Origin: Candidatus Adlerbacteria bacterium | GTDB lineage: Bacteria; Patescibacteriota; Minisyncoccia; Phycocordibacterales; SBAW01 | Assembly (NCBI GenBank): GCA_903851045.1 | Contig: CAINNF010000015.1 | Coordinates: 96,644 to 160,643, forward strand | Direction: 5' to 3' | Length of the DNA: 64,000 nucleotides | Part shown: piece by piece, positions 1 to 64,000 of the stretch | How positions within the stretch are numbered: the first letter of the stretch is position 1 | Layout: the number at the start of each line of letters is the position of its first letter | Translations under genes and position numbers: made by a program | Notes under the pieces: model-generated | What the model saw: the letters and a program-made list of their open reading frames with translations, nothing else | Told to the model about the DNA's origin: nothing | The model's database searches: none

Positions 1-888
1 GCATACGTTCCTCAGTATCTTATTTTTGTTCGCATCGAATATACGTATGATCTCTCGCTCGAGCGCACCAAGGTCGAGGGTGGGAAAGAGGTCTATGGCC
101 GCGGTGACCGTGTCACTGCGCAGCAGATCGGCAACCGCGCTCGCGCTGTTCAAAATGAGCGGTCCCGAGAGTCCAAAGTGAGTGAAAAGAAGCGACCCCC
201 GCTTAGAAAACACCTTCTTTCCACCGACCTGAAAGGTGATCTGCATGTTGGGGAGCGTCACTCCGGCAAGTTGCGTGACCCACTCTTCCTTGACCGCAAG
301 TGGCACGACGGTCGGCGTTGGGGTGACGATCGTGTGACCAAGTTCGCGCAGCCACGTGAAGCCATCGCCCGTCGAACCGGTCTCTGGGTGCGAAACGCTC
401 CCAGTGGAAAAGATGAAGGACCTCGCTTCGTGACGCTCCTTGCCGCAATGGACAGCCTTGATGCTGCCGTCGCTCATCTCGATACGAGTCACTGCGGTGC
501 CGAGCCGTAGTTCGACACCGCTCGATCGAACATACTCTTCGAGTACGCGCAGCACGTCCAGCGCGTTGAACGTGTGTGGGAACGCGCGTTTGCGTTCCTC
601 GACGACGAGCGGCAACCCGCGTGACTCGAAGAACTCGAACGTCTCGGCAACGCCGAACTGTGCAAAGAGCGAATATAAGAACTGCTCCGACGCGCCGTAG
701 GCCTTCGCGAACGTACGAACATCGAACTCTGCATTGGTTATGTTGCAGCGGCCATTGCCGGTTATCTTCAACTTCTCACCAAGCGATCTATTCTTCTCCA
801 GCAGGAGGACGCGCTGTCCCACCTCGGCAGCTCTCCCTGCAGCCATGAGTCCCGACGCACCTCCGCCTATCACGATACAGTCGTACAT
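1..888 (-). CDS. NAD(P)/FAD-dependent oxidoreductase, BaiN/HI0933-like flavoprotein (C-terminus outside window)
   Basis: The minus-strand frame is open from the window edge to the ATG at 886-888. Its translation starts MYDCIVIGGGASGLMAAG (dinucleotide-binding GxGxxG) and continues with HI0933/BaiN-like sequence. It is missing from the ORF track because there is no in-window stop. Confidence 0.85.
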   Translation of the reverse strand, partial: MYDCIVIGGGASGLMAAGRAAEVGQRVLLLEKNRSLGEKLKITGNGRCNITNAEFDVRTFAKAYGASEQFLYSLFAQFGVAETFEFFESRGLPLVVEERKRAFPHTFNALDVLRVLEEYVRSSGVELRLGTAVTRIEMSDGSIKAVHCGKERHEARSFIFSTGSVSHPETGSTGDGFTWLRELGHTIVTPTPTVVPLAVKEEWVTQLAGVTLPNMQITFQVGGKKVFSKRGSLLFTHFGLSGPLILNSASAVADLLRSDTVTAAIDLFPTLDLGALEREIIRIFDANKNKILRNVC

Positions 889-1200
889 TTATGAGAGATA
901 CTTCTGACTATAGCGGATCATCGCGGCTTCGATGATGCGGATACCTTTGCCTTTGTCGGTGAGCGTATACACTCCTTCGGGAGAACGGGTCAGCATCCCC
1001 TCTTTCTTCAATGTCTGGAGCTTGCGCGTAAGGGTGCGCGTCGAGATCCCCTCCAACCATCGGTCGAGTTCGTTGAAGCGTTTCGGGCCTTCGGTCAACG
1101 CACGCATGATGAGTATGGTCCACGTGTCGGAGAGGAGCTCCGCCGTACGAGTGATAGGACAGGTCGTCTTGCAGGGGGTTGTTATTTTCGTCTTAGCCAT
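889..1200 (-). CDS. HxlR-family winged-helix transcriptional regulator
   Basis: Translation MAKTKITTPCKTTCPITRTAELLSDTWTILIMRAL...RFNELDRWLEGISTRTLTRKLQTLKKEGMLTR matches the HxlR/MarR-like HTH. The ATG is at 1198-1200. Its stop abuts the start of the downstream oxidoreductase. Confidence 0.8.
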   Translation of the reverse strand: MAKTKITTPCKTTCPITRTAELLSDTWTILIMRALTEGPKRFNELDRWLEGISTRTLTRKLQTLKKEGMLTRSPEGVYTLTDKGKGIRIIEAAMIRYSQKYLS

Positions 1201-1287
1201 GGGGAGAGTATATACCACAATGAGCGGCTTTACAAAGTAAAGTATACGACATACACTGTATGTATATTCATTAAACATATATCTCAT

Positions 1288-1923
1288 ATGGATTCGACAC
1301 TTGCGCCTTCGGCGGCTCCGCTCGCTCTCACTACCAGTATCGACACGACCGTCACCGCGCTTATCGCCAACGGATACCACGCCGAAGCCCTCGACACGAA
1401 GGAAGAGGCGCTTACAAAAATTAAGGAGTATATCCCGCAGGGTGCGTCGGTCATGAACGGCGCATCGCAGACGCTCCAGGAGATCGGATTTGTCGACTAC
1501 CTGAAGTCCGGTACGCACGGGTGGAACAACCTCCACGAAGCAGTACTTGCCGAAAAGGACCCAGCGAAGCAGGCGATGTTACGCAAGCAGTCGGTCATCT
1601 CCGACTTCTATCTCGGTAGCGTGCACGCACTCTCCGAGACCGGTGAGATGGTCATAGCCTCCAACTCCGGCAGCCAACTCCCCCACCTCGCCTTCACCTC
1701 ACCCAACATCATCCTCGTCGTCGGCAAGCAGAAGATAACGCCAACACTCGAGGACGCGCTCAAGCGAGTCGAAGAGCACGTCATCCCACTGGAAGACGAA
1801 CGCATGAAAGGCGCCTACGGCTTCGGCACCCTCTGGGCCAAGACCCTCATCATGCACAAAGAAAACCCCGCCATCGGTCGTACGGTCCGAGTCCTAATAG
1901 TCAAAGAGTCGTTGGGGTTCTAG
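1288..1923 (+). CDS. LUD-domain (lactate utilisation LutC/YkgG-like, DUF162) protein
   Basis: 211-aa ORF divergent from the HxlR gene. Rossmann-like LUD-domain sequence pattern. Confidence 0.6.
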   Translation: MDSTLAPSAAPLALTTSIDTTVTALIANGYHAEALDTKEEALTKIKEYIPQGASVMNGASQTLQEIGFVDYLKSGTHGWNNLHEAVLAEKDPAKQAMLRKQSVISDFYLGSVHALSETGEMVIASNSGSQLPHLAFTSPNIILVVGKQKITPTLEDALKRVEEHVIPLEDERMKGAYGFGTLWAKTLIMHKENPAIGRTVRVLIVKESLGF

Positions 1924-2053
1924 ACACATCGACGAAGAGATTTTCTTGACTTAGCCACAACGGAAATGTAATGTACTTTCCAGACTACAGAACTTGGTGA
2001 TATATAGTTCGTAGCCTATATACCATCACAAACACCCAAAAAGGAGACTGCCG

Positions 2054-2560
2054 ATGCGTCGTCTGTCCATCGTTTTAATTGCCCTGGTTATGAGTTGGTT
2101 GACTTCGTCACCTACGAAAGCCGCACCTGAACCTGGGTGCACCACCTTCATGAAAAGTGACCACTTCTTTGCATTTTCCGTAGACGGGTTTCAGCATGTG
2201 CGAGAGGATCTGTACCACGTTCGTGATGGCAACCTTATCATACTGGACTCAAGACTGTTTGACGCTTCTCCAGTAAAAAAAGCTATGGAGGATTACGCTA
2301 TTGCGTGCATTACGGGAAGCGTTCGAATACAAGCGTTGCCATCGATCATATCTTTGACAGAAAAACACCCCCGTCCTGTTCTTCTTCCAGACCCGGCAAC
2401 CTGGGAAGGTGTCAGAGATCTTGTGGTGCAAGGGAGGTTGATTGTCTTGTATGATCAATTCATTCTGGATCCGCACTTCCAACAGGCGGTCGCTGATCGT
2501 ATCGAAAGCGCCATTGTACAACCGTCCTCACAGAATCTCGTACACCAACCCGTACACTAA
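2054..2560 (+). CDS. secreted hypothetical protein
   Basis: SD AAAGGAG sits 8 nt upstream. Hydrophobic signal peptide MRRLSIVLIALVMSWLTSSPTKA. A hairpin terminator follows at 2612-2640. Confidence 0.6.
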   Translation: MRRLSIVLIALVMSWLTSSPTKAAPEPGCTTFMKSDHFFAFSVDGFQHVREDLYHVRDGNLIILDSRLFDASPVKKAMEDYAIACITGSVRIQALPSIISLTEKHPRPVLLPDPATWEGVRDLVVQGRLIVLYDQFILDPHFQQAVADRIESAIVQPSSQNLVHQPVH

Positions 2561-2611
2561 AGAGACAGCGTCAGTTCTCCAACTCTTACTAGTTGCGTGT
2601 ACAAACACGGC

Positions 2612-2640
2612 GCAGGAAAAAATCCTGCGCCATTTTCATA
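2612..2640. terminator. bidirectional hairpin terminator (GGCGCAGGA-aaaaat-TCCTGCGCC + ATTTTCAT)
   Basis: Perfect 9-bp stem with a T-run. Lies between convergent genes. Confidence 0.6.
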
Positions 2641-2649
2641 ATACACCGC

Positions 2650-3141
2650 TTACTGATTAAGCAGCGCGACCATCAGGTTTAAGTAGCCAGCGAAGGAGAC
2701 CCAGGCGATGTAGGGGGCAAGGAGCCAGCTCGAAACAGGGTCAATGTTGTAGAAGCGCACTGTCGTAAGTACTAGCAACACCCAAAGCACGACGAGGCAG
2801 GCAAAGGCTGCGGCGGGTGCGTGGAGACCAAAGAAGATGAGCGACCAGAGAGTGTTGACCAAGAGTTGGAGCGCGTACAGGGCGAGCGCATCCCGTATCT
2901 TCTTCGTCCGACGACCTTTCGTATACACGCGCCATGCAGCGACAGCCATGAGCGCGTACAGTATCGTCCACACCGGACCAAAGACCCAGTTAGGCGGGTT
3001 GAGCGGCGACTTCGCCAGTGTTGAGTACCACCCAAGGATTTCGGACATGGTGAAGTACGACCCCACTGCCGCCATGCCATAGGTGAACCCGAGTGACACC
3101 AGCAGTGATGTGAACTTGTTCATGTTACTTCTTTGAATCAC
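2650..3141 (-). CDS. tspO: TspO/MBR (tryptophan-rich sensory protein) family membrane protein
   Basis: Contains [29 protein letters not shown] and WSLIFFG, the TspO signatures. Five TM helices. Confidence 0.85.
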
Positions 3142-3886
3142 CGCGGATCATTTGGATAGCTTCCTGTACCGTCGTCATGAATTGTGCGGGAAAGATGATG
3201 GTCGAATTCTTCTCGACCGAGATCTCCGCCATGGTCTGGAGCGTGCGCAGTTGAAGCGCGACCGGGTGCGCCGAAATAAGGTCCGCTGCCTCGCCGAGCT
3301 TCTGTGCTGCCTGCATCTCGCCTTCGGCGGCGACTATCTTGGCGCGACGCTCACGCTCGGCTTCGGCCTCCTTCGCCATCGCACGCTGCATGTTCTCTGG
3401 GAGCGTGATGTCTTTGATCTCCACCGCGGTTACCTGCGCCCCCCACGGCTCGGTGTGCTGGTCTATCACATCCTTGATCTGCGCATTGATCTTGCCGGTC
3501 TGCGACAAGAGTTCGTCGAGCATGAACTGGCCGACCACGTTGCGCACCGTCGTCTGACTGATCTGGTTGACCGCATCATACACGTTCTCGATAGCGATGA
3601 CCGACTTCTGTGGGTCGACGATCTTGTAGTATGCGACCGCCGCGATATCAATCGAGACGTTGTCTTTAGTGATAATCTTTTGCGACGGGATATTCATCGT
3701 GATGGTGCGCAGTGTCACCTTCGTCATCATCTCGAAGATCGGGATGAGAATAATCAGCCCCGGCCCCCGCACGCCCGTCACCTTGCCGAGAAAAAAGATC
3801 ACTCCACGGTCATACTCCTTCACCACGCGCAACGAAAACACCAGGAACAAAATAATAAGCCCCACGACGATTGGTAGCCATTCCAT
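3125..3886 (-). CDS. SPFH/Band-7 (stomatin/HflC-like) membrane protein
   Basis: N-terminal TM helix ([17 protein letters not shown]) followed by an SPFH core and a coiled-coil [12 protein letters not shown]. Overlaps the tspO start by 17 nt. The start could alternatively be at 3928. Confidence 0.8.
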
Positions 3887-3936
3887 ATGACACCAGTATA
3901 CCACCGCATTCGAAGCCTTCTTACCCATCAAAACCC

Positions 3937-3964
3937 CGGCACGTGTGCCGGGGTTTTGATGAGT
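3937..3964. terminator. bidirectional terminator (AAAACCCCGGCACGTGTGCCGGGGTTTT perfect palindrome)
   Basis: 14-bp perfect inverted repeat flanked by an A-run and a T-run. Confidence 0.7.
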
Positions 3965-3975
3965 GTATGAGAGAA

Positions 3976-5232
3976 TTACCAGTGCCAGCCGTGTCGCTTG
4001 ACGGGTGTCTGCACGGGAGGGGTGGGCGTCACTGGCTTGGTGACCTTCGACCACTTATCATCATCCTTGCGCCCAAAGAAGTCGAAGTGACCAGTAAAGA
4101 AGTTCTTCCAGTATCCGTACGCATGACCCTTGGGCGACTTGGTCGTCTTGCTCGTGCTCGAGGCGTTCGCGAAGTTGAGCACTCCTGTCGGGCTTGCCGA
4201 GCTCACTGTGACCGACGCATCCGAAGTGGTCTGCTGCCAGCTACCCATATTCACTTCCTCGACATAGTACGTGCCGAAGGCAAGGTTGGGGAAGGTATAC
4301 ACACCGCTTGCGTTCGTGGTTGCGGTCGCGACCACTGCTCCACTGTTTGAGGTGCCGCTGTACAGGTTGATAGTGAATCCTAAGATACCCGGCTCACCTG
4401 CGGTGAGCGCGTAGTCTTTATTGAGATCATTGAAGACCGTACCACTGATAGAGCCGGTGCCGGTCGGAGGAGTGACCGGTGTCGTGGTCACGGTGAGCAC
4501 TTCGCTCCCGCAGGTGCTCGTGGCGGCCGCATTTTGTGCGTCACCCGAGTAGACCACTTGCCAGTAGTACGTGCCAGCGGTGCCGAAGACCAACGAGCTT
4601 GAGTTCGGAACGGTCGCGTTCGCAACGGTTACGGTACCCGCATTCTGTACACCGAGGGTACACGCACTGTCGGTATAGACCTTGTAGTTGACCGTGCCGC
4701 CCGCAGTGTTGGTGACACCCGAGAGCGTCGCACCATCGAAGACACTGCTGCCGGTCAACACGCTCGACGCCGAAAGCGTGGTCGACACCGATACGCTCGA
4801 AGAGGTCGGCACCACCGCAACACACTGACTATCGGCGACCGTCGTGCTCGCATCTCCGTTGTAGTGGACAGTATACGAGAGTCCCGAAGCACCCAAGGTC
4901 GTTGTGGCAGACTGTGCCGACCCATTCACGAGCGCGACTCCCGACTGGGTCGTCGGTGTGCCCACACAGGTCGTATTGTTGAACAGGTTAAAATTGACGG
5001 TACCAGTGGGAGCCGTCGAAGCGGTCGATGACGCGACCGTCGTGCTCGCGCTCAAAGCGGTCCCGATAGGGGCCGTGGTGACGACCACATTACTGCCGTT
5101 GTGTACTGAAACCGTGACCGAGGGGCCGACGCTCGCGTGCGCGAAACTGGCGAGTGCCAGGCATCCACCGACCGCAAGTCCGGCGATACTAAGAAAGACC
5201 AAGAACGATGAGGCTCGATGACTTGTGTTCAT
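3976..5232 (-). CDS. secreted Ser/Thr-rich cell-surface protein with an SdrD/Cna B-type (carboxypeptidase-regulatory-like) fold domain
   Basis: Signal peptide, low-complexity Thr/Ser/Val tracts, and a [29 protein letters not shown]...[16 protein letters not shown] domain. Confidence 0.7.
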
Positions 5233-5362
5233 ATGAATAAGTAATTAATTATATATAGCTACGGATAATGGTTGATACACAGGAACGGTTCTTGCAGATA
5301 TGACGAGTGGCCTACCTCCTCCTTACCATCACACGATAGTGGAATAAACAATACGCTTGGCG

Positions 5363-5953
5363 TCAATTCCCCAGCATCGACCGAACAGCCTCCAGCCTAT
5401 CTCGCAATTCTTGTACCATAGGATCGTGTATCCGCTTCTCTACCACCCTTACCGCCTCATCATAGAACCACAGCTTCCCCTCTGGGGCATTAAAACGACA
5501 CCAGAACGCATCACCCTCGTCGGCGATCCCGTCCTCCATCGATAGCAAGTTATGGATCTTGTCGGCAATGGACACGAGCATCGACTCTTCCGGTGACGTT
5601 TCAAGATGCGCAAGATACTTCAGTTTACGCTCTTTCCAGCCGATCTTTTCATCAAGACCCGACATCGGATCCTTTTCTTCCGTCACCCCGCGGACGATAT
5701 CGAGCACCCGTGCTCCGAACGACTCCGCAATCAACAGCTCCTTTTCCGCATAGGGCAGCTTCACATCTTCGAGCACGTCGTGGAGCAGCGCCGCGATGAG
5801 GATGTCCTCGTCGCTCGTGTAGTGAGAAAGGATGCACATCACCGCAACAGGATGCATGATATACGGCGTCCGCATAGCATCCTTACGCACCTGTCCGTGG
5901 TGTAGTTGGGTCGCGAGCTTGAGCGCTTGATCGATGCGTTTCGTATATTGCAT
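5363..5953 (-). CDS. HD-domain phosphohydrolase ((p)ppGpp-hydrolase-like small HD protein)
   Basis: H..HD motif region HPVAVMCILSHYTSDEDILIAALLHDVLED. Confidence 0.7.
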   Translation of the reverse strand: MQYTKRIDQALKLATQLHHGQVRKDAMRTPYIMHPVAVMCILSHYTSDEDILIAALLHDVLEDVKLPYAEKELLIAESFGARVLDIVRGVTEEKDPMSGLDEKIGWKERKLKYLAHLETSPEESMLVSIADKIHNLLSMEDGIADEGDAFWCRFNAPEGKLWFYDEAVRVVEKRIHDPMVQELRDRLEAVRSMLGN

Positions 5954-5991
5954 AGGTTCGTTCGTTCAGTATATACGCAGCACACACCACC

Positions 5992-6897
5992 CTACAATCC
6001 GCATTCTGTCTTGAGCTCTTGGAGATCTTCGGTGCTGAGCGCGAGACTGGAACTTTGATTCACCGGACTCATGATCGAGTCAGGGTCGCTGTCGTGTGCA
6101 AGCCCAAGCGCATGCCCAAGCTCGTGCGCGATGACCCGGACGAACGCGGTCTTCGTGTCGAACTGATATATGTCGATCCTCCTTCCTTGTTCATCGGAGA
6201 TATACACCCCCTCTTCGAACTGGGTCCCGGCCAACCCGTCGGAGTTGAACGTCTGTACGTTCGCGTTCACCTGGTCGACCAGAGTATTGTAGTTGTCGAC
6301 CAGTGCGTTCGTCTCTTGCGCTAATTGGTTCACCGCTTGTCGCTTCGTTTCAAGAACGTTCTGCTCGGTCTGGAGCGCCTGTTTCTCTCCTGTTAGTGCC
6401 GCGTATTCGCTCTTCGACGCACCTCCTCGACCATTCGCTGCCTGTACACGGGCATTGTACGCATCTTGCGCCTGGGTGAACCGCGCAAGTTCGCTCGAAT
6501 ACGCCGACTGCGCGGCTTGGTACTTCGCTTGACTAGCCTGATACTGCGCCTTTGCTTGTGCGGCCGTCTGACTCTTCTCATTAATAGTCGTGCGCAGCTT
6601 ACTCTCTGCCTGTGTCGCCTGCTGTCGCGTGTCATAGACCAGGTTGATGGTCACCTCCCCCCTTGGGTCGTACACGAACAACGGCTTGTCTATGGCAGTG
6701 CTCCAGATGCCGCTCGCCTGATCGATATCGCTCAAGAACTGGCTCTGCGACACACCGAACCGAGGATCGATCGTGCCGATCTTATATGAAATGGGGGCCA
6801 CGCACGGACGGTGTGACTCGTGATACCAATATACATATACCGCGACCACCACAAGCAGAAGCAACCACCACACATCTTGTTTGTTGAAAAAACTCAT
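5992..6897 (-). CDS. membrane-anchored matrixin-like zinc metalloprotease (HExxHxxGxxH)
   Basis: N-terminal TM helix, Gln/Ala-rich coiled coil, C-terminal HELGHALGLAHDSDPDSIM zinc-binding motif with Met-turn. Confidence 0.75.
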   Translation of the reverse strand: MSFFNKQDVWWLLLLVVVAVYVYWYHESHRPCVAPISYKIGTIDPRFGVSQSQFLSDIDQASGIWSTAIDKPLFVYDPRGEVTINLVYDTRQQATQAESKLRTTINEKSQTAAQAKAQYQASQAKYQAAQSAYSSELARFTQAQDAYNARVQAANGRGGASKSEYAALTGEKQALQTEQNVLETKRQAVNQLAQETNALVDNYNTLVDQVNANVQTFNSDGLAGTQFEEGVYISDEQGRRIDIYQFDTKTAFVRVIAHELGHALGLAHDSDPDSIMSPVNQSSSLALSTEDLQELKTECGL

Positions 6898-6919
6898 ACG
6901 TCCCTATATTCTAGCGCGT

Positions 6920-7162
6920 CTATCGCTTCAGCATCGACCCGGTCTCGAACGCATTGCGTACCCACGAGATTTTGCCGACGTACGGCCCGAGTATACCGAG
7001 CGCGATGGTCGCAATGATAGCAGACCCGACAAAAAAGCCGACGCCGTACACCACCCCCACATAAAAGACGCGTTTGACAGAATTCTGTCGCGCGAGCTGG
7101 TTGTTCACACCCTCAAGAAGCTCGATGACCCGGTCCATTGGTGTACCTTCCTCACTATCCAT
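6920..7162 (-). CDS. small membrane protein (80 aa)
   Basis: ATG at 7160-7162. TM segment VFYVGVVYGVGFFVGSAIIATIALGILGPYV. Codon usage is consistent with its neighbours. Confidence 0.45.
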   Translation of the reverse strand: MDSEEGTPMDRVIELLEGVNNQLARQNSVKRVFYVGVVYGVGFFVGSAIIATIALGILGPYVGKISWVRNAFETGSMLKR

Positions 7163-7258
7163 GAGCCACAGTATAGCATCCTTGACACAGGCTTCTTTGA
7201 AAAAACCAGCTCCGGTGGTATGGTACCTGTGCGGGACGAATAACAGGAGTAGACCACG

Positions 7259-7480
7259 ATGCAGACCGATACTGTCGGTACAATCACTTCGATTTGGGAG
7301 ACTGGCCACAACGGTCCACCCATTGAACCATTGGACATACACCGCAGGGATAGCTTGATACGTCCTGGCCCTGCGGGCCGTTGCCGCTGTACACATTGCT
7401 CTGCAGGCGCATCCACGCGAATGATGCAGCTCGGAGCAGAAATAGCGAAAGAGATGGGATTGCTCACCAGACAAACCTAA
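7259..7480 (+). CDS. small ORF (73 aa) with strong SD and terminator; product unknown (could alternatively be an RNA)
   Basis: AGGAG sits 9 nt upstream of the ATG, and a rho-independent terminator follows immediately downstream. The translation itself is unremarkable. Confidence 0.3.
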   Translation: MQTDTVGTITSIWETGHNGPPIEPLDIHRRDSLIRPGPAGRCRCTHCSAGASTRMMQLGAEIAKEMGLLTRQT

Positions 7481-7494
7481 CGTTCCCACCTCAA

Positions 7495-7523
7495 GCCGCA
7501 GGACACGTCCTGCGGCTTTTTCA
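7495..7523 (+). terminator. rho-independent terminator (GCCGCAGGAC..GTCCTGCGGC + TTTTT)
   Basis: 10-bp GC stem followed by TTTTTC on the plus strand. Confidence 0.75.
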
Positions 7524-8045
7524 TTACTCCAGATCTTTGAGCGGAAGACCGTTGATGTAATCAGCTTTACCGACCGCAACACCATTCTTGCGCACGATAG
7601 CGTACGCAACGGTGACATGAAACAGGAAGTTCGGCACCGCATACTCCAACGCATATTCCGCTCCCGTCATGTACTTGCCGGGGAAATATGGCAGTGTCAC
7701 CCTTCTCTCGGCGGCACCTTCGAAATCTTTTTCGGTTGCCGTCTTGATGAACGCAAGAGTGTCGTCGATACGTGTCTGGAGCGCAGCGAACGTTGTTTCA
7801 GTATCCTGCATCACGACGTTCTCTCTGTTCGTGAGACGAACTATCGCACCTTTCGCGTTATCACATGCGACCTGAACCTGCTTCTTCAGAGGAAACATAT
7901 CCGGTGCGAGCGCATCGTTCAAAAACACCTCCTCGCTGATACCAACCTCCTTCGCGCGACGCTCAGCCTTCATGAGCACCCCCTTAAGCCCACCGAGCAT
8001 CTTCGTGAATAGAGGCACGGTGACCACATATGTCGTATGTTGCAT
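7524..8045 (-). CDS. DUF1993-family helical-bundle protein
   Basis: N-terminus MQHTTYVVTVPLFTKMLGGLKGVLMKAE is typical of DUF1993 proteins. Confidence 0.5.
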   Translation of the reverse strand: MQHTTYVVTVPLFTKMLGGLKGVLMKAERRAKEVGISEEVFLNDALAPDMFPLKKQVQVACDNAKGAIVRLTNRENVVMQDTETTFAALQTRIDDTLAFIKTATEKDFEGAAERRVTLPYFPGKYMTGAEYALEYAVPNFLFHVTVAYAIVRKNGVAVGKADYINGLPLKDLE

Positions 8046-8211
8046 CGGTACAGTATAGCAACAGGTGGGTAGTTTACAAATGAAAGCGGTCGGCCCATGG
8101 ATGACATTGACAGCTACATAGAAACATACTACTCTCTAGCGAGATCTGGGAATGTTCCTCGATCACAACCCACCATCCCCTGCATTGGCGGGGGTAGGAA
8201 AGGAAAGAATC

Positions 8212-8595
8212 ATGTCCGCTTCGCCAACCGCCGACCAACTCGTCGGTATTCTGAAAGACACGATCATTGCGCTCGTGCGGCGCGACGGTCCGGACCTGTC
8301 GGCCCGACAGCTGGGCGTGTTCCTGACCTGCTACCTGCAGGATGGAGCCCAGACCGTTCGCGGCCTGGCTGCCACACTGAACGTGTCGAAGCCAGCGGTG
8401 ACCCGAGCCCTGGATCGCCTTGGCGAACTCGACCTGGCCCGCCGCAAGGTGGACCCGCTGGATCGCCGCAGCGTCCTGGTGCAGCGCACCGCAAGAGGCT
8501 CACAGTTCCTGCGCGACCTGCGCGGCATTATGACCGAAGCTGCAGCTGGCGCGAAAAAATCCGGCAGCGAGACCCTCACTCGCAAGACCGCCTAA
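8212..8595 (+). CDS. marR: MarR-family transcriptional regulator (compositional outlier: GC3-rich, CTG-biased)
   Basis: SD AGGAAAGGAAAG precedes the ATG at 8212. wHTH sequence ...LNVSKPAVTRALDRLGELDLARRKVDPLDRRSVLVQRTARG. Leucines are almost exclusively CTG, unlike the rest of the window. Confidence 0.8.
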   Translation: MSASPTADQLVGILKDTIIALVRRDGPDLSARQLGVFLTCYLQDGAQTVRGLAATLNVSKPAVTRALDRLGELDLARRKVDPLDRRSVLVQRTARGSQFLRDLRGIMTEAAAGAKKSGSETLTRKTA

Positions 8596-8647
8596 GCTCA
8601 AGACAGGCCGCACCCGGGACAGCAATATGCCCCGGGTGCGCCAACGA

Positions 8648-8674
8648 AGATCCGACACTCGTCGGATCTTTTTA
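8648..8674 (+). terminator. rho-independent terminator (AGATCCGAC-actc-GTCGGATCT + TTTTT)
   Basis: 9-bp stem with a T-run, downstream of marR. A second hairpin (CACCCGGG...CCCGGGTG) lies at 8612-8640. Confidence 0.75.
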
Positions 8675-9058
8675 GTTCAAAAACCCCTGCGGCTGGACCA
8701 CACTTGTAGTCTGCGAAGCGAACACGCTGGTACTCACAGACGCACCAGTACTATCTGGAACAATCGAGACACTGCTCGGCACAACGACACTACTATTGTT
8801 TGTTGTACTAGTAGCAGGAGCGGTCGAGTGAGTGGTGGAAGTTTGACTCGCCTCCACCAACCCTCTACCGTGTGACGGTTTTTCTATCACCACGTTAACA
8901 ACGAAAGGTGTGGCCCCGGCGCCTGACCCGTGCGAACCCCGATTCCCCTCTCGGTGGTTCATACCAAACCCCGGACCTGCCGCAAAAGCGGTGCTACTGA
9001 GCACTACCGAACCGAGAACAACGGAAAAAACAACAAAACACGCTGATTGGCGCTTCAT
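8672..9058 (-). CDS. small secreted Ser/Thr-rich protein
   Basis: Signal peptide MKRQSACFVVFSVVLGSVVLSSTAFA, followed by a low-complexity tail. Confidence 0.5.
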   Translation of the reverse strand: MKRQSACFVVFSVVLGSVVLSSTAFAAGPGFGMNHREGNRGSHGSGAGATPFVVNVVIEKPSHGRGLVEASQTSTTHSTAPATSTTNNSSVVVPSSVSIVPDSTGASVSTSVFASQTTSVVQPQGFLN

Positions 9059-9146
9059 GTGATGCGGATGAATTATTTAGAGATTAGTAAGACGGTCCGA
9101 AGACCTGCAAGTATGTGTACGCGACCACGCGTCTCCTTGGTGCACG

Positions 9147-10376
9147 TTATTCTTTCCAATATATCTTTTGCAATAAGGCAAATGTTTTCGCACCCACGCC
9201 ATTCTCGTTCTCGATAGCGTTCTTTTTTTGGAATGTGACGATCGCCGCGCGAGTACATGCACCAAACGCCCCACTGTGCGGACAACTGTGTAAACTTTTT
9301 CCCGCGGGTGGAAAATCGCCATCCATCAGCAAAGCGGTCTGCAGTGCGTAGGTGTCTTTTGGGTCGGCATCCACGCCCGCCACTGGCGTGCGCCACGCGT
9401 ACAACGTCGAAGGGTCATACGAGTCGGTCGATGTGGTCGATGCATGTCGAGTAAAAAAATCTTGTACACCAAGATACGTCTGGTACGCGAGATCCTGTAG
9501 CGCGAGCGACCGTACCTTCGCATTCGCGAACTGCGGCTGATAGATGTAGTCGTATTCGATAAGCATCGTCGCCGAGCCCGCGGTGTTGTGGGCGCCTACC
9601 GCGATGAGTTGCGGGTCCTCTATGACACCACCGGACTCTTCCGGGAGATTACTTACCGGGTTATACATCGACAGTCGTCGTAGTATCGAAGTGGCGACAG
9701 CTTTCGATGTGGCACTATTGTCGTACTGCTGCGCCGGAACATAGATCGCCACACCGGAGTATGGACCCGGTGCACTGAGGCGGGGACGATCATGGTCGTT
9801 GAAGTGTAGGTGCAGCGTTATATCGATAGCGTTCTCATCCGCCCACTTCGTAATGCCGTAGAGTCTGAGCGCCACATTGGTCGGCGCACTGAGATGGTCG
9901 ACGAGCGGTAAGGTGTCGAGTCCGAGACTCGCCGCACTTTGCCGTGCTGCAGCATCCCACACCTCGATTGCATCCTTGTTCTCGGTGAAGTATCGCGCGA
10001 AGATTGGATTCCATGCGAACGCGTCCCTGGTCATGATGGTCGTGTAATTCCCCTGGGTATCCATGTACCTCTGGAGGTACTGTGCGATCTCGACGACCAT
10101 GTCGTGTTCTTTCGCGCCATGGAACTCCGCTCCACCCGAACCGGGCTCGTGCCCAGGAACGATCAGTACCCGTGTCTTCTTTGAAGAAGTCACCGCATCG
10201 TAGTTGGCATACAGGTCTGCGACCGATACCGGAGCGCTTGCGTATGCCGCAGATGCGGGACTACCGTCAAAGAACGGAACCGCGACACGTGGAGCGATGA
10301 AATAAAAAAAGACGTACCCGAAGGCACTCGACACGATGAGCACCGTTGTAAGTGAGAATGATCGACGCATGACCAT
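9147..10376 (-). CDS. N-acetylmuramoyl-L-alanine amidase (Amidase_3) with C-terminal peptidoglycan-binding domain
   Basis: N-terminal TM helix, an amidase_3 core (VLIVPGHEPGSGGAEFHG...), and a C-terminal PG_binding_1-like TYALQTALLMDGDF...GAKTFALLQKIY. Confidence 0.8.
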   Translation of the reverse strand: MVMRRSFSLTTVLIVSSAFGYVFFYFIAPRVAVPFFDGSPASAAYASAPVSVADLYANYDAVTSSKKTRVLIVPGHEPGSGGAEFHGAKEHDMVVEIAQYLQRYMDTQGNYTTIMTRDAFAWNPIFARYFTENKDAIEVWDAAARQSAASLGLDTLPLVDHLSAPTNVALRLYGITKWADENAIDITLHLHFNDHDRPRLSAPGPYSGVAIYVPAQQYDNSATSKAVATSILRRLSMYNPVSNLPEESGGVIEDPQLIAVGAHNTAGSATMLIEYDYIYQPQFANAKVRSLALQDLAYQTYLGVQDFFTRHASTTSTDSYDPSTLYAWRTPVAGVDADPKDTYALQTALLMDGDFPPAGKSLHSCPHSGAFGACTRAAIVTFQKKNAIENENGVGAKTFALLQKIYWKE

Positions 10377-10423
10377 GCTCCCTGCGGAGACTTCTCGTAT
10401 TGTACCAGTACTTACATACTATA

Positions 10424-10795
10424 CTAACGGTCATCATCCACTTCTTGCACACGAACTTTTTTTGAAACAACGTTCGTTTGAGCGGTCGTTGTTCTCTTTT
10501 GAGTGACGACCGATATAGGGACCGCGACAGGTTGCGCCGATGACGCAGTCGCGGCGACCATGGTCGGAGCCTGGACTGAAACGTTTGCCTTCGAGATTGA
10601 CACCATCGCCGCAGCTCCGTTCGACGAAGCACGTTGGGTTGCGCTTGCAAAAGCCGTTGCGGGGACCGTCGCCGCGTTCACTGACTCAGTATGCGTATCG
10701 TGTGTGCTTTGGAGTACCTGTGCACTTGCTACAAGCCCCACCAGCAACACCACACTTAAGAAGAACAATCTATTCTCGTGTACGAAGTCCGACAT
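10424..10795 (-). CDS. small membrane-anchored Ala/Ser/Thr-rich protein
   Basis: TM helix LFFLSVVLLVGLVA. Sits between the NqrB-FNR gene and the amidase on the same strand. Confidence 0.45.
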   Translation of the reverse strand: MSDFVHENRLFFLSVVLLVGLVASAQVLQSTHDTHTESVNAATVPATAFASATQRASSNGAAAMVSISKANVSVQAPTMVAATASSAQPVAVPISVVTQKRTTTAQTNVVSKKVRVQEVDDDR

Positions 10796-10800
10796 ATGAC

Positions 10801-12333
10801 TTATACGAAACCAGGGAAGAAGTCACTCTTGATCTTTAGTCGGGAGACTCCCATGCCCGTGAGCGTCTGTTTGAACGCTTCGACCATCGCATGCGGTCCG
10901 GATATGTAGTACGTGCGTTCGAGGTAGTCGGGTATCTCCTGCTGGATAAGCGCCGCGTCGAGCGAATGGTTGAACATCCCTGGTATCGGCTTGGTCTCAC
11001 CGCTGAGCGCGTAGACGGTCTTGATACCGAGCTCGGTCTGCGCGCGATCGAGAATGGGTTTGTAGGCGACATCCGCGGCGGTCTTGTTCGCATAGAGTAC
11101 GACGACCGGGCGCGCGTCTTTGGTGTCGAGCAAGTACTGGATCATGCTGCGAAACGGCGTCATACCGATACCGCCCGCGATGAACACCAGTTTCTTCTTC
11201 GGGTCCTTCGGCAGCACGAAGCCACCCGCGATGTGCGACGCCGCTATCGTGCTCCCCACCTTCATCGAAGCGAGCGCACGCTTGAAGGTGCTCGACGGCG
11301 AATAGAACTTCACCCCGAGCCGCACCTGCCGCTCCGTCGGTGCGGACGCTATCGTGAAGTAGCGACGATTCCCGCGGTTGTCCGGGTACTGATGCCCAAG
11401 CGTCCACTCCATGTACTGCCCCGGCCGGAACGTCATGCGACGATCGGCATTGAAGACGAAGTCGTACACATCGTTCGCCTGTTGTTCGATGGCGGCAAGG
11501 GTCAGGATGTATCGACCCTTCGGACTTACGGCCCACGAGAACACGTTACCGACCAAGAGCGCCAACTCCGGCGTCATATAGAAGGTGCCGATGTGGATAT
11601 TGGGAGCGAAGAGGAACCCGACAATCGCACCGTATGCGACGCGCAGCAGCATGGTCGGTGGTGTCGTGAGCGGCTCCGTGAGCATCACGAACGCAAGAAA
11701 GAATATCGACGTATGCAACACCGGCACGAGAGGAGTGACGATGTCGGTCGGGAACCCGGATGACGACATAAGCTCCGTCGTCACCAGCGTGACCGCGAAG
11801 AAACTGCCGACCAAGTCGAAGCGACGGATCTTGCGCACCAAGAGCAGCCCACCGACGATCACGAACGGCATCAGATAGGTGTTACCGCCCACCCACCAGG
11901 TCGCTGGCTGGTTGATGACAAGTGCCGTGAGCGCGACCGCGAACGCGGCCGGATTGAACAGATGCTTCTTGCCTATCGCAAAGATGTACTTCGCCGCCAT
12001 CGCCCACACCGAAGCGAACACAAGGAAGCCGACACCCGCATGGTCCGTGGCAGACACTGGTGTGATGATGAGTGCGAGAATGAGCGCCGTGATATAGACC
12101 GATTCGACGTTCGTCGCCGCCTCGAACACCCGCGCGAACACAAGGTTCGTACCCCAACACACCGCAAGGATGACAAGAGCCGAGAACGCAAGCTGCGTCG
12201 CATCGAACGGGACCAGGTTGGCGAAGAACCCAAGCACGAACGCCACCACGAGTAGACCCACCAAGTAGTACAGTACGAGACGGTACATGGTGATACGATT
12301 CAAAAAAGTGTCGATGGAGGTCATGGGGTTCAT
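10801..12333 (-). CDS. NqrB/RnfD-like polytopic membrane domain fused to FNR-like FAD/NAD(P)H oxidoreductase domain
   Basis: The N-terminal ~300 aa are multi-TM and include LFNPAAFA (NqrB/RnfD-like). The C-terminal part has RRYFTIAS (RxYS FAD-binding) and GGIGMTPF (NAD-binding). Start and stop overlap apbE (ATGA). Confidence 0.8.
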   Translation of the reverse strand: MNPMTSIDTFLNRITMYRLVLYYLVGLLVVAFVLGFFANLVPFDATQLAFSALVILAVCWGTNLVFARVFEAATNVESVYITALILALIITPVSATDHAGVGFLVFASVWAMAAKYIFAIGKKHLFNPAAFAVALTALVINQPATWWVGGNTYLMPFVIVGGLLLVRKIRRFDLVGSFFAVTLVTTELMSSSGFPTDIVTPLVPVLHTSIFFLAFVMLTEPLTTPPTMLLRVAYGAIVGFLFAPNIHIGTFYMTPELALLVGNVFSWAVSPKGRYILTLAAIEQQANDVYDFVFNADRRMTFRPGQYMEWTLGHQYPDNRGNRRYFTIASAPTERQVRLGVKFYSPSSTFKRALASMKVGSTIAASHIAGGFVLPKDPKKKLVFIAGGIGMTPFRSMIQYLLDTKDARPVVVLYANKTAADVAYKPILDRAQTELGIKTVYALSGETKPIPGMFNHSLDAALIQQEIPDYLERTYYISGPHAMVEAFKQTLTGMGVSRLKIKSDFFPGFV

Positions 12334-13067
12334 AGCGTCAGTTGGGTAAATCCGGTGGTCATCGTGGCGATACCGTGCGCATCGATCGCATAGCCTTCGA
12401 ACCCGGGGAGCTGCTCGATGAAAAAGATGCCGTCCCTACCCATCGCGAACGCCGCGGTCGCGAAACGATCTGCTTCGTAGATGTCGGGGCCGACGACCGT
12501 CAGACTCACGACTTCGGTGAGCGCTGTCCCGGGCACGTGTGGATTATAGATATGCTGACCGCGAACGTATGTGCCGGAGGTCGCTACCCCGCGGCCGCCC
12601 GGTCGTACCACCTTGACAATCTCCTGATGTTTGAACGGGTTTCGAATACCGATGGTCCACGGCTCACCGCGCTCGTCGACGCCCTTCGTCTGGATGTCGC
12701 CGCCCACCTCGACGTAGTAATGGTCGAACCCACGCGACTCCACGAGCTTCGCCGCTTGCCATATCGCCCACCCCTTCACCACACCCGAGGGGTCGATATG
12801 GCCGTCGGGCCGGACGATGGAGAAAAATCCTGCAGTCTCCCTGGTCGTCTGCTCAGCGAGCGCGAATATCTCGCGCATTTCATCGCTGTAATCTGCCGCC
12901 CCTATATCGCCGCGATCTATCTTCGATATCTCGCTGTCTTCCTTGTAGGTACTAAAACGCGCGTCGATCGCGGTAAAATAGTCGAACACCGCGTCGAGCG
13001 TATCGCTGGTAGCCGTTGGTATGTCCACGATGACCGGCATGCCCATGATGATACGCGTGTCTCTCAT
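12330..13067 (-). CDS. apbE: ApbE-family FAD:protein FMN transferase (flavin transferase)
   Basis: Contains VKGWAIWQAAKLV, TSGTYVRGQHIYNP and EADRFATAAFAMG (ApbE motifs). The ATG at 13065-13067 lies 1 nt after the stop of the FMN-binding gene. An alternative upstream start (M19) is possible. Confidence 0.8.
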   Translation of the reverse strand: MRDTRIIMGMPVIVDIPTATSDTLDAVFDYFTAIDARFSTYKEDSEISKIDRGDIGAADYSDEMREIFALAEQTTRETAGFFSIVRPDGHIDPSGVVKGWAIWQAAKLVESRGFDHYYVEVGGDIQTKGVDERGEPWTIGIRNPFKHQEIVKVVRPGGRGVATSGTYVRGQHIYNPHVPGTALTEVVSLTVVGPDIYEADRFATAAFAMGRDGIFFIEQLPGFEGYAIDAHGIATMTTGFTQLTL

Positions 13068-13068
13068 A

Positions 13069-13695
13069 TTAGGAGTTCTTCGCTTGCGCGAGCGCATCGC
13101 CAAGGGACTGTTTGAAGGCGGCGCTCGTGTAGCTCGCACCGGAAGCGCCACTGACGTTCGCGCTCTGCGCCGCTATAGCCTCTTGTTGCAAGGTCGGCAT
13201 GGCCCGCGAGTTGATGCGGATGGAGTTCTGTCGGTCGTTCGGATATTGCAAAAACGTGACGGTCGCCAACTTACCGCCCTGTATCACCACCTGAATTTGT
13301 ACCGTCCCATAGTACGCGTTCGCGGCAGCACCCGTATACGTACCGTCAACATATTGCCCTGTCGGCTTCGCTACGGGAGCTGGCGTCGCAACGGGCACCG
13401 GGATTGGTGTTGGTGCAGGGGCGGGAGTCGGCGTGGTAGTCGGTTTCGGCGTCGGTGTCGAGGTGGAAGTCGGTGTCGCAGGCGCGGTCGGTTGTGCCAC
13501 GACGGGCATATCGGCGGCAATCGGTGGTGTTTGTGTAACCGGCGCCGCCGACGTACCGCTCGTGTCGAGCGCGACATGTGTTTGAGGAGACGTTCCTATG
13601 GCGGAGACCGCAGAGGAGCCACCACCGAGATACTGATACGCGACATAGGCTGCCGAGGCGGCGAACACGAAAAATGACAGAAAAAACTTCTTCAT
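13069..13695 (-). CDS. NqrC/RnfG-like extracytosolic FMN-binding protein (flavinylation target)
   Basis: Signal/TM peptide, Pro/Thr-rich linker and an FMN_bind domain carrying the flavinylation motif ...NVSGASGASYTSAAF. Confidence 0.8.
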   Translation of the reverse strand: MKKFFLSFFVFAASAAYVAYQYLGGGSSAVSAIGTSPQTHVALDTSGTSAAPVTQTPPIAADMPVVAQPTAPATPTSTSTPTPKPTTTPTPAPAPTPIPVPVATPAPVAKPTGQYVDGTYTGAAANAYYGTVQIQVVIQGGKLATVTFLQYPNDRQNSIRINSRAMPTLQQEAIAAQSANVSGASGASYTSAAFKQSLGDALAQAKNS

Positions 13696-13700
13696 GAGCG

Positions 13701-13726
13701 AGTATGATACTCTTCAGTATCATACT
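13701..13726. promoter_or_regulatory. perfect 11-bp inverted repeat AGTATGATACT-cttc-AGTATCATACT (operator or 5'-UTR hairpin)
   Basis: Lies 6 nt upstream of the start codon of the FMN-binding gene, in the divergent intergenic region shared with the 13791 gene. Confidence 0.5.
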
Positions 13727-13790
13727 ATCTACGAACGCACTCAGTAAAGAGTTTCATCCGAACGAAGAAAATGCGCTATACTCGTACCAT

Positions 13791-14267
13791 ATGAACAGGA
13801 CGACCGTACGCATCATAGTGGGCGCGATCGTGGGCGTGGTTGTGGTCATATATCTCACGACACCCAAGACACCCCCCGCACCACCACTGGCGACCACTTC
13901 GACACATTCGGTCACCCCTACACAACTACCGAGCGATTATCACGAGAATATATATCTCAGCAAGACCGACCCAACGAAAGGCGCTTACATGACCGACTTC
14001 GCGGGCATGACACTGTATACCTCGTCCGATGACCGAACAGGAGTCAGTAACTGCACGGGCGAGTGTGCAAAGGATTGGCCACCTTACTCCTCGGGTGCCG
14101 TATCGCAAAAGCGGTTCCCTGCCAACATCTCGGTCATCACTCGACCCGACGGTTCCAAGCAACTTGCATGGCACGACATGCCGCTCTACTATTATGCGAA
14201 GGATATGAAAGTGGGTGACCTGCTCGGAGACGGCATCGACGGCGTGTGGCATATCGTGAAGCCGTAG
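13791..14267 (+). CDS. COG4315 / 'secreted repeat of unknown function' lipoprotein-like protein (membrane-anchored)
   Basis: TM anchor, then LYTSSDDRTGVSNCTGECAKDWPPY and LYYYAKDMKVGDLLGDGIDGVWHIV repeats characteristic of that family. Confidence 0.6.
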   Translation: MNRTTVRIIVGAIVGVVVVIYLTTPKTPPAPPLATTSTHSVTPTQLPSDYHENIYLSKTDPTKGAYMTDFAGMTLYTSSDDRTGVSNCTGECAKDWPPYSSGAVSQKRFPANISVITRPDGSKQLAWHDMPLYYYAKDMKVGDLLGDGIDGVWHIVKP

Positions 14268-14296
14268 ATGGGTATACATCTCGACCATCGACGCCG

Positions 14297-15451
14297 TTAC
14301 TCACGAACCGTGGGTGTACCGGAGGCGTTCAGATAGTCCACCAGAGCCGAGAACGTGACGCAGCGGACCTCGGGCCGCCCACATACGTGCTCGGCGAACA
14401 CCTTCATCGCCTCCCAGTACACGCCGTCGTTCCACTTCGAAAAGTGGTGACCGATGACCACTGGTGCACGGTCGCCATAGTAGTTGGTATCGAAGTAGTC
14501 CATGTACGCCGACTCGACCTCACTGAGGTACGAGGTCCACAGCGGTGTCCCTTGGGTCGCGAGATTCTTGGCACCGGACTGGAGCATCCACAGACTATAG
14601 TCCATCGAGATAGATGGGCTCTTGTGTGGTCCCACAAAGATGGTGCCGAGCGGGATGTGCCAAATACCGTCCACGTCCTTCTTTGGCCAACGATACATCG
14701 CCCCCACCCCGCTGCCGTCGTAGGTGAAATGTTCGTCGGCGAGCACTTTGTAGAGGTTCGCGTTCACGCCGAGGTTCGGCGCGCGGAAGCCGTGGATGCC
14801 GTTCAGGAACGTCGGCGCATCTATCGGCTGCGTCGGATTATTCTTCTGTACGTTCGACAGCAGTGCGGTGAACGAATCGAACTCCTGCTTCCACTCGTCA
14901 TAGTTCCACCCCGCACCATCGAAGTGACCAGCCGTGTGCGAACCGATCTCATTACCCGCCGCGTACGCCACATTGAACGCTTGTACACGCTGCGCTATGT
15001 CCTTGGTGGAATCCGAAAAACCGATAGCCGATACACCTCGCGCGTGCCCGGGACCTTGGTAGAGCGTCGCATTGCTCGTGGTCAAAAAATATGCCGCATT
15101 GATGAAGTACGTGAAGCTCAGCGGCTTGTGCTCCGATCGCATCTTTTGTTCGAACGCGAGCGTCTCGTCCAACATGTCGACCGACTTCGAACCGTCGAAC
15201 GACAGGAGCACGAACTGCGGCGTCGAGCTCGAGACCATGTAAGTCACCTTCGCCACGGGAGTACTCGATGCGACCGCGGTCGAGTACGCATGCGAGTCCT
15301 CAGCCAACTCGTCGGCCGGGTCGGTGTCGGTATCCACCGCACCAACCACTGACGATACTCCTCGAGCATGCGTATGCAGGATATACAAACCGAACACTCC
15401 ACACAGTATCAAAAACATAACTCCCACCCCCACCTGATATTTTCTCGGCAT
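14297..15451 (-). CDS. polysaccharide deacetylase (NodB-homology) family protein, membrane-anchored
   Basis: ATG at 15449-15451 (MPRKYQVGVGVMFLILCGVFGLYIL TM). NodB-like HTAGH motif. Confidence 0.7.
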   Translation of the reverse strand: MPRKYQVGVGVMFLILCGVFGLYILHTHARGVSSVVGAVDTDTDPADELAEDSHAYSTAVASSTPVAKVTYMVSSSTPQFVLLSFDGSKSVDMLDETLAFEQKMRSEHKPLSFTYFINAAYFLTTSNATLYQGPGHARGVSAIGFSDSTKDIAQRVQAFNVAYAAGNEIGSHTAGHFDGAGWNYDEWKQEFDSFTALLSNVQKNNPTQPIDAPTFLNGIHGFRAPNLGVNANLYKVLADEHFTYDGSGVGAMYRWPKKDVDGIWHIPLGTIFVGPHKSPSISMDYSLWMLQSGAKNLATQGTPLWTSYLSEVESAYMDYFDTNYYGDRAPVVIGHHFSKWNDGVYWEAMKVFAEHVCGRPEVRCVTFSALVDYLNASGTPTVRE

Positions 15452-15533
15452 GAGGACAGTATAGTATAAGAACCGTCTGTACGCCGCATAACACGATACG
15501 GACCTGGCATCGCGAGAACTGCAGGACAAAAAA

Positions 15534-15560
15534 AGAAGTGCGCCGCTCGGTAACCCGAAG
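15534..15560 (-). terminator. rho-independent terminator for the small gene 15634..15861
   Basis: The minus strand reads GCGCCGCT-loop-AGCGGCGC followed by TTCTTTTTTTG. Confidence 0.65.
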
Positions 15561-15633
15561 CGGCGCATGTGTTCGAACGTCGGAAACGAATAAACGAACC
15601 ACCTAACCAATGATACGTAGCAGGCGTAGAACG

Positions 15634-15861
15634 TTAGTGTTTCGCGTCCGATTCTTGGCGAGCATGATCCTCGGCATAGGGGTTGCGAACGATCGGCTTT
15701 CGCTTACATCCGCCCGCATGACGTGCTTTCAGACGATTGACCGTACGGGCGGCTCGCTCGGAGGTAAACACGGTTTCATACGCCACAAAACCACAGCGGC
15801 TGCAGTGGACACTGATGGTCACCCCACCCCCATCTTCGTCCTCTATGGGCGCACCAATCAT
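15634..15861 (-). CDS. small Cys-containing (zinc-ribbon-like) protein, 75 aa
   Basis: ATG at 15859-15861 with GGAGGA 9 nt upstream. Cys residues in HCSRCG and AGGCK. Has its own promoter (TTGACA-16-TACAAT at 15901-15928 on the minus strand) and its own terminator. Confidence 0.5.
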   Translation of the reverse strand: MIGAPIEDEDGGGVTISVHCSRCGFVAYETVFTSERAARTVNRLKARHAGGCKRKPIVRNPYAEDHARQESDAKH

Positions 15862-15900
15862 TATCTGCACTCCTCCACACCCTAATCTTATCCAAAAATG

Positions 15901-15928
15901 ATTGTAAACAAAAAATGAAGTCTGTCAA
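15901..15928 (-). promoter_or_regulatory. sigma70-like promoter (TTGACA-16nt-TACAAT) for the small Cys protein gene
   Basis: The minus strand reads TTGACAgacttcattttttgttTACAAT. Confidence 0.55.
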
Positions 15929-15937
15929 TACATTTGG

Positions 15938-15958
15938 GTACAAGGGTTACCCTTGTAC
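15938..15958. promoter_or_regulatory. perfect 9-bp inverted repeat GTACAAGGG-tta-CCCTTGTAC (candidate operator)
   Basis: Immediately upstream of the -35 element of the small-gene promoter. Confidence 0.45.
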
Positions 15959-16019
15959 ACATCGCACTTTTTGTAAGTCCAAGAAAAAGCCACAGAGGGT
16001 ATCTGTGGCTTCGTAGATT

Positions 16020-17117
16020 TTAGGCGATCTTTCGAAACGGCACCACGTTCCTCATGTCGCGTTCCACCTTCTCCGTCTGAGTAACGAAGCCGCGAAGTGT
16101 CGTGAGTAGGCCACTCAATCGTCGACGTTCGGTCAAGAGGTCGGTGATGCTCGTGCTCCAGTTAGCGGAGAACGTGCAGCATCCGTTCTTGATGATGACG
16201 ATCGTACCGACCGCCTGCGACACCATGCCGACCGTCGCGACATCGCTGCAGTAATTGACGTACAAACCCAGCGTAATCCACGGCAGCACTTCGAACATCG
16301 ACAGATAGGGTCCTTGCCACAGCGACACCAAGACTTGGTGCCAACGCAGACGCGCGTTGATGCAGCGTAGTTCCTTCAGCGACTCCCGAGCTCGGTAGGC
16401 GTAGGCGTCCAACGTCGATACCGCTTCATGGCCACCTTCGAGCACCGCACGGAAGCCGGACTCGGCGTCGCGCGCCACGTGTTTGATCTCCGGTATCTTC
16501 CTGCCGAGCACCTGTGTGAACAGTAGATCGAATACGCAGACCAACACGACCCCCCACACCAAACACCCGGGAGCGACGTCCCACGAGAACTTGAACGCGG
16601 CATCCTGCCCATGGAGCGCAACGAGGTTGCCCACCACGGACAGCACCGCGTAGACTATCGGGTCGTACGTCTCGAGGTACCAGCGAGTCGCATTCGCACT
16701 GCTCTCCTGGACCGTTTGGGCGAAGGTACCGAGCGACTCGTCGGTGTCTCGCTCCTGCATACCAAGCAACACTCCTTTCGGTCGGTTCGCTCGGGCTCGT
16801 TCGATGCGGTGACGCAATGCAAGACACTCTTGGATGAGCGCGTCGCGCCACCACCAGGTGTAGAAGAGTTTGAAGTTCACCTGCAGCATCTGCAGCAATG
16901 CAAGTGTACCTCCGTACTCAAGCAGACGCGCCGCCGAAGCAAGCACAGCGTCGAACGCATGCTTGTCCGGTATCAAGTCGATGAACCGGCCAAGCTCTTG
17001 TAGTAGCACTATCCACAGCGCGCAACGAGCCACCACGCTCAGCGTGATGACACATAGACCACCCATTGCACGCATGCGAATGCGCAAGTCGGGGTTGAGA
17101 AAGAACACCCGCTCCAT
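16020..17117 (-). CDS. polytopic membrane protein, SbmA/BacA-like transporter family (tentative)
   Basis: Multiple TM helices. The LRHRIERARANRPKGVLLGMQERDTDESLGTFAQTVQ segment resembles the SbmA QQLRHIEGAAQRVQED region. A terminator lies at 15985-16013. Confidence 0.45.
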   Translation of the reverse strand: MERVFFLNPDLRIRMRAMGGLCVITLSVVARCALWIVLLQELGRFIDLIPDKHAFDAVLASAARLLEYGGTLALLQMLQVNFKLFYTWWWRDALIQECLALRHRIERARANRPKGVLLGMQERDTDESLGTFAQTVQESSANATRWYLETYDPIVYAVLSVVGNLVALHGQDAAFKFSWDVAPGCLVWGVVLVCVFDLLFTQVLGRKIPEIKHVARDAESGFRAVLEGGHEAVSTLDAYAYRARESLKELRCINARLRWHQVLVSLWQGPYLSMFEVLPWITLGLYVNYCSDVATVGMVSQAVGTIVIIKNGCCTFSANWSTSITDLLTERRRLSGLLTTLRGFVTQTEKVERDMRNVVPFRKIA

Positions 17118-17217
17118 GTCGCACTCCCATACGGTTGTTACGTTTTAGAACGCTCTACATGGGTATACGAGACGACAACACTTATTGGTTCATGTCACGC
17201 AACACACCGTGTGTGTC

Positions 17218-17673
17218 CTATAGTCCGAAGTCTTCGAGGGTTTTCATGAACTCGAGACGCTCCAAGCCGTGTTCCTCCGTCTCTTCCTCCAAGACCGTGA
17301 CGCAGGCATCCAACCGCTCGAAGCGCTCATCCTCGCTCATCTGTTGTCGCTCCTGCGGCGTGTACCGTCGCGCGAAATCGCGCTCACCGAGCCGTTCGCA
17401 CAACTCGCTCCAGAACACCTCTTCGTTATACTCCTCGCGCAGTCGAACCAGCTCGCCCGCGTGGCCTGTGTCGCCAAACTCCAAGTCATGCTCGATATTC
17501 GCCGGAAGCCCGAACTGCGGCGCCAGCGAATAGAGATGCTCGGCGATCGCGTCGTACTCTGGCACGTTCGGGTCGTGGTCGTGTCCACACCGCTGCGCGT
17601 TCGCGACCCAATTGCCCAGATACACCGCTTTCACCAACGCCACATACTGCTCCTTGGTCAGATCGATCTTCAT
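17218..17673 (-). CDS. hypothetical acidic protein (151 aa)
   Basis: Long ORF with coding-like composition. No recognisable domain. Confidence 0.5.
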   Translation of the reverse strand: MKIDLTKEQYVALVKAVYLGNWVANAQRCGHDHDPNVPEYDAIAEHLYSLAPQFGLPANIEHDLEFGDTGHAGELVRLREEYNEEVFWSELCERLGERDFARRYTPQERQQMSEDERFERLDACVTVLEEETEEHGLERLEFMKTLEDFGL

Positions 17674-17809
17674 ATGGAATGCATAGTATCACCTTCGCCA
17701 CCTTTGGTGAAAGGTCGAGCGAGTTTCCACCACCACAGCGGTAATTGACTTATGTGCGTGATATATGCTTACTTGTGGTAGTAAGTTCTTTGAACTACAG
17801 GAGGACGTG

Positions 17810-18946
17810 ATGGCTACTTTTGGCATCGATTATCTGACTGACTACTATGCGGTTCTGGGCGTGGCTCGAGACACCCCGAGGAACGAGATACGTGCGGCGT
17901 ATGTGCGTAAGCAGATGCAATACCATACGGACCGCTTCCCGGGGTTGGCGCCGGAGCTGCTCGCTGATGCGGCGGAAAAATCCAAACTCTTGAGCGAAGC
18001 GTACGCCATCGTCGGCGACGACGACAAGCGACGAGCATATGACGAACAGCTCGCGAATTGGACGGGGCCGCTCAGCGTACACGGCGGGAGCATAATCATC
18101 CTCGGCGAGTCGAACTTCTCGCTCAATACGCTCCTTGAGCATCTCACAATGGACCCCGAGACTCGTAAGCGAGAGGCGGAGAACCTGGCGTTGCAGTACT
18201 CGGGTTTCGACAAGGAAACGTACGAGTTCTTCCGTACACAAGCCAAGTCACCAGCGGGTATCCCACCGGCACTGAAGGCCGCATATTTCGAACAACTTTC
18301 GCGCCGCGACACGTATCTCGCTCTGCTCGAAAGTTTTATTTGGGAGAGTATGGGCCAGAACGAACACACCCCCACACCGCACATAGAATATGGTGCGCAA
18401 GCAACAGCTGCTATCACCGCGGTTAGAGCGCAGGCGCACCAAAGCGTGCGGCGAGAGGTCTTGTCTATCGCCGCTGGCGAACGAGCATTACTTCCCGCAC
18501 CAGACGGCATGGGCGAGAAAGTCGATGCTGGTCAGATGCTCGCGTACTACACCGCTCGACTGGACGAACATTTCGCTCAGCAAACGACTCTACTTGAGCC
18601 GATCGTCGCAGAACGCGAAGAGATTCTCACCACCCTCTTCGACTTGGGCGCACAGATCGAGTACCACCCCGACACGACCACCTACACCGATCGGGTCATG
18701 CTGGGGATGCTACGCGACGAAGAGATCGTCTGGAGGCTCGTGGTATTAGACGGCAACGCGGTGCGGATCCTCAGCCTGCCTGATGAGTTCGATCGATCGA
18801 TACGATCTGCCGCGCACGTATCCAAGAAATGGCTCTCTCGCGGATACACTGTACTCACCTTCCGAGTATTAAGGGAGATCGACGTCGAAGCTCAACTCAA
18901 TCGCATCGCCGACCTGCACGCTATGAAACGGAAGACTCAAGCGTAA
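17810..18946 (+). CDS. J-domain (DnaJ-like) protein with degenerate HPD motif (HTD) and uncharacterised C-terminal domain
   Basis: AGGAGG sits 6 nt upstream. DYYAVLGVARDTPRNEIRAAYVRKQMQYHTDRFPG...LSEAYAIVGDDDKRRAYD is a J-domain with HTD in place of HPD. Confidence 0.7.
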   Translation: MATFGIDYLTDYYAVLGVARDTPRNEIRAAYVRKQMQYHTDRFPGLAPELLADAAEKSKLLSEAYAIVGDDDKRRAYDEQLANWTGPLSVHGGSIIILGESNFSLNTLLEHLTMDPETRKREAENLALQYSGFDKETYEFFRTQAKSPAGIPPALKAAYFEQLSRRDTYLALLESFIWESMGQNEHTPTPHIEYGAQATAAITAVRAQAHQSVRREVLSIAAGERALLPAPDGMGEKVDAGQMLAYYTARLDEHFAQQTTLLEPIVAEREEILTTLFDLGAQIEYHPDTTTYTDRVMLGMLRDEEIVWRLVVLDGNAVRILSLPDEFDRSIRSAAHVSKKWLSRGYTVLTFRVLREIDVEAQLNRIADLHAMKRKTQA

Positions 18947-18969
18947 AGCATCAGCGATCGGGACCCCAC

Positions 18970-19005
18970 CGCTCACCATCATGGTGAGCGGTTCTTATTT
19001 CATAT
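18970..19005 (+). terminator. rho-independent terminator (CACCGCTCACC-atcatg-GTGAGCGGT + TCTTATTT)
   Basis: Stem-loop with a T-rich tail downstream of the J-domain gene. Confidence 0.6.
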
Positions 19006-19089
19006 CGTTCGTGAACACATAGACACAAACGACGAACTGTAGTATTTCTATAGTCGGCTGCACACGCTGAACCAACAGAGGAGGGTTCT

Positions 19090-19584
19090 ATGGAGATTAC
19101 TATGCATCCGAGGCAACTGTTGCTCGATGTGGTACGCGACATATACACGAACGGCACCACGAGCGGTTGGGGCAGGCTTGTGCGAGATCCTCCGGAAGGA
19201 AGCGCTCCGCTTGGTCGCGCGACCGATGAGATGCTCGCCCTCCTCGTTGGGTGCGACACCATCCTGACCGACCTCGAAACCTGCAGGTATCTTCTTGCAC
19301 AATTCGACGAAGGACGCACACCCTGTGGCAGGAGACTCAACGCCGCCGAGGCGATCATCCAGATCCAACTGACCGAGCAACACCAGGCCAGACTTCGTGG
19401 ATTGCTCGAAGCCTTCATTGGTTTATTCAATGGTGTGCTGGGAGGCGAACACCCAGGCCACCCGGCCGAGGGTGCATACACACTGACCGCAGAGCGACTT
19501 ATCTTTTTCACCCCCGGCGGACCCGCCTCAAAGATCCCGCCCGTACTCTCCATCCTTGGCGTATCCCCGGACGATCCCGATTAA
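19090..19584 (+). CDS. hypothetical protein (164 aa)
   Basis: GAGGAGG sits 5 nt upstream, and a terminator follows at 19622-19650. Confidence 0.55.
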   Translation: MEITMHPRQLLLDVVRDIYTNGTTSGWGRLVRDPPEGSAPLGRATDEMLALLVGCDTILTDLETCRYLLAQFDEGRTPCGRRLNAAEAIIQIQLTEQHQARLRGLLEAFIGLFNGVLGGEHPGHPAEGAYTLTAERLIFFTPGGPASKIPPVLSILGVSPDDPD

Positions 19585-19621
19585 GGCACAGTTACACTCG
19601 CTCGACCCCTCTCACAATCAA

Positions 19622-19650
19622 CGCCGCCCATTCAGGGGCGGCGTTTCTTT
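19622..19650 (+). terminator. rho-independent terminator (CGCCGCCC-attca-GGGGCGGCG + TTTCTTT)
   Basis: GC stem followed by a T-run. Confidence 0.7.
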
Positions 19651-19666
19651 AGAGTGAGAATTCACC
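19648..19666. repeat. 19-nt motif TTTAGAGTGAGAATTCACC (copy 1 of 2; second at 44001-44019)
   Basis: Both copies are identical and both lie immediately 3' of a terminator at the head of an intergenic region. Confidence 0.5.
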
Positions 19667-19766
19667 CATTCTTTTTTTGACAAAACTCAAGGAGTAAAAA
19701 ATATCACGGTTTTTTGCAACATACCGTTATCATCAAAACGGGTGGATAGGACGTGTGGGGGCCTCG

Positions 19767-20330
19767 TTAATAGAGCTCCGGATGTTTGAACGGGACAAGT
19801 GCCAAGACAACCGCTTCGCTAAATAGTTTGGTGCGCACGACCACGTCGCCCGTGAGGAGGCCGACCGCGCCGTTGTGCATCCCGGAGTTGTTGCGACCAA
19901 AGACCTGGTCGTCGGCTTCGCCGAGCGTCTTGCCATCATTCACCAACTGGGCAACCTTTGGCGGCAAGAAAAAAGTCCCCGTACGCCCCTTGCCATAGAC
20001 GCCACCCCGGGACTTCACCACCACCCACCCAAAGGCGACCATCTCCTCGCTTACTTGTGGTGAGCTTGTCGCACTCATCACTTGCACGCCGCCTTCAAGC
20101 CCAACCCAAAAGTCCGCATCCGGCGCTGCCACCGACGCGGCATCGACACGATTGCGCGCACCCACGAGCGTCTCGACGTCGCTGCGCGGCTGCTCATCCA
20201 CACCCGACGGCACCGACACGCCACGGATATCAAACGTCTCTTCGGGGAACATCCGCTCCAACCCGTCGAGCACGGCAGCGATCTTCACCCGGTTCTCGGA
20301 TGCGACGACAACTTTTTTCATACCCCTCAA
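19767..20330 (-). CDS. yjjX: inosine/xanthosine triphosphatase (YjjX-family non-canonical NTP phosphatase)
   Basis: Strong collinear similarity to E. coli YjjX (ENRVKIAAV..., ADFWVGLEGGV, FSEAVVLALVPFKHPELY). Confidence 0.8.
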   Translation of the reverse strand: MRGMKKVVVASENRVKIAAVLDGLERMFPEETFDIRGVSVPSGVDEQPRSDVETLVGARNRVDAASVAAPDADFWVGLEGGVQVMSATSSPQVSEEMVAFGWVVVKSRGGVYGKGRTGTFFLPPKVAQLVNDGKTLGEADDQVFGRNNSGMHNGAVGLLTGDVVVRTKLFSEAVVLALVPFKHPELY

Positions 20331-20449
20331 GTGTACTACACCTCACGCAAGCATCTGAGTGACGAGTGCGACCATGGACTTTTTTGAGTATTGCTATATA
20401 ACAGATGCGGACGAAAGTAGCCTTCAGTAACTCGCACAAGGGAGGGCGC

Positions 20450-20911
20450 ATGAGCGGGACGAGAGACAGTTGCACGTGCGCACGATGCCAAGCGCAGTGT
20501 GCGCACAAGCCGGGGTGGCTCATACCCCGAGACGTCGACCGGATAGCCGCATACCTAGGGCTCTCGGTCGAACAACTTTTTTCGTGTCTTCTGGTGGTGG
20601 ATGTCTGGTCAGGGAGACGTCGTGACATCTACACACTCTCCCCCGCCATCGAACATATCGAAGCCGGTGGGGTGCTTGAAGTTTCTGCGTATACGGGGCG
20701 ATGCGTCTTTCTCGTGAATGGGCTTTGCAGTATTCACGAAGTAAAACCGTATGAATGCAGAAGAGCCTTCCACGAAAAAGACGGGCGTAACGCCCACGCC
20801 GTCGCCATGCTCGCATGGAGCAGTCGACGACATCAGACCACGATTCATGACCTACTTGATGAGATTCACGCACTCAGACGCCCATCCCCGTTCAAAGGAG
20901 AAGTCCTCTAA
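20450..20911 (+). CDS. YkgJ-family cysteine-cluster (CxxCxxCC-type zinc/iron-sulfur) protein
   Basis: GGGAGGG SD. Contains CTCARCQAQC and CVFLVNGLCSIHEVKPYECRRAF motifs. Confidence 0.7.
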   Translation: MSGTRDSCTCARCQAQCAHKPGWLIPRDVDRIAAYLGLSVEQLFSCLLVVDVWSGRRRDIYTLSPAIEHIEAGGVLEVSAYTGRCVFLVNGLCSIHEVKPYECRRAFHEKDGRNAHAVAMLAWSSRRHQTTIHDLLDEIHALRRPSPFKGEVL

Positions 20912-20914
20912 TAA

Positions 20915-20942
20915 GCCGCCCCGCAGTGGGCGGCATTTTCAT
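20915..20942 (+). terminator. rho-independent terminator (GCCGCCC-cgcagt-GGGCGGC + ATTTTCAT)
   Basis: Stem-loop with a T-run after ykgJ-like. Confidence 0.65.
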
Positions 20943-21013
20943 GTCACATGGAGGGTATCGTTTTTACGCAAGCATTTTTGGAATATGCTTTTATTGCATA
21001 ATGCTTTCACCCC

Positions 21014-21048
21014 TCCCGCGAAACATCCCCCCGCAGCTCGATAGCTCC
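21014..21048. repeat. 35-bp direct repeat, copy A (TCCCGCGAAACATCCCCCCGCAGCTCGATAGCTCC)
   Basis: 34 of 35 positions are identical to copy B at 22606-22640. Together they bracket the purC-purE fusion gene. Confidence 0.8.
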
Positions 21049-21093
21049 CTTCGGGTCGACTTCTACATACTATCAACGTAGACACAAGACGAA

Positions 21094-21124
21094 ACGGCAC
21101 GACCCCAATGGGGTCGTGCCGTTG
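21094..21124. terminator. hairpin terminator (ACGGCACGACCCC-aat-GGGGTCGTGCCGT) 3' of the purC-purE gene
   Basis: 13-bp perfect stem with T-rich flanks. Confidence 0.6.
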
Positions 21125-21149
21125 TTGTTTGGAGAACGATAGACAATAG

Positions 21150-22481
21150 TCAGTGAGCGCCCTCCAGCCGATCTTCCAGCTTCCCTGCCAGGAGGCTGTA
21201 GAAGAACGGATTGCGCGTGGCGAGAATCTGCAGAGCCGCCAAGAGTGCGTTCCCGGGACTGAGCACAGTGCTCACCGGGACGCCGCTCGGCATCCGCAAC
21301 GAAGACCAGACATCCTCAGAGAAACTGCCGACGGTTGCAGGAACCGTGATAACCGGAGCGACCGACGCAGCCGACAACAGAGGCCCGGCAGCGTTGCTCA
21401 TGCCGACGTACGCGATAACCACCGAGCTTGGCACCTCTTGGAGCATCCGCCGAAGGGTCGCGAGCGCCCGCTCCGGTTCCTTGTGGGCGGAGCAAGTTAC
21501 GATCGGCATAACGAAGTTCTGAGGCAACAATGCACCAAGCGCTTCACACGCCCTATGGAACACCTCAACATCGTCCGACTCCGACCCACGCCACAGAATG
21601 ATCCTCTGGCGAGGAAGGTGGAATCGGTCGGTGAGTTCGGCAACCAGCCGATACTTGGCGAGCACGTCATCAAGTGCACCACCATCGCGGTAAGCTTGCT
21701 TGTCGATGTACGCGCCGTTATCGAGAACGCGCCATGAATCATTATCGATGACGTCGGCAAGAAGCAAAGCGCCGCCCGAAGTAAGACCGAACTCCACCTT
21801 AAAGTCGACGAGAGTGCGGCCTTCAAGTTGCCACGCTTTCTCCAACACGAGGAATGCCTGACGAGCAATGCGAGCCATCTTGTCGAAGAGCGCAGCTTCG
21901 TTATCGACAGTAAAGACTTCCGCGTCGCTGAGCACGAGGAACGGCTTCGCGCCATGGATCGGCTTCGCGGGGTCGTACAGGCAGATCCTCGGCTCGTCGG
22001 CGTTTGGATCATAGATCATGAGCGGATCGTCGCACGGCAATGCACATTCGCCCCAACGCTTACCGTTCGTCTTAAGATAGAACTCGACGACAAGTCGCGG
22101 GAAGAGGTGACCCTTGGAGATGTGCGGATGTCGCTTAAGAAAGGACCCGTGCGCCTCGCGCCGGACCACCACTTCGTACGGGAGCATGTCGCAAAGGTGT
22201 GCGACGAACGACGTTGGGTCGCGCTGAAGTATGTACGCGACCGGAAGGCCGCACGCACTCAACAGTCGAAATACGTTGGAGGTCGTTCGAGTCGCGAGCG
22301 CCGCCTTGCCCGACAGGATGTCGTGCTTAGCACCATCACCCGCAGTGATATCGTCTTTTGCGGCGAGGACTCCTAGACCAGGCCGTCCTTTGACCGCAAA
22401 AACTCGCTTGGTCTTACCTTCGGCGAGCAGCTCGCCGTTCGGATAGGCGAAGATGAGATCATCGGCTGTCTGATTATTCAT
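21150..22481 (-). CDS. bifunctional SAICAR synthetase (PurC) / AIR carboxylase-mutase (PurE-class) fusion, PAICS/ADE2-like architecture
   Basis: N-terminal half: GKTKRVF, DDITAGDGAK, VDFKVEFGL (PurC). C-terminal half: RIILWRGSESD, AYVGMSNAAGPLLSAASVAPVITVPATVGSF, MPSGVPVSTVLSPGNALLAALQILA (PurE). ATG at 22479-22481. Confidence 0.8.
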   Translation of the reverse strand: MNNQTADDLIFAYPNGELLAEGKTKRVFAVKGRPGLGVLAAKDDITAGDGAKHDILSGKAALATRTTSNVFRLLSACGLPVAYILQRDPTSFVAHLCDMLPYEVVVRREAHGSFLKRHPHISKGHLFPRLVVEFYLKTNGKRWGECALPCDDPLMIYDPNADEPRICLYDPAKPIHGAKPFLVLSDAEVFTVDNEAALFDKMARIARQAFLVLEKAWQLEGRTLVDFKVEFGLTSGGALLLADVIDNDSWRVLDNGAYIDKQAYRDGGALDDVLAKYRLVAELTDRFHLPRQRIILWRGSESDDVEVFHRACEALGALLPQNFVMPIVTCSAHKEPERALATLRRMLQEVPSSVVIAYVGMSNAAGPLLSAASVAPVITVPATVGSFSEDVWSSLRMPSGVPVSTVLSPGNALLAALQILATRNPFFYSLLAGKLEDRLEGAH

Positions 22482-22605
22482 CACCATTCCCCTTTCGTGG
22501 GATATGTGGTTGATCGAAAGAAACAAGTCCAAAAATACCCTACTCGAAAAACAGAGGCTTCGCAACAACACTAAAGGCGCTCACCAAATAGTTGCACCTT
22601 AACCT

Positions 22606-22640
22606 TCCCGCGAAACATCTCCCCGCAGCTCGATAGCTCC
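22606..22640. repeat. 35-bp direct repeat, copy B (TCCCGCGAAACATCTCCCCGCAGCTCGATAGCTCC)
   Basis: See copy A. Lies in the divergent region upstream of the purC-purE gene. Confidence 0.8.
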
Positions 22641-22736
22641 GTTCTTGGCCTGGCATACATGGTCGTCGCAGGTGTCTTTACATACAATAATAAATATGTT
22701 ACATAAGTACTGGCAACCTGTTCTGGGAGAACAACC

Positions 22737-23357
22737 ATGCGTTTTGTGTTCGGTACGCGTTTTGCGTTGTGGATCGTTGTGTGGGCAGCGATCACCATCA
22801 CCTTGACCACTTGGGTTACCGCTTTGCTTATCGCGTGGGGTTTGGACGATACTCAGTCTGTCCTCGACCCGAGTGCGCACCTGTACGTCCTGCGCCAGTT
22901 TGTCTGGTGTATGGAGCTGTTCGCCTATGGCTCAATGGGGTGGAATGCGCTCGCAGGCGGTTACCTGATGCTCATGGTGCTTGGCATGCTGCTGGTTGGC
23001 GACCTTGGCATTCAGTTCGGGCTCTTCAAGAATGAGCTCGGCGAGATCGACAAGGTGCAAAACCGCGTTCTGCACTACTGCACCGTTCTCTTCCTCATCC
23101 AGGCCTACATCGGCGTCGGGAGCTGGATGATTCTGTACTTCATCAGCGAGCCCAGCGCTCACCTGGCGTCGATGACCCTGATTGAGGGCTCGAGGAGGCT
23201 GTTGTTTACGATTGGTGCACCCGTCCTCGTGATCATGAGCGGTCTGTACATGATGGATTTCCTGGGCAAGCAGTACATCATCGGCACCGCACCCCCGCGC
23301 TGGCTCCCCTCCCCCGAGCTTCGCGCCCGCATGCGCCGCTTCGGCCTGGGGCAGTAA
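22737..23357 (+). CDS. polytopic membrane protein (hypothetical)
   Basis: SD GGGAGAA. 5-6 TM helices. Terminator hairpins at 23383-23420. Confidence 0.55.
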   Translation: MRFVFGTRFALWIVVWAAITITLTTWVTALLIAWGLDDTQSVLDPSAHLYVLRQFVWCMELFAYGSMGWNALAGGYLMLMVLGMLLVGDLGIQFGLFKNELGEIDKVQNRVLHYCTVLFLIQAYIGVGSWMILYFISEPSAHLASMTLIEGSRRLLFTIGAPVLVIMSGLYMMDFLGKQYIIGTAPPRWLPSPELRARMRRFGLGQ

Positions 23358-23469
23358 TCCCAACCCCCGCCTCGTGCAAAGACTCGACACAAAGTCCTTG
23401 CACCAGCGGGGACTTTTTTATATGAAGTTCGTTCAACTAACGCAGTCAGACTACGTTAGTTCCAAGAAG

Positions 23470-25248
23470 CTAGAGCGTTTCGATAATTTTTGAAAGTAGC
23501 TGAGTTATACGCACTTTTGTTGTGTCAGAAAAATTACTCAATTTTATTTTCTCTTCATTGACTCCTATCATAAAATCTCTAGCGACAATAACTTTAGATA
23601 GCTTTGCAGCTTTCATAAACTCAGAATTTGTCGTAGCCTCATGGTTAGCATTATTTGATTTGAGGACAACATGATTAAACTCATCTCGAGAAAAAAGATC
23701 TTCAATTCCTTGGCAACCGTCGATCTTTATAAGTTTTTTCTCCTCACAGACCATGGAATCCTTTAGCTCTTTAAGAACTTTTCGTCCATGAGGTTCATCA
23801 TCAAGCACAATTGAAAAACTAAGCCCCCAACCGAGCATGAGATTTGCCAACAAAGGGAGATTCGCGCATCCGGTAGCTGGCAAAAAATTGACAGTCTCAC
23901 TTTTTGAACAAAGTTTCCAAAAAGCTTTAAAATAAAAAAACGCTGATATCTCTTCCAACAAAACATTATTACTTCTAGAAATCACAGTCTGATGAGATAC
24001 GTCTATCCCCATGTTTGTGTAGAGAGGCATCAAAGTGTCCATAGAGGCGCTTCCGAGGTCTTGAAAAGGAATAATTCTTGTCTCACTTTTTTCATCCTCA
24101 GTATCTGTTCGCTCAATTGCCAAGATACGATAGACCTTATCCATATCCAGCAAATACGGAGAATGGGTCGTGAAAATTATTTGAAGATTTTTCCTTTGCT
24201 TCTCAAACACCCTAAGGATATCCTCCTGCGCTTTGGCGTGTAGATTAGCTCCCGGTTCGTCTATCAAGAAAACCCTGCCTCCCCCTCTCCTCGCAGAAGC
24301 CTCAAGTTTTAAATAAAACGAAATAAACCATTTAACCCCCTTGCTTCGCTGGGCTGGAGACTGGCGCCCATTCTTATCCCTAATCCAAAATATAAGGTAT
24401 GGTTGTCCGGGTTTACCTAACTCTGAACTCTTGTGGTATTTTAACTCCAAGACGATCTCTATTTTGTCTTTCTTCCCAACCGTCTGGTGCCAATATTTTT
24501 GCAATTCAACATTTACCTTTTTACTTTGCACTTCGAGAAAGTCATCAATGAGGCGGACACTCGAAGGATTCAATAGATCCTCTATCTTTACGTCAGCTAT
24601 ATATAGAAAATTCTTTGCACCCTCATAGCCTAGAGCTTTTGTGTTTTTCTTCACTAAATCATCGAGATCAATTGTGGGAGGGAGTAAGCTGTCTTCTTTA
24701 AATATGTCTATACTTGGCAAACTATTAAATAATTCATCCACAAAATCACTTTCCTTTATTAAAACAAGTCTTTCGACTCGCTCAGAGATTTCTTCTAGAC
24801 TTTGGGTGGTGGTGTTATTTCCAACCTGGCTCTTTTCAGCCTCGGCAAAATTCTGCCACACACCTCTTAACTCTTCGTTCTCTAGAACCAACTCACCACC
24901 CTCGTAGTTGCCTGACTCCCATACCCTTTTCAAAGCAATACACTTTCCAATTTTCTCAAAGACTTTTTTGAAATTTTTAGGTAATTCTTTACCTTCAGAT
25001 AAACACTCTTGGAGTTCTTCGAGACTATCGAACTTAAAAATACAGGTAACTTCTGGCATTAAACCAGTGCTCCGAATATCATCTTGGTATACGTCCCCGG
25101 TTTCAAAGGCATGGATACCATCCAATACCGAAGATTTTCCTGACTCGTTTTGTCCAACAATAAGCGAAATCCCATCTGGTGACAAATCCTGAAATCCAGT
25201 ATCAATAATTGATCGAAAGTTTTGAATCCTGAATGCTTGTAATCGCAT
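23470..25248 (-). CDS. OLD-family endonuclease-like protein: N-terminal ABC-type ATPase (AAA_15/21-like) + C-terminal TOPRIM-like domain; AT-rich island
   Basis: N-terminus MRLQAFRIQNFRSI; Walker A GQNESGKSS; Walker B/D-loop RVFLIDEPGANLH; H-loop IIFTTHSP. C-terminal VLLEEISAF and IVLDDEPHG are TOPRIM-like E and DxD motifs. GC is about 40%, against about 56% in the flanks. Confidence 0.8.
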   Translation of the reverse strand: MRLQAFRIQNFRSIIDTGFQDLSPDGISLIVGQNESGKSSVLDGIHAFETGDVYQDDIRSTGLMPEVTCIFKFDSLEELQECLSEGKELPKNFKKVFEKIGKCIALKRVWESGNYEGGELVLENEELRGVWQNFAEAEKSQVGNNTTTQSLEEISERVERLVLIKESDFVDELFNSLPSIDIFKEDSLLPPTIDLDDLVKKNTKALGYEGAKNFLYIADVKIEDLLNPSSVRLIDDFLEVQSKKVNVELQKYWHQTVGKKDKIEIVLELKYHKSSELGKPGQPYLIFWIRDKNGRQSPAQRSKGVKWFISFYLKLEASARRGGGRVFLIDEPGANLHAKAQEDILRVFEKQRKNLQIIFTTHSPYLLDMDKVYRILAIERTDTEDEKSETRIIPFQDLGSASMDTLMPLYTNMGIDVSHQTVISRSNNVLLEEISAFFYFKAFWKLCSKSETVNFLPATGCANLPLLANLMLGWGLSFSIVLDDEPHGRKVLKELKDSMVCEEKKLIKIDGCQGIEDLFSRDEFNHVVLKSNNANHEATTNSEFMKAAKLSKVIVARDFMIGVNEEKIKLSNFSDTTKVRITQLLSKIIETL

Positions 25249-25298
25249 AATGGTACAAATCTACCACATTCCTTTAAATAAAATAGCAACAAGACATA

Positions 25299-25964
25299 TT
25301 ACTTCGGATTTTTGATGAGCCCGACCACTTTGCCGCTGATGGAGAAGTCATCGTCTTCGTGGATATAAATGGGCTCGTAGTCGAGGGAGGACTCGGCTTT
25401 GAGGACTATTTGGTCGTTTTCTTTTCGGTCGTCTATGTAGCGCTTGATGGTGGCTTTGTTGTCGACCAAGGCTAGGACTATGTCGCCGGTTGAGGCAGTG
25501 CGGCTTTCGCTGTCGACTATGACATAGTCGCCGTCGTCGATGCACTTCTCGCCCACCTTCGCGCGGTTCATGGAGAGGCCGTCGGTTTTGATGGCGTAGA
25601 GGCCGCGCGGGCGGGAGCGGCCGACGAGGCGGCTGGAGACGCGGAGGAAGCCTTGGAAGTTCGCCTCCGCGAAGATAGTCGCGGGGCCGCAGTTGGCGGT
25701 GCCTATGACGGGGATAGAGAACATGCTCGTTTTGTTTTCAAGCAAGCCCTTGGACCATGTCGGCGTCGTGGCGGCGCGGGTCATCACGCCTTTGGCGCGG
25801 TCGAGCGTGACGAAGCCTTTTTTCTCGAGCTGGAGAAGGTGGTGTTTGATCTTCTGCGGAGCCTCCTGGGGGGCGCCTATGAGCCGCGCGACATCACGAA
25901 GCGAGAGCTTCGCTAAATTTTCGCTACGGGAGAGCTCGAGTATTTTCTCTTGGATCTCGTGCAT
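25299..25964 (-). CDS. lexA: LexA-like repressor (N-terminal LexA wHTH + C-terminal S24 peptidase)
   Basis: IQEKILELS...HLLQLEKKGFVTL is a LexA DNA-binding domain. GLSMNRA (Ser) and KRY (Lys) form the S24 catalytic dyad. It is 50 nt upstream of the OLD gene on the same strand. Confidence 0.8.
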   Translation of the reverse strand: MHEIQEKILELSRSENLAKLSLRDVARLIGAPQEAPQKIKHHLLQLEKKGFVTLDRAKGVMTRAATTPTWSKGLLENKTSMFSIPVIGTANCGPATIFAEANFQGFLRVSSRLVGRSRPRGLYAIKTDGLSMNRAKVGEKCIDDGDYVIVDSESRTASTGDIVLALVDNKATIKRYIDDRKENDQIVLKAESSLDYEPIYIHEDDDFSISGKVVGLIKNPK

Positions 25965-26379
25965 ACAAAGAAGTGTACCACAGCGAAGTTATACAGCAAG
26001 TACTGTACATACGACTTGACGTTCTTTACACCCTTGCTACGATTAAAGAGTTCTCGGGACCATTAGTCTCCTCGCGAGAAGTCGAGTCGCGAGCGCGAGG
26101 ACCAACACATGACACGCATGCCATCGAGCAAGCGAGGGGCGAAGGGCACACCCCACCACGTGGTGACCGGCAGGCCAACCACCGCACAGTACGCAGCGCT
26201 CCACCCGGAGAAGGTGCAGTGGGTGAAGCAGGCACGGCAAGGGGCCGGGGCGTTAGACTAGGTGCACCGGTGCAAGAGCGAAAAGAAAAGTACACGAGAG
26301 GGACCCGCGCGAGGAGGTGAACACTCACCTATTCACGCGGGTTTTCTATATATCACTGACAGGTGGACAAAGGAAAAGC

Positions 26380-26400
26380 CCATGCCGATGCATGGGCCAA
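26380..26400 (-). terminator. rho-independent terminator (GCCCATGC-atcg-GCATGGGC + TTTTCCTTT on minus strand)
   Basis: Follows the stop of the IMPase-family gene on the minus strand. Confidence 0.65.
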
Positions 26401-26416
26401 GGGGTCATAGAAAGGT

Positions 26417-27286
26417 CTAGACCACGCCGACGACAGGCGCGTCGTTGTAGTGAACGACGAGGATGTCGTGGGTCGTTTCGTAGTTGTCGATGGTGATCGG
26501 CGGCTCGAACCGCTCCCACCCACCATCGACGGTCGGCCGACAGAAGATGTAGCCGAGCTTCCGGCTGATGCCGATGATAGGCATCAGGTCCCACGGGGTC
26601 TGCCACCCAGGTCGCAGGATCGCGGCGGCGACTTCACGCTTCCACAGTCGAGCCATCCAGATGCCGATGCTGCCGCCGTCGACCAGGTGCGACTTGAAGA
26701 CTGTTTCGACCAGTCGTCGAGACGCCGCGTCGTACGTGTTGACAGGGTCTCGCAGTAGGACGTAGGCGTCACCCGGCTCCAGCGGCTTGTAGTAGGTGAG
26801 CTTCTCGAACAGGTCGAGCTGCGTTATGCGGTGCACGTGGTCGGAGCCCGGCCGATAGCCGTACACCTCTTCGGTGTTGATGTCGCCGATGTACGCACAG
26901 ACGACCTCCTCATCGATCACCAGCGCGACCATCGTCCCGACACCATGCGACTGACGACGGATGTACGCTTTGGTGCCATCCAACGGGTCGACTATCAGGT
27001 AGGCACGACAACCGTTCTTGGGAGGTATGCGAAGATCCTCTTCGCCGATCACACCACAGTTCGGGAAGCACTCCAAGAACGTACGGAGGTACACCTCCTG
27101 TGCTTCGGTATCTATCGACGTGAACACGTCGATCGAGATACCGTCGTAGCCCGGTTTGGTGAGCACCTCCAGCGTCATCCGCCCGTTGCGGATACGAACC
27201 ATCGCGCGCCGGAGCGCCTCCTTGAGCACGCGACCAACCACATGGCCATTGATCTCGCCAAGGCCGAGAGCCAACCCCTGACCCAT
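26417..27286 (-). CDS. inositol monophosphatase / CysQ-SuhB family phosphatase
   Basis: IVDPLDGTKAYI (DPxDGT) and downstream WD..AG-like motifs. Confidence 0.75.
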   Translation of the reverse strand: MGQGLALGLGEINGHVVGRVLKEALRRAMVRIRNGRMTLEVLTKPGYDGISIDVFTSIDTEAQEVYLRTFLECFPNCGVIGEEDLRIPPKNGCRAYLIVDPLDGTKAYIRRQSHGVGTMVALVIDEEVVCAYIGDINTEEVYGYRPGSDHVHRITQLDLFEKLTYYKPLEPGDAYVLLRDPVNTYDAASRRLVETVFKSHLVDGGSIGIWMARLWKREVAAAILRPGWQTPWDLMPIIGISRKLGYIFCRPTVDGGWERFEPPITIDNYETTHDILVVHYNDAPVVGVV

Positions 27287-27377
27287 CTCTACATATCCTT
27301 TCTTGTACCGTTCGGTCTAATTCCAAAATACAAGAAATATAAAACATGTCAACACCCCGACGTTCATTCTCCCTATG

Positions 27378-27896
27378 TCATAAGGAGTGCATCGCCAGGT
27401 ACTCCTTGGCAGCTTGCAGGATGGCGATGTCTCGCGGGACGATGTAGGCGGCACCCTCGAGGTCGTCGGTGTGACCGCTCGCGATGGCGAGCTGCGCCTC
27501 ATCGAGCGACAGCCACTGGGGTTCGAACCCGCGTGCCATCTCGAGGTCGGTCAGGTCGTTCGCGCCCTTCTCGCCCTGTACCCGCGCGAGGTAGCAGTAT
27601 GAGATTTGTTTGAGCGAGAACATCTTTCGATATTCGACGATGGACCCAAGCTCGCCGATGATGTCGACGTCGCACCCGATCTCCTCTCGACACTCGCGCC
27701 CGAGCGCGACCTCTTTGGTCTCGCCCGCCTCGAGCCCGCCGCCGGGCAACTTGTAGTAGCCCCGGTTCGTGACATGCAACAAGGCGACATGTTTGCTGCT
27801 GTCGACCACGACCGCCCGCGCCGCCTCACGCACCGCAAAACCCGCGAGCTCCTCCTCGGTCACGTTCTCTGGATTCAATATCAATAGATGTTTCAT
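27378..27896 (-). CDS. NUDIX hydrolase
   Basis: Nudix box GGGLEAGETKEVALGRECREEIG. ATG at 27894-27896. Confidence 0.8.
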   Translation of the reverse strand: MKHLLILNPENVTEEELAGFAVREAARAVVVDSSKHVALLHVTNRGYYKLPGGGLEAGETKEVALGRECREEIGCDVDIIGELGSIVEYRKMFSLKQISYCYLARVQGEKGANDLTDLEMARGFEPQWLSLDEAQLAIASGHTDDLEGAAYIVPRDIAILQAAKEYLAMHSL

Positions 27897-27931
27897 ACTA
27901 CGAGTATAGCAGTTCTGCACACGACCAATAC

Positions 27932-27968
27932 AACGAAACATGCCGCCTCGTGGGCGGCATGTTTCGTT
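27932..27968. terminator. long hairpin (AACGAAACATGCCGCC-tcgtg-GGCGGCATGTTTCGTT) 3' of csp gene
   Basis: 16-bp perfect stem. Confidence 0.65.
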
Positions 27969-27986
27969 GTGGGGACGATCGTTCGC

Positions 27987-28187
27987 TTACGCGCGCGATA
28001 CGTTCACTGCTGCGGGACCCTTTTCTCCCTGCGTCACATCGAACGAGACGGTCTCGCCCTGCTGCAGGTCATCGAACTCGACACCATTGAGGTCTTTCGA
28101 ATGGAAGAAAAGATCCTTCACCTCGCCATCGCGAGAGATGAACCCAAACCCTCGATCCTTCACCAACGTCTTTATTTTTCCTGTCAT
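27987..28187 (-). CDS. cspA: cold-shock protein (CspA family)
   Basis: Has the RNP1/RNP2 motifs GFGFI and VFFH-like (GTVKWFNADKGFGFI-type: TGKIKTLVKDRGFGFISRDGEVKDLFFH). Confidence 0.9.
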   Translation of the reverse strand: MTGKIKTLVKDRGFGFISRDGEVKDLFFHSKDLNGVEFDDLQQGETVSFDVTQGEKGPAAVNVSRA

Positions 28188-28419
28188 CTTGTTTATCTAC
28201 TACTATATGTGCTTTTGAGAAATCCGACCTCGTTTCTTTAGTCTCTGCGACCACTCCATGCTCTCAGACAATGGACATATTGTCCATAGCCCTGGGTGCG
28301 GGTCCCTGGGTGCGCCTTTAGAATTCCTCCGAACCGCCCGCCGCAAGACCGCGAAAGTCGATACCTGCCGGCCGCAAGAACCGGTCGCACATCTGCCTAC
28401 TGTAGCAAATAGCCCCTGA

Positions 28420-28455
28420 GATATAAAAATCCGCCCACCACAGCGCTCCGGTGAT
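28420..28455 (-). terminator. rho-independent terminator for NUDIX gene 28488..28931
   Basis: The minus strand reads CCGCCCATCACC...GGTGGGCGG followed by ATTTTTAT. Confidence 0.6.
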
Positions 28456-28487
28456 GGGCGGTAAGACAAACAGAACGTACTGATCCG

Positions 28488-28931
28488 TCAGGACACGAAA
28501 TAAGCGACCCGATCCTGGTAACACCGAAGTGTCAGAGCGGTCGACTCCATGAGCGGCTCGGGCAAGCTGCCAAGTGGGAACCATCTCCACTCGACACACT
28601 TCTCTGGCTCCATCACGCGAGGCTCACCCCCGTCGTAGCGACCCAAGAAGCTGATGTCGACGAAGTGCTTTCGGTCCGAGTCTATATACCGCAGCTCATC
28701 GCACACCGACACGAACGTGAACTTGACGACAACGAGACCCGTTTCCTCCTTGATCTCGCGCGCGACCGCCTGCTCAAGAGTCTCGCCGAACGCGACCGAA
28801 CCACCGGGTAGCGCCCATTCTCCCGCACCATGCGACCCCCGGCGCCGACCCAAGAGCACCTCGTCTCGCTCGTTGAGAAGTATGGCTCCGACCCCGACCC
28901 GTGGCTGCAACTCGACACCTGCCGTACGCAT
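28488..28931 (-). CDS. NUDIX hydrolase (MutT-like)
   Basis: Nudix box GEWALPGGSVAFGETLEQAVAREIKEETGL. Confidence 0.8.
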   Translation of the reverse strand: MRTAGVELQPRVGVGAILLNERDEVLLGRRRGSHGAGEWALPGGSVAFGETLEQAVAREIKEETGLVVVKFTFVSVCDELRYIDSDRKHFVDISFLGRYDGGEPRVMEPEKCVEWRWFPLGSLPEPLMESTALTLRCYQDRVAYFVS

Positions 28932-29055
28932 CACCAAAACACTCCCTATACAATACAGAACACACCCAACCTACCACCACACCACATATTATTCAAATAC
29001 GCGGCCTGTCCGTATTTTTTGGTATCGGCATATGTAAGCTATACTGTTTGCATTC

Positions 29056-29895
29056 ATGTTGACCTACACCCAAGCCATACTGCTCGGACTGCTCCAGGGC
29101 GTGGCGGAGCTCTTCCCTATCTCGAGCCTGGGACATACGGTACTTATTCCGTCGCTGCTGCATTGGCAGATCGACCAGTCGAGTGCGGACTTCGTCGCGT
29201 TCGTCGTGCTCACCCACCTCGCCACCGCGCTCGTGCTGCTCGGATTCTTTTGGAGCGATTGGCTGAAGATCGTCGGCGGCATACTGCGCTCGCTGAGGGA
29301 CCGGGTCATCTCGGAGACGGACACCTACGCCAAACTTGGCTGGCTCATCGTCGTGAGCACGGTGCCGGTGGGCGTCCTTGGACTCTTGTTCGAGGAGAAG
29401 GTCGCGAAGCTCTTCGCCGAACCGAAGCTTGTCGCCGGAGCACTGCTACTCAACGGCATCGTGTTGTATGTCGCCGAGAGACTTCGGTCGCATGCATCCG
29501 ACGAGAAAGGCGACGCATCAATCGCACGACTTTCGTGGATGCAGGCAATAGGTATCGGGTGCGCCCAATGTCTCGCGCTCGTTCCTGGGTTCTCACGAAC
29601 CGGACTCACGATGACGGGCGGCCTGCTCACCCATCTGTCGCGCGAGAACGCCGCACGATACGCGTTCTTGCTCGCCACCCCGGTCATCTTCGCCGCAGCT
29701 GTGTTGAAGGTGCCCGACCTCTTTCTGAACGGCGGGGTCGCGCTCGACACCTCGCTCGTCGGCGCAGTGTGCGCTGCAATCGCAGCGTACCTCTCGGTGA
29801 AATTTCTAACACAGTATTTCCAACAAAAAACGCTCACCCCCTTCGCGGTGTACTGTGTACTCGCCGGAGGAGCGACACTGCTACTGTTGTGGTAA
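29056..29895 (+). CDS. uppP: undecaprenyl-diphosphate phosphatase (UppP/BacA)
   Basis: Full-length collinear match to UppP. Contains the conserved motifs, including VSRSG as PGFSRTG. Confidence 0.9.
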   Translation: MLTYTQAILLGLLQGVAELFPISSLGHTVLIPSLLHWQIDQSSADFVAFVVLTHLATALVLLGFFWSDWLKIVGGILRSLRDRVISETDTYAKLGWLIVVSTVPVGVLGLLFEEKVAKLFAEPKLVAGALLLNGIVLYVAERLRSHASDEKGDASIARLSWMQAIGIGCAQCLALVPGFSRTGLTMTGGLLTHLSRENAARYAFLLATPVIFAAAVLKVPDLFLNGGVALDTSLVGAVCAAIAAYLSVKFLTQYFQQKTLTPFAVYCVLAGGATLLLLW

Positions 29896-30120
29896 CTCGC
29901 TAACCTTCGCCGGGGCGCTCCCGAACCATGCGAGCGCGAAGAGCCCGAGTCCGAGGACGAACGAGCCGATAGCGTGTTTGTAGTGTATCTTCGCGGACGC
30001 TACGTCGAAGCCAGGCATGAAGCTCGGCAGCGACTGTGCCGGGGTGATGAAGTACACGACCGCGACACCGACACACACGATACCGAGGATACCCGCTCCC
30101 CACGCGATGATCTTTTTCAT
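29881..30120 (-). CDS. small two-TM membrane protein
   Basis: MKKIIAWGAGILGIVCVGVAVVYFI...FVLGLGLFALAWFG. Confidence 0.45.
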   Translation of the reverse strand: MKKIIAWGAGILGIVCVGVAVVYFITPAQSLPSFMPGFDVASAKIHYKHAIGSFVLGLGLFALAWFGSAPAKVSELPQQ

Positions 30121-30149
30121 ATCAGTGGATTGTACCATCGGCGGCCAAA

Positions 30150-31652
30150 TCACCAAAGTTCGCGCAAATGCTTCCAGATCGCGTACATGGCGTACGTGTC
30201 GAGACCGCAGTAGGTCTTAAGGTCCTTCGCTATGAGCTGACGCTCCTCTGGCATGTCGGAGGTGACCATCGTCCACCACGCGTCGGATGCTTGTGCGCCA
30301 CCATGGATACTCAACTCCTTGTACTGCAAGCTCGGTACGATCGCCGGTAGGACATACTTTATCGACACACTTCCCTTGAAGTCCGGATGCACATAGTGCT
30401 GCTTATGAAAGACGTCCTTGAGGTCATAGAACATTCCCTGCATGCGCTCGATGAGCGGGGCGAACTGTGGCAGCCGATACGCGATGCGTTTGTGCACGTC
30501 CATCTCGAACGACTTGTTCCATGCGATGATGGTCCCCTTGGCACCGATGTGCTCGTGCAGGAGCACCGCCACCGACTCGGTCGGGTCGGTCTTGTCTGGG
30601 TGCAGATATTCGACATGTTCGAGCTCCCCCTCCTTCGTTCGCAAGATGTGGAGCGAAAATTGGAACGGGATCTTGTCGAACGGCCCATAGCCCGGGAATA
30701 GTGGGATGGCGGGAGCGAACGTCTCGTAGTCGAGGAAGTAGAGCGGGAACTGCAGCGGCTCAAGCTCGTCCCGGATAGCATCCGGCGATATCATCGGCGT
30801 CTGCCGATGGTGCACGTTGATCTGGTTGACCTGGATGTCCGAAAGAGCGATCTCGTCGAGCGGGACCTCGATGAGGTCGAAGATGTTCCGCTCGACCAAC
30901 CACTGCAACTTCTTCTTGCTCGCACCGATGCGCGAGAGGTCGTGTACCGAGTACGCGGGTACCTCGGGGTGCGAGTAGGCAAAGGTGGTGCACTGGTTAC
31001 TGCGTCCGCGATACTGACACTCACACCCGATGACTGGCTCGTCGGTCCGACCAAGATATTCCAGAGCTGCGGCCATCTTGGCTTCGACGTCGGGCAAGCG
31101 GTCGAAGACGAGCGACGTGACATCCTCCGTCGTGAAGAGCTCGGACACATCGAGTTCGCTCGAGCGCACATAGTCACTGTTGAGGTGCGTCACGAAACAA
31201 CGCCCGATAGGCACACCGAGACGACGATGGACCGAGAGTTGGAACGCGAGATCGTCGAGATGATTGCGGTCCGACCCGGAGGTGTGCACCGAGCTCGTGC
31301 CTTTGATCTCGTACAAGTCCCACATGTCCGTCCCATTGTCATAGGACAAGACGTCGCTGCGCGCCAAGAATCCATCGACGATCCCCGTTGCCTGGAAGAT
31401 AGGCGACGTGTGCGAAGCGATGAGTCGTGCGGTCTCTTCGCACGCCTTTTCGCCGAAGCTCTGCACCTCCACGCCGCCGGGAAAGAGCGTGCGGGCGCAC
31501 GCCTCGACCTCGTTCCCCTCCTCCGCAAGCCGCTGCTCGTACTCCGAGAGCGCGAACTGCTCCAGGAGTTCGGGTTTATGCAATTTGAGCCACATGTTCT
31601 TAGGGCAGAACAAGAACTCTTGAAAGGTGGTCTTCGAGATCGGTCGGGTCAT
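30150..31652 (-). CDS. DUF2779-domain protein (predicted PD-(D/E)xK/Cas4-like nuclease fold N-terminal domain)
   Basis: N-terminus TTFQEFLFCPKNMWLKLHKPE is typical of DUF2779 proteins. Confidence 0.6.
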   Translation of the reverse strand: MTRPISKTTFQEFLFCPKNMWLKLHKPELLEQFALSEYEQRLAEEGNEVEACARTLFPGGVEVQSFGEKACEETARLIASHTSPIFQATGIVDGFLARSDVLSYDNGTDMWDLYEIKGTSSVHTSGSDRNHLDDLAFQLSVHRRLGVPIGRCFVTHLNSDYVRSSELDVSELFTTEDVTSLVFDRLPDVEAKMAAALEYLGRTDEPVIGCECQYRGRSNQCTTFAYSHPEVPAYSVHDLSRIGASKKKLQWLVERNIFDLIEVPLDEIALSDIQVNQINVHHRQTPMISPDAIRDELEPLQFPLYFLDYETFAPAIPLFPGYGPFDKIPFQFSLHILRTKEGELEHVEYLHPDKTDPTESVAVLLHEHIGAKGTIIAWNKSFEMDVHKRIAYRLPQFAPLIERMQGMFYDLKDVFHKQHYVHPDFKGSVSIKYVLPAIVPSLQYKELSIHGGAQASDAWWTMVTSDMPEERQLIAKDLKTYCGLDTYAMYAIWKHLRELW

Positions 31653-31704
31653 AACGCTGTCTATAGTACAACCTTTACGTCGATAGTTATACCAACCGAG
31701 GGCT

Positions 31705-31962
31705 TCAGGAAGATGGCTGCGACCCTATCAGCTCCAACTTCTTCGCTCGAGTCAACCGCTTGAGCGCAGCTTCCCGCGCGCGAGCCTCTGTAAGCGTCTC
31801 GAAGGACTCAACATACCGAAGTACGACTGGTCGGCGTATCTTGGTGTAATGTGCACCCCGCCTGGAGGTATTGTGTTCGACAAGCCGTTTCTCGACGTCG
31901 TTGGTGCAACCAACATACAACGAGCCATCCGCACACTGGAGTATGTAGGCCGTATGTGTCAC
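31705..31962 (-). CDS. GIY-YIG nuclease-domain protein (small, UPF0213-like)
   Basis: YILQCADGSLYVGCTNDVEKRLVEHN is a GIY-YIG motif. Confidence 0.8.
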   Translation of the reverse strand: MTHTAYILQCADGSLYVGCTNDVEKRLVEHNTSRRGAHYTKIRRPVVLRYVESFETLTEARAREAALKRLTRAKKLELIGSQPSS

Positions 31963-32043
31963 GTGTTGATTCTACACCCTTCACAATTTCTCTAATATAG
32001 TGCAAGATGTCACCGGGTACAGGTACCACAAGGAGTCCTCAGT

Positions 32044-32229
32044 ATGCCCGCACCGCAACCCGAAGAAACTCATTTGGAACGACTGCAAAGACTCGGTGTC
32101 CCAGCGGACGTGATCAAAGAGGTCGAGAGGGCGCAACAGGAAGGACTGTTCGATCGCACCCCTCTCGACGAAGCGTCGGCACGAGTGCTTGCACAGGCTT
32201 TGCCTCTCTTGCGAAGACAAGAGCGATAG
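32044..32229 (+). CDS. small hypothetical protein (61 aa)
   Basis: AAGGAG sits 9 nt upstream. A terminator (ATCGCCC..GGGGGCGAT + TTTTTAT) lies at 32243-32275. Confidence 0.45.
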   Translation: MPAPQPEETHLERLQRLGVPADVIKEVERAQQEGLFDRTPLDEASARVLAQALPLLRRQER

Positions 32230-32281
32230 CTGTTCTGACGACATCGCCCTACGAACGGGGGGCGATCTTTTTATGTATATC

Positions 32282-32773
32282 TCACGCTTTTTCGAACGCT
32301 GTTCGCAAACCGTTGATGTCTATCTTTTTCATACTCAAAAGGGCTTGCATCACGCGGTTCGCTTGTACCCGGTCCCCGCTCGACAACATCCGCCCCAACT
32401 CGTTCGGGACGACCTGCCATGAGAGACCGAACTTATCCGCCAACCAACCACACTGCTGTGCTCCCGCATCGCCACCCTCGGACAATCGCTCCCAATAGTG
32501 GTCGAGCTCTTCTTGTGTCTCACAGTTCACCGTAAAGGACACCACCGGCGAGAACTTGAATTGTGGACCCCCATTGATAGCTCGGAACTGCTGACCCTCG
32601 AGCTCGAACTCGACGACCATCACCGACCCCCGTGGCATACCGGACGCCTCCGCACCTGCGTCATAGTAACAAGAGGCGCTCAGGATCTTCGAACCGCTAA
32701 AGATCGATGTATAAAAGTTCGCAGCCTCTTCGGCTTGCGTGTTGAACCACATGAATGGCGTGATCCTTTGCAT
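32282..32773 (-). CDS. VOC/glyoxalase-superfamily protein, PhnB-like
   Basis: MQRITPFMWFNTQAEEAANFYTSIF is a PhnB-type N-terminus. Confidence 0.75.
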   Translation of the reverse strand: MQRITPFMWFNTQAEEAANFYTSIFSGSKILSASCYYDAGAEASGMPRGSVMVVEFELEGQQFRAINGGPQFKFSPVVSFTVNCETQEELDHYWERLSEGGDAGAQQCGWLADKFGLSWQVVPNELGRMLSSGDRVQANRVMQALLSMKKIDINGLRTAFEKA

Positions 32774-32813
32774 ACTGCGGTGTGGCGTATGACTCCTATT
32801 CTACTATATATAT

Positions 32814-33470
32814 CTACCCGAGGTGCGAGTGGTCATTGTATATCCACAGCCGCCAGTTCGGCTCCTCTTCGAACGCGCCACGGTACCGCAGGACCGTCAG
32901 GCCTGTGTTCTCCGTGGCGGCCATTTGCTGTACCCGTTTGAGCGTCTCACCCGACATCAGGTCCCCGAGCAGTACGCGTGCGACGAGCGCGCGCAAAAAG
33001 AATCCGTGGGTCACGACCACGATCGAACGCTCAGAGCGAGCAAACAGGTACGCGAGCGCCTTGTCCGCACGCGCGACGATATCGTCGAAGTTCTCGCCGT
33101 CCTCGACCCGCAAGCCTGACCGGAACAAACTCTCGTTCCACTCCCGCCAGGTCTGGGTAGCGACCGCATCCGTATGTGGCTTACCATTGATACTGGTCGG
33201 TTTGATGCGCTCGACGAACAGGTCCGAGTAGTCCGGCTGCATACCGGTCATGCGCGTGATAGCTTCAGCGGTCTCCTGCGCCCGCCTGAAAGGACTGACC
33301 ACGAGCGACTGGAACGAGAGTCGCGCGACACGCTCGGCGACACGCTCGGCCTGCATGCGCCCCTTCTCGCTGAGCGGAGAGTCCGGCGACTGGAACACAG
33401 GCGAGGCATTATCATCGCTCTGGCCATGACGTACGAAGTATACGATTTTCTCGATGGATGGTTCGGACAT
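32814..33470 (-). CDS. histidine phosphatase (phosphoglycerate mutase-like) family protein
   Basis: Contains the RHGQS catalytic motif (IVYFVRHGQSDDN). Confidence 0.75.
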   Translation of the reverse strand: MSEPSIEKIVYFVRHGQSDDNASPVFQSPDSPLSEKGRMQAERVAERVARLSFQSLVVSPFRRAQETAEAITRMTGMQPDYSDLFVERIKPTSINGKPHTDAVATQTWREWNESLFRSGLRVEDGENFDDIVARADKALAYLFARSERSIVVVTHGFFLRALVARVLLGDLMSGETLKRVQQMAATENTGLTVLRYRGAFEEEPNWRLWIYNDHSHLG

Positions 33471-33588
33471 ATGATCTTGTAACCCAGTATGTCCCAAAAA
33501 CGGACAAAAGCATAGACGCTGCTGTATCTTGTGATATCATCCTCTTGCTGTTCTTCCCAAGAAGCACCACCAACAAAAGAGGGTGACC

Positions 33589-33699
33589 ATGACGTTCGGT
33601 TCGATCTTGCTGTGTCTACTCTTTGTCGTTGCGGTCTTGTTCTGTCTCTCACCGCCCGTTCATACGGCACGCACGGGACCTGACCCTGAGTCAGAGTGA
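33589..33699 (+). CDS. 36-aa hydrophobic peptide (below ORF-track size cutoff)
   Basis: SD AAGAGGGTGA sits 5 nt upstream. Translation MTFGSILLCLLFVVAVLFCLSPPVHTARTGPDPESE. A terminator follows 15 nt later. Confidence 0.4.
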   Translation: MTFGSILLCLLFVVAVLFCLSPPVHTARTGPDPESE

Positions 33700-33714
33700 G
33701 CAAAAACTAAAACA

Positions 33715-33748
33715 GGCCCCGCAGTTTCCACTGCGGGGCCATTTCTAT
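33715..33748 (+). terminator. rho-independent terminator (GGCCCCGCAGT-ttcc-ACTGCGGGGCC + ATTTCTAT)
   Basis: 11-bp perfect stem. Confidence 0.75.
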
Positions 33749-33750
33749 AG

Positions 33751-34380
33751 TTATCGTCTGCGCGACGGCCGCTGACCATGTCGCGCGACGTACTCATGGT
33801 AGACCGCGACCCAATCGGTCGCGATCATACGCTGCGCGTCCGCAAGCACCAACTCGCGACGACACACCCGCGCGTGGAGCCAATTCTCGACCTTATCTTT
33901 CGCATGAGCACCAAGCTCGTCGTCCGAAAGTAGCCCGGCTTCGAGCTTCGCTTCGTCTTCGTACGCCTGCGGGAAGAAGTTGGCAGGGTCGTTCTCCGCC
34001 CCACCCAGCTCCAGGCTGATCACGTGGTCGTTCTCGCGGGGTACGCCATCCTCGCGCGAAACTCCGTACGAGGCGAACACCGCACGAACGATCGACTCCT
34101 TCGTGCGCCGCACCTCTCTTGTCGACCGAGTGCATAAACGCTCCCAAGTAGCACTCGTATCGACCGCACCCGGCGTACATGCCGAGTCTGGGAGCGCATG
34201 AACAATGACGCACCCGCTCGTCTTGGTCCGGGCTGGTGGGTGATAGTAGACGGTATGGTCCCGTCCGTGCGTGAGCATATACCAACCAACCACTCCCGCG
34301 ACCACCAGTACCAGTACCAGCAACATGAGCCAATATTTACGCACCAGCAACCTCCTGTGTTCCAGAATGGATATAAACAT
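33751..34380 (-). CDS. membrane-anchored His-Me finger (HNH-like) nuclease-family protein
   Basis: TM helix MLLVLVLVVAGVVGWYML, followed by ENDHVISLELGGAENDPANFFPQ (D-H...GG...N pattern). Confidence 0.45.
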   Translation of the reverse strand: MFISILEHRRLLVRKYWLMLLVLVLVVAGVVGWYMLTHGRDHTVYYHPPARTKTSGCVIVHALPDSACTPGAVDTSATWERLCTRSTREVRRTKESIVRAVFASYGVSREDGVPRENDHVISLELGGAENDPANFFPQAYEDEAKLEAGLLSDDELGAHAKDKVENWLHARVCRRELVLADAQRMIATDWVAVYHEYVARHGQRPSRRR

Positions 34381-34502
34381 ACGGAAAAGTATGTGTCAAA
34401 TCACACCTACTTGCAACACTTATAAAAGTATGGTAAAATGCTCCCCGGCGTCACGCTCCGCGTGACCTTGTTCGTTCACAAAAAAGAAAGGATGCGACCC
34501 CC

Positions 34503-36848
34503 ATGTCGCACGAAAAAGTAACGTTCTGGGCGTTCCTTGCGCTTGCGACACAAGCGCTCGGAATTGTCTTCGGCGATATTGGCACCTCGCCGCTGTATGT
34601 ACTCAACGCCATGGTCGGCACTGACCCCACCTTCTACACCCACGCGCACATCATCGGTGCAGTCGGACTGATCGAGTGGGTGCTGATCATCGTCGTCACG
34701 GTGTTCTACTGTGGCTTCGTACTGCCAATCAACCTGGACGGCAACGGAGGCATCACCGTCCTCTACAGCAAAGCGAAGCGTCCCATCGACCAATGGTGGG
34801 GACGCGTCGGTATCGCTGGTGTTATCGCAGACGGCCAGATCACTCCGGCCATCTCCACACTTTCAGCGTGGTGGGGTCTGCTCACGGTGCCGTCATTCAT
34901 TGCCTTCGCTTCGCTCGTACAGAGTCGTGCGGTAAGCGACGGTTGGCTGCCAGCCGCGACCACACCAGACCTCGTCAACGCACAACTTGTCGAGGTTGGG
35001 AAATGGATCGCAATCGCACTGACGCTTGTCTCACTGATCGTCTTGGCGAGAATGCAGAAGAAGGGTAGCAGCAAGATCGGGATGATATTCGGCCCGATCA
35101 TGCTGGTATGGTTCGCGATGCTCACCTGGGGCGGCATGCCACAGATCGTGTCGCATCCCGACATTCTACTGGCACCGCTACGCTTCGACTATATTTGGAG
35201 CCTGCTGTCGCACGACCTTCCCTGGTGGAGATCGTCCGCACTCTTCGGAGCGACCGTACTCGCGTCACTCGCCGCGTTCGGTACGGGTCTGCTCGCTGCC
35301 ACTGGCGGCGAAGCGTTGTACGCTGACATGGGGCACTTCGGGCGCAAACCAGTGATCATCGCATGGACGCTCGTCATGGTCGGTCTGTTCGTCAACTACA
35401 TGGGACAAGGAGCTCTCCTGGCCTATGGCGGGTACAACGACGCACCGTTCTTCGCGCTGTACGAGCACGACCCGTACATCCTCACCTTTATGGTAGGACT
35501 CGCGGTCGCTGCAGCGTTCATCGCGTCGCAAGCGCTCTTTACCGGGTGCTTTAGTCTGGTGGCACAAGCGGTGCGACTCAATCTCGCTCCGCGCATGCAG
35601 ATTGTCTACACATCGGACGATCATGCTTCGCACGTATATGTGCCTACGGTCAACCTGTTCCTGCTATTCGGTGCTATCAGCTTCGTGCTGATATTCCGAG
35701 ATCCGGACCGGATGACCTTCGCCTATGGTATGGCGGTCGGCACGACGATGAGCATCACCTACATGCTCATCCAAAGTATCTACCGCGAAGTCGGAAGCAA
35801 GTGGGTGTGGCTCATCCACATCTGCGGCGCGCTAATTATCGCTTTGACGATCGGCGCTTACTCCAAGCTCTTGGAGAGTCCGCTCGGCCTTATACCGCTT
35901 GGCAGCATGGTGATCTTTACGACCGCTATGTCCATCTGGGCGAAGGGTCAGCGGATCATCCTCGACGCCGAGAATCGAGACGACATGCCACTGCTCGCGC
36001 GCCTGACCGATCGTGTCAACGTATCGACGGTCGTGGCACCGGTCACGCGGGTGTTCCTCTGCCCGTCAGCGATAAAGGTGCCGCTCGCCTTCCTGCACTA
36101 TGTGGGCAGCGAGGTCAAGACGTGGCCCTTCGTGTCCATATTCGTGAACGTCACGACGATCAACGAACCACACGTGTCAGCTGAAGGTAACGTGGCACGG
36201 GTGGAGGTGCACGAGATCGGAGGGGATCATCTGTCCTTCGATGTCGCACTGCATGATCTACCCCCTGCGACGACACCGATACGGATACTGAAAAGGTGGA
36301 TTGAGCGTTCCTTGTCAATCGCACCACGACGGATCCGAGAGACAACGTCAGTGGAACAAATGTTCGCCTTGTTCAACCATGAACACGACGAGCACCCAGA
36401 CCACCGCATCACGTTCGGCGAAAAACCGAAAGTGGTTATCGTGACGATCTACCGGGGGTGGAATGATCCTTCGTTCTTCGTCCGAGTGTTGCGTCACCTC
36501 GGGGTCGTGCTGTTCAACGCCACAGAGGAGCCGAAGGCTGGCGAACTCGTCGGCAAGGTGGTCGCCCATCGTCCGCTCATTCTCGTCGATGAAGAGACGG
36601 TGTGGTACACGCGGTGGCTGATCCGGACCTACCTTTGGATCCGCACACGCGTGCAGACACTACCAGAGCATCTTGGCGTCCCCGTTCCGGCGACCATGTT
36701 CGTCACCCTGCGGATCGACCTGCAGGGTGCGAAGGGTGGCGAGCCGGTCAGCACACTGCTCGCTCGCTACGTGCGCAATACGACACTTCGATGGTTCGTA
36801 CTCCTGCCGAAAGGCTGGAAGCAACGCACCACGAAAGCCGCCGACTAA
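34503..36848 (+). CDS. kup: KUP/HAK/KT potassium transporter with C-terminal extension
   Basis: GDIGTSPLY signature. 12 TM helices. A 36867-36905 terminator follows. Confidence 0.9.
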   Translation: MSHEKVTFWAFLALATQALGIVFGDIGTSPLYVLNAMVGTDPTFYTHAHIIGAVGLIEWVLIIVVTVFYCGFVLPINLDGNGGITVLYSKAKRPIDQWWGRVGIAGVIADGQITPAISTLSAWWGLLTVPSFIAFASLVQSRAVSDGWLPAATTPDLVNAQLVEVGKWIAIALTLVSLIVLARMQKKGSSKIGMIFGPIMLVWFAMLTWGGMPQIVSHPDILLAPLRFDYIWSLLSHDLPWWRSSALFGATVLASLAAFGTGLLAATGGEALYADMGHFGRKPVIIAWTLVMVGLFVNYMGQGALLAYGGYNDAPFFALYEHDPYILTFMVGLAVAAAFIASQALFTGCFSLVAQAVRLNLAPRMQIVYTSDDHASHVYVPTVNLFLLFGAISFVLIFRDPDRMTFAYGMAVGTTMSITYMLIQSIYREVGSKWVWLIHICGALIIALTIGAYSKLLESPLGLIPLGSMVIFTTAMSIWAKGQRIILDAENRDDMPLLARLTDRVNVSTVVAPVTRVFLCPSAIKVPLAFLHYVGSEVKTWPFVSIFVNVTTINEPHVSAEGNVARVEVHEIGGDHLSFDVALHDLPPATTPIRILKRWIERSLSIAPRRIRETTSVEQMFALFNHEHDEHPDHRITFGEKPKVVIVTIYRGWNDPSFFVRVLRHLGVVLFNATEEPKAGELVGKVVAHRPLILVDEETVWYTRWLIRTYLWIRTRVQTLPEHLGVPVPATMFVTLRIDLQGAKGGEPVSTLLARYVRNTTLRWFVLLPKGWKQRTTKAAD

Positions 36849-36978
36849 CAAACTTCACACGCAACACCGCTCCAGTAATGGAGCGGTGCTTTCTTTTTTT
36901 CGACCGCCGTATTTCTAAGCACACAAAGATGCGTGTGGGTACATACACCTCCGCAGCGAATCGTCGTATAATCCATAC

Positions 36979-37257
36979 ATGAAAGACATTCTCGTCGCCG
37001 CGGTCGCATGCGTGGTCGGGCTTGGCACGTTCGTCGGGCTGATGTGGCTCTCGATCTTCGCGACGGACTACGAGGAGGGGGTCACCGACCCGGTTGCGCG
37101 CATCCTTATCCACCTGCTCCTGTGGTCGTTCGAGGCGATCATGTTCGGGATCGTCGCGTACATCATCTATCTGGTCTATCGACAATACACCGACCCCGAC
37201 GTCCCCACTTCGGCACTCCGCAAACGCAAAGAACTCCACAACCCCGAGTTCGAATGA
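36979..37257 (+). CDS. small membrane protein
   Basis: Two predicted TM helices. 92 aa. Confidence 0.4.
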   Translation: MKDILVAAVACVVGLGTFVGLMWLSIFATDYEEGVTDPVARILIHLLLWSFEAIMFGIVAYIIYLVYRQYTDPDVPTSALRKRKELHNPEFE

Positions 37258-37362
37258 AAAGGGGTACAAACACTTGACATAGTATGGTTAGTCTGTAAAG
37301 TGTTTATAGTACGTTCATCCATATCGGCACCTTTGCCGCCTGTGTCGCTTGGGTAAAGTGAC

Positions 37363-37677
37363 TTGGAGTACCGCATAATGGAATACGTTGGTCATGCCGT
37401 GATTATGGCTGCAATTGGCGCAAGTCTCGGGTATCTTTATGTCAGGTTTGTAGAATATACATGCGAAAGATTCTCGCCTTCGCTCTTCCTTCTTGCGCTG
37501 CAAGTCCTGGTTGGGTTGGAAGTTTTCTTGAAAGTTCTAGACTTTTTCGATATATATCTACCCTACCGGCCACCACCGTCGAGTCTATTGAGCGTTACTG
37601 GTAACATCGCGTGGGCAGTGACCATTATATTCCTGTGCCTTGATGACGACAGTACGTGGCGCAAGCGCTTGAAGTAA
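37363..37677 (+). CDS. small membrane protein
   Basis: TM helices. A terminator lies at 37806-37840. GC is lower than neighbours. Confidence 0.4.
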   Translation: MEYRIMEYVGHAVIMAAIGASLGYLYVRFVEYTCERFSPSLFLLALQVLVGLEVFLKVLDFFDIYLPYRPPPSSLLSVTGNIAWAVTIIFLCLDDDSTWRKRLK

Positions 37678-37906
37678 AAGACCTCGGCGGCGAAGGAGCG
37701 ACTCCTGGCACGAGTCCGGGAGTTGGCACCAACACCACTACCCGCTCCAGCATATGTACCGGTACGTGGGCGCTGAACCTGCGTCTACCGCTCACCACCT
37801 ATCACTGGCACGCCACTCCCCGAGTGTGCGTGCCTTTTTGATGGACGACATCACCCACACAAAAAACCAGCGCTCGTAGGAGCGCTGGTCGACCGGTGGA
37901 CAGCAT

Positions 37907-38404
37907 TTAGAACGTGGGTGTACCGAGCGGGTGGGCGTTGATGATCGTCCGAGTGCCGTTCGTGTCTTTTTTTATGAGCAGCAACTGTGTGGGAACATGC
38001 CGCATACCAGGAAGGAATGCGCGACCATCGTGCGTGGTCACGTGCGGACGGTACCCAGCCCCCACCCACCTGAGTCGCATGAGCGAGCTACCGGTCTGCA
38101 AGAGGTAGACGAGGAGCGTCGTGTGTAGATAGTTCAGCTCATCACATCGCCTGAGCGTATGCACCGGTATATCCATCGTAGCGCCGAACAGATCGGGCGC
38201 CTCCGACACGAGCTCGATACCTTTGGCCAGGGACGCCAACATACTCAACTCGTTATTGAGCCGACCGACCGAGTCGGCCCGGGTCGCATTCACACGAAAC
38301 CACTGCATGACCGTACAGTGGAGTGGCCAATGCTCGGTCCGTTTGATGACCGAACCGCAGGACATCTCCTCGACCGGCAACGCAACGAGATATTCGGTAT
38401 CCAT
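37907..38404 (-). CDS. 2H-phosphoesterase superfamily (LigT / 2'-5' RNA ligase-like) protein
   Basis: Two H-x-T/S motifs (HCTV and HVTT). A minus-strand terminator lies at 37866-37892. Confidence 0.65.
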   Translation of the reverse strand: MDTEYLVALPVEEMSCGSVIKRTEHWPLHCTVMQWFRVNATRADSVGRLNNELSMLASLAKGIELVSEAPDLFGATMDIPVHTLRRCDELNYLHTTLLVYLLQTGSSLMRLRWVGAGYRPHVTTHDGRAFLPGMRHVPTQLLLIKKDTNGTRTIINAHPLGTPTF

Positions 38405-38526
38405 GAACGCCTCTCATCACATGATTCGAATCTGTTGGTAGCGTACAGAATCATACGCCTCCTGTCTATCCGTCCTGATTTCGGTAGTATATGGGCAGAC
38501 GAGAACATTCTTCAGGGAGGTACGGC

Positions 38527-39165
38527 ATGGACATGTTACGGTCACCCAGCGTTCGTCGAGTGCTGTTCGACTTCGACGGGACGCTGTTCGATACACAAAC
38601 GCTCCACGCGCAGGTCGAAGCCGAGCTGTGCAAACAACACGGCGTCATCGTGTCGCCCGACGAGATCACCGAACGCTTCGCTGGCACTTCGACAAAAACG
38701 ACCTTCGAGACGCTGCTTGGCTGTGACCCCGCTACAGCGGCAGCACTCGCACGTACGAAATGGGACATTATGTTCCCCCGCATGTGCGAAGCTCGGCCTC
38801 TTGCCGACCTTCGTCGCCTCTTCGTGATACTGCAAGCGCTCGACGTCAGTATCGCTATCGGTACCGCTTCTCCACAGAAGTGGGCGCGGGGCATCCTGGA
38901 ACGAAACGATCTTCTGTCTTTCTTCGAACAAGACAGCGTCGTCGGTGGCGACATGGTAGCGCAAGGCAAGCCTGCCCCTGACATATGGCTGCTCGCAGCC
39001 ACGCATGTCGACCCGAGCGCCTGTCTCGTGGTCGAAGATGGTGTGGCAGGTGTCGAAGCGGCACGGGCGGCGGGCATGCGTGCTTGTCTCCTGACGCCTC
39101 GAACGCACGGCTACGCGAGCTCCATATCGGAGCTCGCTGATATCTTGAGGATCATCTTTGGTTAA
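38527..39165 (+). CDS. HAD-superfamily hydrolase (beta-phosphoglucomutase-like subfamily IA)
   Basis: AGGGAGG SD. Has the FDFDGTL motif I and C-terminal VVEDGVAGVEAARAAGM. Confidence 0.8.
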   Translation: MDMLRSPSVRRVLFDFDGTLFDTQTLHAQVEAELCKQHGVIVSPDEITERFAGTSTKTTFETLLGCDPATAAALARTKWDIMFPRMCEARPLADLRRLFVILQALDVSIAIGTASPQKWARGILERNDLLSFFEQDSVVGGDMVAQGKPAPDIWLLAATHVDPSACLVVEDGVAGVEAARAAGMRACLLTPRTHGYASSISELADILRIIFG

Positions 39166-39378
39166 ACGTTCTTGCGATACACGATCGATCACTACACCCC
39201 CGGCACGATCACGTCGGGGGTGCTTTTCATCTGCATAGTACAAGTAAACGACCACTGGCCCTTGGGCCGGTAATCGTTTACTGCACAGTTCTCGTCGGTC
39301 GCCACCACATGACCACGAAAAAGGGCGGCCACTCTGTGTGACCGCCCAAGTAACACTAGATGGGTACCCCAACCCTCT

Positions 39379-39699
39379 TCAACATGTCTTTGAGCTTTCG
39401 TTCACCTTGAGCGATCCGTCGCAGCTCAGCTTCGACCCTGTCTTTGTGGTCGGACATGAGCGACCGGAATCTCCATAGTACGCGAGTGCCCATAAGGTAC
39501 TGTGCCGCCCAAGGATCTGTCGCAGCGAGCACATCTGCTCGGTCAACTGCTCCAGCGGCAACAACTTCAACCCAGCGAACAATATCGAGGCCCAGAGTTC
39601 GGGCTGGATACAGGCGGGATCTATCGTCGCCCGACCGGTGATGAACGCAAGCTGCTCAGCCGCCGAAGCCTCAGTGATACAAGCCATGGTCGCAACCAT
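39379..39699 (-). CDS. hypothetical protein (106 aa)
   Basis: AGGAGG sits 5 nt upstream of the ATG at 39697-39699. A minus-oriented terminator lies at 39325-39355. Confidence 0.5.
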   Translation of the reverse strand: MVATMACITEASAAEQLAFITGRATIDPACIQPELWASILFAGLKLLPLEQLTEQMCSLRQILGRHSTLWALAYYGDSGRSCPTTKTGSKLSCDGSLKVNESSKTC

Positions 39700-39835
39700 G
39701 CTGTCCTCCTACAGAGATGTTGTTGGTCTGGAACCTCGGTTCCGAAAACAAAATAGCATATGTATCTAAAAAGTCTAGTAACCCGGGTCCCGACGAAAAA
39801 GACCGCAGCGGTGACTGCGGTCTAGTGAAGCATCC

Positions 39836-40612
39836 TTATCGTCTCGGTACCCACACGATGAGCGATGCGTTGTCCTCGAGTCCTTGTTCTTCTCTCCATC
39901 GAAGGACATCTTCGGCGTCACAACCAGCTGCCGCTCTCGCGAGGAGACCGGTGAACGTGCGCGAGTCGATACTTGAGCGACCCGAATCGAACACACCATC
40001 CGACGCGACCATCACCACGCTACGCACACCGAGACGGTAGTGAGACAAGGTCGGCGTTCGACTAAGTATCCGCCGCAGCGTTCGGTTACCCAACGCACGA
40101 CTCAACTGCAACCCTGCACCAGAGGGCACACCGTCTTCGGATACATCATAGATATACCCACCTTCGTACACGGCTCCCCGACCGATCGCCGCCTGTCGCT
40201 CGACTTCGTTCGTGCGAACGTTGTGTTCAACACTGACACGGACCTGGCTGTTTCGATCGACGATGATGACGGGTGAGTCTCCCACTACGACCGCGGTAAC
40301 GATGCGTTTCGATTCGTTCACGCACGCGAGCGAAAGCGTCGTGCCAGCGTCATCAAGCGACGTACGAGCATCCAGCTGCGCAACGATCTTGGCGAGCTCG
40401 TACCCTATGTCTGGCGCTTCAGGGTCGAATAAACGCGGCACGACCTTCGAGCAGTATCTCGCCACCTCCCCACCGCCGTGACCGTCCAAGACACCAAGCA
40501 GATGACCTTTTCCGTTGCGTGCACTCGCGAACGGCACATGCACCAGATGGTCCTCCTGATAGTCACGCGGACCCTGCACTTGAGCAGCACTCACGACCCC
40601 TCGCAAGAACAT
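39836..40612 (-). CDS. PP2C-family Ser/Thr protein phosphatase
   Basis: Contains DYQEDHL, LGVLDGHGG and VASDGVFD, all PP2C motifs. A terminator lies at 39787-39815. Confidence 0.85.
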   Translation of the reverse strand: MFLRGVVSAAQVQGPRDYQEDHLVHVPFASARNGKGHLLGVLDGHGGGEVARYCSKVVPRLFDPEAPDIGYELAKIVAQLDARTSLDDAGTTLSLACVNESKRIVTAVVVGDSPVIIVDRNSQVRVSVEHNVRTNEVERQAAIGRGAVYEGGYIYDVSEDGVPSGAGLQLSRALGNRTLRRILSRTPTLSHYRLGVRSVVMVASDGVFDSGRSSIDSRTFTGLLARAAAGCDAEDVLRWREEQGLEDNASLIVWVPRR

Positions 40613-40680
40613 GACCGTTTCCTCTGTTCGACCTACATTTTATACAACACCGTATTTAACAGCGCGTCAACTCATAGTGT

Positions 40681-40709
40681 TTGACATACAATTTCATCAC
40701 TTGTACTAT
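40681..40709 (+). promoter_or_regulatory. sigma70-like promoter TTGACA-17nt-TACTAT for kinase operon
   Basis: Near-consensus -35 and -10 elements about 45 nt upstream of the kinase ATG. Confidence 0.6.
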
Positions 40710-40752
40710 CGGCATAGAGACACCTGAGTCCTTTCACAGCAAGAGGGCAGCC

Positions 40753-41775
40753 ATGGCCGCAGGATCACATCCGACCGCTTTCGAGAGCGACCTCTACCGC
40801 AGACTTGGAGTACGCTTTGACGCGCCCGTCGAGGTCATCAATGCCGCATACACGGCCTTGATGAAGCTCCACGGCCCACGCGCTATGAACGACGGCGACA
40901 TAACCGCAAAAGAACTCGGAGAAGCAAAAGCTATCCTCTCTGGCCGCGACCGATCGGCGTACGACGCCTACCGAAAGAGTTCCGTACGCGGAACGATCGG
41001 ACCATACCGACTTCTGCATCGGGTTGCGGAAGGAGGGTTCGGCACCACCTACAAGGCCGAGCATGTGCTCGTGGGAGAACCATCATGCATCAAGCACTGC
41101 TCTGAGATCTCACCGACCGCAGAGATGATCCTGAAGCAAGAGACCAAGGCTATCTGGAATCTTCGACACTACGGGATCCCGGTCATGCGGGACCTGTTGA
41201 AGCTCGATGATGGCAGCTACGCGCTCGCGATGAGCTGGGTCGATGGACTCACGCTTCAGCAAGTGGTCGAGCAGCACGGCAGACTCGATCCCGAGCATGT
41301 CGCATGGATCACTGAGCGCATTCTGAACACGCTCACGTACTTGCACCACCACGGTGTCGTTCACGGCGACATCAAGCCGCAGAACATCATCGTGCAAGAC
41401 ACGACGCATATCGTCGTGTTGGTCGACTTCGGACTCTCGGTGATCAAACCTTCGGCTACGTCCAACAGCAAGGGATACACCGACCTGTTCTCGCCGCCGG
41501 AACAAGTCGCGGGTACGACACTCATCCCAGGGTCCGACTTCTACAGCCTGGGCATGACGATGCTATACGCACTCGGCGGAGGATACTCGGCGGTCGAACG
41601 CAAGGATGTCCCAGCGAGTCTACCGGACCCGATGTGTGATTTCATCAAGTCGCTCATCGTCCGTGGCGTGCTCGAGCGCCCAAGGTACGCCGAGAAAGTC
41701 TTCGAAGACCTCAAGCGTGTCCGCATGCGAAGCTTCGGCAGAGAACATTCGGACATGAGACTGTTCACCCACTGA
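40753..41775 (+). CDS. Hanks-type Ser/Thr protein kinase with N-terminal J-domain-like segment
   Basis: AAGAGGG SD. Kinase motifs HGDIKPQNIIV, DFGLS and SPPE. The N-terminal ~70 aa (DLYRRLGVRFDAPVEVINAAYTALMKLHGPR) have a J-domain-like pattern without HPD. Confidence 0.8.
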   Translation: MAAGSHPTAFESDLYRRLGVRFDAPVEVINAAYTALMKLHGPRAMNDGDITAKELGEAKAILSGRDRSAYDAYRKSSVRGTIGPYRLLHRVAEGGFGTTYKAEHVLVGEPSCIKHCSEISPTAEMILKQETKAIWNLRHYGIPVMRDLLKLDDGSYALAMSWVDGLTLQQVVEQHGRLDPEHVAWITERILNTLTYLHHHGVVHGDIKPQNIIVQDTTHIVVLVDFGLSVIKPSATSNSKGYTDLFSPPEQVAGTTLIPGSDFYSLGMTMLYALGGGYSAVERKDVPASLPDPMCDFIKSLIVRGVLERPRYAEKVFEDLKRVRMRSFGREHSDMRLFTH

Positions 41776-41790
41776 CCACAGGAGAGGCGT

Positions 41791-42795
41791 ATGTCAGAAG
41801 ATGGCAACTTCACCCCAGCTCATTGGGGTGGCGGAGGTCATGATTTCAAAGACGCTTACAGCGCGTACGACCAGTACGCTGGTCGCAGCTACGAGACCGC
41901 GAAACTGAAGCAGAAGGACCGCAAAGATCTTCTTCCTGCGGAGCTCACCACTAACTCCAGCGCGCCGCTCGTGATCGTCACCGACCAGACCGGCTCGATG
42001 GACGAGTGGCCGAAGATCATGTTCTCGAAACTCCCATACCTTGAACTCGAAGCATGCGAGTACCTCGGCAGGGATATGGAGATCAGTTGGTGCGCCGTCG
42101 GCGATGCTCAAAAGGGCGAGGACTATCCGGTCCAGGGGCGCCCCTTCACCCACGGCACTGACCTCAAGACGAAACTTATGGAAATCGTGCTGGAGGGTAA
42201 GGGCGGCGGTGGCGGCAATGAGACGTATGAGCTCATGGCGCTCTATCTCGCCCGTAACGTGCGGATGCCTCGGGCAATCAGGAGGCCGATCTGTATCCTC
42301 ATCGGGGACGAGATCCCGTACGACATGATCTCGCCGGAGTTGGCAGCAACCTACGCTCGTGTCAAACTCTCGCAGCCTATCTCGACACACGAGGTGTTCG
42401 AGGAGCTTCGAAGAAAGTTCTCGACGTACATCATCAGGAAGCCATACTACACATCCAATGGTGACTCGATGAGCAGCTTCGACAAGAAAGCGATCGACTT
42501 GTGGGCACAGCTTCTGGGCGGCGCCGACCACGTCGCGTTCCTGCCACAACCGGAACGCGTGGTGGACGTCATCTTCGGTATCCTTGCCAAGGAGACAGGT
42601 CGCGTCGGGTACTTCCGTGAAGAGCTCGAACAGCGCCAGCTCCCCGACGCGGGCGGTGATGCGAAGGTCAAGACGGTGTACAAATCGTTGAAGACGGTCC
42701 ATGCACTGCCGCCACCCAAGGCTGGGGGGTCCGCGAACCTGTCGAAAACGCATGGGCTCGGGGGTGGAACACCCACGAAGCCCTTGATGGAGTGA
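41791..42795 (+). CDS. von Willebrand factor A (vWA) domain protein with MIDAS motif (TerY-like)
   Basis: AGGAGAGG SD. LVIVTDQTGSMDEW (DxTGS MIDAS), a downstream Thr (NETYELM) and Asp (ILIGDEIPYD). Confidence 0.7.
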   Translation: MSEDGNFTPAHWGGGGHDFKDAYSAYDQYAGRSYETAKLKQKDRKDLLPAELTTNSSAPLVIVTDQTGSMDEWPKIMFSKLPYLELEACEYLGRDMEISWCAVGDAQKGEDYPVQGRPFTHGTDLKTKLMEIVLEGKGGGGGNETYELMALYLARNVRMPRAIRRPICILIGDEIPYDMISPELAATYARVKLSQPISTHEVFEELRRKFSTYIIRKPYYTSNGDSMSSFDKKAIDLWAQLLGGADHVAFLPQPERVVDVIFGILAKETGRVGYFREELEQRQLPDAGGDAKVKTVYKSLKTVHALPPPKAGGSANLSKTHGLGGGTPTKPLME

Positions 42796-42848
42796 CACGG
42801 TGGGGAGAGTGAAAACTCTCCCCTTTTCTTTCTCACAGGAGTACGGCG

Positions 42849-43904
42849 ATGGTTTTGAACATCCACGCACTGCCCGTGCCGGCACCAGTCGAGCTCATGG
42901 TGACCTTGCTGCCAAGCCTCCCCCACTTCGCGACATTCGCAAGCGACTCGCGACTGGGAGGTATCCGCCTCAACAGTGCGATGCTTACCGCGTTCGACCT
43001 CGACCACGAACTCGCGCTCATTCCTACGGACACGGCGCTACCGCTCTACTTCGACATCAAGGGACGCCAACTGCGCGTCACCAAGGTGCATCCGAACCAA
43101 GAGTTCTTGGATTTCGAACTCAATCACCCGATCTGCGTCGACCTGCCCACACCAATCTTGTTCAAGGGCGGTGAGGACAGGGCGCTCTTAACACGCACGC
43201 ACGACGGTGAGCAGTGGCGCGACACCACCACGCCAGGTCGCTGGTACCAGAGGTTCGTGACACGAGGTGGACCAGAGTATATGGTCCGTCCTGGTGAGTC
43301 GGTCCATATTCGTGACAAGAGTCTGCGCGTTGGAGGCACCCAGTTCGTCGCGGCAGAGCTCGACAAGATCGAGCGGGTCAAGGCGTTCGGGATCACGCGG
43401 TGGTTCCTGTCATACGTACAGAGTCAACATGACGTGGACGAGTTTCTGGAACTCGTCGGCCCCGACGCCGAAGTAATCCTCAAGATCGAAAGCAAGCAGG
43501 GTCTCGAGTATGTCGCACGGGAGTTCAAAAAACGCGACAATCTGCGACTATGTGCGGCCAAAGGTGACCTCTACGTCGAACTGGACCGACCACACGACAT
43601 CCTGCAGGCACAAAGACTGATCATCGGGAAAGACCCACGGGCGTGTGCAGGCTCGCGCATGATGCTGTCGGTGATCAAAAAAGTGCCACACCTCCACCAC
43701 AATGAAGAGTCGAAAGAAAACACCATCAGGTGGTCGATCGAACCGAACCCCGTTCCTTCCGATGCCGACTTCGAACAGATCGCCTGGCTCTATGAGATCG
43801 GCTTTCGCTCCTTCATGCTTTGCGACGAGTTGTGTCTGCGAAACGACCTACTCTCTGTTGCCACCAACGCTCTGCATGAATTCATCTGTTCCTACCAGCA
43901 CTAA
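42849..43904 (+). CDS. pyruvate-kinase-barrel / CitE-HpcH-like TIM-barrel protein (divergent)
   Basis: VILKIESKQGLEYV, LCAAKGDLYVELD and ACAGSRMMLSV align to the PK active-site strands (KIENxEG, ARGDLGxE, ICATQMLESM). Confidence 0.55.
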   Translation: MVLNIHALPVPAPVELMVTLLPSLPHFATFASDSRLGGIRLNSAMLTAFDLDHELALIPTDTALPLYFDIKGRQLRVTKVHPNQEFLDFELNHPICVDLPTPILFKGGEDRALLTRTHDGEQWRDTTTPGRWYQRFVTRGGPEYMVRPGESVHIRDKSLRVGGTQFVAAELDKIERVKAFGITRWFLSYVQSQHDVDEFLELVGPDAEVILKIESKQGLEYVAREFKKRDNLRLCAAKGDLYVELDRPHDILQAQRLIIGKDPRACAGSRMMLSVIKKVPHLHHNEESKENTIRWSIEPNPVPSDADFEQIAWLYEIGFRSFMLCDELCLRNDLLSVATNALHEFICSYQH

Positions 43905-43910
43905 GTACGA

Positions 43911-43938
43911 AGCGAGTCCTCCGGGACTCGCTTTTTTG
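43911..43938 (+). terminator. rho-independent terminator (AGCGAGTCC-tccg-GGACTCGCT + TTTTTT)
   Basis: Ends the kinase-vWA-TIM barrel operon. Confidence 0.75.
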
Positions 43939-44000
43939 TGTACCAAGAAAGTCTTGTATATAGCCGATACCCATAGTACCTCTTGTGGCGTTATAGAGCG

Positions 44001-44019
44001 TTTAGAGTGAGAATTCACC
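44001..44019. repeat. 19-nt motif TTTAGAGTGAGAATTCACC (copy 2)
   Basis: Identical to 19648-19666. Located 3' of a terminator. Confidence 0.5.
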
Positions 44020-44028
44020 TACAAACAC

Positions 44029-44057
44029 TTGACATACAAAGATTAAAAATGTAGTAT
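44029..44057 (+). promoter_or_regulatory. sigma70-like promoter TTGACA-17nt-TAGTAT
   Basis: Upstream of the 44140 gene. Shares the 'cttgacatacaa' context with the kinase promoter. Confidence 0.55.
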
Positions 44058-44139
44058 ATTTTCGTAAGGACGATCGTTCTTACAGGGTATCCGTGCCCTA
44101 CACGGACCTGGACCAGGTACCGCTGGCAGGAGACACCGC

Positions 44140-44682
44140 ATGTACATGCGTAACAAGTTGAAGTGTGGGGTTCCACTCACGGTTATCGTCCGTCAGAACA
44201 CCACGAAGCGTCTGTGGACGAGGTGCTTCCGCGGGACCTCAATCGCACGAGCGGGAAACTTCTCGCAGTGGGGCACAGCCGAAGACCTCTTTGCGGACGG
44301 ACTCGTGTGGGAAGCGCTCCTGGCCGAATGCGATGATTTGTGGCAAAAGATGGATTTCGGGACGCACAGTCTGAACATTACTCATGTGCAACTCATCGGC
44401 TGGGAAAGCACCGCACCTCTTGCGAACTACTCATCCGATGCGTTGGAACCCTTCGACCTGAACCGCAGGAGCCATGGCCTTCGGGTGAAGCAGAGTCGCA
44501 CCGATCTGCTCGCCCCTCGGACCCGGGAACTCACGATCGTCTTCGAGTTCAAGCAGGAGCGCAGTCGTCCTGTGGTTGTCGTGCACTCAATCTACCCCGG
44601 CTTCGACATCGGCGAACTGGTCGACGATGTGACCGAGCGCGAGGGTCGTATTTTCTTTGATTGGAGCCACCCGGGCGAGTAA
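44140..44682 (+). CDS. hypothetical protein (180 aa)
   Basis: AGGAGA sits 8 nt upstream. A long hairpin terminator lies at 44690-44750. Confidence 0.5.
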   Translation: MYMRNKLKCGVPLTVIVRQNTTKRLWTRCFRGTSIARAGNFSQWGTAEDLFADGLVWEALLAECDDLWQKMDFGTHSLNITHVQLIGWESTAPLANYSSDALEPFDLNRRSHGLRVKQSRTDLLAPRTRELTIVFEFKQERSRPVVVVHSIYPGFDIGELVDDVTEREGRIFFDWSHPGE

Positions 44683-44799
44683 CATCCCGCCCACCAAGAG
44701 AACTGACCCACCGAGGTCTCGCTCTCTTGGTGGGCGGTTTTCTTATGTATATCGTCACCCATGCTGTGCGACTCTCGATAGGTGCTACAATGACATGAT

Positions 44800-45426
44800 A
44801 TGGCACTCTCACTCAGTATCGTCGTGTGCATTGTAGCCGCATGGTCGCTGTGGGGATACCTGTCCTCTCGCGTCGAACAGGCCGCATACACCGTGACCAC
44901 CAAGGCGAGCGGTTACGAGATCCGTCACTATCCGGCGCATCTCGTCGCGCAGACGACCGTGACGGCTCCATATCGACAGGCGCTCCAAGAAGGATTCCGC
45001 ATCGTCGCCGCATACATATTCGGTGCGAACACGAAAAAGGAACGTGTCTCGATGACCGCCCCAGTCACCGAACAAAAACGTGACGGACGGTCGATAGCCA
45101 TGACCGCCCCGGTCACCGCGAACATCGAGGGCGAGTCGCACACGATCGCCTTTGGCATGCCGCGTTCGTACACACTCGACACCCTCCCCACGCCGACCGA
45201 CCCACGCGTGACTCTGGTCGAAGTCCCCGCCCGAGACATGGCCGCGAAAAGATTCTCTCTGTGGCGAACCGATGCGCGCGTCCGATCCACAAAAGAAGTA
45301 CTCCTTTCCGCACTGTCCCATGACAAGATTAAGGTCCTTGGAGAACCATACTATGCGGGATATAACGCCCCCTGGACCCCACCCTGGATGATGCGCAACG
45401 AGGTGCTGGTCGAGGTCGAAGCGTAG
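44800..45426 (+). CDS. SOUL/HBP heme-binding family protein, membrane-anchored
   Basis: YEIRHYPAHLVAQTTV is a SOUL family signature. N-terminal TM helix. Confidence 0.7.
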   Translation: MALSLSIVVCIVAAWSLWGYLSSRVEQAAYTVTTKASGYEIRHYPAHLVAQTTVTAPYRQALQEGFRIVAAYIFGANTKKERVSMTAPVTEQKRDGRSIAMTAPVTANIEGESHTIAFGMPRSYTLDTLPTPTDPRVTLVEVPARDMAAKRFSLWRTDARVRSTKEVLLSALSHDKIKVLGEPYYAGYNAPWTPPWMMRNEVLVEVEA

Positions 45427-45492
45427 CCTCCCCTGGCATCCGAGTCGCTGGTGGTATATATTCGCAGATAGGTGTTCATGGAGGATAGGACG

Positions 45493-45873
45493 ATGCTCCT
45501 TATAGAGCCGACGTTCCCACCCGAGGTGCAGGCACGATTGGATGAACTCGAAGGACTGCTAGCAATCGAACCGCTCCTCGCTTTTTTGGATGCGCTCCGA
45601 GACGAGGTGCAGACGATGCCGATGCCTCGGCGCTTCAGCCAGACTCGTGTACCGACGAATGAAGTCTGTTACATGGGAGGCACCCTCAACCCCACACTAC
45701 AGGGATGCACTGAAGCCGAACACAAGCGCGGCCAGCTAACTATCGACATAACCTCGGTGATGTCGAGACTCCTGAGCGTCGCTACCGACGTGAGGAATGT
45801 CCTCCAAGACGTAGAGGTGACGAAGCTGAGCGATGATCCGACTGCGGTCGTGTCTGCACACCAAACATCGTAG
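45493..45873 (+). CDS. hypothetical protein (126 aa)
   Basis: GGAGGA sits 7 nt upstream. A terminator lies at 45887-45915. Confidence 0.5.
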   Translation: MLLIEPTFPPEVQARLDELEGLLAIEPLLAFLDALRDEVQTMPMPRRFSQTRVPTNEVCYMGGTLNPTLQGCTEAEHKRGQLTIDITSVMSRLLSVATDVRNVLQDVEVTKLSDDPTAVVSAHQTS

Positions 45874-46022
45874 TGTAACGATACCACTGAGTCAGCGAGC
45901 CTCCCCACGGAGGCTCTTTTTATATGTACCTCCAGCAAAAGCTAGGAGGTATGACATATGAAAAAGGCCGCCCCACGAGAGGGCGGCCGAAGGAAGACAA
46001 GGAATGTTTCTGCAAATGTCGC

Positions 46023-46862
46023 TCAGCGACAAGTGAGCCACAATGGCGCATGGTCCGACGCCAGCGTTGCGGTGCCGACCGCGAGACCGTACACACACAT
46101 CTCACGCGAGACGAACACATAGTCGGCATGTCTCTGTTCGTCCAGGTAGAACTTCCGATACCGGGGCGTACGCGTACAGTCGATCTCATCCTCGCGGATG
46201 AGATTGCGCAGAGGGCCGCAATACTGCGACCCCCGCTCCAAGATCGTGATCGCATCCGTATCCAGTGCGAGATTGAGGTCCCCACCAAAGATGATTCGTC
46301 TGGTGGAATACTGTCGTGCTACCTCGTCGAGATACCGCAAGACCTGACGCGACTGTTCGTCCCGACGAGGATCGTCACCCTTCGTATTCTCGGGGATCCA
46401 AATCCCGTGCAAATGAGCGACGACGTAGGTGTGTCCATCCATGCGCACGACCACATACTGCAACATTCGTTCGCGGACACCCGGCGTGTCCTGCAAAATG
46501 GGGACACTCGCATGCTCGAGAACCTCGAGACCGTGCCTTTCCAAAAGCGCGCTGCCAAACCCGATGCCGTGATAGTCCTTACCCGTACGCCTGCACTGCC
46601 AAGTATTGTAGGCCGGTGTCGCATACTCGATGTTATAGCTCGGACTAAACTCCCGCTGCAGTTCCCCCAGACCATCGATGTAGCTCGGCGGCTCGTCGGG
46701 ATTCGTACTCGTGTGGACGCGCGGCACGGGGCTATAAGGATGCCCCATGCTCGTGACCTCGGTCAGACAACAGAGATCGTACGGACGCCTGCGCAGATAG
46801 TCGCGAATACCGCTGGGGTCGCGATGACCCCAGATATTCCAGAACAGCACCGATAGTGTCAT
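46023..46862 (-). CDS. endonuclease/exonuclease/phosphatase (EEP) family protein
   Basis: LFWNIWG N-terminus. C-terminal GGDLNL and SDHAPL motifs. Confidence 0.75.
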   Translation of the reverse strand: MTLSVLFWNIWGHRDPSGIRDYLRRRPYDLCCLTEVTSMGHPYSPVPRVHTSTNPDEPPSYIDGLGELQREFSPSYNIEYATPAYNTWQCRRTGKDYHGIGFGSALLERHGLEVLEHASVPILQDTPGVRERMLQYVVVRMDGHTYVVAHLHGIWIPENTKGDDPRRDEQSRQVLRYLDEVARQYSTRRIIFGGDLNLALDTDAITILERGSQYCGPLRNLIREDEIDCTRTPRYRKFYLDEQRHADYVFVSREMCVYGLAVGTATLASDHAPLWLTCR

Positions 46863-46974
46863 CTTCTATCTCCAAAGATCCTACAATTAGATTAACACAC
46901 AATTATTTTTATGCAAGGTTTGCGCAGGTGCGGGGTTGGAACTTGTCGTGTGACTCCCGTATACTAACGAGTAC

Positions 46975-47508
46975 ATGACCACACCCTTTCTTATCCTTGT
47001 CGACGGGCCGATGGGTTCGGGCAAGACGACCACGACGAAACTGCTGAGCGAGAAGCTGCCCGACGCGGCACGAGTCGCGTTGCCGGATATAAAAAGACTC
47101 GTCCCCAACTACCGGGAGAACGAGCAGACGCTCACAGTGATCCGGGAAGTGATGCGTGTGATGATCGACACTTATCTTAAGTTCGGGGTGAGCGTCATCG
47201 TCGAGCAGATAACGCGAGCCGAAGGCGTTGCTTTGCTTCGAAAAATCGCCGAGCAACACGGTGCTACGTTCTCTGCCTACCGACTCACGGCGCCGAAAGC
47301 CGTTCGACTGAAACGGGTCCACGAGCGGACGCGAGAGATGCTGGGCGTGCCAGCACTCCCCCAGTCAAAGATCGACGAGCTATCCAACTACTTCGAACCG
47401 AACGACGCATTCTATACCAACAATCCCGTTGACGCCGCTGAAACGATCGATACGCAAGACATGACCGCGGAGCAGGTCGCGGAAGTTATTCTAAGCAAGC
47501 TATCGTAA
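46975..47508 (+). CDS. P-loop NTPase, nucleotide/small-molecule kinase-like (AAA_33/zeta-toxin-like fold)
   Basis: Walker A GPMGSGKTT at the N-terminus. Confidence 0.65.
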   Translation: MTTPFLILVDGPMGSGKTTTTKLLSEKLPDAARVALPDIKRLVPNYRENEQTLTVIREVMRVMIDTYLKFGVSVIVEQITRAEGVALLRKIAEQHGATFSAYRLTAPKAVRLKRVHERTREMLGVPALPQSKIDELSNYFEPNDAFYTNNPVDAAETIDTQDMTAEQVAEVILSKLS

Positions 47509-47607
47509 GGATCGTCGACAACCTTGATTGCTGTCTCCATCCTTTTTGACATCAGGCACTATTTAGTTCATAGTGTCTGCTGGTGACCCGCCGGGTCGGC
47601 ACACCAT

Positions 47608-48009
47608 TTGGGAGGACATGACGATGCCTCGTCGATCGATCTACGAGAGAGAGATCATGCACACATAGCCGCGCGAAGATTACGAGACCCTGCAAAACCG
47701 CACAACGATGCGGTCGAAGCGATTCGTGCAGCGTTGGCCGAGGACGTCGCCGCATGGAACGAGCGCAACAGCAAGACGGTCGGCGGTACGCTTGAACTGG
47801 TCGTCGAGCAGAGTCGCAAGACGTTGATACATACCCTGATCATCCAAGGCAACCTGCTGGGAATAGCCTTTACCCTTGCCAGGATCACACCCAGTGACGA
47901 CGGCACGATGATGATCAGATTCAAATTCGCCGAAGATCGTCCCGAGCCGACGTCGATTGAGCACATGAGGCGGACTATCCAAAGATTCGATCCAGGCGCT
48001 CGGACCTAA
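47608..48009 (+). CDS. hypothetical protein
   Basis: ORF with a terminator (ACACTCGCGCGGTA-tcg-TACCGCGCGAGTGT + TTTTAT) at 48015-48050. Confidence 0.4.
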   Translation: MGGHDDASSIDLRERDHAHIAARRLRDPAKPHNDAVEAIRAALAEDVAAWNERNSKTVGGTLELVVEQSRKTLIHTLIIQGNLLGIAFTLARITPSDDGTMMIRFKFAEDRPEPTSIEHMRRTIQRFDPGART

Positions 48010-48094
48010 CCTTCACACTCGCGCGGTATCGTACCGCGCGAGTGTTTTATGTTCGCATCTGACATGCTGGTTCAAAGCGGGAACATATGTCGAC

Positions 48095-48349
48095 CTATCC
48101 CCGATGCGTGCAGCCAGCCCAGCAGCACGGTCGGCGCATCCCGCCAGCAAGCTTGGAGAGCGCCTTTTGTATCCGAATATCCCTCGTTTCTGCTTTTTTG
48201 CCAGAGGTCACCCAACAGATCCACTCATTGCGCGCAAGTGGCGTGATGTCCTGCCACAGCGCCCGCGCCGCAGGCGTCGAGAGGAGCGCCTTTCGCAAGT
48301 CTGCTGGCAACGCATGCACCACACCTCCCGCCATTCCCTCGTTGGTCAT
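48095..48349 (-). CDS. YdeI/OmpD-associated family protein
   Basis: LPADLRKALLSTPAARALWQDITPLARNEWICWVTSGKKAETRDIRIQKALSKLAGG and C-terminal CCWAGCTHR. Confidence 0.6.
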   Translation of the reverse strand: MTNEGMAGGVVHALPADLRKALLSTPAARALWQDITPLARNEWICWVTSGKKAETRDIRIQKALSKLAGGMRRPCCWAGCTHRG

Positions 48350-48510
48350 ACAGTCTATGGTACCAGACACCACGCACACCATCGATCACTATTATTTTAC
48401 TAGTCTGTCGTAGCCGCAGGCTGACGATCTTGCTTGATGCTGGAACCATCGCACAACCTATGGTAGGTTCTATGCGGACGTGCCGAAAGCAACAAACCGA
48501 GGAGGCCTAC

Positions 48511-49065
48511 ATGGCTCACATAACCTTCGACGAAACCGCGAGCAAGTCTCGACTGCCCACCTGGCGTGTAGCCTGCGAGAGATACCCCGGCCAAGTGACT
48601 CTGGAAGGAACGCCCTATCTAGGCATCTTCGAGTCCTGGCTCAAAGGTGTCGCTCAGCCGCTCGACGGCTTCACCCCCACATCTCCCCCAACATGGGAAG
48701 AGTTCGCAACTGCGAAGCACTACCGCACGAACAAAGGGGTGGTATCGGTAATAGGTTTTACCATTGATCTCTTCGATAATCTCATCACCGACGCGGAAGA
48801 ACTTCGCCGGATATACGAGGAGCGATGCCGCGCAACTCGGGTCGTCGAAGTGACCCAAGGCAACCGATCCGTCGCATGGCATCTTGCCGTCGACGATTCG
48901 CCTGATGCGCATGTCTGGTTCTCCCGGTTCTGGCATCCACAGGAAGTCGTGGAAGACGAAACGTCGGTCAAGATCTCGTTCCAACCTTCACTGCTCGCCC
49001 AGCTGCGACACTGGTTCTCGCTCAAACCCTGGTCGATCACGATCTACGCGCCGCAACTGGCATAA
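48511..49065 (+). CDS. hypothetical protein
   Basis: GAGGAGG sits 5 nt upstream of the ATG at 48511. Confidence 0.5.
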   Translation: MAHITFDETASKSRLPTWRVACERYPGQVTLEGTPYLGIFESWLKGVAQPLDGFTPTSPPTWEEFATAKHYRTNKGVVSVIGFTIDLFDNLITDAEELRRIYEERCRATRVVEVTQGNRSVAWHLAVDDSPDAHVWFSRFWHPQEVVEDETSVKISFQPSLLAQLRHWFSLKPWSITIYAPQLA

Positions 49066-49126
49066 CGCTCCGCGGATACGTCACACGACGTATCCGCTTT
49101 TCATATGGTCGAACCAATAACTGCGT

Positions 49127-49291
49127 TTATTTCAGGAACCGCACAGCGAAGGCGGCGCACACGAGCACGATGCCGATATTGGCGAGCAGTCGCTCCCAGA
49201 ATCGATCCCTAAAAAAGAGTATGTCGACCGCGACGATGAGCGCTATCATCCCCGCCACGCACGCCGCGACCACTATTCTAGATGTTCCCAT
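49127..49291 (-). CDS. possible 54-aa hydrophobic peptide
   Basis: Minus-strand ORF MGTSRIVVAACVAGMIALIVAVDILFFRDRFWERLLANIGIVLVCAAFAVRFLK, 14 nt downstream of the 49306 gene. Below the track cutoff. Confidence 0.3.
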   Translation of the reverse strand: MGTSRIVVAACVAGMIALIVAVDILFFRDRFWERLLANIGIVLVCAAFAVRFLK

Positions 49292-49305
49292 GCCTCTATT
49301 CTACG

Positions 49306-49758
49306 CTACAGAGGGATCTGTTCTATGGAGCCGTGCAATATCGTGGGCTGCATACCGAGAATCTCTTCCTTGAAGGGTGACTGCGCGGGCAAGTCGTTTA
49401 GAATATAGATCTTTTTCCCAGTAGCGAATGCATACCCCATCTCTAGGAAGCCGTTCGCGCCGATGTAGTTGGGCTGGCCTTTCTTCTCCCAGTTCGTGAT
49501 GAGCACCGCGTCGCTCGCGTCGATCTTTGCAAAATGTGTTAGGATCGCGCTCCCCTTCTTCTTCCATACGTCATGTTCGGGCGGGAAGGCATCGGCGCCT
49601 CCCTGCTGACCCACGAACTTCCCGACCGAAACACCATCTCCCGCGACCTCCAACTCAAGTGTCGGGGCAAGGACGGTATGACCCATCACCTCTAACGTCT
49701 GTTGCAGTTCGAGAAACTCAGTATAAAAAGCCATCGACGAGCAGATGCAGATCTTCAT
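49306..49758 (-). CDS. nucleoside 2-deoxyribosyltransferase-like (Rossmann-like) protein
   Basis: N-terminus MKICICSSMAF (like MKIYLAGP...) and C-terminal ANGFLEMGYAFATGKKIYIL, a pattern resembling NDT. Confidence 0.5.
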   Translation of the reverse strand: MKICICSSMAFYTEFLELQQTLEVMGHTVLAPTLELEVAGDGVSVGKFVGQQGGADAFPPEHDVWKKKGSAILTHFAKIDASDAVLITNWEKKGQPNYIGANGFLEMGYAFATGKKIYILNDLPAQSPFKEEILGMQPTILHGSIEQIPL

Positions 49759-49808
49759 GGGAGCCAGTATACCAGCAAAAAGCGTAGTGCTACGATCATA
49801 CTTCCACG

Positions 49809-50069
49809 TTACCAGATCCCCGGGCCATCTCCATCGAGATACCACAAGCCGTCGATCAATACTATTTTGATGGTCTGCCCATTCGCAACAACGCAGTCGC
49901 CGTACGTATCCGTCTTGTCTACCAGCCGCACACACCCACGAAACGCGTAATACCGCTCGAAGGTCGTGTGCGCGAGGTGTGTGGTATAGACCTGGTACAC
50001 CAACACCACTCCCGCAACCAGCAACAAGAGACCAACTTCCCACAAAGTTTTGTGTTTGTGTATTACCAT
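49809..50069 (-). CDS. small membrane-anchored protein (86 aa)
   Basis: ATG at 50067-50069. TM helix LWEVGLLLLVAGVVLVY. Confidence 0.4.
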   Translation of the reverse strand: MVIHKHKTLWEVGLLLLVAGVVLVYQVYTTHLAHTTFERYYAFRGCVRLVDKTDTYGDCVVANGQTIKIVLIDGLWYLDGDGPGIW

Positions 50070-50600
50070 ACATTCTATAGAACTGCGCTGAGGCACATAA
50101 GTCACCCTTGAGTATCTCTTTCCATATCCCACCCTCACACATCGCACTACTTTTATAACACCAAAGAGTTGGCTAGTGGACGCAAGATAATCTTTCGAAA
50201 ACAGTACCAATATGCAGACAAAGTACGAAAAACGAACCTCCATGTGGGAACTGTGGGGATCAAAGATAAAGAGAATTCACGCAGATACGTAGAAGCCAAA
50301 GACACCTTTATGACCCACTACACCCAACACGTGTCCCGCGACCACTAAGGAATATGTAGAAAAAGAAATGCCGCTTAGAATATAAGCGGCAAGGGTGGTT
50401 TGAGCTTGTCCAGTATTTTCCCCGAGGCACCACCAGGGAATTGTTGAACGATCACCGCCAGCAGTGGCCACCCAAGAAGGGTCGCGTCATTGTCCAAAAA
50501 CTACTCTTGGACCCCACGCCCACCTGACGTTCAGAGCTTAAGCCCGTATGATTGCCCAAACCATCCATATCTAATCACACTCCAACAAAAACACAAACAT

Positions 50601-50630
50601 GGAAATTGGGGAGGCGTCCAATTGATTACG
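50601..50630. repeat. partial tandem copy of MITE left end (GGAAATTGGGGAGGCGTCCAATTGATTACG)
   Basis: Exact duplicate of the first 30 bp of the adjacent element. Confidence 0.8.
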
Positions 50631-50640
50631 TGGAAATTGA

Positions 50641-50778
50641 AATTGGGGAGGCGTCCAATTGATTACGATTTACTGTGGTCTAATGGTAATCTCCATCCGC
50701 TATGTTAATCAATGTAGCATAGCAGGAACCAATTACCACACCACACGATTTTCAAATTAAACGGACGCCTCCCCATTA
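50641..50778. mobile_element. MITE-like 138-bp element, copy 1, with 12-bp terminal inverted repeats GGGGAGGCGTCC...GGACGCCTCCCC
   Basis: About 140 bp identical to copy 2 at 53614-53753. No coding capacity. Intergenic. Confidence 0.75.
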
Positions 50779-50860
50779 TTCCATTATTCAGGAAAGGAAA
50801 GAAAGGAAAAGGCCACGGTTACTTGATTAACCGTGGCCCAGTATCGCCGGAGCGTGTCGG

Positions 50861-51943
50861 CTAGCGCTCGAACGCTCTTCCCGCTATCCGCTTGTAGAGC
50901 GCGGCAGTGTTGCCGCGCTCACCCTCGAAGTGTGAGGTACGGATGATCCCCGCAAGAATCTCAAGGCGCCAATCATACCTGGCGGTCCCCGGGTCGGTTA
51001 CCGAGGTCAGGATAATGATGCCTTTCGGGCCATAGAACTCCTGGAAGATGATACCGAGGGTTCGTCTCCAATATTCAGGCGCTTGCGCGTCGAACAGTAT
51101 CTTAGCGAGGCTGGGATCTTTGCCGAGCGCCTCCAGCACATCCTCTTGCATCTGCTGGAGGAGTGGGGAGACGAGGTCGATGTCGCGATGGTCGTTGTAG
51201 ACCCTGTTGACACCACGCAGGTCGGACCTCATCCACACGTCCGTGAGCACCCCACTCACGAACCCATGACGAAACCGAGGACCATGCATCGTACCGAATC
51301 CATGCAGCCAATGACCGTAGTAGTAATCGTGGCTGATGTACCGACCCGAACGAGCATCTTCGACGTGGGCCAAAGTCCAGGCGGTCACAAGTGTCTGAAA
51401 CGCAGACGCCAGGTCGGCAACTTTCTCGAAGAAGGAATTCGAAGGGTTGCCCGCGTAGGCGTCGTCTGGGCCTTCATATCGAAGGTACAGGGTCTCGTTA
51501 TCGTGACTGAATCCAGCTTCGGCTTTCGCCCATTCGGGAGAACCCTGCTCAACCTCAGCGATCGAGAAGAAGCCACCAAAGCCAGCGTCGCGTCGAGGGA
51601 AGATGGTGGTGAAATAGTACACCGTGCGGTCTCCCGCATGCACCTTGACCTCGTCGACCTCGATCACACTCTTTTGGATCACCGTGTCGGCGAGATGGAG
51701 TCTCAGTAGACGGTCTCCCTCCCTCAGCTCATGCAGATTCACCCACCTCAACCTCACACCGAACATGCCGTCGGTGATCCCGAGTTGACCTATGTCGGCC
51801 TTGATCCGTTCCAGATCCTCGCGTCGAGGTCTCCGTTTGCCGGGAACCAAAATTCGAGAGGACTGTCCATAGAGATACGGCGCGATGTCGACGAGATCGT
51901 CCTCGCTTCGGACTTGAATAAGCGGTTTACCCATTTTCGCCAC
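50861..51943 (-). CDS. hypothetical protein (360 aa), no recognised domain
   Basis: Long ORF with good coding statistics. Last gene of the MITE-bracketed cassette. Confidence 0.55.
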   Translation of the reverse strand: MAKMGKPLIQVRSEDDLVDIAPYLYGQSSRILVPGKRRPRREDLERIKADIGQLGITDGMFGVRLRWVNLHELREGDRLLRLHLADTVIQKSVIEVDEVKVHAGDRTVYYFTTIFPRRDAGFGGFFSIAEVEQGSPEWAKAEAGFSHDNETLYLRYEGPDDAYAGNPSNSFFEKVADLASAFQTLVTAWTLAHVEDARSGRYISHDYYYGHWLHGFGTMHGPRFRHGFVSGVLTDVWMRSDLRGVNRVYNDHRDIDLVSPLLQQMQEDVLEALGKDPSLAKILFDAQAPEYWRRTLGIIFQEFYGPKGIIILTSVTDPGTARYDWRLEILAGIIRTSHFEGERGNTAALYKRIAGRAFER

Positions 51944-52047
51944 CTCCTTAGTGCAGCGTTTTTAAGGGCGATAGTACCCAAAAACATAATATCACACTCT
52001 AAATACATATGTCAACAGGTTGTCGGGGAACATAATTTCCAGATCAA

Positions 52048-52716
52048 CTAGACGGCTCCGTAAGCTTCCGATGAAAGCGCCCCGAGATAGTCCCACAGTT
52101 TGGTGATACTTTTTTCTCTCGTCCAAAAGTTCAGGATCTTCTCACGAATGTCCTGATGCTGCGGATAGCCTTCGTCGTATGCTCCCTCGGGCATCAGATC
52201 TTTACACTCCACATTAAGCAGGACGGTGAGCGACTCTTTGAGATCATTATACTTGAGCGCTCCCAGTCGCTGCTCTTCGTCTGGGCCCAGACCATACCAT
52301 GTGTAGAAATGCCACAGCTCATGCATCGCTATCTTGCGTGGATAGAACACCGGCACCGTAACGAAGAAAAAATCGTTCTTGATGTTGTATGGGCGGCGGT
52401 TGTTGACCGTGAGATACGCATGTATGTCACGAGGAAGAGATACGCCAAAAAGAGCCTCCGCCCGTTGTTGGTACTCCCCCGCAACCGTGTCCCAGTCCTG
52501 TTGGTACTTGCGTATGTGTTCCTGAACATCGATACCCTTTTCGGCGATATACGCACGAACGAAACCCTCGACCATCTCGAGTGTCGGATCCTCGCCGCAG
52601 CGTGCCACCAACTGCTCATACACCCGAGTCGGCACCGAGGAGTTGTTCGAACTCTTCCCCTTGTTCAGGAGACACCACACATCCTTTCCTTCATCGTATG
52701 CAAAAATGACTTTCAT
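52048..52716 (-). CDS. hypothetical protein with HExxH motif (putative metallopeptidase-like)
   Basis: ATG at 52714-52716 with AGGAAA SD. IAMHELWHFYTWYG contains HExxH. Confidence 0.5.
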   Translation of the reverse strand: MKVIFAYDEGKDVWCLLNKGKSSNNSSVPTRVYEQLVARCGEDPTLEMVEGFVRAYIAEKGIDVQEHIRKYQQDWDTVAGEYQQRAEALFGVSLPRDIHAYLTVNNRRPYNIKNDFFFVTVPVFYPRKIAMHELWHFYTWYGLGPDEEQRLGALKYNDLKESLTVLLNVECKDLMPEGAYDEGYPQHQDIREKILNFWTREKSITKLWDYLGALSSEAYGAV

Positions 52717-52802
52717 GTTTTTTCCTAACAATATCTGGCAACATCAGAAATGAAGGAACCTATAGCCTACTGGGACTTTGGCACAAAGATCTCATGTAGA
52801 CC

Positions 52803-53381
52803 TTAGGATGTCCTTGCCAACGTTTTCAGCTCTGTGACCAACGGCCGCTCGTCTCCTTCAAAACTCGTTACCATCGCCTGCAAAAAACGCTCGGGGTCGA
52901 GTCGGTCGAGATTAAGCGGATGGCCAGCATGGTCGGCAAGGAGCAAGAGAAAGGATGTCTGCACACGGCCATTACCCTCACGAAATGGGTGGATCGCGTT
53001 AAGTGTCGCAAGAAAATGGGCAGCACGCTCCGCAAACACGTCGGTAGAAAGTCCGCAGAGATAGTCCTGACGCTTCAGTTCATTGAACAGTGTTTGCATC
53101 TCTTGGTCGATATGCTCTGGGTAGCAAAATGCGCTACCACCCTTGCCGATACGCACCGTGCGAAATTCTCCCGCCCACGAATACACATCCTGAAAGAGGT
53201 GGTGGTGAATGGCACAATAGTGAGTGACATCAAGCAGCCCGAGCGGAAGCGGTTCGTCAGAGCGCTGAGTGGTCATAGCCGCCTCAAACTCATCGAGCAA
53301 GTTTTGCTCTCTGCTATCGAGCAGATTCTTAAGAACTGTCGTCCCTTCGTAGCAATAGATATCTTGTACTGCGTCGTACAT
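52803..53381 (-). CDS. fic: Fic/Fido-domain protein (AMPylator family)
   Basis: Canonical Fic motif HPFREGNGRVQTSFL. Confidence 0.85.
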   Translation of the reverse strand: MYDAVQDIYCYEGTTVLKNLLDSREQNLLDEFEAAMTTQRSDEPLPLGLLDVTHYCAIHHHLFQDVYSWAGEFRTVRIGKGGSAFCYPEHIDQEMQTLFNELKRQDYLCGLSTDVFAERAAHFLATLNAIHPFREGNGRVQTSFLLLLADHAGHPLNLDRLDPERFLQAMVTSFEGDERPLVTELKTLARTS

Positions 53382-53390
53382 GGTCTGGAG

Positions 53391-53591
53391 TTACCGAGCG
53401 TACTTCTTGGAGATAGCTTGGCGTCTGTCTGCGTGAGAGAGATTCTTCTCCTCGAACACTTGAAAGTCCTTGCGCATCCCCGGAGTCAAACTGATACCCT
53501 CCACAGCGCTAATTTTAGCGAAGACCTTGCGACCAATAGTATAACTTTTGGGTATGTTTTTCACATTCATATTGTACCACACATCACCCAT
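53391..53591 (-). CDS. small protein upstream of fic (candidate Fic antitoxin/inhibitor)
   Basis: 66-aa ORF with its stop 7 nt before the fic start. Contains ISAVEG, which resembles the [ST]xxxE[GN] inhibitory motif but is not an exact match to it. Confidence 0.45.
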   Translation of the reverse strand: MGDVWYNMNVKNIPKSYTIGRKVFAKISAVEGISLTPGMRKDFQVFEEKNLSHADRRQAISKKYAR

Positions 53592-53613
53592 TCTCCAAAT
53601 TTAGGAAAATTGG

Positions 53614-53753
53614 GAAATTGGGGAGGCGTCCAATTGATTACGATTTACTGTGGTCTAATGGTAATCTCCATCCGCTATGTTAATCAATGTAGCATAGCAG
53701 GAACCAATTACCACACCACACGATTTTCAAATTAAACGGACGCCTCCCCATTA
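53614..53753. mobile_element. MITE-like 138-bp element, copy 2
   Basis: Identical to copy 1. TIRs at 53620-53631 and 53738-53749. Followed by CATTACC(C) tandem units. Confidence 0.75.
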
Positions 53754-53786
53754 CCCATTACCCATTACTGGACACCTCCCCGTTAC

Positions 53787-54389
53787 CTAGAGTCCTTGGA
53801 CATAGGGCGCTAAGGGATAGTACTCAAAGAGCGACTTACCTGATGCATCCTTACAGGATGCGATTTTGGCTGTGATTTGTGCGCGTTGTTGCGCAGAGTC
53901 AGCGTTCTTTACACGAACGATCTCCTTTTGATCTTCACTCGCCATGGCGAGTTTCCCTAGGTCATTACCATCGACCGAGTATTGGTCGACATAATCTTCC
54001 ATATCCATCATTAGAAATGTCTTATCGGTACATACGAAATGCGTCCTGTAGATGGACGGGTTCATGTCGACATACGCCCCTTTCACCAAGGAATTGAAAA
54101 TGCCCGTTGGGGCCAAGATTACCACAAGCACTAAGACGAGCAGTACCAGCAGAGTCAACACATACTGCTTGCGTATATACAGCACCCAACTCAACAAGAA
54201 AAGGATCGCTGGATATATAGCAAAAAATTGGCCCCAAGCGATGAGGCCTGCATACATGTCCCCTGGCGTGTCGTGCTGCATACCGAGCACAAGCAGTAGA
54301 GGCTCCAAGCCAATACCGACGACCCCCAAAAGGATAAGGAGTATCTTTGCAATCTTCCTATAATCCATACTAACCAGTATAACGTACAA
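53787..54389 (-). CDS. polytopic membrane protein (hypothetical)
   Basis: N-terminal half has 4 TM helices. Confidence 0.5.
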   Translation of the reverse strand: MYVILVSMDYRKIAKILLILLGVVGIGLEPLLLVLGMQHDTPGDMYAGLIAWGQFFAIYPAILFLLSWVLYIRKQYVLTLLVLLVLVLVVILAPTGIFNSLVKGAYVDMNPSIYRTHFVCTDKTFLMMDMEDYVDQYSVDGNDLGKLAMASEDQKEIVRVKNADSAQQRAQITAKIASCKDASGKSLFEYYPLAPYVQGL

Positions 54390-54542
54390 AAAATTTGGAA
54401 CCGACGCACAATCACACTCGCAGGTCGACCTCCCTCACGAACTGAGGTTGGTCGTCACGTTTTGTTTCAGAGCCCGATAAAATGAAACCATTATACCTCC
54501 TTGGACCACTATCGCTGTCCAGTTATGTGACTGTCCACCTCC

Positions 54543-55241
54543 CTACTTCCTCCCCTCCCACTCAAGGAGGAACTGCTTCATGTAGGCTTGGAGGTATTGG
54601 TGCCTTTGTTTGGCGATCGATGTGCCGGTTGGGGTGTTCATGAGGTCTTTGAGGAGGAGGATCTTTTCGTAGAAGTGGTGGAAGGAGGAGCTCTCGAGTT
54701 TGCGGTAGTTGGCGGTCGTGTTGATTGGTTGGGGCTTTTTGGTCGGGTCGTAGAGGGGGCGGTGTTTGCTGCCGCCGAAGGCGAAGGCGCGGGCGATGCC
54801 TATCGCGCCCAGGGCGTCGAGGCGGTCGGCATCTTGCACGATGTGGAACTCCTTCGAGGCGTCGGTGCGTCGCTTGTTCAACGAATGACTGAAGGACATG
54901 TTTTTGATTATGAACAACACTTGGTCGATCACCTCCCCCGGCACCTTGTTTGCCTTCAAAAAGTTCTCGGCAATCGTGTAGTCGTCCTCCGCTTTTCCTA
55001 TCACCTTTCGGTCACCGACGTCGTGGAGCAAGACGGCCAGGTCGATGATGAATTGGTCGGCCTTCTCCTTTTTGTTGATGGTCCGGGCGTTGTTGTACAC
55101 CCGCTCGATATGCCACCAATCATGCCCCGTCCCCTCCCCCACGAGGGACTTCTTTACAAAGAGGACTGTTTTTTTGAGTATTGCTTGTTTGTTCATACGT
55201 TCAGTTAAAGAAGTCGTCTTATCGCTCTGGCTTGGCTCCAT
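54543..55241 (-). CDS. HD-domain phosphohydrolase (YedJ/YpgQ-like)
   Basis: Contains GHDWWHIERV, LLHDVGD and DADRLDALGAIG, all HD motifs. Confidence 0.75.
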   Translation of the reverse strand: MEPSQSDKTTSLTERMNKQAILKKTVLFVKKSLVGEGTGHDWWHIERVYNNARTINKKEKADQFIIDLAVLLHDVGDRKVIGKAEDDYTIAENFLKANKVPGEVIDQVLFIIKNMSFSHSLNKRRTDASKEFHIVQDADRLDALGAIGIARAFAFGGSKHRPLYDPTKKPQPINTTANYRKLESSSFHHFYEKILLLKDLMNTPTGTSIAKQRHQYLQAYMKQFLLEWEGRK

Positions 55242-55377
55242 TATACTGCCGAATCACCCCGGCTATGTTCCGATAATGTAGTGAGGAGGACGGTACGGTC
55301 ACGATTAGACAATATGACCCGAAACATATTTGGATACACAAAGCTCCTGTTGAAAAAAAGAAAACCGGATGCGTAGA

Positions 55378-55938
55378 CTAGTGGTTAAATTGGGTGGACG
55401 CCACTATCTTTCGTAACATATCTTCGTATGTACTCACTTCAGAATCAGATACGTTGGCGATATCGATGTACAAACGGTCGCCAGCACTATCGAAAGGACC
55501 TGACAGAGCCTCAATATCATTTGCGTTGTCGGGAGATCCGTTGACAACGACACCTTGGTTTCTGTGATGCCAAAGGAGTCCTGATGTGTTTCCGATTGAT
55601 ACCACCTCTGGCTTCCCCGTGTTGCTAGGTGTGATCATACCCTTATTCGCCTCAGTAATAATGTGTGTCGAACCAAAAATTACCATACCCTTCGGCACAC
55701 TACCCGTGATAAGTTTGCCGGTATCTGATCCTGTGGGAACATACATGGTGAGACTAGAGGGTACCTCAAAAGAAAACGTACCCTGAGGATCTGCGTATGT
55801 AACCCAGCCGTTTCCCATATCGGTTACACCACTCGCTACACCACTTTTGTGTGCACTCCAATACACACCACCTGCAATAACCAGAGCGAATATACTGAGC
55901 AGAAAGATGGTGGAAAAACCTTTTTGAAAATTGTTCAT
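55378..55938 (-). CDS. membrane-anchored extracytosolic hypothetical protein
   Basis: ATG at 55936-55938 (MNNFQKGFSTIFLLSIFALVIAGGVYW). Confidence 0.5.
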   Translation of the reverse strand: MNNFQKGFSTIFLLSIFALVIAGGVYWSAHKSGVASGVTDMGNGWVTYADPQGTFSFEVPSSLTMYVPTGSDTGKLITGSVPKGMVIFGSTHIITEANKGMITPSNTGKPEVVSIGNTSGLLWHHRNQGVVVNGSPDNANDIEALSGPFDSAGDRLYIDIANVSDSEVSTYEDMLRKIVASTQFNH

Positions 55939-56091
55939 GTGGATATTGTAGCTCCAATTAGCCGTCAGTTCCACCCTTTTGCAGAACTCGCCCCGTGGCT
56001 CACGCAAAATGACACAAGGCTCCCTCTCTTGTGCTGTCTTAGTCACGTGTGGCCCGCCACGCGTGAGTGAGCGAAGCGAACGAATTTTGCG

Positions 56092-56165
56092 TGGCTGCGA
56101 GACTAGGATTCGAACCTAGATAGACAGATTCAGAGTCTGTCGTCCTACCATTAGACGATCTCGCA
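56092..56165 (-). tRNA. tRNA-Gln (anticodon CUG)
   Basis: Manual cloverleaf: acceptor UGCGAGA/UCUCGCA (U1-A72, G73), D-stem CGUC/GACG, anticodon stem ACAGA/UCUGU with loop CUCUGAA, T-arm CUAGG-UUCGAAU-CCUAG. CCA is encoded. Confidence 0.8.
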
Positions 56166-56322
56166 ATGATCGAGGGAAAACCCGCGACGTAGCACCACAA
56201 TACCGAAAAATCGACAAAATCTCAACTCCTTGCCAGCCATACGGTATGTCACATATGGTCATCTACTTGACATAATACGATCCATTGGTACTCTACGTCC
56301 TAGATCGGTTGGAGAAATATCA

Positions 56323-56799
56323 ATGACACGCGAAGATCTGCTGGATGCGAAGGCGGCAGAACTACAAGAGGTTCTCGTGGCGTGGGCACGGGAACATGGC
56401 ATTTTGGGTGCAGGAGAAGAGTTAGTCTTTACTCTTCGTGTCCGCCCAGTCGTCACTGTCAGGAGGGACGAGTCGGACACCACCCTCGACTCTCCTGAAG
56501 CGTTACCGGTGAGCAATATCAAGTCTCATTATACGGGCACGTTCGTGCGACCGGCGCAGCTGGGCAATGACGACATGCGTTTACTTCTTGCCGAGTTGAC
56601 TCCACAGGCACGCAGCGAGATGCGGCGACTGCTTGTCGACTATAAGAACAATCCGACACGCATCTATTCCGCAGCAAGACAGCAGTTCAACAAGCGGCTA
56701 CAACGCAAGACTCTCGACGGCAAGTTCTACCGAGTCGTCTCGGTCGACAAGAAAAGTCAGTTGTGGGAAGTGCGGCCACCCCAGTCTGAGCGCTCATAA
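56323..56799 (+). CDS. hypothetical protein
   Basis: GGAG sits upstream of the ATG at 56323. A terminator (GGCGGTCACTAGTGACCGCC + TTTTTT) lies at 56848-56880. Confidence 0.45.
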   Translation: MTREDLLDAKAAELQEVLVAWAREHGILGAGEELVFTLRVRPVVTVRRDESDTTLDSPEALPVSNIKSHYTGTFVRPAQLGNDDMRLLLAELTPQARSEMRRLLVDYKNNPTRIYSAARQQFNKRLQRKTLDGKFYRVVSVDKKSQLWEVRPPQSERS

Positions 56800-57013
56800 C
56801 TTTTGCCACGATATTGGCGCACGACATGGTTGGGTTAGGAGTGAAACACGGCGGTCACTAGTGACCGCCTTTTTTGTTACGACTCAAGGTGTGCGAATGC
56901 TACGATATACCGTTCGGGGATGGCCGTCCTCACACTAAACCGGTCCATTTGACTTCGTTGTGCGGTGCGGTACTGTGTCGCATAGACTGCACCGCTCGAT
57001 AGAGGAGGATCCA

Positions 57014-58150
57014 TTGAGCACTTGTACGACCAAAAACGACTTTACCGACTTCGTGTCCCAGGTCGAACAGGGCGCAGGGTATGTTCGCCCACGCGCGTTC
57101 GGTATCGGCATCGCTTCACTCAGTAGTACCGGGGCCTTGTTGGATACCTGGTTTCCATTCCCCAATCACGAAGCGAACTACGGCACCGCCGCGGTACTTG
57201 CCGAAGCGTTTGGATATACCCACAGGCACGCCACCTTCTACAACTTCTCTGTTTCGGTCATCGATGACATACTCACTCGCTTCGCATGGTGCGAGGGCGA
57301 CGGCACAACCCACCACAATATCGTGGTGCTCAAACGCCTTCGCACACTTTTGCTGCACAGCAGTTCACCGACCGGGAAGGTCGGTGTCGTATGCTTCATC
57401 CCACCCGATGATCACGACGATGGTGCGCGGCATGGCGTTGCCGATGCCTACCTGCGCCTCCACCTGCTCAGTCATCGACTCGTGAAGCCGCACGGCATCA
57501 AGCTGAACGACATCTTCTCGACGCTGCCGAACAACTATTGGACCAACGAAGGCCCGATCGCCGAGGAGGATCTGGAGACGCGACGGTTCGAAGCGACAGC
57601 ACGGCGGTACCCACTGCTCGTGCATGGGCGAGATAAGTTCCCGCCATTGCTCGATTATGTGCAACCGACCGGGGTGCGTATCGCGGATGCGAGCCGGGTG
57701 CGGCTTGGCGCGTACCTCGGCCAAGGCTCGACCGTCATGCACGAAGGTTTCGTTAACTTCAATGCGGGCACACTCGGCGTTTCGATGGTCGAAGGGCGTA
57801 TCTCCTCCGGCGTCGTGGTCGGCACCAACTCCGACATCGGCGGTGGCGCTTCCATCATGGGGACGCTCTCCGGTGGCGGCAAGATGATCATCTCGATCGG
57901 CGAGCATTGCCTCATCGGCGCCAACGGCGGCATCGGCATCTCGCTGGGCGACCGTTGCACCATCGAGGCGGGTCTCTACGTTACCGCTTCGACCAAGGTG
58001 CTGCTCGAGGATGGGACGGTCGTCAAAGCGGCGACACTCTCGGGACACAGCGACATGCTCTTCATCCGTGACAGCCAGTCGGGCGCCGTGAACATGCGTC
58101 GCCCCAAAGGCCACGTTACGCTTAACGACACATTGCACAAGAACACCTAA
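57014..58150 (+). CDS. dapD: 2,3,4,5-tetrahydropyridine-2,6-dicarboxylate N-succinyltransferase (DapD, long form), TTG start
   Basis: GAGGAGG sits 5 nt upstream of the TTG at 57014. Left-handed beta-helix hexapeptide repeats (GVVVGTNSDIGGGASIMGTLSGGGKMIISIGEHCLIGANGGIGISLGDRC). Confidence 0.75.
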   Translation: MSTCTTKNDFTDFVSQVEQGAGYVRPRAFGIGIASLSSTGALLDTWFPFPNHEANYGTAAVLAEAFGYTHRHATFYNFSVSVIDDILTRFAWCEGDGTTHHNIVVLKRLRTLLLHSSSPTGKVGVVCFIPPDDHDDGARHGVADAYLRLHLLSHRLVKPHGIKLNDIFSTLPNNYWTNEGPIAEEDLETRRFEATARRYPLLVHGRDKFPPLLDYVQPTGVRIADASRVRLGAYLGQGSTVMHEGFVNFNAGTLGVSMVEGRISSGVVVGTNSDIGGGASIMGTLSGGGKMIISIGEHCLIGANGGIGISLGDRCTIEAGLYVTASTKVLLEDGTVVKAATLSGHSDMLFIRDSQSGAVNMRRPKGHVTLNDTLHKNT

Positions 58151-58287
58151 TACGCCAACGGCCATCCTTCACGGGGTGGCCGTTCTTTATTACATGTTCG
58201 GAATAGGTTTACTTGTCTCACGTACACATATCGTATGTATATGTCGAAACCTTGTGCTACCATTCCTTATAATAAACACTAAAGCAT

Positions 58288-59565
58288 ATGCGCACGAACA
58301 GCATCGACCAACTCACACGCTTCCTAAGACAGCCGATCGTGCTGTCCGTGGTATTGGGGGCGGCGATACTTGGGACCGGAGCGTACTACCTACTCCATCA
58401 GGCAACACCGCTCCCGCCTCACGATTCGTTGCAGACGCCGCCACAACGAACCTCCTCTGAGACTTCCTCATCCACACCAAACACTATAACCACCCACACC
58501 CCACCACAAGCCGATGAGGCTGTGGTCAGTTCGATATCGGACACAAATACTTCCGCCACCTACACTCCGCCACAAGCCGATGAAGCTGTGGTCAGTTCGA
58601 TCCGCTGGAAACCTCTTACGAACGCCAAACCGATGCGGGTGATAGACCGCAAGGACGACACGGTGAGCGTGTACGCCGTCGGGACCTTTACCACTGGCAC
58701 ATACAACAACAAGATACTCGCGCTGTATCGTGACCGCACCGGTGGTGACGACGCTGGGTATGGCTACTTTATTTCTGACGCATCGGGTACCCCTATTGCG
58801 TGGGATACATCGCTCTTGGTCGATTGCATGGAGATGGGAGGGTGCGCCCCGACGTACCCGGCTCAATGGCATGAAACCGCTGAACCAAAGATTGGCCTCA
58901 CCGATCTCTTACACACTACACTGTCCAGTGTCCCTGCCGAGTTATATACCGACTCCCCATTCATCACCCAGACCAAAAAAGCTTCTTTCCTTTCTGGCAA
59001 CGTGGACTTCACTGCCACCAACACACCAGGACAAGTCGTCGACATCACCGTGAGTGGCTCTACACTTGTGCGGACACTTGTCACACAAAGCGACTATCAA
59101 GCGCCATTCCTCCCTACATATGCCTATACGTTGCAACTGCCGTTCGGAGTTACCGAATCGGCATCGCTCGTGCCCCCATTCTTCGCGCACGACCCTTGGA
59201 AGCAGCGTCCGCCAGATATATCGTGGTCGACCGGGAGCACGAGCGTTGTCCGATATGATTGGTATACTCCCGAATATTATGCGGGACATGGTATACCAAG
59301 CTGTATGACCGGTATATCTTTTGCGCAAGCGCGAGCGGCGTTCATCATAACTGGCCACACAAAGGATGGCGAGCCTCTCTATGAAATAGACCCGGCCACA
59401 TATCCGAGCGTCAACCGATGTTTGAGTAAAGAAAGAGAAAGCACATCTACTCCGGACGAATTAGCCACGGCACATCCGCTCTTCTTCTGGCAAAGTCCGT
59501 ACGGCGAATGGGAAGCGTTTGTACGCTCCGACATACTTTCGACGGCGTGGTTTGGCCACGACTAG
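58288..59565 (+). CDS. membrane-anchored extracytosolic protein with internal 21-aa tandem repeat
   Basis: TM helix IVLSVVLGAAILGTGAYYLL. TPPQADEAVVSSI appears twice, corresponding to a 63-nt tandem repeat in the DNA. Confidence 0.55.
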   Translation: MRTNSIDQLTRFLRQPIVLSVVLGAAILGTGAYYLLHQATPLPPHDSLQTPPQRTSSETSSSTPNTITTHTPPQADEAVVSSISDTNTSATYTPPQADEAVVSSIRWKPLTNAKPMRVIDRKDDTVSVYAVGTFTTGTYNNKILALYRDRTGGDDAGYGYFISDASGTPIAWDTSLLVDCMEMGGCAPTYPAQWHETAEPKIGLTDLLHTTLSSVPAELYTDSPFITQTKKASFLSGNVDFTATNTPGQVVDITVSGSTLVRTLVTQSDYQAPFLPTYAYTLQLPFGVTESASLVPPFFAHDPWKQRPPDISWSTGSTSVVRYDWYTPEYYAGHGIPSCMTGISFAQARAAFIITGHTKDGEPLYEIDPATYPSVNRCLSKERESTSTPDELATAHPLFFWQSPYGEWEAFVRSDILSTAWFGHD

Positions 59566-59587
59566 CGTCGCGTGGGTATACACCAGG

Positions 59588-61243
59588 TCAGACGACGACC
59601 AGTGAGCCTGCCATGTGTTCTTTCGCGGCTTTGATGAACGCGACAAAGAGTGGGTGTGGGTTCAGTGGGCGCGATTGGAACTCGGGGTGGAATTGGGTGC
59701 CGACGAAGAACGGGTGTTCGGATTTGGGGAGTTCGGCGATCTCCATGAGGATCCCTGATGGTGACTTGCCCGAGAAGACCATACCACTCTTCTTTATGCG
59801 TTCAATGTATTCGGGATTCACTTCGTAGCGGTGGCGGTGGCGCTCGGTGATGGTGTCTTTTTTGTATGCATCATGCGCGATGGTACCCGGTGTGAGCACA
59901 CAGTCGTAGGAGCCCAGCCGCATCGTGCCACCATAATCGGCCTTGGTGAGCTTCTCGACCTGGTCGGGCATCACGTCGATGACCGGGTGCGGTGCCGCCT
60001 TGTCGATCTCTACCGTGTTGGCACCGTCGAGCCCTGCTTTGTGGCGGGCGGTCTCGACGACCGCAAGTTGCATACCGTAGCACAGACCGAAGTACGGGAC
60101 CTGGTGTTCGCGCGCATACTGCACGGCAGCAATGATACCTTCGACACCGCGAGTGCCAAACCCACCCGGCACGAGTACGCCGTTGTACGAGCCGAGGTCG
60201 TCCAGTTTGCCTGGATCCTTCTCGTATACCTCCGAGTCGAGGTAGGAGATCTGTAATTTGACATCATTTGCGTACGCGGCATGTTTGAGCGACTCCAGGA
60301 CCGAGATATAGGAGTCCGCGAGCACGAACTCGCCCGACTCGAAGTACTTCCCCACCACGGCTATCCGCAGCGTCTCACCGCCGTTCTTCGATTTCGCGAC
60401 GAACTGCTCCCACTGCGAGAGGTCGGTCGGCCGCCTGTCGAGCCCGAGCACATCGCAGAGGATGTCGCCCATACCGTCCTTCTCGTAGTTGAGCGGGACC
60501 TCGTAGATACTACTGACATCGGGTGCGGAGATGACGCGCTCGGGGAGGATGTTACAAAATATCGCGATCTTCTCCTTTCGCTTGGCATCCAAGGGCACTG
60601 TCGCGCGTGCGAGGATGACGTCGGCTTGGAGTCCCACGCCATTGAGCGAACGAGCGGCATACTGGGTCGGCTTCGTCTTCATCTCGCCGATATTGCCGGG
60701 GATAGGAACGTAGGAGAGCATCACGACGGCAACATCACGTGGATACTTTTGTTTGAGCATGCGCGCCGCTTCGAGAAAGATGATGTTCTGATACTCGCCG
60801 ATGGTACCGCCGACCTCGATCAGCGTGATGTCCGCGTTCGCACCCTTTTGCGCCTCACTGATACGGCGCAGCACCTCCAGCGGGATATCGGGCACCACCT
60901 CGACGTTCTTGCCGCCATACTCTAAGTTGCGTTCGCGTCGGATCACCTCCTGGTAGACGCGACCGGTGGTCATGTAGTTGATGCTCGGCAGTGTCGTGTC
61001 GAGGAAGCGCTCATAGTTGCCCATGTCCTGGTCGGTCTCGTAGCCGTCCTCAAGCACGAACACCTCACCATGCTCGGTGGGGTTCATCGTGCCCGCGTCG
61101 ACATTGATGTAGGGGTCGATCTTGATGGCGGTCACATTGAACCCTTTGGATTTTAAAATGCGTCCTATGGAGGACGTCGCGACACCTTTCCCGATACCCG
61201 ACATCACCCCACCAACCACGAAAATGTATTTCGGACTCGCCAT
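59588..61243 (-). CDS. pyrG: CTP synthase
   Basis: N-terminus MASPKYIFVVGGVMSGIGKGV, plus the GATase domain with GLCYGMQ and full-length collinearity. Confidence 0.95.
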   Translation of the reverse strand: MASPKYIFVVGGVMSGIGKGVATSSIGRILKSKGFNVTAIKIDPYINVDAGTMNPTEHGEVFVLEDGYETDQDMGNYERFLDTTLPSINYMTTGRVYQEVIRRERNLEYGGKNVEVVPDIPLEVLRRISEAQKGANADITLIEVGGTIGEYQNIIFLEAARMLKQKYPRDVAVVMLSYVPIPGNIGEMKTKPTQYAARSLNGVGLQADVILARATVPLDAKRKEKIAIFCNILPERVISAPDVSSIYEVPLNYEKDGMGDILCDVLGLDRRPTDLSQWEQFVAKSKNGGETLRIAVVGKYFESGEFVLADSYISVLESLKHAAYANDVKLQISYLDSEVYEKDPGKLDDLGSYNGVLVPGGFGTRGVEGIIAAVQYAREHQVPYFGLCYGMQLAVVETARHKAGLDGANTVEIDKAAPHPVIDVMPDQVEKLTKADYGGTMRLGSYDCVLTPGTIAHDAYKKDTITERHRHRYEVNPEYIERIKKSGMVFSGKSPSGILMEIAELPKSEHPFFVGTQFHPEFQSRPLNPHPLFVAFIKAAKEHMAGSLVVV

Positions 61244-61255
61244 GTACGTTGTGTA

Positions 61256-62188
61256 TTAAATTCGTAAATATCTGCGCACCGCCAAGAAACTCGCGATCGC
61301 CCCGAGCACCACCCCCGTCCCCACGATGATCAGGAAGAAGAGCGGGAAGTGCAGGAGGTAGTAGTTGAAGATGTTCACCCCGCCAAAGAAGTCGGCGGTC
61401 GCGCGACCGAGGTAGTAAGTGAGCGGGTAGAACAGCAGCAGCGTGAGGAGCCCCGCGATAAGACCATAGAGCATCCCTTCGACCACGAAGGGTGCGCGAA
61501 TGTATAGCTGGCCGGCACCGACAAGCCGCATGACCTGTATCTCGTCACGAGAGACATAGATAATGAGTCGGAAGGTGTTGAAGGATATCGCGAGCGTCGT
61601 CAGGATGAGTATGATAACGATGATAAGCCCTAGACGCTGGGACGACGCGGTGATGGTCTGCAGTTTATCGAGCGCCGCCCGGTGGCTCGCATCGAAGTAG
61701 TTTATCTTGTCGATGATGTTGGTGTTCCCAGTCGCGGCGTCCTGCTGTTGCCTCAGGAAATTCGCTATCGCGTCGTACTGCGAGATATCCTTCGCTTTGA
61801 TGTTTAGTACGGCACCCAGCGGGTTCGTCCCGAGCTCATCGAGCGCCTGGAGCGTCAGCTGGTCGTTCTGGTGGCGCGCACGAAAGGCGGCCAACGTATC
61901 GTCCGCCGAGACATACTCGACCGACTGCACCTGCGGTTGTGCTTCGACCGTCTGTTTGAGCGCCAGTATCTGGTCCTCGCTCGCGGTCGTCGTGAAGTAG
62001 ACGTTGATGTCGGCCTTGTCGCGCAGTTGCGCAAGCGTTGTCGTGAGTATGACGCCCGCGAAGATAGTGGTCCCCACCACGAACAGAGTGACCGTCATCA
62101 CGAGAATCGATGCAAGCGACACGAAGCCGTTCCTCCAGAAATCGAGGAAGCCCGCACGAATGACTCGCTTAATGGTGACAAGACTCAT
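61256..62188 (-). CDS. ftsX: cell-division permease-like protein FtsX
   Basis: FtsX topology: TM helix, periplasmic domain, then 3 TM helices. Directly downstream of ftsE. Confidence 0.85.
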
Positions 62189-62227
62189 CGCCTTCCAGTA
62201 TACCGCGCGATACGCACACGGGGCAAC

Positions 62228-62908
62228 TTACAGTATGTACTTCCCTTCCCGGTCGTCTCGCACCACACGACCGCGGTCCATGGTGATGACCCGCTTCTTC
62301 AGTGCATCGATGACCCCCTTGTTGTGCGTTGTGAGGATGATGGTCGTACCAAGATCGTTGATCTTTTTGAGGATCTGCACGATCTCGAACGTATTGACCG
62401 GGTCGAGATTGCCGGTCGGCTCGTCCGCAACGATGACATCCGGTTGGTTCACGATCGCGCGCGCGATCGCGACCCGTTGCTGCTCTCCACCTGAGAGCTC
62501 TCCTGGAAAATTGTTGATCTTGTCCTGCAGGTCGACGAGCTCGAGCACATGGGGCACGTCCGAGCGGATCTCGTCCTCGCTTCTGCCTGCCGCCTCCATA
62601 GCGAACGCGATGTTCTCGTAGGCGGTCTTGTTAGGTAAGAGCCGAAAGTCCTGAAAGACGGTACCTATCTTGCGGCGCAGACTGTTGATGCGGTGGAGCG
62701 GCACTTCGTGGATGTTCACCGACTCGAAGAAGACCGCACCATTGGTCGGTTTCTCCTCGGCGAGGAGCATCTTCACGAGCGTCGTCTTGCCCGCGCCGGA
62801 GTGCCCAACGATAGATATGAACTCCCCCGGTTCGACCGAGAAGGAGACGTCCTCAAGCGCAACAGAGTTGTCGGGGTATATTTTACTGACACGATCGTAA
62901 TATATCAT
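62228..62908 (-). CDS. ftsE: cell-division ATP-binding protein FtsE
   Basis: Walker [13 protein letters not shown] signature LSGGEQQR and Walker [16 protein letters not shown] at 62906-62908. Confidence 0.9.
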
Positions 62909-62997
62909 TGTGAAGAATGAAGGATAGGCGGGCGACTGTCCCATTGTAGTACGAGACAGTACCCCCATGCAAACCTTTCATTGGTCTTGCCGTGCAC

Positions 62998-64000
62998 CTA
63001 TCGTTCCTGATACAGCGGCAGGATCCCGACCGTCACCTGCGTTGACGAGGCTCCACACGTAAGCGTGAACGCTTGTGTGCCTGTCGGAGACACTTGTGTC
63101 GTTGTTGGAGTAATAAACCCTATCACACTGCCCGGTGTTGATGTCGAAATAGAAAGTCCGGGTCCGGTGAGCATGCAACTGGTCACATACTGAGCGGACC
63201 AGTTGAGCGTCGTCTGTCCCCCCGCCTGGGTATGCCGACTCGATGCGGTCAGCGATAGTTGTGGGGTACAGTAGGAGTTCGGGGGTGCGCTTACCGCGCA
63301 ACTGCAGTCGGTCTGGACGATCCCGGTCGTCGTGGACATGCCACATAGGTTCAACGCGGACGCAGAGCCGGTGCACTGTGCTCCCGGTGCAGGATTACAC
63401 GCTGGTGCGGATACGACTACGTTCGTCCATGACCCGCAGTTGTTCCCGGCGTTCGCTAGTGCGTTCAAGCCTTCGTTCGACTCGGTGACTTGACGATTAG
63501 TGCCATTCCTGTCCGCCATGTCGGCACACAGCCGAAGTGAGTACGTCGCTACGCTCGAAAATTGCGTCGTGAGAGAAGCGGTATCCGAGTTGCCGTTGGC
63601 AAGGGTGCTCATGGTAGAACCGGTAAGATCAGATACGGCGCCAGTGCCGCCTGGACCAGTCGCACTTTGGAAGAAATACGGGAAGGAACTACCCGTACCC
63701 GTGGTTCCAATGTTCGTAATCGTGCCCGAAAACGTTGCGGATAGGTTCTGCGTGGCGGTCGTCGGGGTGATGCTGCCTGTGACGGTTAGGTCTGGGAGAC
63801 CCGAGGTCAGTATGTTCGATCCTGTGGTGGTTGCACTACTGCCGCCCGCACCAATAGCGGATACGGCCCATTGATAGGTCGTGAAGCTTGCGGTAGGGAT
63901 GCCACCGATCGCGGGAACCGTTACCGTTTTAGTGCATCCTGCGCCGCTCGACGTCCAACCGCCCGATGTTGGACAGGGGGATATCCATGCGATATAGGAT
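62998..64000 (-). CDS. secreted Cys/Thr/Ser-rich surface protein (N-terminus outside window)
   Basis: The minus-strand frame is open from the window edge through to the stop at 62998. Low-complexity Thr/Ser/Gly sequence with many Cys. The ORF track shows only the part after the first in-window Met. Confidence 0.6.
   Translation of the reverse strand, partial: SYIAWISPCPTSGGWTSSGAGCTKTVTVPAIGGIPTASFTTYQWAVSAIGAGGSSATTTGSNILTSGLPDLTVTGSITPTTATQNLSATFSGTITNIGTTGTGSSFPYFFQSATGPGGTGAVSDLTGSTMSTLANGNSDTASLTTQFSSVATYSLRLCADMADRNGTNRQVTESNEGLNALANAGNNCGSWTNVVVSAPACNPAPGAQCTGSASALNLCGMSTTTGIVQTDCSCAVSAPPNSYCTPQLSLTASSRHTQAGGQTTLNWSAQYVTSCMLTGPGLSISTSTPGSVIGFITPTTTQVSPTGTQAFTLTCGASSTQVTVGILPLYQER

Follow-up and report, generated by a model that had tools for sequence, protein, structure and literature searches.

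Organization of the locus

Within the window, the 64-kb stretch of DNA analysed here, two copies of a short palindromic unit enclose a 2.8-kb segment carrying four minus-strand genes that encode a 66-aa open reading frame (ORF), a Fic protein, a 222-aa HExxH protein and a 357-aa protein. The features of the locus are given below by position in the window.

50599–50630, plus strand: extra partial left-arm end (core and 12 nt), 32 nt, 94–97% identical to the full copies, profile E 3e-8
50626–50644: tandem units GGAAATT GAAATT, similar to the tandems listed below
50639–50778, unstranded: copy A of the palindromic unit (exact repeat, hairpin, site-profile matches of both arms)
50645–50656, plus strand: invariant core GGGGAGGCGTCC, left arm of copy A (motif search)
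50763–50774, minus strand: further core (motif search)
50773–50789: tandem CCATTATT, 2.1 units (Tandem Repeats Finder)
50861–51934, minus strand: 357-aa protein, with a promoter (52015–51986) and a terminator hairpin (50839–50810) of its own
52048–52716, minus strand: 222-aa protein with a HELWH (HExxH) motif, read from the sequence
52803–53381, minus strand: Fic/DOC adenylyltransferase-type toxin, 192 aa (Pfam PF02661, 1.4e-21)
53391–53591, minus strand: 66-aa ORF, called as a gene in public contigs, directly upstream of Fic
53607–53622: tandem AAATTGGG, 2 units (Tandem Repeats Finder)
53614–53753, unstranded: copy B of the palindromic unit, identical (100%) to copy A
53620–53631, plus strand, and 53738–53749, minus strand: further cores (motif search)
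53747–53768, unstranded: tandem CCCATTA, 3.1 units, overlapping the core tip (Tandem Repeats Finder)
53770–53781, minus strand: degenerate extra core GGGGAGGTGTCC (motif search; weak profile match)
53787–54368, minus strand: 193-aa membrane-like protein, encoded by the chromosomal gene next to the cassette, upstream with respect to gene direction
56092–56165, minus strand: tRNA-Gln(CTG), at the edge of a lower-GC accessory stretch

The bracketed segment is a cassette of accessory genes that includes a toxin-antitoxin or defence-type gene and lacks a recombinase. The Fic protein was assigned to the Fic / VbhT-like group of NCBIfam and to PADLOC PDC-S04 (4.7e-71), and the 66-aa ORF, which had no match in Pfam, NCBIfam or PDB, is presumed from its position alone to be an antitoxin. 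The HELWH protein matched no family and no PDB entry, and PDB sequence searches with the cassette proteins returned nothing useful. The possibility that the 357-aa protein is the enzyme acting on the palindromic units was rejected because its two homologues, the only ones found, both lie in unrelated contexts devoid of sites. A role of the site as a conserved regulatory element of Fic was also rejected, as the orthologous Fic loci L107–L116 (90% identity) carry no site.

The accessory stretch extends from about 50 to 56 kb with a GC content of 0.45–0.51, lower than its surroundings. The 3’ end of tRNA-Gln is not repeated within the 64-kb window, and there is thus nothing to indicate a classical island integrated at a tRNA. 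A search with DapD returned relatives of only about 50% identity, in which gene order is not shared. The same neighbourhood was present in all population contigs examined (about 12), with an identical arrangement in each and neither an empty site nor an inversion. The earlier note on this DNA had remarked that two direct copies form a substrate for deletion of the intervening segment, which is sound in principle, but no deletion allele was present among these contigs. The contigs break at the repeat, and two copies suffice to explain the breaks.

Structure of the palindromic unit

Copies A and B form an exact direct repeat of 140 nt with 100% identity, as had been noticed before, although the repeat begins at 50639 rather than 50641, 2 nt from the start given previously. 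Beyond these 140 nt, similarity between the copies runs on at 97% (50634–50786 and 53607–53760), and the identity itself overshoots the tips of the inverted repeats by 6 nt and 4 nt. The termini of the unit, GGGGAGGCGTCC and GGACGCCTCCCC, are perfect inverted repeats that reach 13 bp once the flanking T/A is counted, and the terminal 12-mer occurs in the window five times exactly and twice with one mismatch, against 0.5 occurrences expected by chance. Each unit is composed of two sites of ~65 nt placed head-to-head, the left arm on the plus strand and the right arm on the minus strand, and both arms of copy A match the site profile with E of about 1e-14 to 1e-15. The centre of the core, GGAGGCGT, sits inside an imperfect dyad, AAWTGG / CCRWTT. 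All six reading frames of the unit contain stops and both copies are intergenic, within a run of co-oriented minus-strand genes, with copy B ending 22 nt upstream of the start of the minus-strand 66-aa ORF. The terminal inverted repeats, lack of coding capacity and intergenic position described in the earlier note were all borne out.

Folding of the unit, which the same note had proposed, predicted a long, imperfect hairpin of 46–47 bp on either strand, with an energy of −58 to −62 kcal/mol and a z-score of about −8.2 to −8.5. The number of G-U pairs is three on one strand and four on the other, so there is no strand bias. Two other readings of the arms were discarded. A small peptide (MGRRPF...) is incompatible with the indels among site variants, which break the frame, and a tRNA- or tmRNA-like element gave no ARAGORN match there and allowed no T-arm to be drawn.

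Additional ends adjoin the pair. The partial left end, already recognized as a tandem duplication, is displaced 37 nt from copy A, and a degenerate right end, GGACACCTCCCC at 53770–53781, had been overlooked; it lies 32 nt beyond the right arm of copy B and its core has a deviant centre, GGAGGTGT. The short tandem units reported around the copies were also recovered by Tandem Repeats Finder.

Distribution of the site and search for an enzyme

Neither sequence nor profile searches found further copies of the unit or the site in the 64-kb window outside this locus. Scans of 185,579 reference genomes and of IMG/VR (2.9 M viral contigs) with a 21-nt end motif gave no match. The copy count, proposed in the earlier note as a check on a dispersed element, is two within the 64-kb window. 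Relaxed scans of viral contigs returned nothing, or chance matches without the GG prefix or the heptamers; a BLAST comparison of the unit with PLSDB plasmids produced noise only, and a literature search with the core string recovered only unrelated primers. The cognate transposase that the earlier note had proposed to look for was likewise not found: no transposase or integrase is encoded in the 64-kb window, no PF00589 or other recombinase domain was present among the genes called across it, and the short related contigs carry no recombinase either.

Related sites in Patescibacteria

Three public collections yielded a single real match of the end motif, on contig L004, an AT-rich Patescibacteria contig (GC 0.34) in which two single arms lie as direct repeats around a gene for a 284-aa MNT-HepT protein. 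These arms are 86% identical to the right arm of the window over 43–46 nt. The sites of this and related Patescibacteria contigs are single arms of ~50 nt with the centre GGAGGCGT between TAAAYGG and CCGTTTR, and 7–8-mers similar to the tandem units of the window lie upstream of every one. Across ten aligned instances the centre is constant except in L095b (AGAGGCGT), while the arms beside it vary and keep a partial dyad symmetry.

In these contigs a recombinase-less MNT-HepT cassette is inserted precisely at a member of the site family, and both empty and occupied alleles were identified for it. The empty alleles, L125–L128 from four samples, consist of gene X, one site and the gene Fic177. 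In the occupied allele L095 the same gene X flank is followed by a site, MNT-HepT and a second site, and in the occupied alleles L093, L004 and L094 the order is site, MNT-HepT, site and then the same downstream sequence with Fic177. This downstream sequence is common to empty and occupied alleles; the shared stretch of 1850 nt begins 10 nt ahead of the core and is 97.8% identical. The 1-kb cassette, with its own copy of the site, is inserted at a resident site, and a site then stands on both sides. Between L093 and L095 the cassette body is about 99–100% identical and the downstream site only about 80%, the pattern expected of an attP × attB exchange within the core. The crossover can be placed only to the heptamer/core zone, and the breakpoints fall in a core with just 16–20 nt of identity. 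Empty and occupied alleles, a duplicated site and breakpoints in a shared core, as expected of an att site, were all found in the Patescibacteria relatives. The same contigs also contain other small recombinase-less inserts, located between att-like duplications of the 3’ ends of guaA and gap.

Interpretation of the units as possible attachment sites

The unit belongs to mobile DNA, and the best reading of the data is that the units behave more as attachment sites than as a classical transposable element. They may well be cis-acting, att-like recombination sites for an enzyme encoded elsewhere, arranged as inverted pairs flanking a captured cassette, although this is put a little below an even likelihood. 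In each 140-nt unit an asymmetric site of about 50–65 nt is paired head-to-head; it comprises, in this order, two or three short AT-rich 7–8-mers, the invariant core GG-GGAGGCGT-CC, CCRWTTRATT and about 25 further conserved bases. A DNA recombinase whose gene lies elsewhere in the genome would recognize the site and cross over there; it would most likely be of the tyrosine-recombinase type because the core resembles two 6–7-bp inverted binding elements around an 8-bp overlap. The 2.8-kb segment would then have entered at one of these sites as a cassette without a recombinase, leaving a copy of the site on each side in the manner of attL and attR. We infer that the window's cassette arrived by the same route as that of the Patescibacteria, and the enzyme type and crossover position are likewise extrapolated. 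In favour of attachment sites are, besides the Patescibacteria observations described above (the arms of L004, the empty and occupied alleles, the constant centre and the inserts at guaA and gap), the rarity and low copy number of the site, with no further sites in the window and no match to the 21-nt end motif among reference genomes or viral contigs, the absence of a target duplication together with identity past the inverted-repeat tips, and the recombinase-less accessory cargo both here and in Patescibacteria. Against them count the palindromic pairing, which looks like a miniature inverted-repeat transposable element (MITE) and is not required of an att site, the lack of a recombinase in the window or on related contigs, and the failure to find an empty allele, an excised circle or a different context of the window's own cassette, about 12 population contigs being identical in arrangement. 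The 100% identity of copies A and B also makes attP-derived and attB-derived parts indistinguishable in the window.

The earlier note had taken the unit for a MITE, and it is indeed a non-coding palindromic repeat with perfect inverted repeats in two identical direct copies around accessory genes, but the defining features of a MITE are not supported. A MITE, possibly a very small Tn3-family derivative resembling a TIME, with the pair forming a composite (TIME-COMP- or IMU-like) moved in trans and the Patescibacteria arms representing solo ends, is considered unlikely. The size of 130–140 bp, the lack of coding capacity, the 13-bp perfect inverted repeats, the long hairpin, the identity of the copies and the extra partial ends on both outer sides would all suit such an element, and a pair of TIMEs, which themselves fold as long hairpins, can mobilise intervening DNA (PMC4133298). 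The tips of the unit begin with GGGG, and right-arm-type sites bear a weak likeness to the Tn1721/TnAs1 inverted repeat, agreeing at 19–21 of 38 positions in register (p 0.002–0.03, segment shuffle, post hoc choice); the comparison as a whole gave 16–21 of 38 positions (p 0.002–0.17). The inverted repeat of Tn3 itself shows no similarity, and the TAAG that stands at the inner end of Tn3-family inverted repeats is missing. No target duplication, of 5 bp or otherwise, exists at copy A (flanks AAATT/ATTAT), copy B (AAATT/ATTAC) or the composite, the copies remain identical past their tips, and neither a transposase in the 64 kb nor an end motif in the genome and IMG/VR collections accompanies them. 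Moreover, the Patescibacteria arms are direct repeats, and their cassette has no inverted end and sits exactly at a resident arm, an arrangement that a two-ended transposase reaction would not give. Homologous recombination between dispersed copies could produce a picture similar to that of att sites. An inert palindrome on which no dedicated enzyme acts, duplicated once (through a segmental event or homologous recombination with DNA from outside) and since maintained as identical copies by gene conversion, would agree with there being only two full copies known in the window's lineage, in an arrangement constant across about 12 contigs; 140 bp of identity suffices for RecA-dependent exchange, and homologous recombination between copies has likewise been invoked for TIMEs (PMC4133298). 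This explanation is nevertheless improbable. The arm remains 86% identical, and its centre almost unchanged, between genomes whose GC content is 0.56 and 0.34, which argues for selection on a protein-recognised site, and the 16–20 nt of identity at the Patescibacteria breakpoints is too short for efficient RecA exchange.

That the unit acts as RNA, whether as an mRNA stabiliser, a processing site, an ERIC/REP-type terminator or, as the earlier note had allowed, a duplicated small RNA gene, is the least credible explanation and is given very little weight. The predicted hairpin is very stable, and the copies lie among co-oriented genes, with copy B close before a start codon. Yet the unit had no Rfam match at the gathering threshold and noise only in a permissive scan (tRNA-Gln being the sole other match in the window), the G-U pairs are equal on the two strands, and a separate intrinsic terminator already stands 3’ of the 357-aa gene. 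In the Patescibacteria relatives one arm is conserved with no partner to pair with, so it is sequence rather than structure that is conserved; covariation is unmeasurable from copies A and B, as they are identical.

Little is known about the mobile elements that Patescibacteria and other uncultured lineages carry. If the units are attachment sites, they would represent a compact system in which cassettes of toxin-antitoxin and defence genes are moved by an enzyme encoded elsewhere, and whose site is retained in lineages that differ greatly in base composition. Direct searches with so short and specific a site are feasible, so the recombinase could be found by co-occurrence and the cassettes catalogued. 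Were the unit only a low-copy MITE, the finding would be an ordinary one.

Comparison with known systems

TIMEs are 262 bp long with 38-bp inverted repeats and 5–6-bp target duplications (PMC4133298). As in a TIME composite, accessory genes spanning a few kb, a toxin-antitoxin pair among them, are enclosed by a pair of short, identical, palindromic units that lack coding capacity and end in inverted repeats; the units form long hairpins and the enzyme would be supplied in trans. The present units differ in their length of 140 bp, in having no duplication, no TAAG and no Tn3-family transposase in reach, and in that related single arms serve as insertion points for cassettes. REP/REPIN elements with RAYT, present in tens to hundreds of copies per genome, do not correspond to a single locus in 64 kb whose called genes include none with a Y1 transposase domain.

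CIMEs also consist of DNA without its own recombination genes flanked by direct repeats resembling attL and attR, but they derive from ICEs or IMEs at tRNAs or the 3’ ends of genes, whereas the site here is free-standing and either palindromic or asymmetric. The dif/Xer site is 28 bp long, organized as 11-6-11 with a conserved XerD-type arm, and the present core was compared with the dif consensus. Xer-type sites share with this core a dyad around a central region, and the inverted site pairs found here recall the pair of inverted dif-like sites in attP of the CTX phage. The core TAAAYGG-GGAGGCGT-CCGTTTR nonetheless lacks an arm of the TTATGTTAAAT type and has a centre of 8 bp rather than 6 bp, and the locus, unlike dif at the terminus, is not at a GC-skew switch, the skew being negative on both sides. 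IMEX and the pdif modules of Acinetobacter plasmids are similarly small modules without a recombinase, often carrying toxin-antitoxin genes, that have short conserved sites on their flanks and use a host recombinase.

Integron cassettes are likewise recombinase-less, often encode toxin-antitoxin systems and carry one imperfect-palindrome site each, so that a site stands on either side after insertion; attC sites (57–141 bp) are also near-identical within one host. The attC boxes RYYYAAC (R'', 5’ end) and GTTRRRY (R', 3’ end) are not at the ends of the unit, which are GGGGAGGCGTCC, and the nearest attC-like boxes, GTTTAAT/ATTAAAC, are internal and in reversed order. Neither an IntI gene nor attI lies next to the locus, and the Patescibacteria sites differ further in being single arms without a palindrome, with the cassette-borne site upstream of its gene. 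It is conceivable, although doubtful, that the site with the GGGGAGGCGTCC core belongs to an undescribed cassette-capture system of uncultured bacteria, common to Patescibacteria and the lake lineage of the window. In such a system, small toxin-antitoxin or defence cassettes without a recombinase, each with one asymmetric site of ~50 bp, would be placed into resident copies of the site by a chromosomally encoded recombinase. Its function would parallel that of integron cassettes and Xer-dependent modules, with sites unrelated to either.

A palindromic 140-nt repeat flanks four genes

The repeat claimed by the earlier note is real: 140 non-coding nucleotides are identical at window positions 50639–50778 (copy A) and 53614–53753 (copy B), with 97% similarity extending to 50634–50786 and 53607–53760. 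This unit ends in GGGGAGGCGTCC and its complement, which extend to 13 bp if the flanking T/A is counted. The window contains five exact copies of the terminal 12-mer and two more that differ at one position (chance expectation 0.5), and six of these seven occurrences fall at the repeat locus. Every unit tip is adjoined by short tandem 7–8-mers that look like repeated left half-sites. The unit forms a predicted hairpin of 46–47 bp (z scores near −8.5 for the plus strand and −8.2 for the minus; 3 versus 4 G–U pairs, respectively), and neither BLAST nor a profile search found further copies in the 64-kb window. Between the two copies lie four genes; the minus strand carries these and every other gene at approximately 49–56 kb.

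Features at the repeat locus
50599–50630: extra copy of the left end, 32 nt
50861–51934, minus: 357-aa protein with its own promoter and terminator
52048–52716, minus: 222-aa protein with an HExxH motif
52803–53381, minus: Fic/DOC protein (Pfam 1.4e-21; NCBIfam VbhT-like; PADLOC PDC-S04)
53391–53591, minus: 66-aa ORF
53770–53781: degenerate right-end core GGACACCTCCCC, not listed in the earlier note

The GC content is 0.45–0.51 at 50–56 kb, compared with about 0.56 elsewhere in the window, and this stretch terminates at a tRNA-Gln, of whose 3’ end no repeat was found in the window. Pfam annotations of the public contigs covering the window include no transposase, integrase or resolvase. The accessory stretch beside the tRNA-Gln (46000–56000) encodes zeta-toxin/AAA_33, Exo_endo_phos, HD and Fic proteins together with many family-less proteins, and no integrase. 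In all three known contexts (window 51935–52015, and 130–230 and 90–180 of contigs L011 and L012, respectively) the 357-aa gene retains its promoter and is preceded by a conserved leader (…GCGCTGCACTAAGGAGGTRGCGAAATGG) some 45 nt long, which could be cis-regulatory.

Other repeats and another low-GC stretch were observed in the window. A 42-nt direct repeat (21011–21052 and 22603–22644, 93% identical) surrounds a purC-purE fusion gene (21150–22487, minus), with a 31-nt perfect-stem hairpin at 21093–21123. The GC content falls to 0.40–0.46 at 23000–25300, where a 592-aa AAA_15/AAA_21 ATPase (23470–25248, minus) adjoins an S24 (LexA-like) peptidase (25299–25964), which looks like a small defence-type islet. 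Within a 425-aa ORF (58288–59565), two 91%-identical copies of a 46-nt unit lie 66 nt apart at 58490–58601 and form a coding repeat.

The window matches both BUCK21 scaffolds and a metagenome-assembled genome from a lake (GCA_903951275.1) at 100% identity. Among 185,579 species genomes, the best match to its DapD reaches only about 50% identity, and no gene order is shared with the DapD relatives. The approximately 12 population contigs are all alike: none shows an empty site, or the window’s own four-gene cassette as a circle, inverted or in another context. Several end at the unit, which is what a 140-nt repeat would be expected to cause at k = 141.

Relatives of the unit in metagenomes

The 21-nt end motif TGGGGAGGCGTCCRWTTRATT had no match in IMG/VR or reference genomes and three in JGI metagenomes. 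Two of these contigs (L005 and L006; soil, GC 0.52–0.57) have TTGGGGAGGCGTCCATTTGATTAC once, upstream of glmM; this 24-mer (L005 142–165, L006 2057–2080) agrees with the window left arm at 23 of 24 positions and may either belong to the same family or match by chance. The third, L004, is AT-rich (GC 0.34) and carries two single arms, each 86% identical to the window right arm over 43–46 nt and preceded by tandem heptamers. These arms are direct repeats flanking a 284-aa MNT-HepT (nucleotidyltransferase-HEPN) gene. Homologues of the L004 Fic and MNT-HepT proteins number in the thousands; a source name is seldom given, and where it is, the label reads Patescibacteria, Taylorbacteria, Zambryskibacteria or Nomurabacteria.

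Empty and occupied alleles in Patescibacteria

Comparison of contigs from several samples revealed two states of this locus. In the empty state (L125–L128), gene X is followed by one site, meaning a single arm of the unit, and then by the genes Fic177 and Fic352. In L095, which is occupied, the same gene X flank leads to a site with a ‘b-type’ extension, MNT-HepT and a second site. L093, L004 and L094 are likewise occupied (site, MNT-HepT, site), and from 10 nt before the core onward their downstream sequence agrees with L125 at 97.8% across 1850 nt. L093 and L095 share the cassette and its upstream site at approximately 99–100% identity, the downstream site at just 80% or so; the 1.05-kb cassette therefore comes with a site of its own and is placed precisely at the resident one. 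It is flanked by a site on both sides, with breakpoints within the heptamer/core zone, and contains no recombinase or inverted end.

More distant orthologous loci, at 90% Fic identity, are without any site, and a conserved Fic regulatory element was ruled out for this reason.

Further small inserts between att-like duplications were seen in the same Patescibacteria contigs. In the groundwater contig L098, some 60 nt from the 3’ end of guaA occur as direct repeats (3530–3600 and 4525–4590) on either side of another MNT-HepT gene (72% identical); L099 shows this too, with no recombinase in either. In L093 the 3’ end of the GAPDH gene (gap) is duplicated (700–790 and 4270–4367, about 80% identity) around a membrane gene, site, MNT-HepT, site, Fic177 and Fic352, an arrangement suggesting that inserts without a recombinase lie nested at housekeeping-gene 3’ ends.

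Anatomy of the site

Alignment of ten instances gave the consensus aatgg.aaatGGgGAGGCGTcCgtTT.ATT...aaat.agT.TG.t.Taat. The centre, GGAGGCGT, is the same in nine, L095b having AGAGGCGT, and lies between TAAAYGG and CCGTTTR, an imperfect 6–7-bp dyad around an asymmetric 8-bp centre. Approximately 25 additional bases are conserved on one side of the core. The window unit consists of two such sites head-to-head; its right arm is similar to the b-type site that the cassette carries in the Patescibacteria contigs and, as there, is oriented towards the cassette genes.

A frame GGG GAG GCG TCC NNT TRA ends with a stop codon in every site variant (window 50645–50668, 50751–50774 and equivalents; L093, L095, L125 and L006), the sole variable base of the T[A/G]A triplet alternating between TAA and TGA. 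This may be a trace of descent of the core from a gene 3’ end, or coincidence.

Origin of the cassette

The earlier note took the unit for a MITE, and in form it is one; the tests that define a MITE gave it no support, with no target duplication and ends that lack a match in reference genomes. A Tn3 relationship would draw on the 19–21 of 38 positions at which right-arm-type sites agree in register with the Tn1721/TnAs1 inverted repeat (verified by perfect matches in >5000 plasmids), a comparison chosen post hoc, but the inner TAAG is absent. A one-armed, direct-repeat cassette as in Patescibacteria is also not the outcome of a two-ended transposase reaction, and a classical MITE, possibly Tn3-related, is considered unlikely. 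An inert duplication whose copies gene conversion keeps the same would leave arm conservation between genomes of GC 0.56 and 0.34 unaccounted for, and is improbable. The structured RNA that the earlier note offered as its alternative is very improbable given that the relatives have lost the pairing partner and that Rfam matches and strand bias are both absent.

The reading with most support, though we hold it tentatively, is that the units are cis-acting recombination sites. An enzyme encoded elsewhere would act on them, and the 2.8-kb segment would be a captured cassette with attL/attR-like flanking copies. The data show the anatomy of the site and how its family behaves in Patescibacteria; we infer that the window cassette arrived by the same route, and likewise the class of enzyme and the position of the crossover. 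The finding would gain interest if the site system were general in uncultured lineages. Simple tyrosine-recombinase core sites (lambda BOB’, loxP, FRT) consist of a short dyad around a central region, and the dyad and 8-bp centre described here have this layout. The whole is best described as recombinase-less cassettes between specific recombination sites, a variant of a kind already known.

Follow-up and report, generated by a model that had tools for sequence, protein, structure and literature searches.

Genes at the locus

Within the 64-kb window (the whole stretch of DNA that was analysed), four open reading frames (ORFs) lie between two identical 140-nt hairpin repeats, all of them on the minus strand, as the earlier note had read the region. 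They are a small ORF of 66 amino acids (53391-53591) that contains ISAVEG, a 192-amino-acid Fic protein (52803-53381) that contains HPFREGNGR and TSFEG, an ORF with the HExxH sequence HELWH (52048-52731) and a 360-amino-acid ORF (50861-51943). Each motif was found in the ORF to which that note had assigned it; the distance from the stop of the small ORF to the ATG of fic, given there as 7 nt, is 9 nt. Judged by homologues, translation of the small ORF probably starts at Met8 (53570), giving 59 amino acids, that of the HExxH protein would start at the ATG at 52716 (52048-52716), giving 222 amino acids, and that of the 360-aa protein would start at the ATG at 51934 (50861-51934), giving a predicted length of 357 amino acids.

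A Fic protein and its small partner

The Fic protein matched the Pfam Fic family (PF02661; E = 1.4e-21) and the NCBIfam Fic (2.4e-40) and VbhT (2.8e-36) models, both matches falling under the equivalog cut-offs. In the PDB, EcFicT (5jfz) and VbhT (3shg) were matched over residues 2-178 at approximately 1e-30. Among PADLOC models, it matched PDLC04838 of the defence candidate PDC-S04 over its full length (E = 4.7e-71), whereas the match to SoFic was weak (9e-08) and covered the Fic core only; PDC-S04 is itself unvalidated, and the protein is placed there by sequence match alone. The fold and subfamily predicted from these matches are those of class I FicTA toxins of the VbhT/EcFicT type.

Of 80 related loci, at least 33 as judged by tblastn, and 50 as judged by HMM, have a homologue of the small ORF directly upstream of the Fic gene, with stop-to-start gaps that range from an overlap to approximately 12 nt, compared with 9 nt here. 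The same order occurs on two proteobacterial plasmids (Rhizobium and Phenylobacterium), on NZ_CP121658.1 between repA and mobQ and also on NZ_CP101284.1. An antitoxin-like gene that lies upstream on the same strand, in a pair kept across genomes, is the arrangement of FicTA modules, and the locus resembles VbhT/VbhA of Bartonella schoenbuchensis and EcFicT/EcFicA (Fic/YhfG) of E. coli in having a single-domain Fic protein of approximately 190 amino acids, of the same subfamily, with an ORF of approximately 60 amino acids directly upstream in the same orientation. Class I FicTA modules are likewise present on plasmids. Unlike known FicTA partners, the small ORF went undetected in sequence searches: it had no match in Pfam, NCBIfam, PADLOC or PHROGs, and neither single-sequence nor profile searches of the PDB returned anything. 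It does carry RR at its C terminus and a conserved FAKISAVEG helix, and in a 25-sequence alignment of such partners ISAVEG, one leucine and the RR are conserved. In canonical partners, too, a hydrophobic residue comes after the E-G that closes the helix, and the C-terminal helix contains RR. The conserved pairing and the two plasmids bear out the suggestion of the earlier note that the small ORF and Fic form a toxin-antitoxin-like module, which by sequence is a conserved two-gene module of the class I FicTA type. The replication and transfer genes beside it on plasmids of Alphaproteobacteria, and its differing chromosomal contexts, indicate that the pair is horizontally mobile. By homology with VbhTA and EcFicTA, the Fic enzyme would modify a cellular target, and the small protein would clamp Fic by placing the glutamate of FAKISAVEG into the nucleotide-binding site.

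Both proteins depart from the canonical motifs. The Fic motif had been called canonical, which holds for its first nine residues; over all 12 residues it reads HPFREGNGRVQT, in which the second arginine (R2) of the signature HxFx(D/E)GNGRxxR is replaced by threonine. R2 is threonine, leucine or methionine in every relative at least 50% identical to this protein, and a comparison of the motif across 67 relatives showed that it is missing throughout the subclade, in which the His, Phe, Glu, Gly-Asn-Gly and first arginine (R1) are kept. No basic residue that might compensate for R2 was found among the group-specific positions of these proteins. The subclade thus has HPFREGNGRxQ[T/L/M] where other class I proteins have GNGRxxR, and it differs from EcFicT-like proteins, which have lost R1 rather than R2. 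In the partner, the canonical [S/T]xxxE[G/N] of a separate inhibitory protein was not found: I-S-A-V-E-G has isoleucine at -4 and serine at -3 relative to the glutamate, in place of the canonical Ser or Thr at -4. Because the E-G and its helix context are retained, we regard the motif as a variant rather than an absence, and the unusual spacing that the earlier note had remarked on is real and conserved. We also considered whether the TSFEG near the C terminus of Fic makes this a class III protein and rejected that assignment, since the spacing does not fit [S/T]xxxE[G/N] and the glutamate is not conserved; relatives have D, H, G, S, Q, A, K, L or F at this position, in the pattern SFxG[DN], and TSFEG is therefore not an inhibitory motif.

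These two departures go together. Arginine is absent from R2 in 38 of the 67 relatives and present in 29, and ISAVEG-type partners accompany 25 of the 38 and none of the 29. In all 31 cases with T, L, I or A at R2, the antitoxin has I, M or L at -4; with R or Q at R2, it has S or T there in 14 of the 15 cases scored, the sole exception (L125) being a mis-picked motif whose true counterpart, found by eye, has threonine. These counts point to two linked changes within the subclade, with a hydrophobic -4 residue exactly where R2 has been lost, although they come from one large clade and one or two small lineages and so represent few independent events. The roles of R2 and of the Ser and Glu in Fic inhibition are described in PMC5033356 and PMC3667792: R2 holds the γ-phosphate of ATP in the competent binding mode (PMC3667792), and in EcFicTA and VbhTA the serine forms a hydrogen bond, and the glutamate a salt bridge, with R2 (PMC5033356). 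With R2 lost and isoleucine at -4, neither of these contacts can form. A hydrophobic contact may have been swapped in for the polar one, as R2 became Thr, Leu or Met and the Ser or Thr one turn before the glutamate became Ile. We think it possible, if somewhat doubtful, that R2-less Fic proteins with ISAVEG partners are a distinct, undescribed FicTA subclass with this contact rewired from polar to hydrophobic and that, separately, the 360-aa protein represents a new domain family. The R2-less proteins range over Patescibacteria, diverse metagenomes and plasmids of Alphaproteobacteria.

A different reading is that this Fic protein does not act as a growth-arresting toxin, that loss of R2 altered its catalysis (in donor or chemistry) or left an inactive scaffold, and that the small protein is a regulatory or structural partner. 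The absence of the γ-phosphate anchor from the entire subclade fits this reading, as do several precedents: EcFicT, whose degenerate motif lacks R1, shows no auto-adenylylation (PMC5033356), Doc proteins without the last arginine phosphorylate and do not AMPylate (PMC4454073; PMC4177925), and AnkX moves phosphocholine instead of AMP (PMC4177925). However, the retention of the other catalytic residues (His, Phe, Glu, Gly-Asn-Gly and R1), together with an invariant glutamate in the partner, argues for a functional active site that is kept inhibited, and plasmid replication and transfer genes adjoin the pair, as is typical of addiction modules. We therefore consider the non-toxin reading unlikely; since loss of R2 could nevertheless mean an altered or inactive enzyme, the label 'toxin' is one that we infer.

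This toxin-antitoxin subclade has lost the very arginine that binds the γ-phosphate of ATP and receives the inhibitory glutamate, and the antitoxin has changed in step; the group offers a natural test case for Fic inhibition and nucleotide positioning without R2. If the subclass is real, loss of the anchor could alter the reaction, through another donor, another orientation of the nucleotide or a bias towards deAMPylation. The [S/T]xxxE[G/N] rule used for inhibitory partners of Fic misses the ISAVEG group. At NCBI, ISAVEG-type partners are annotated only as 'hypothetical protein'.

The HExxH and 360-aa genes

The model of the HExxH protein has the HExxH on a helix, a candidate downstream glutamate ligand and a zincin fold, as in gluzincins, and predicts a stand-alone, cytoplasmic, metallopeptidase-like protein. 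No Pfam or NCBIfam family matched it. Compared with the M1 aminopeptidase catalytic domain and thermolysin, it is only 7-15% identical and consists of a stand-alone domain of 215 amino acids with a distinct N-terminal helical part. Its candidate third ligand, E148 or E161, also stands at a distance from HExxH other than the x18/x19 seen in M1 and thermolysin. Members of its family, 55-70% identical, are spread across many Patescibacteria, and no conserved neighbourhood was found among the Patescibacteria loci, as the neighbours vary.

The 360-aa gene has transcription signals of its own. A sigma-70-like promoter, TTGACA-18-TATTAT with a TG (11 of 12 consensus positions), lies on the minus strand at 51986-52015, upstream of a conserved leader and of the Shine-Dalgarno sequence AAGGAGGT. 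On the same strand, at 50810-50839, an intrinsic terminator with a 12-bp stem and a T-run lies before the left repeat copy. A homologue that is 68% identical (locus L004) has the promoter TTGACA-17-TATAAT with the same leader and Shine-Dalgarno sequence in a different upstream neighbourhood and, at the corresponding place after its stop, a terminator hairpin whose stem has another sequence. By these signals, the gene is predicted to be a monocistronic, self-contained transcription unit.

The encoded protein matched nothing in Pfam, NCBIfam, PADLOC or PHROGs, or in the PDB by single-sequence or profile searches. A profile search gave a family of at least five proteins, which by sequence appears to be a very rare orphan family. 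The predicted fold consists of an N-terminal β-rich, SH3-like barrel, a C-terminal helical bundle and a terminal helical hairpin, and in the model the C-terminal bundle is weakly HEPN-like. A Foldseek search of this model against the PDB gave nothing significant, so the resemblance stays tentative. The HEPN catalytic Rx4-6H is absent from the protein, the basic residue being at -3 from the histidine. It also differs from the HEPN proteins HepT, TTHA0636 and HI0074 in its extra N-terminal β-barrel region and in lacking an MNT partner. The likeness may be a generic match between helical bundles.

The repeats and the joint occurrence of the four genes

The repeat copies lie at 50639-50778 (left) and 53614-53753 (right). 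The right copy is 22 nt upstream of the first ATG of the small ORF, and on its other side 33 nt separate it from the stop of the preceding gene, which encodes a 193-aa membrane protein. Each copy has imperfect inverted ends of 36 nt, TGGGGAGGCGTCC...GGACGCCTCCCCA, with a perfect 13-bp terminal stem, and as single-stranded DNA it folds at -29.1 kcal/mol (z = -5.95 relative to shuffled sequences). Being short and non-coding, with terminal inverted repeats and the potential to form a hairpin, these sequences are MITE-like. An extra partial left end (50599-50630), corresponding to approximately the first 29 nt of the repeat, lies 37 nt upstream of the full left copy, and reading the sequence beyond the right copy revealed a degenerate right end (53770-53781, GGACACCTCCCC) preceded by short CCCATTA repeats. 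An integron attC reading of the repeats was rejected, as none lies between individual genes and the ends have no R'/R'' core of the GTTRRRY type.

The earlier note had placed a minus-strand terminator hairpin beyond the left repeat, as if an element had inserted between the last gene and its terminator. The hairpin is real (50369-50391, a 9-bp stem and a T-run), but a strong terminator belonging to the 360-aa gene itself lies inside the bracket, and the repeat therefore did not part that gene from its terminator. The outer hairpin is an orphan: it has no ORF directly upstream, and the gene calls of the source contig show none between 50070 and 50860.

Known bacterial MITEs and related composites include the Correia elements of Neisseria, ERIC and MITE-flanked integrons. 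The repeats resemble such elements in size (approximately 130-140 nt), non-coding character, terminal inverted repeats, strong hairpin and intergenic position, and the two identical direct copies around a gene block recall MITE-flanked composites. The block might therefore be a composite mobile unit, moved through the outer ends of the two copies by a trans-acting transposase or integrated at the hairpin as a 2,975-bp circle, with the genes as unrelated cargo. Consistent with this possibility, the copies form a direct repeat of 100% identity, each bounded by inverted ends; partial ends lie just outside both of them; the orphan terminator sits outside the left copy as if it had formerly served the upstream 193-aa gene; and the Fic pair and the 360-aa gene occur in different contexts in related genomes. 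A 3,078-nt contig also runs from repeat to repeat with a terminal redundancy of 103 nt, which equals one 2,975-nt period. However, an assembly graph with k = 141 cannot resolve an exact 140-nt repeat and yields just such a contig, which explains its existence, and the neighbouring contig from that sample breaks off precisely at the boundary of the repeat; we did not adopt the circular element. In addition, the 12 contigs that carry the flanking 193-aa gene either extend through to the Fic pair or end at the repeat, with no empty site or alternative junction among them, and the block contains no transposase, integrase or rep gene. Unlike typical MITEs, the repeat was seen in two full copies only, which with the partial and the degenerate end all lie at one locus in 72 kb of the genome; searches of the 64-kb window, the 8 kb beyond its left end in the same genome, viral contigs and approximately 0.95 Mb of other loci gave no further copies, and no transposase-bearing element with the same ends occurs in the window. 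The outer ends lack a clear target-site duplication, and as both copies are flanked by ATT on both sides, a duplication is indistinguishable from element sequence. We judge it improbable that the block is a composite unit moved as one piece. The two identical MITE-like sequences occupy the intergenic DNA to the left and right of the genes.

The earlier note had proposed that the Fic pair is extended by two partners, the HExxH and 360-aa proteins, had suggested checking whether their homologues co-occur elsewhere, and had named a lack of such co-occurrence as an outcome that would refute the proposal. This is the outcome obtained: HExxH or 360-aa homologues were found in 0 of 80 loci of Fic relatives, 360-aa or small-ORF homologues in 0 of 46 HExxH-family loci, and Fic or HExxH genes in 0 of the 3 other independent 360-aa contexts (L004, L005 and L052), a thin sample, two of which are on short contigs. 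The single HExxH-family locus with a Fic gene (L028) has this gene directly upstream of the HExxH homologue; it encodes a class II protein of 335 amino acids with an internal SSNIEG and an N-terminal helix-turn-helix match just under the Pfam threshold. This adjacency is probably due to chance, the Fic protein being of a different class and the sole Fic match in approximately 450 kb of HExxH loci. The HExxH and 360-aa genes are thus unrelated neighbours of the Fic pair that share its repeat bracket. These data suggest that the segment most probably consists of three independent units side by side, the first comprising the small ORF and Fic, the second the HExxH gene and the third the 360-aa gene. 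Against this reading, the stretch from fic to the HExxH gene showed neither a terminator nor a clear promoter, and the HExxH gene could therefore be co-transcribed with the Fic pair here; a single operon of all four genes does not fit the separate promoter and terminator of the 360-aa gene.

It is very improbable that the four genes form one defence or regulatory system, in which the Fic pair would be joined by a metalloprotease and, as effector or sensor, the 360-aa protein: the genes are co-oriented and closely packed between identical repeats, with no terminator after fic, a match of Fic to a PADLOC defence candidate, a weakly HEPN-like 360-aa protein (HEPN domains being common in defence systems) and the adjacency at L028, but the lack of joint occurrence, the independent transcription signals of the 360-aa gene, the widespread HExxH family with its varying neighbours and the different class of the L028 Fic protein stand against it, and further effort on the four-gene idea is not justified. 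Apart from the three-unit reading, the analysis flags two families as unannotated, the very rare 360-aa family and a conserved gluzincin-like family that is common in Patescibacteria.

A Fic pair with an altered, putatively inhibitory helix

Four minus-strand ORFs lie between two identical 140-nt repeats, carrying the ISAVEG, HPFREGNGR, TSFEG and HExxH motifs that the earlier note had reported; shorter starts are favoured for three of them. The first, at 53391-53591, is a 66-aa small ORF containing ISAVEG, for which homologue comparison favours a start near Met8. It is followed, after 9 nt and not the 7 nt claimed earlier, by the Fic gene (52803-53381), whose 192-aa product contains HPFREGNGR and, at its C-terminus, TSFEG. 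The HExxH protein occupies 52048-52731 from a TTG (222 aa from the ATG at 52716) and the 360-aa ORF 50861-51943 from a GTG (357 aa from the ATG at 51934); for both, public-contig gene calls and homologue N-termini favour the shorter start. The sequence is found in a freshwater MAG (GCA_903951275.1) and, at 100% identity, in a 202-kb scaffold and several other assemblies.

The Fic protein matched the NCBIfam models for E. coli Fic and VbhT, the EcFicT and VbhT structures (E about 1e-30) and the PADLOC candidate family PDC-S04 (4.7e-71). Of 80 metagenome loci that encode relatives of the Fic protein (37-80% identity), at least 33 by tblastn and 50 by HMM have a small-ORF homologue directly 5' of Fic. 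Two plasmids carry the same pair, one from Rhizobium, in which it lies between repA and mobQ, and one from Phenylobacterium; NCBI labels its members there "hypothetical protein" and "Fic family protein". The small ORF and Fic are, as proposed earlier, a genuine toxin-antitoxin-like pair, and an unusual variant of one. At locus L056, in a related genome, the Fic pair (71% identity) sits about 2 kb from a homologue (4652-6118) of the window gene at 10801-12276, whereas in the window that gene is 40 kb from the Fic pair; the pair therefore occupies differing chromosomal positions in related organisms.

The most interesting outcome of the analysis is a subclade in which the Fic motif and the partner helix have changed together. 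All relatives at or above roughly 50% identity have the motif HPFREGNGRxQ[T/L/M] and so have lost R2, the last arginine of the full motif HxFx(D/E)GNGRxxR (R1 being the first). The motif in their partners is F-A-[KA]-I-[ST]-A-V-E-G. Among more distant relatives R2 is retained and the partner motifs are canonical, for example ASLACEG, ATMSMEG and GSLRIEG. ISAVEG-type partners accompany 25 of 38 R2-less Fic proteins and none of the 29 that contain R2. At position -4 from the conserved glutamate, all 31 cases with T, L, I or A at the R2 position have I, M or L, and 14 of the 15 cases with R or Q there have S or T, as scored by script; in the fifteenth, L125, the script had picked the wrong motif, and reading the sequence by eye gives Thr. 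The VbhA and EcFicA sequences used for comparison agree with the residue numbering in PMC5033356.

R2 binds the gamma-phosphate of ATP when the enzyme is not inhibited (PMC3667792), and in EcFicTA and VbhTA the serine at -4 hydrogen-bonds R2 while the glutamate forms a salt bridge with it (PMC5033356). In the window subclade, this polar contact of Ser and Glu with Arg would be replaced by a hydrophobic one, of Ile with Leu, Met or Thr, with the obstructing glutamate of the partner helix kept. With the -4 residue swapped and the glutamate kept, ISAVEG is best read as the canonical helix with an altered -4 residue, not as a motif one residue short of the canonical spacing, as had been suggested. 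EcFicT-like proteins differ in having lost R1, not R2 (PMC5033356). A different, small group of Fic proteins described in an earlier survey, with a GNTR motif and a modified inhibitory helix, also lacks the last arginine (PMC4454073), but is separate from the window subclade. In a limited literature search, we found no description of the R2-less/ISAVEG group. The C-terminal TSFEG of Fic, also considered earlier as an inhibitory-type motif, was ruled out because its glutamate is not conserved and varies freely among Fic relatives.

The two downstream genes

The earlier note had extended the Fic pair by the HExxH and 360-aa proteins into one four-gene system, with co-occurrence of homologues as the criterion for linkage. 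Relatives of the 360-aa protein are rare, with only four among 5.8 billion protein clusters and 27 family representatives among 1.84 billion proteins, and three independent contexts could be read. In L004 (68% identity), an aspartyl/asparaginyl-type tRNA synthetase gene lies downstream and the upstream stretch is non-coding; in L005 (34%), the gene is flanked by a membrane-protein gene and a threonyl-tRNA synthetase gene; and in L052, from Uhrbacteria (25%), by a cysteine-rich 246-aa ORF and a RhuM-family gene. Fic, small-ORF and HExxH homologues were absent from all three. The HExxH protein has 546 homologues in Patescibacteria genomes, typically at 55-70% identity. Across 46 genome loci with 6-kb flanks (about 450 kb), no 360-aa or small-protein homologue and no conserved neighbour was detected, the commonest neighbour cluster being an ABC-type ATPase at 11 loci and at varying distance. 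Neither tblastn nor profile HMMs found HExxH or 360-aa homologues in the 80 Fic loci. The four genes are thus no conserved system: the Fic/small-ORF pair stands, and its four-gene extension does not.

A second Fic-HExxH adjacency was observed in a Paceibacterota MAG (L028:1504-3252; DAOLDC010000011.1), where 96 nt separate an upstream Fic gene from an HExxH homologue on the same strand. This Fic is of a different class from that of the window pair, being class II-type and 335 aa long, with an internal SSNIEG, the motif HPFLDGNGRSAR and an N-terminal helix-turn-helix match (Pfam HTH_5) just under threshold. The adjacency is probably due to chance, as this was the only Fic match in those 450 kb.

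The 360-aa gene is a self-contained unit, because it has its own promoter and terminator, as does its L004 homologue amid different neighbours. Upstream of the window gene is TTGACA-18-TATTAT, which matches 11 of 12 consensus positions and includes a TG; the homologue has TTGACA-17-TATAAT and shares the leader, with AAGGAGGT. Directly 3' of the window gene, within the bracket, is a terminator with a 12-bp stem (50810-50839); the homologue has a hairpin after its stop codon, conserved in position but not in stem sequence. The minus-strand terminator reported earlier beyond the left repeat is real (50369-50391) but weaker, and the proposal that an element had split the last gene from it falls with the terminator inside the bracket.

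For the HExxH protein, the structure model reached high confidence (pLDDT 93.7), and H132, E133, H136, E148, E161 and H187 are invariant in its family; the protein is most probably a gluzincin-type metallohydrolase, small and cytoplasmic, whose role is lineage-wide. The model of the 360-aa protein is of moderate confidence (pLDDT 79.8), a Foldseek search with it returned nothing significant, and the Rx4-6H motif is absent from the family. We regard it as an orphan family and only tentatively suggest that it may bind nucleic acid.

The 140-nt repeats

The repeats (50639-50778 and 53614-53753) are direct and 100% identical. Each has an inverted-repeat stem, 13 bp perfect and 36 nt imperfect, and folds as single-stranded DNA at -29.1 kcal/mol (z = -5.95). 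Being short, non-coding and intergenic, with inverted ends and a strong hairpin, the repeat looks like a MITE. The two MITE copies of the earlier note are real as MITE-like repeats, and no others were found in the 64-kb window, 8 kb past its left end, about 0.95 Mb of other loci or a viral collection. The left copy is preceded by a partial extra left end (50599-50630) and the right copy is followed by a degenerate right end, GGACACCTCCCC (53770-53781); short CCATTA-type tandem repeats come after both copies (50779-50800 and 53754-53781). Earlier insertions may have left these features as footprints. The right repeat takes up nearly all of the interval that separates the upstream gene from the Fic pair, so the promoter of the pair would lie in the repeat or read through it.

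The whole block may be a composite mobile unit that moved as one piece, though this is rather unlikely. The 12 contigs carrying the 193-aa membrane-protein gene (53787-54368) that flanks the right repeat included no empty site, and the one contig running from repeat to repeat is explained by the k=141 assembly graph. Both ends of this 3,078-nt contig (L003; ERZ27313172 k141_472307) fall inside the repeat, and its 103-nt terminal redundancy corresponds to one 2,975-nt period; a neighbouring contig from the same sample (L141) ends exactly at the repeat boundary, and several k=141 assemblies break exactly there. A circular form of the block is formally possible, but L003 is no evidence for it, because collapse at an exact 140-nt repeat in a k=141 graph predicts such a contig. 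No gene is called in the roughly 530 nt (50070-50600) that separate the left repeat from the next gene, leaving the terminator at 50369-50391 an orphan; if the whole block did insert, that terminator could once have served the 193-aa gene.

Other features of the window

A second repeat-bracketed gene encodes a 473-aa fusion of SAICAR synthetase (PurC) and AIR carboxylase (PurE) domains, flanked by 42-nt direct repeats (21011-21052 and 22603-22644) that are 93% identical and have no Rfam match. Two 58-nt repeats (58478-58601; 84% identical, 66-nt spacing) lie within a 425-aa ORF (58288-59565) with no Pfam match. The segment 23470-25964 is low in GC (0.41-0.46, the window as a whole being at about 0.56) and encodes an AAA_15/AAA_21 (AbiEii-like) ATPase of 592 aa adjoining an S24 (LexA-like) peptidase; it looks like a defence-like gene gained by horizontal transfer. 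Another possible toxin-type gene, for a zeta-toxin/AAA_33-like kinase (46975-47508), is found 3 kb away from the block, alongside an Exo_endo_phos-family gene, in a lower-GC stretch next to tRNA-Gln (56092-56165).
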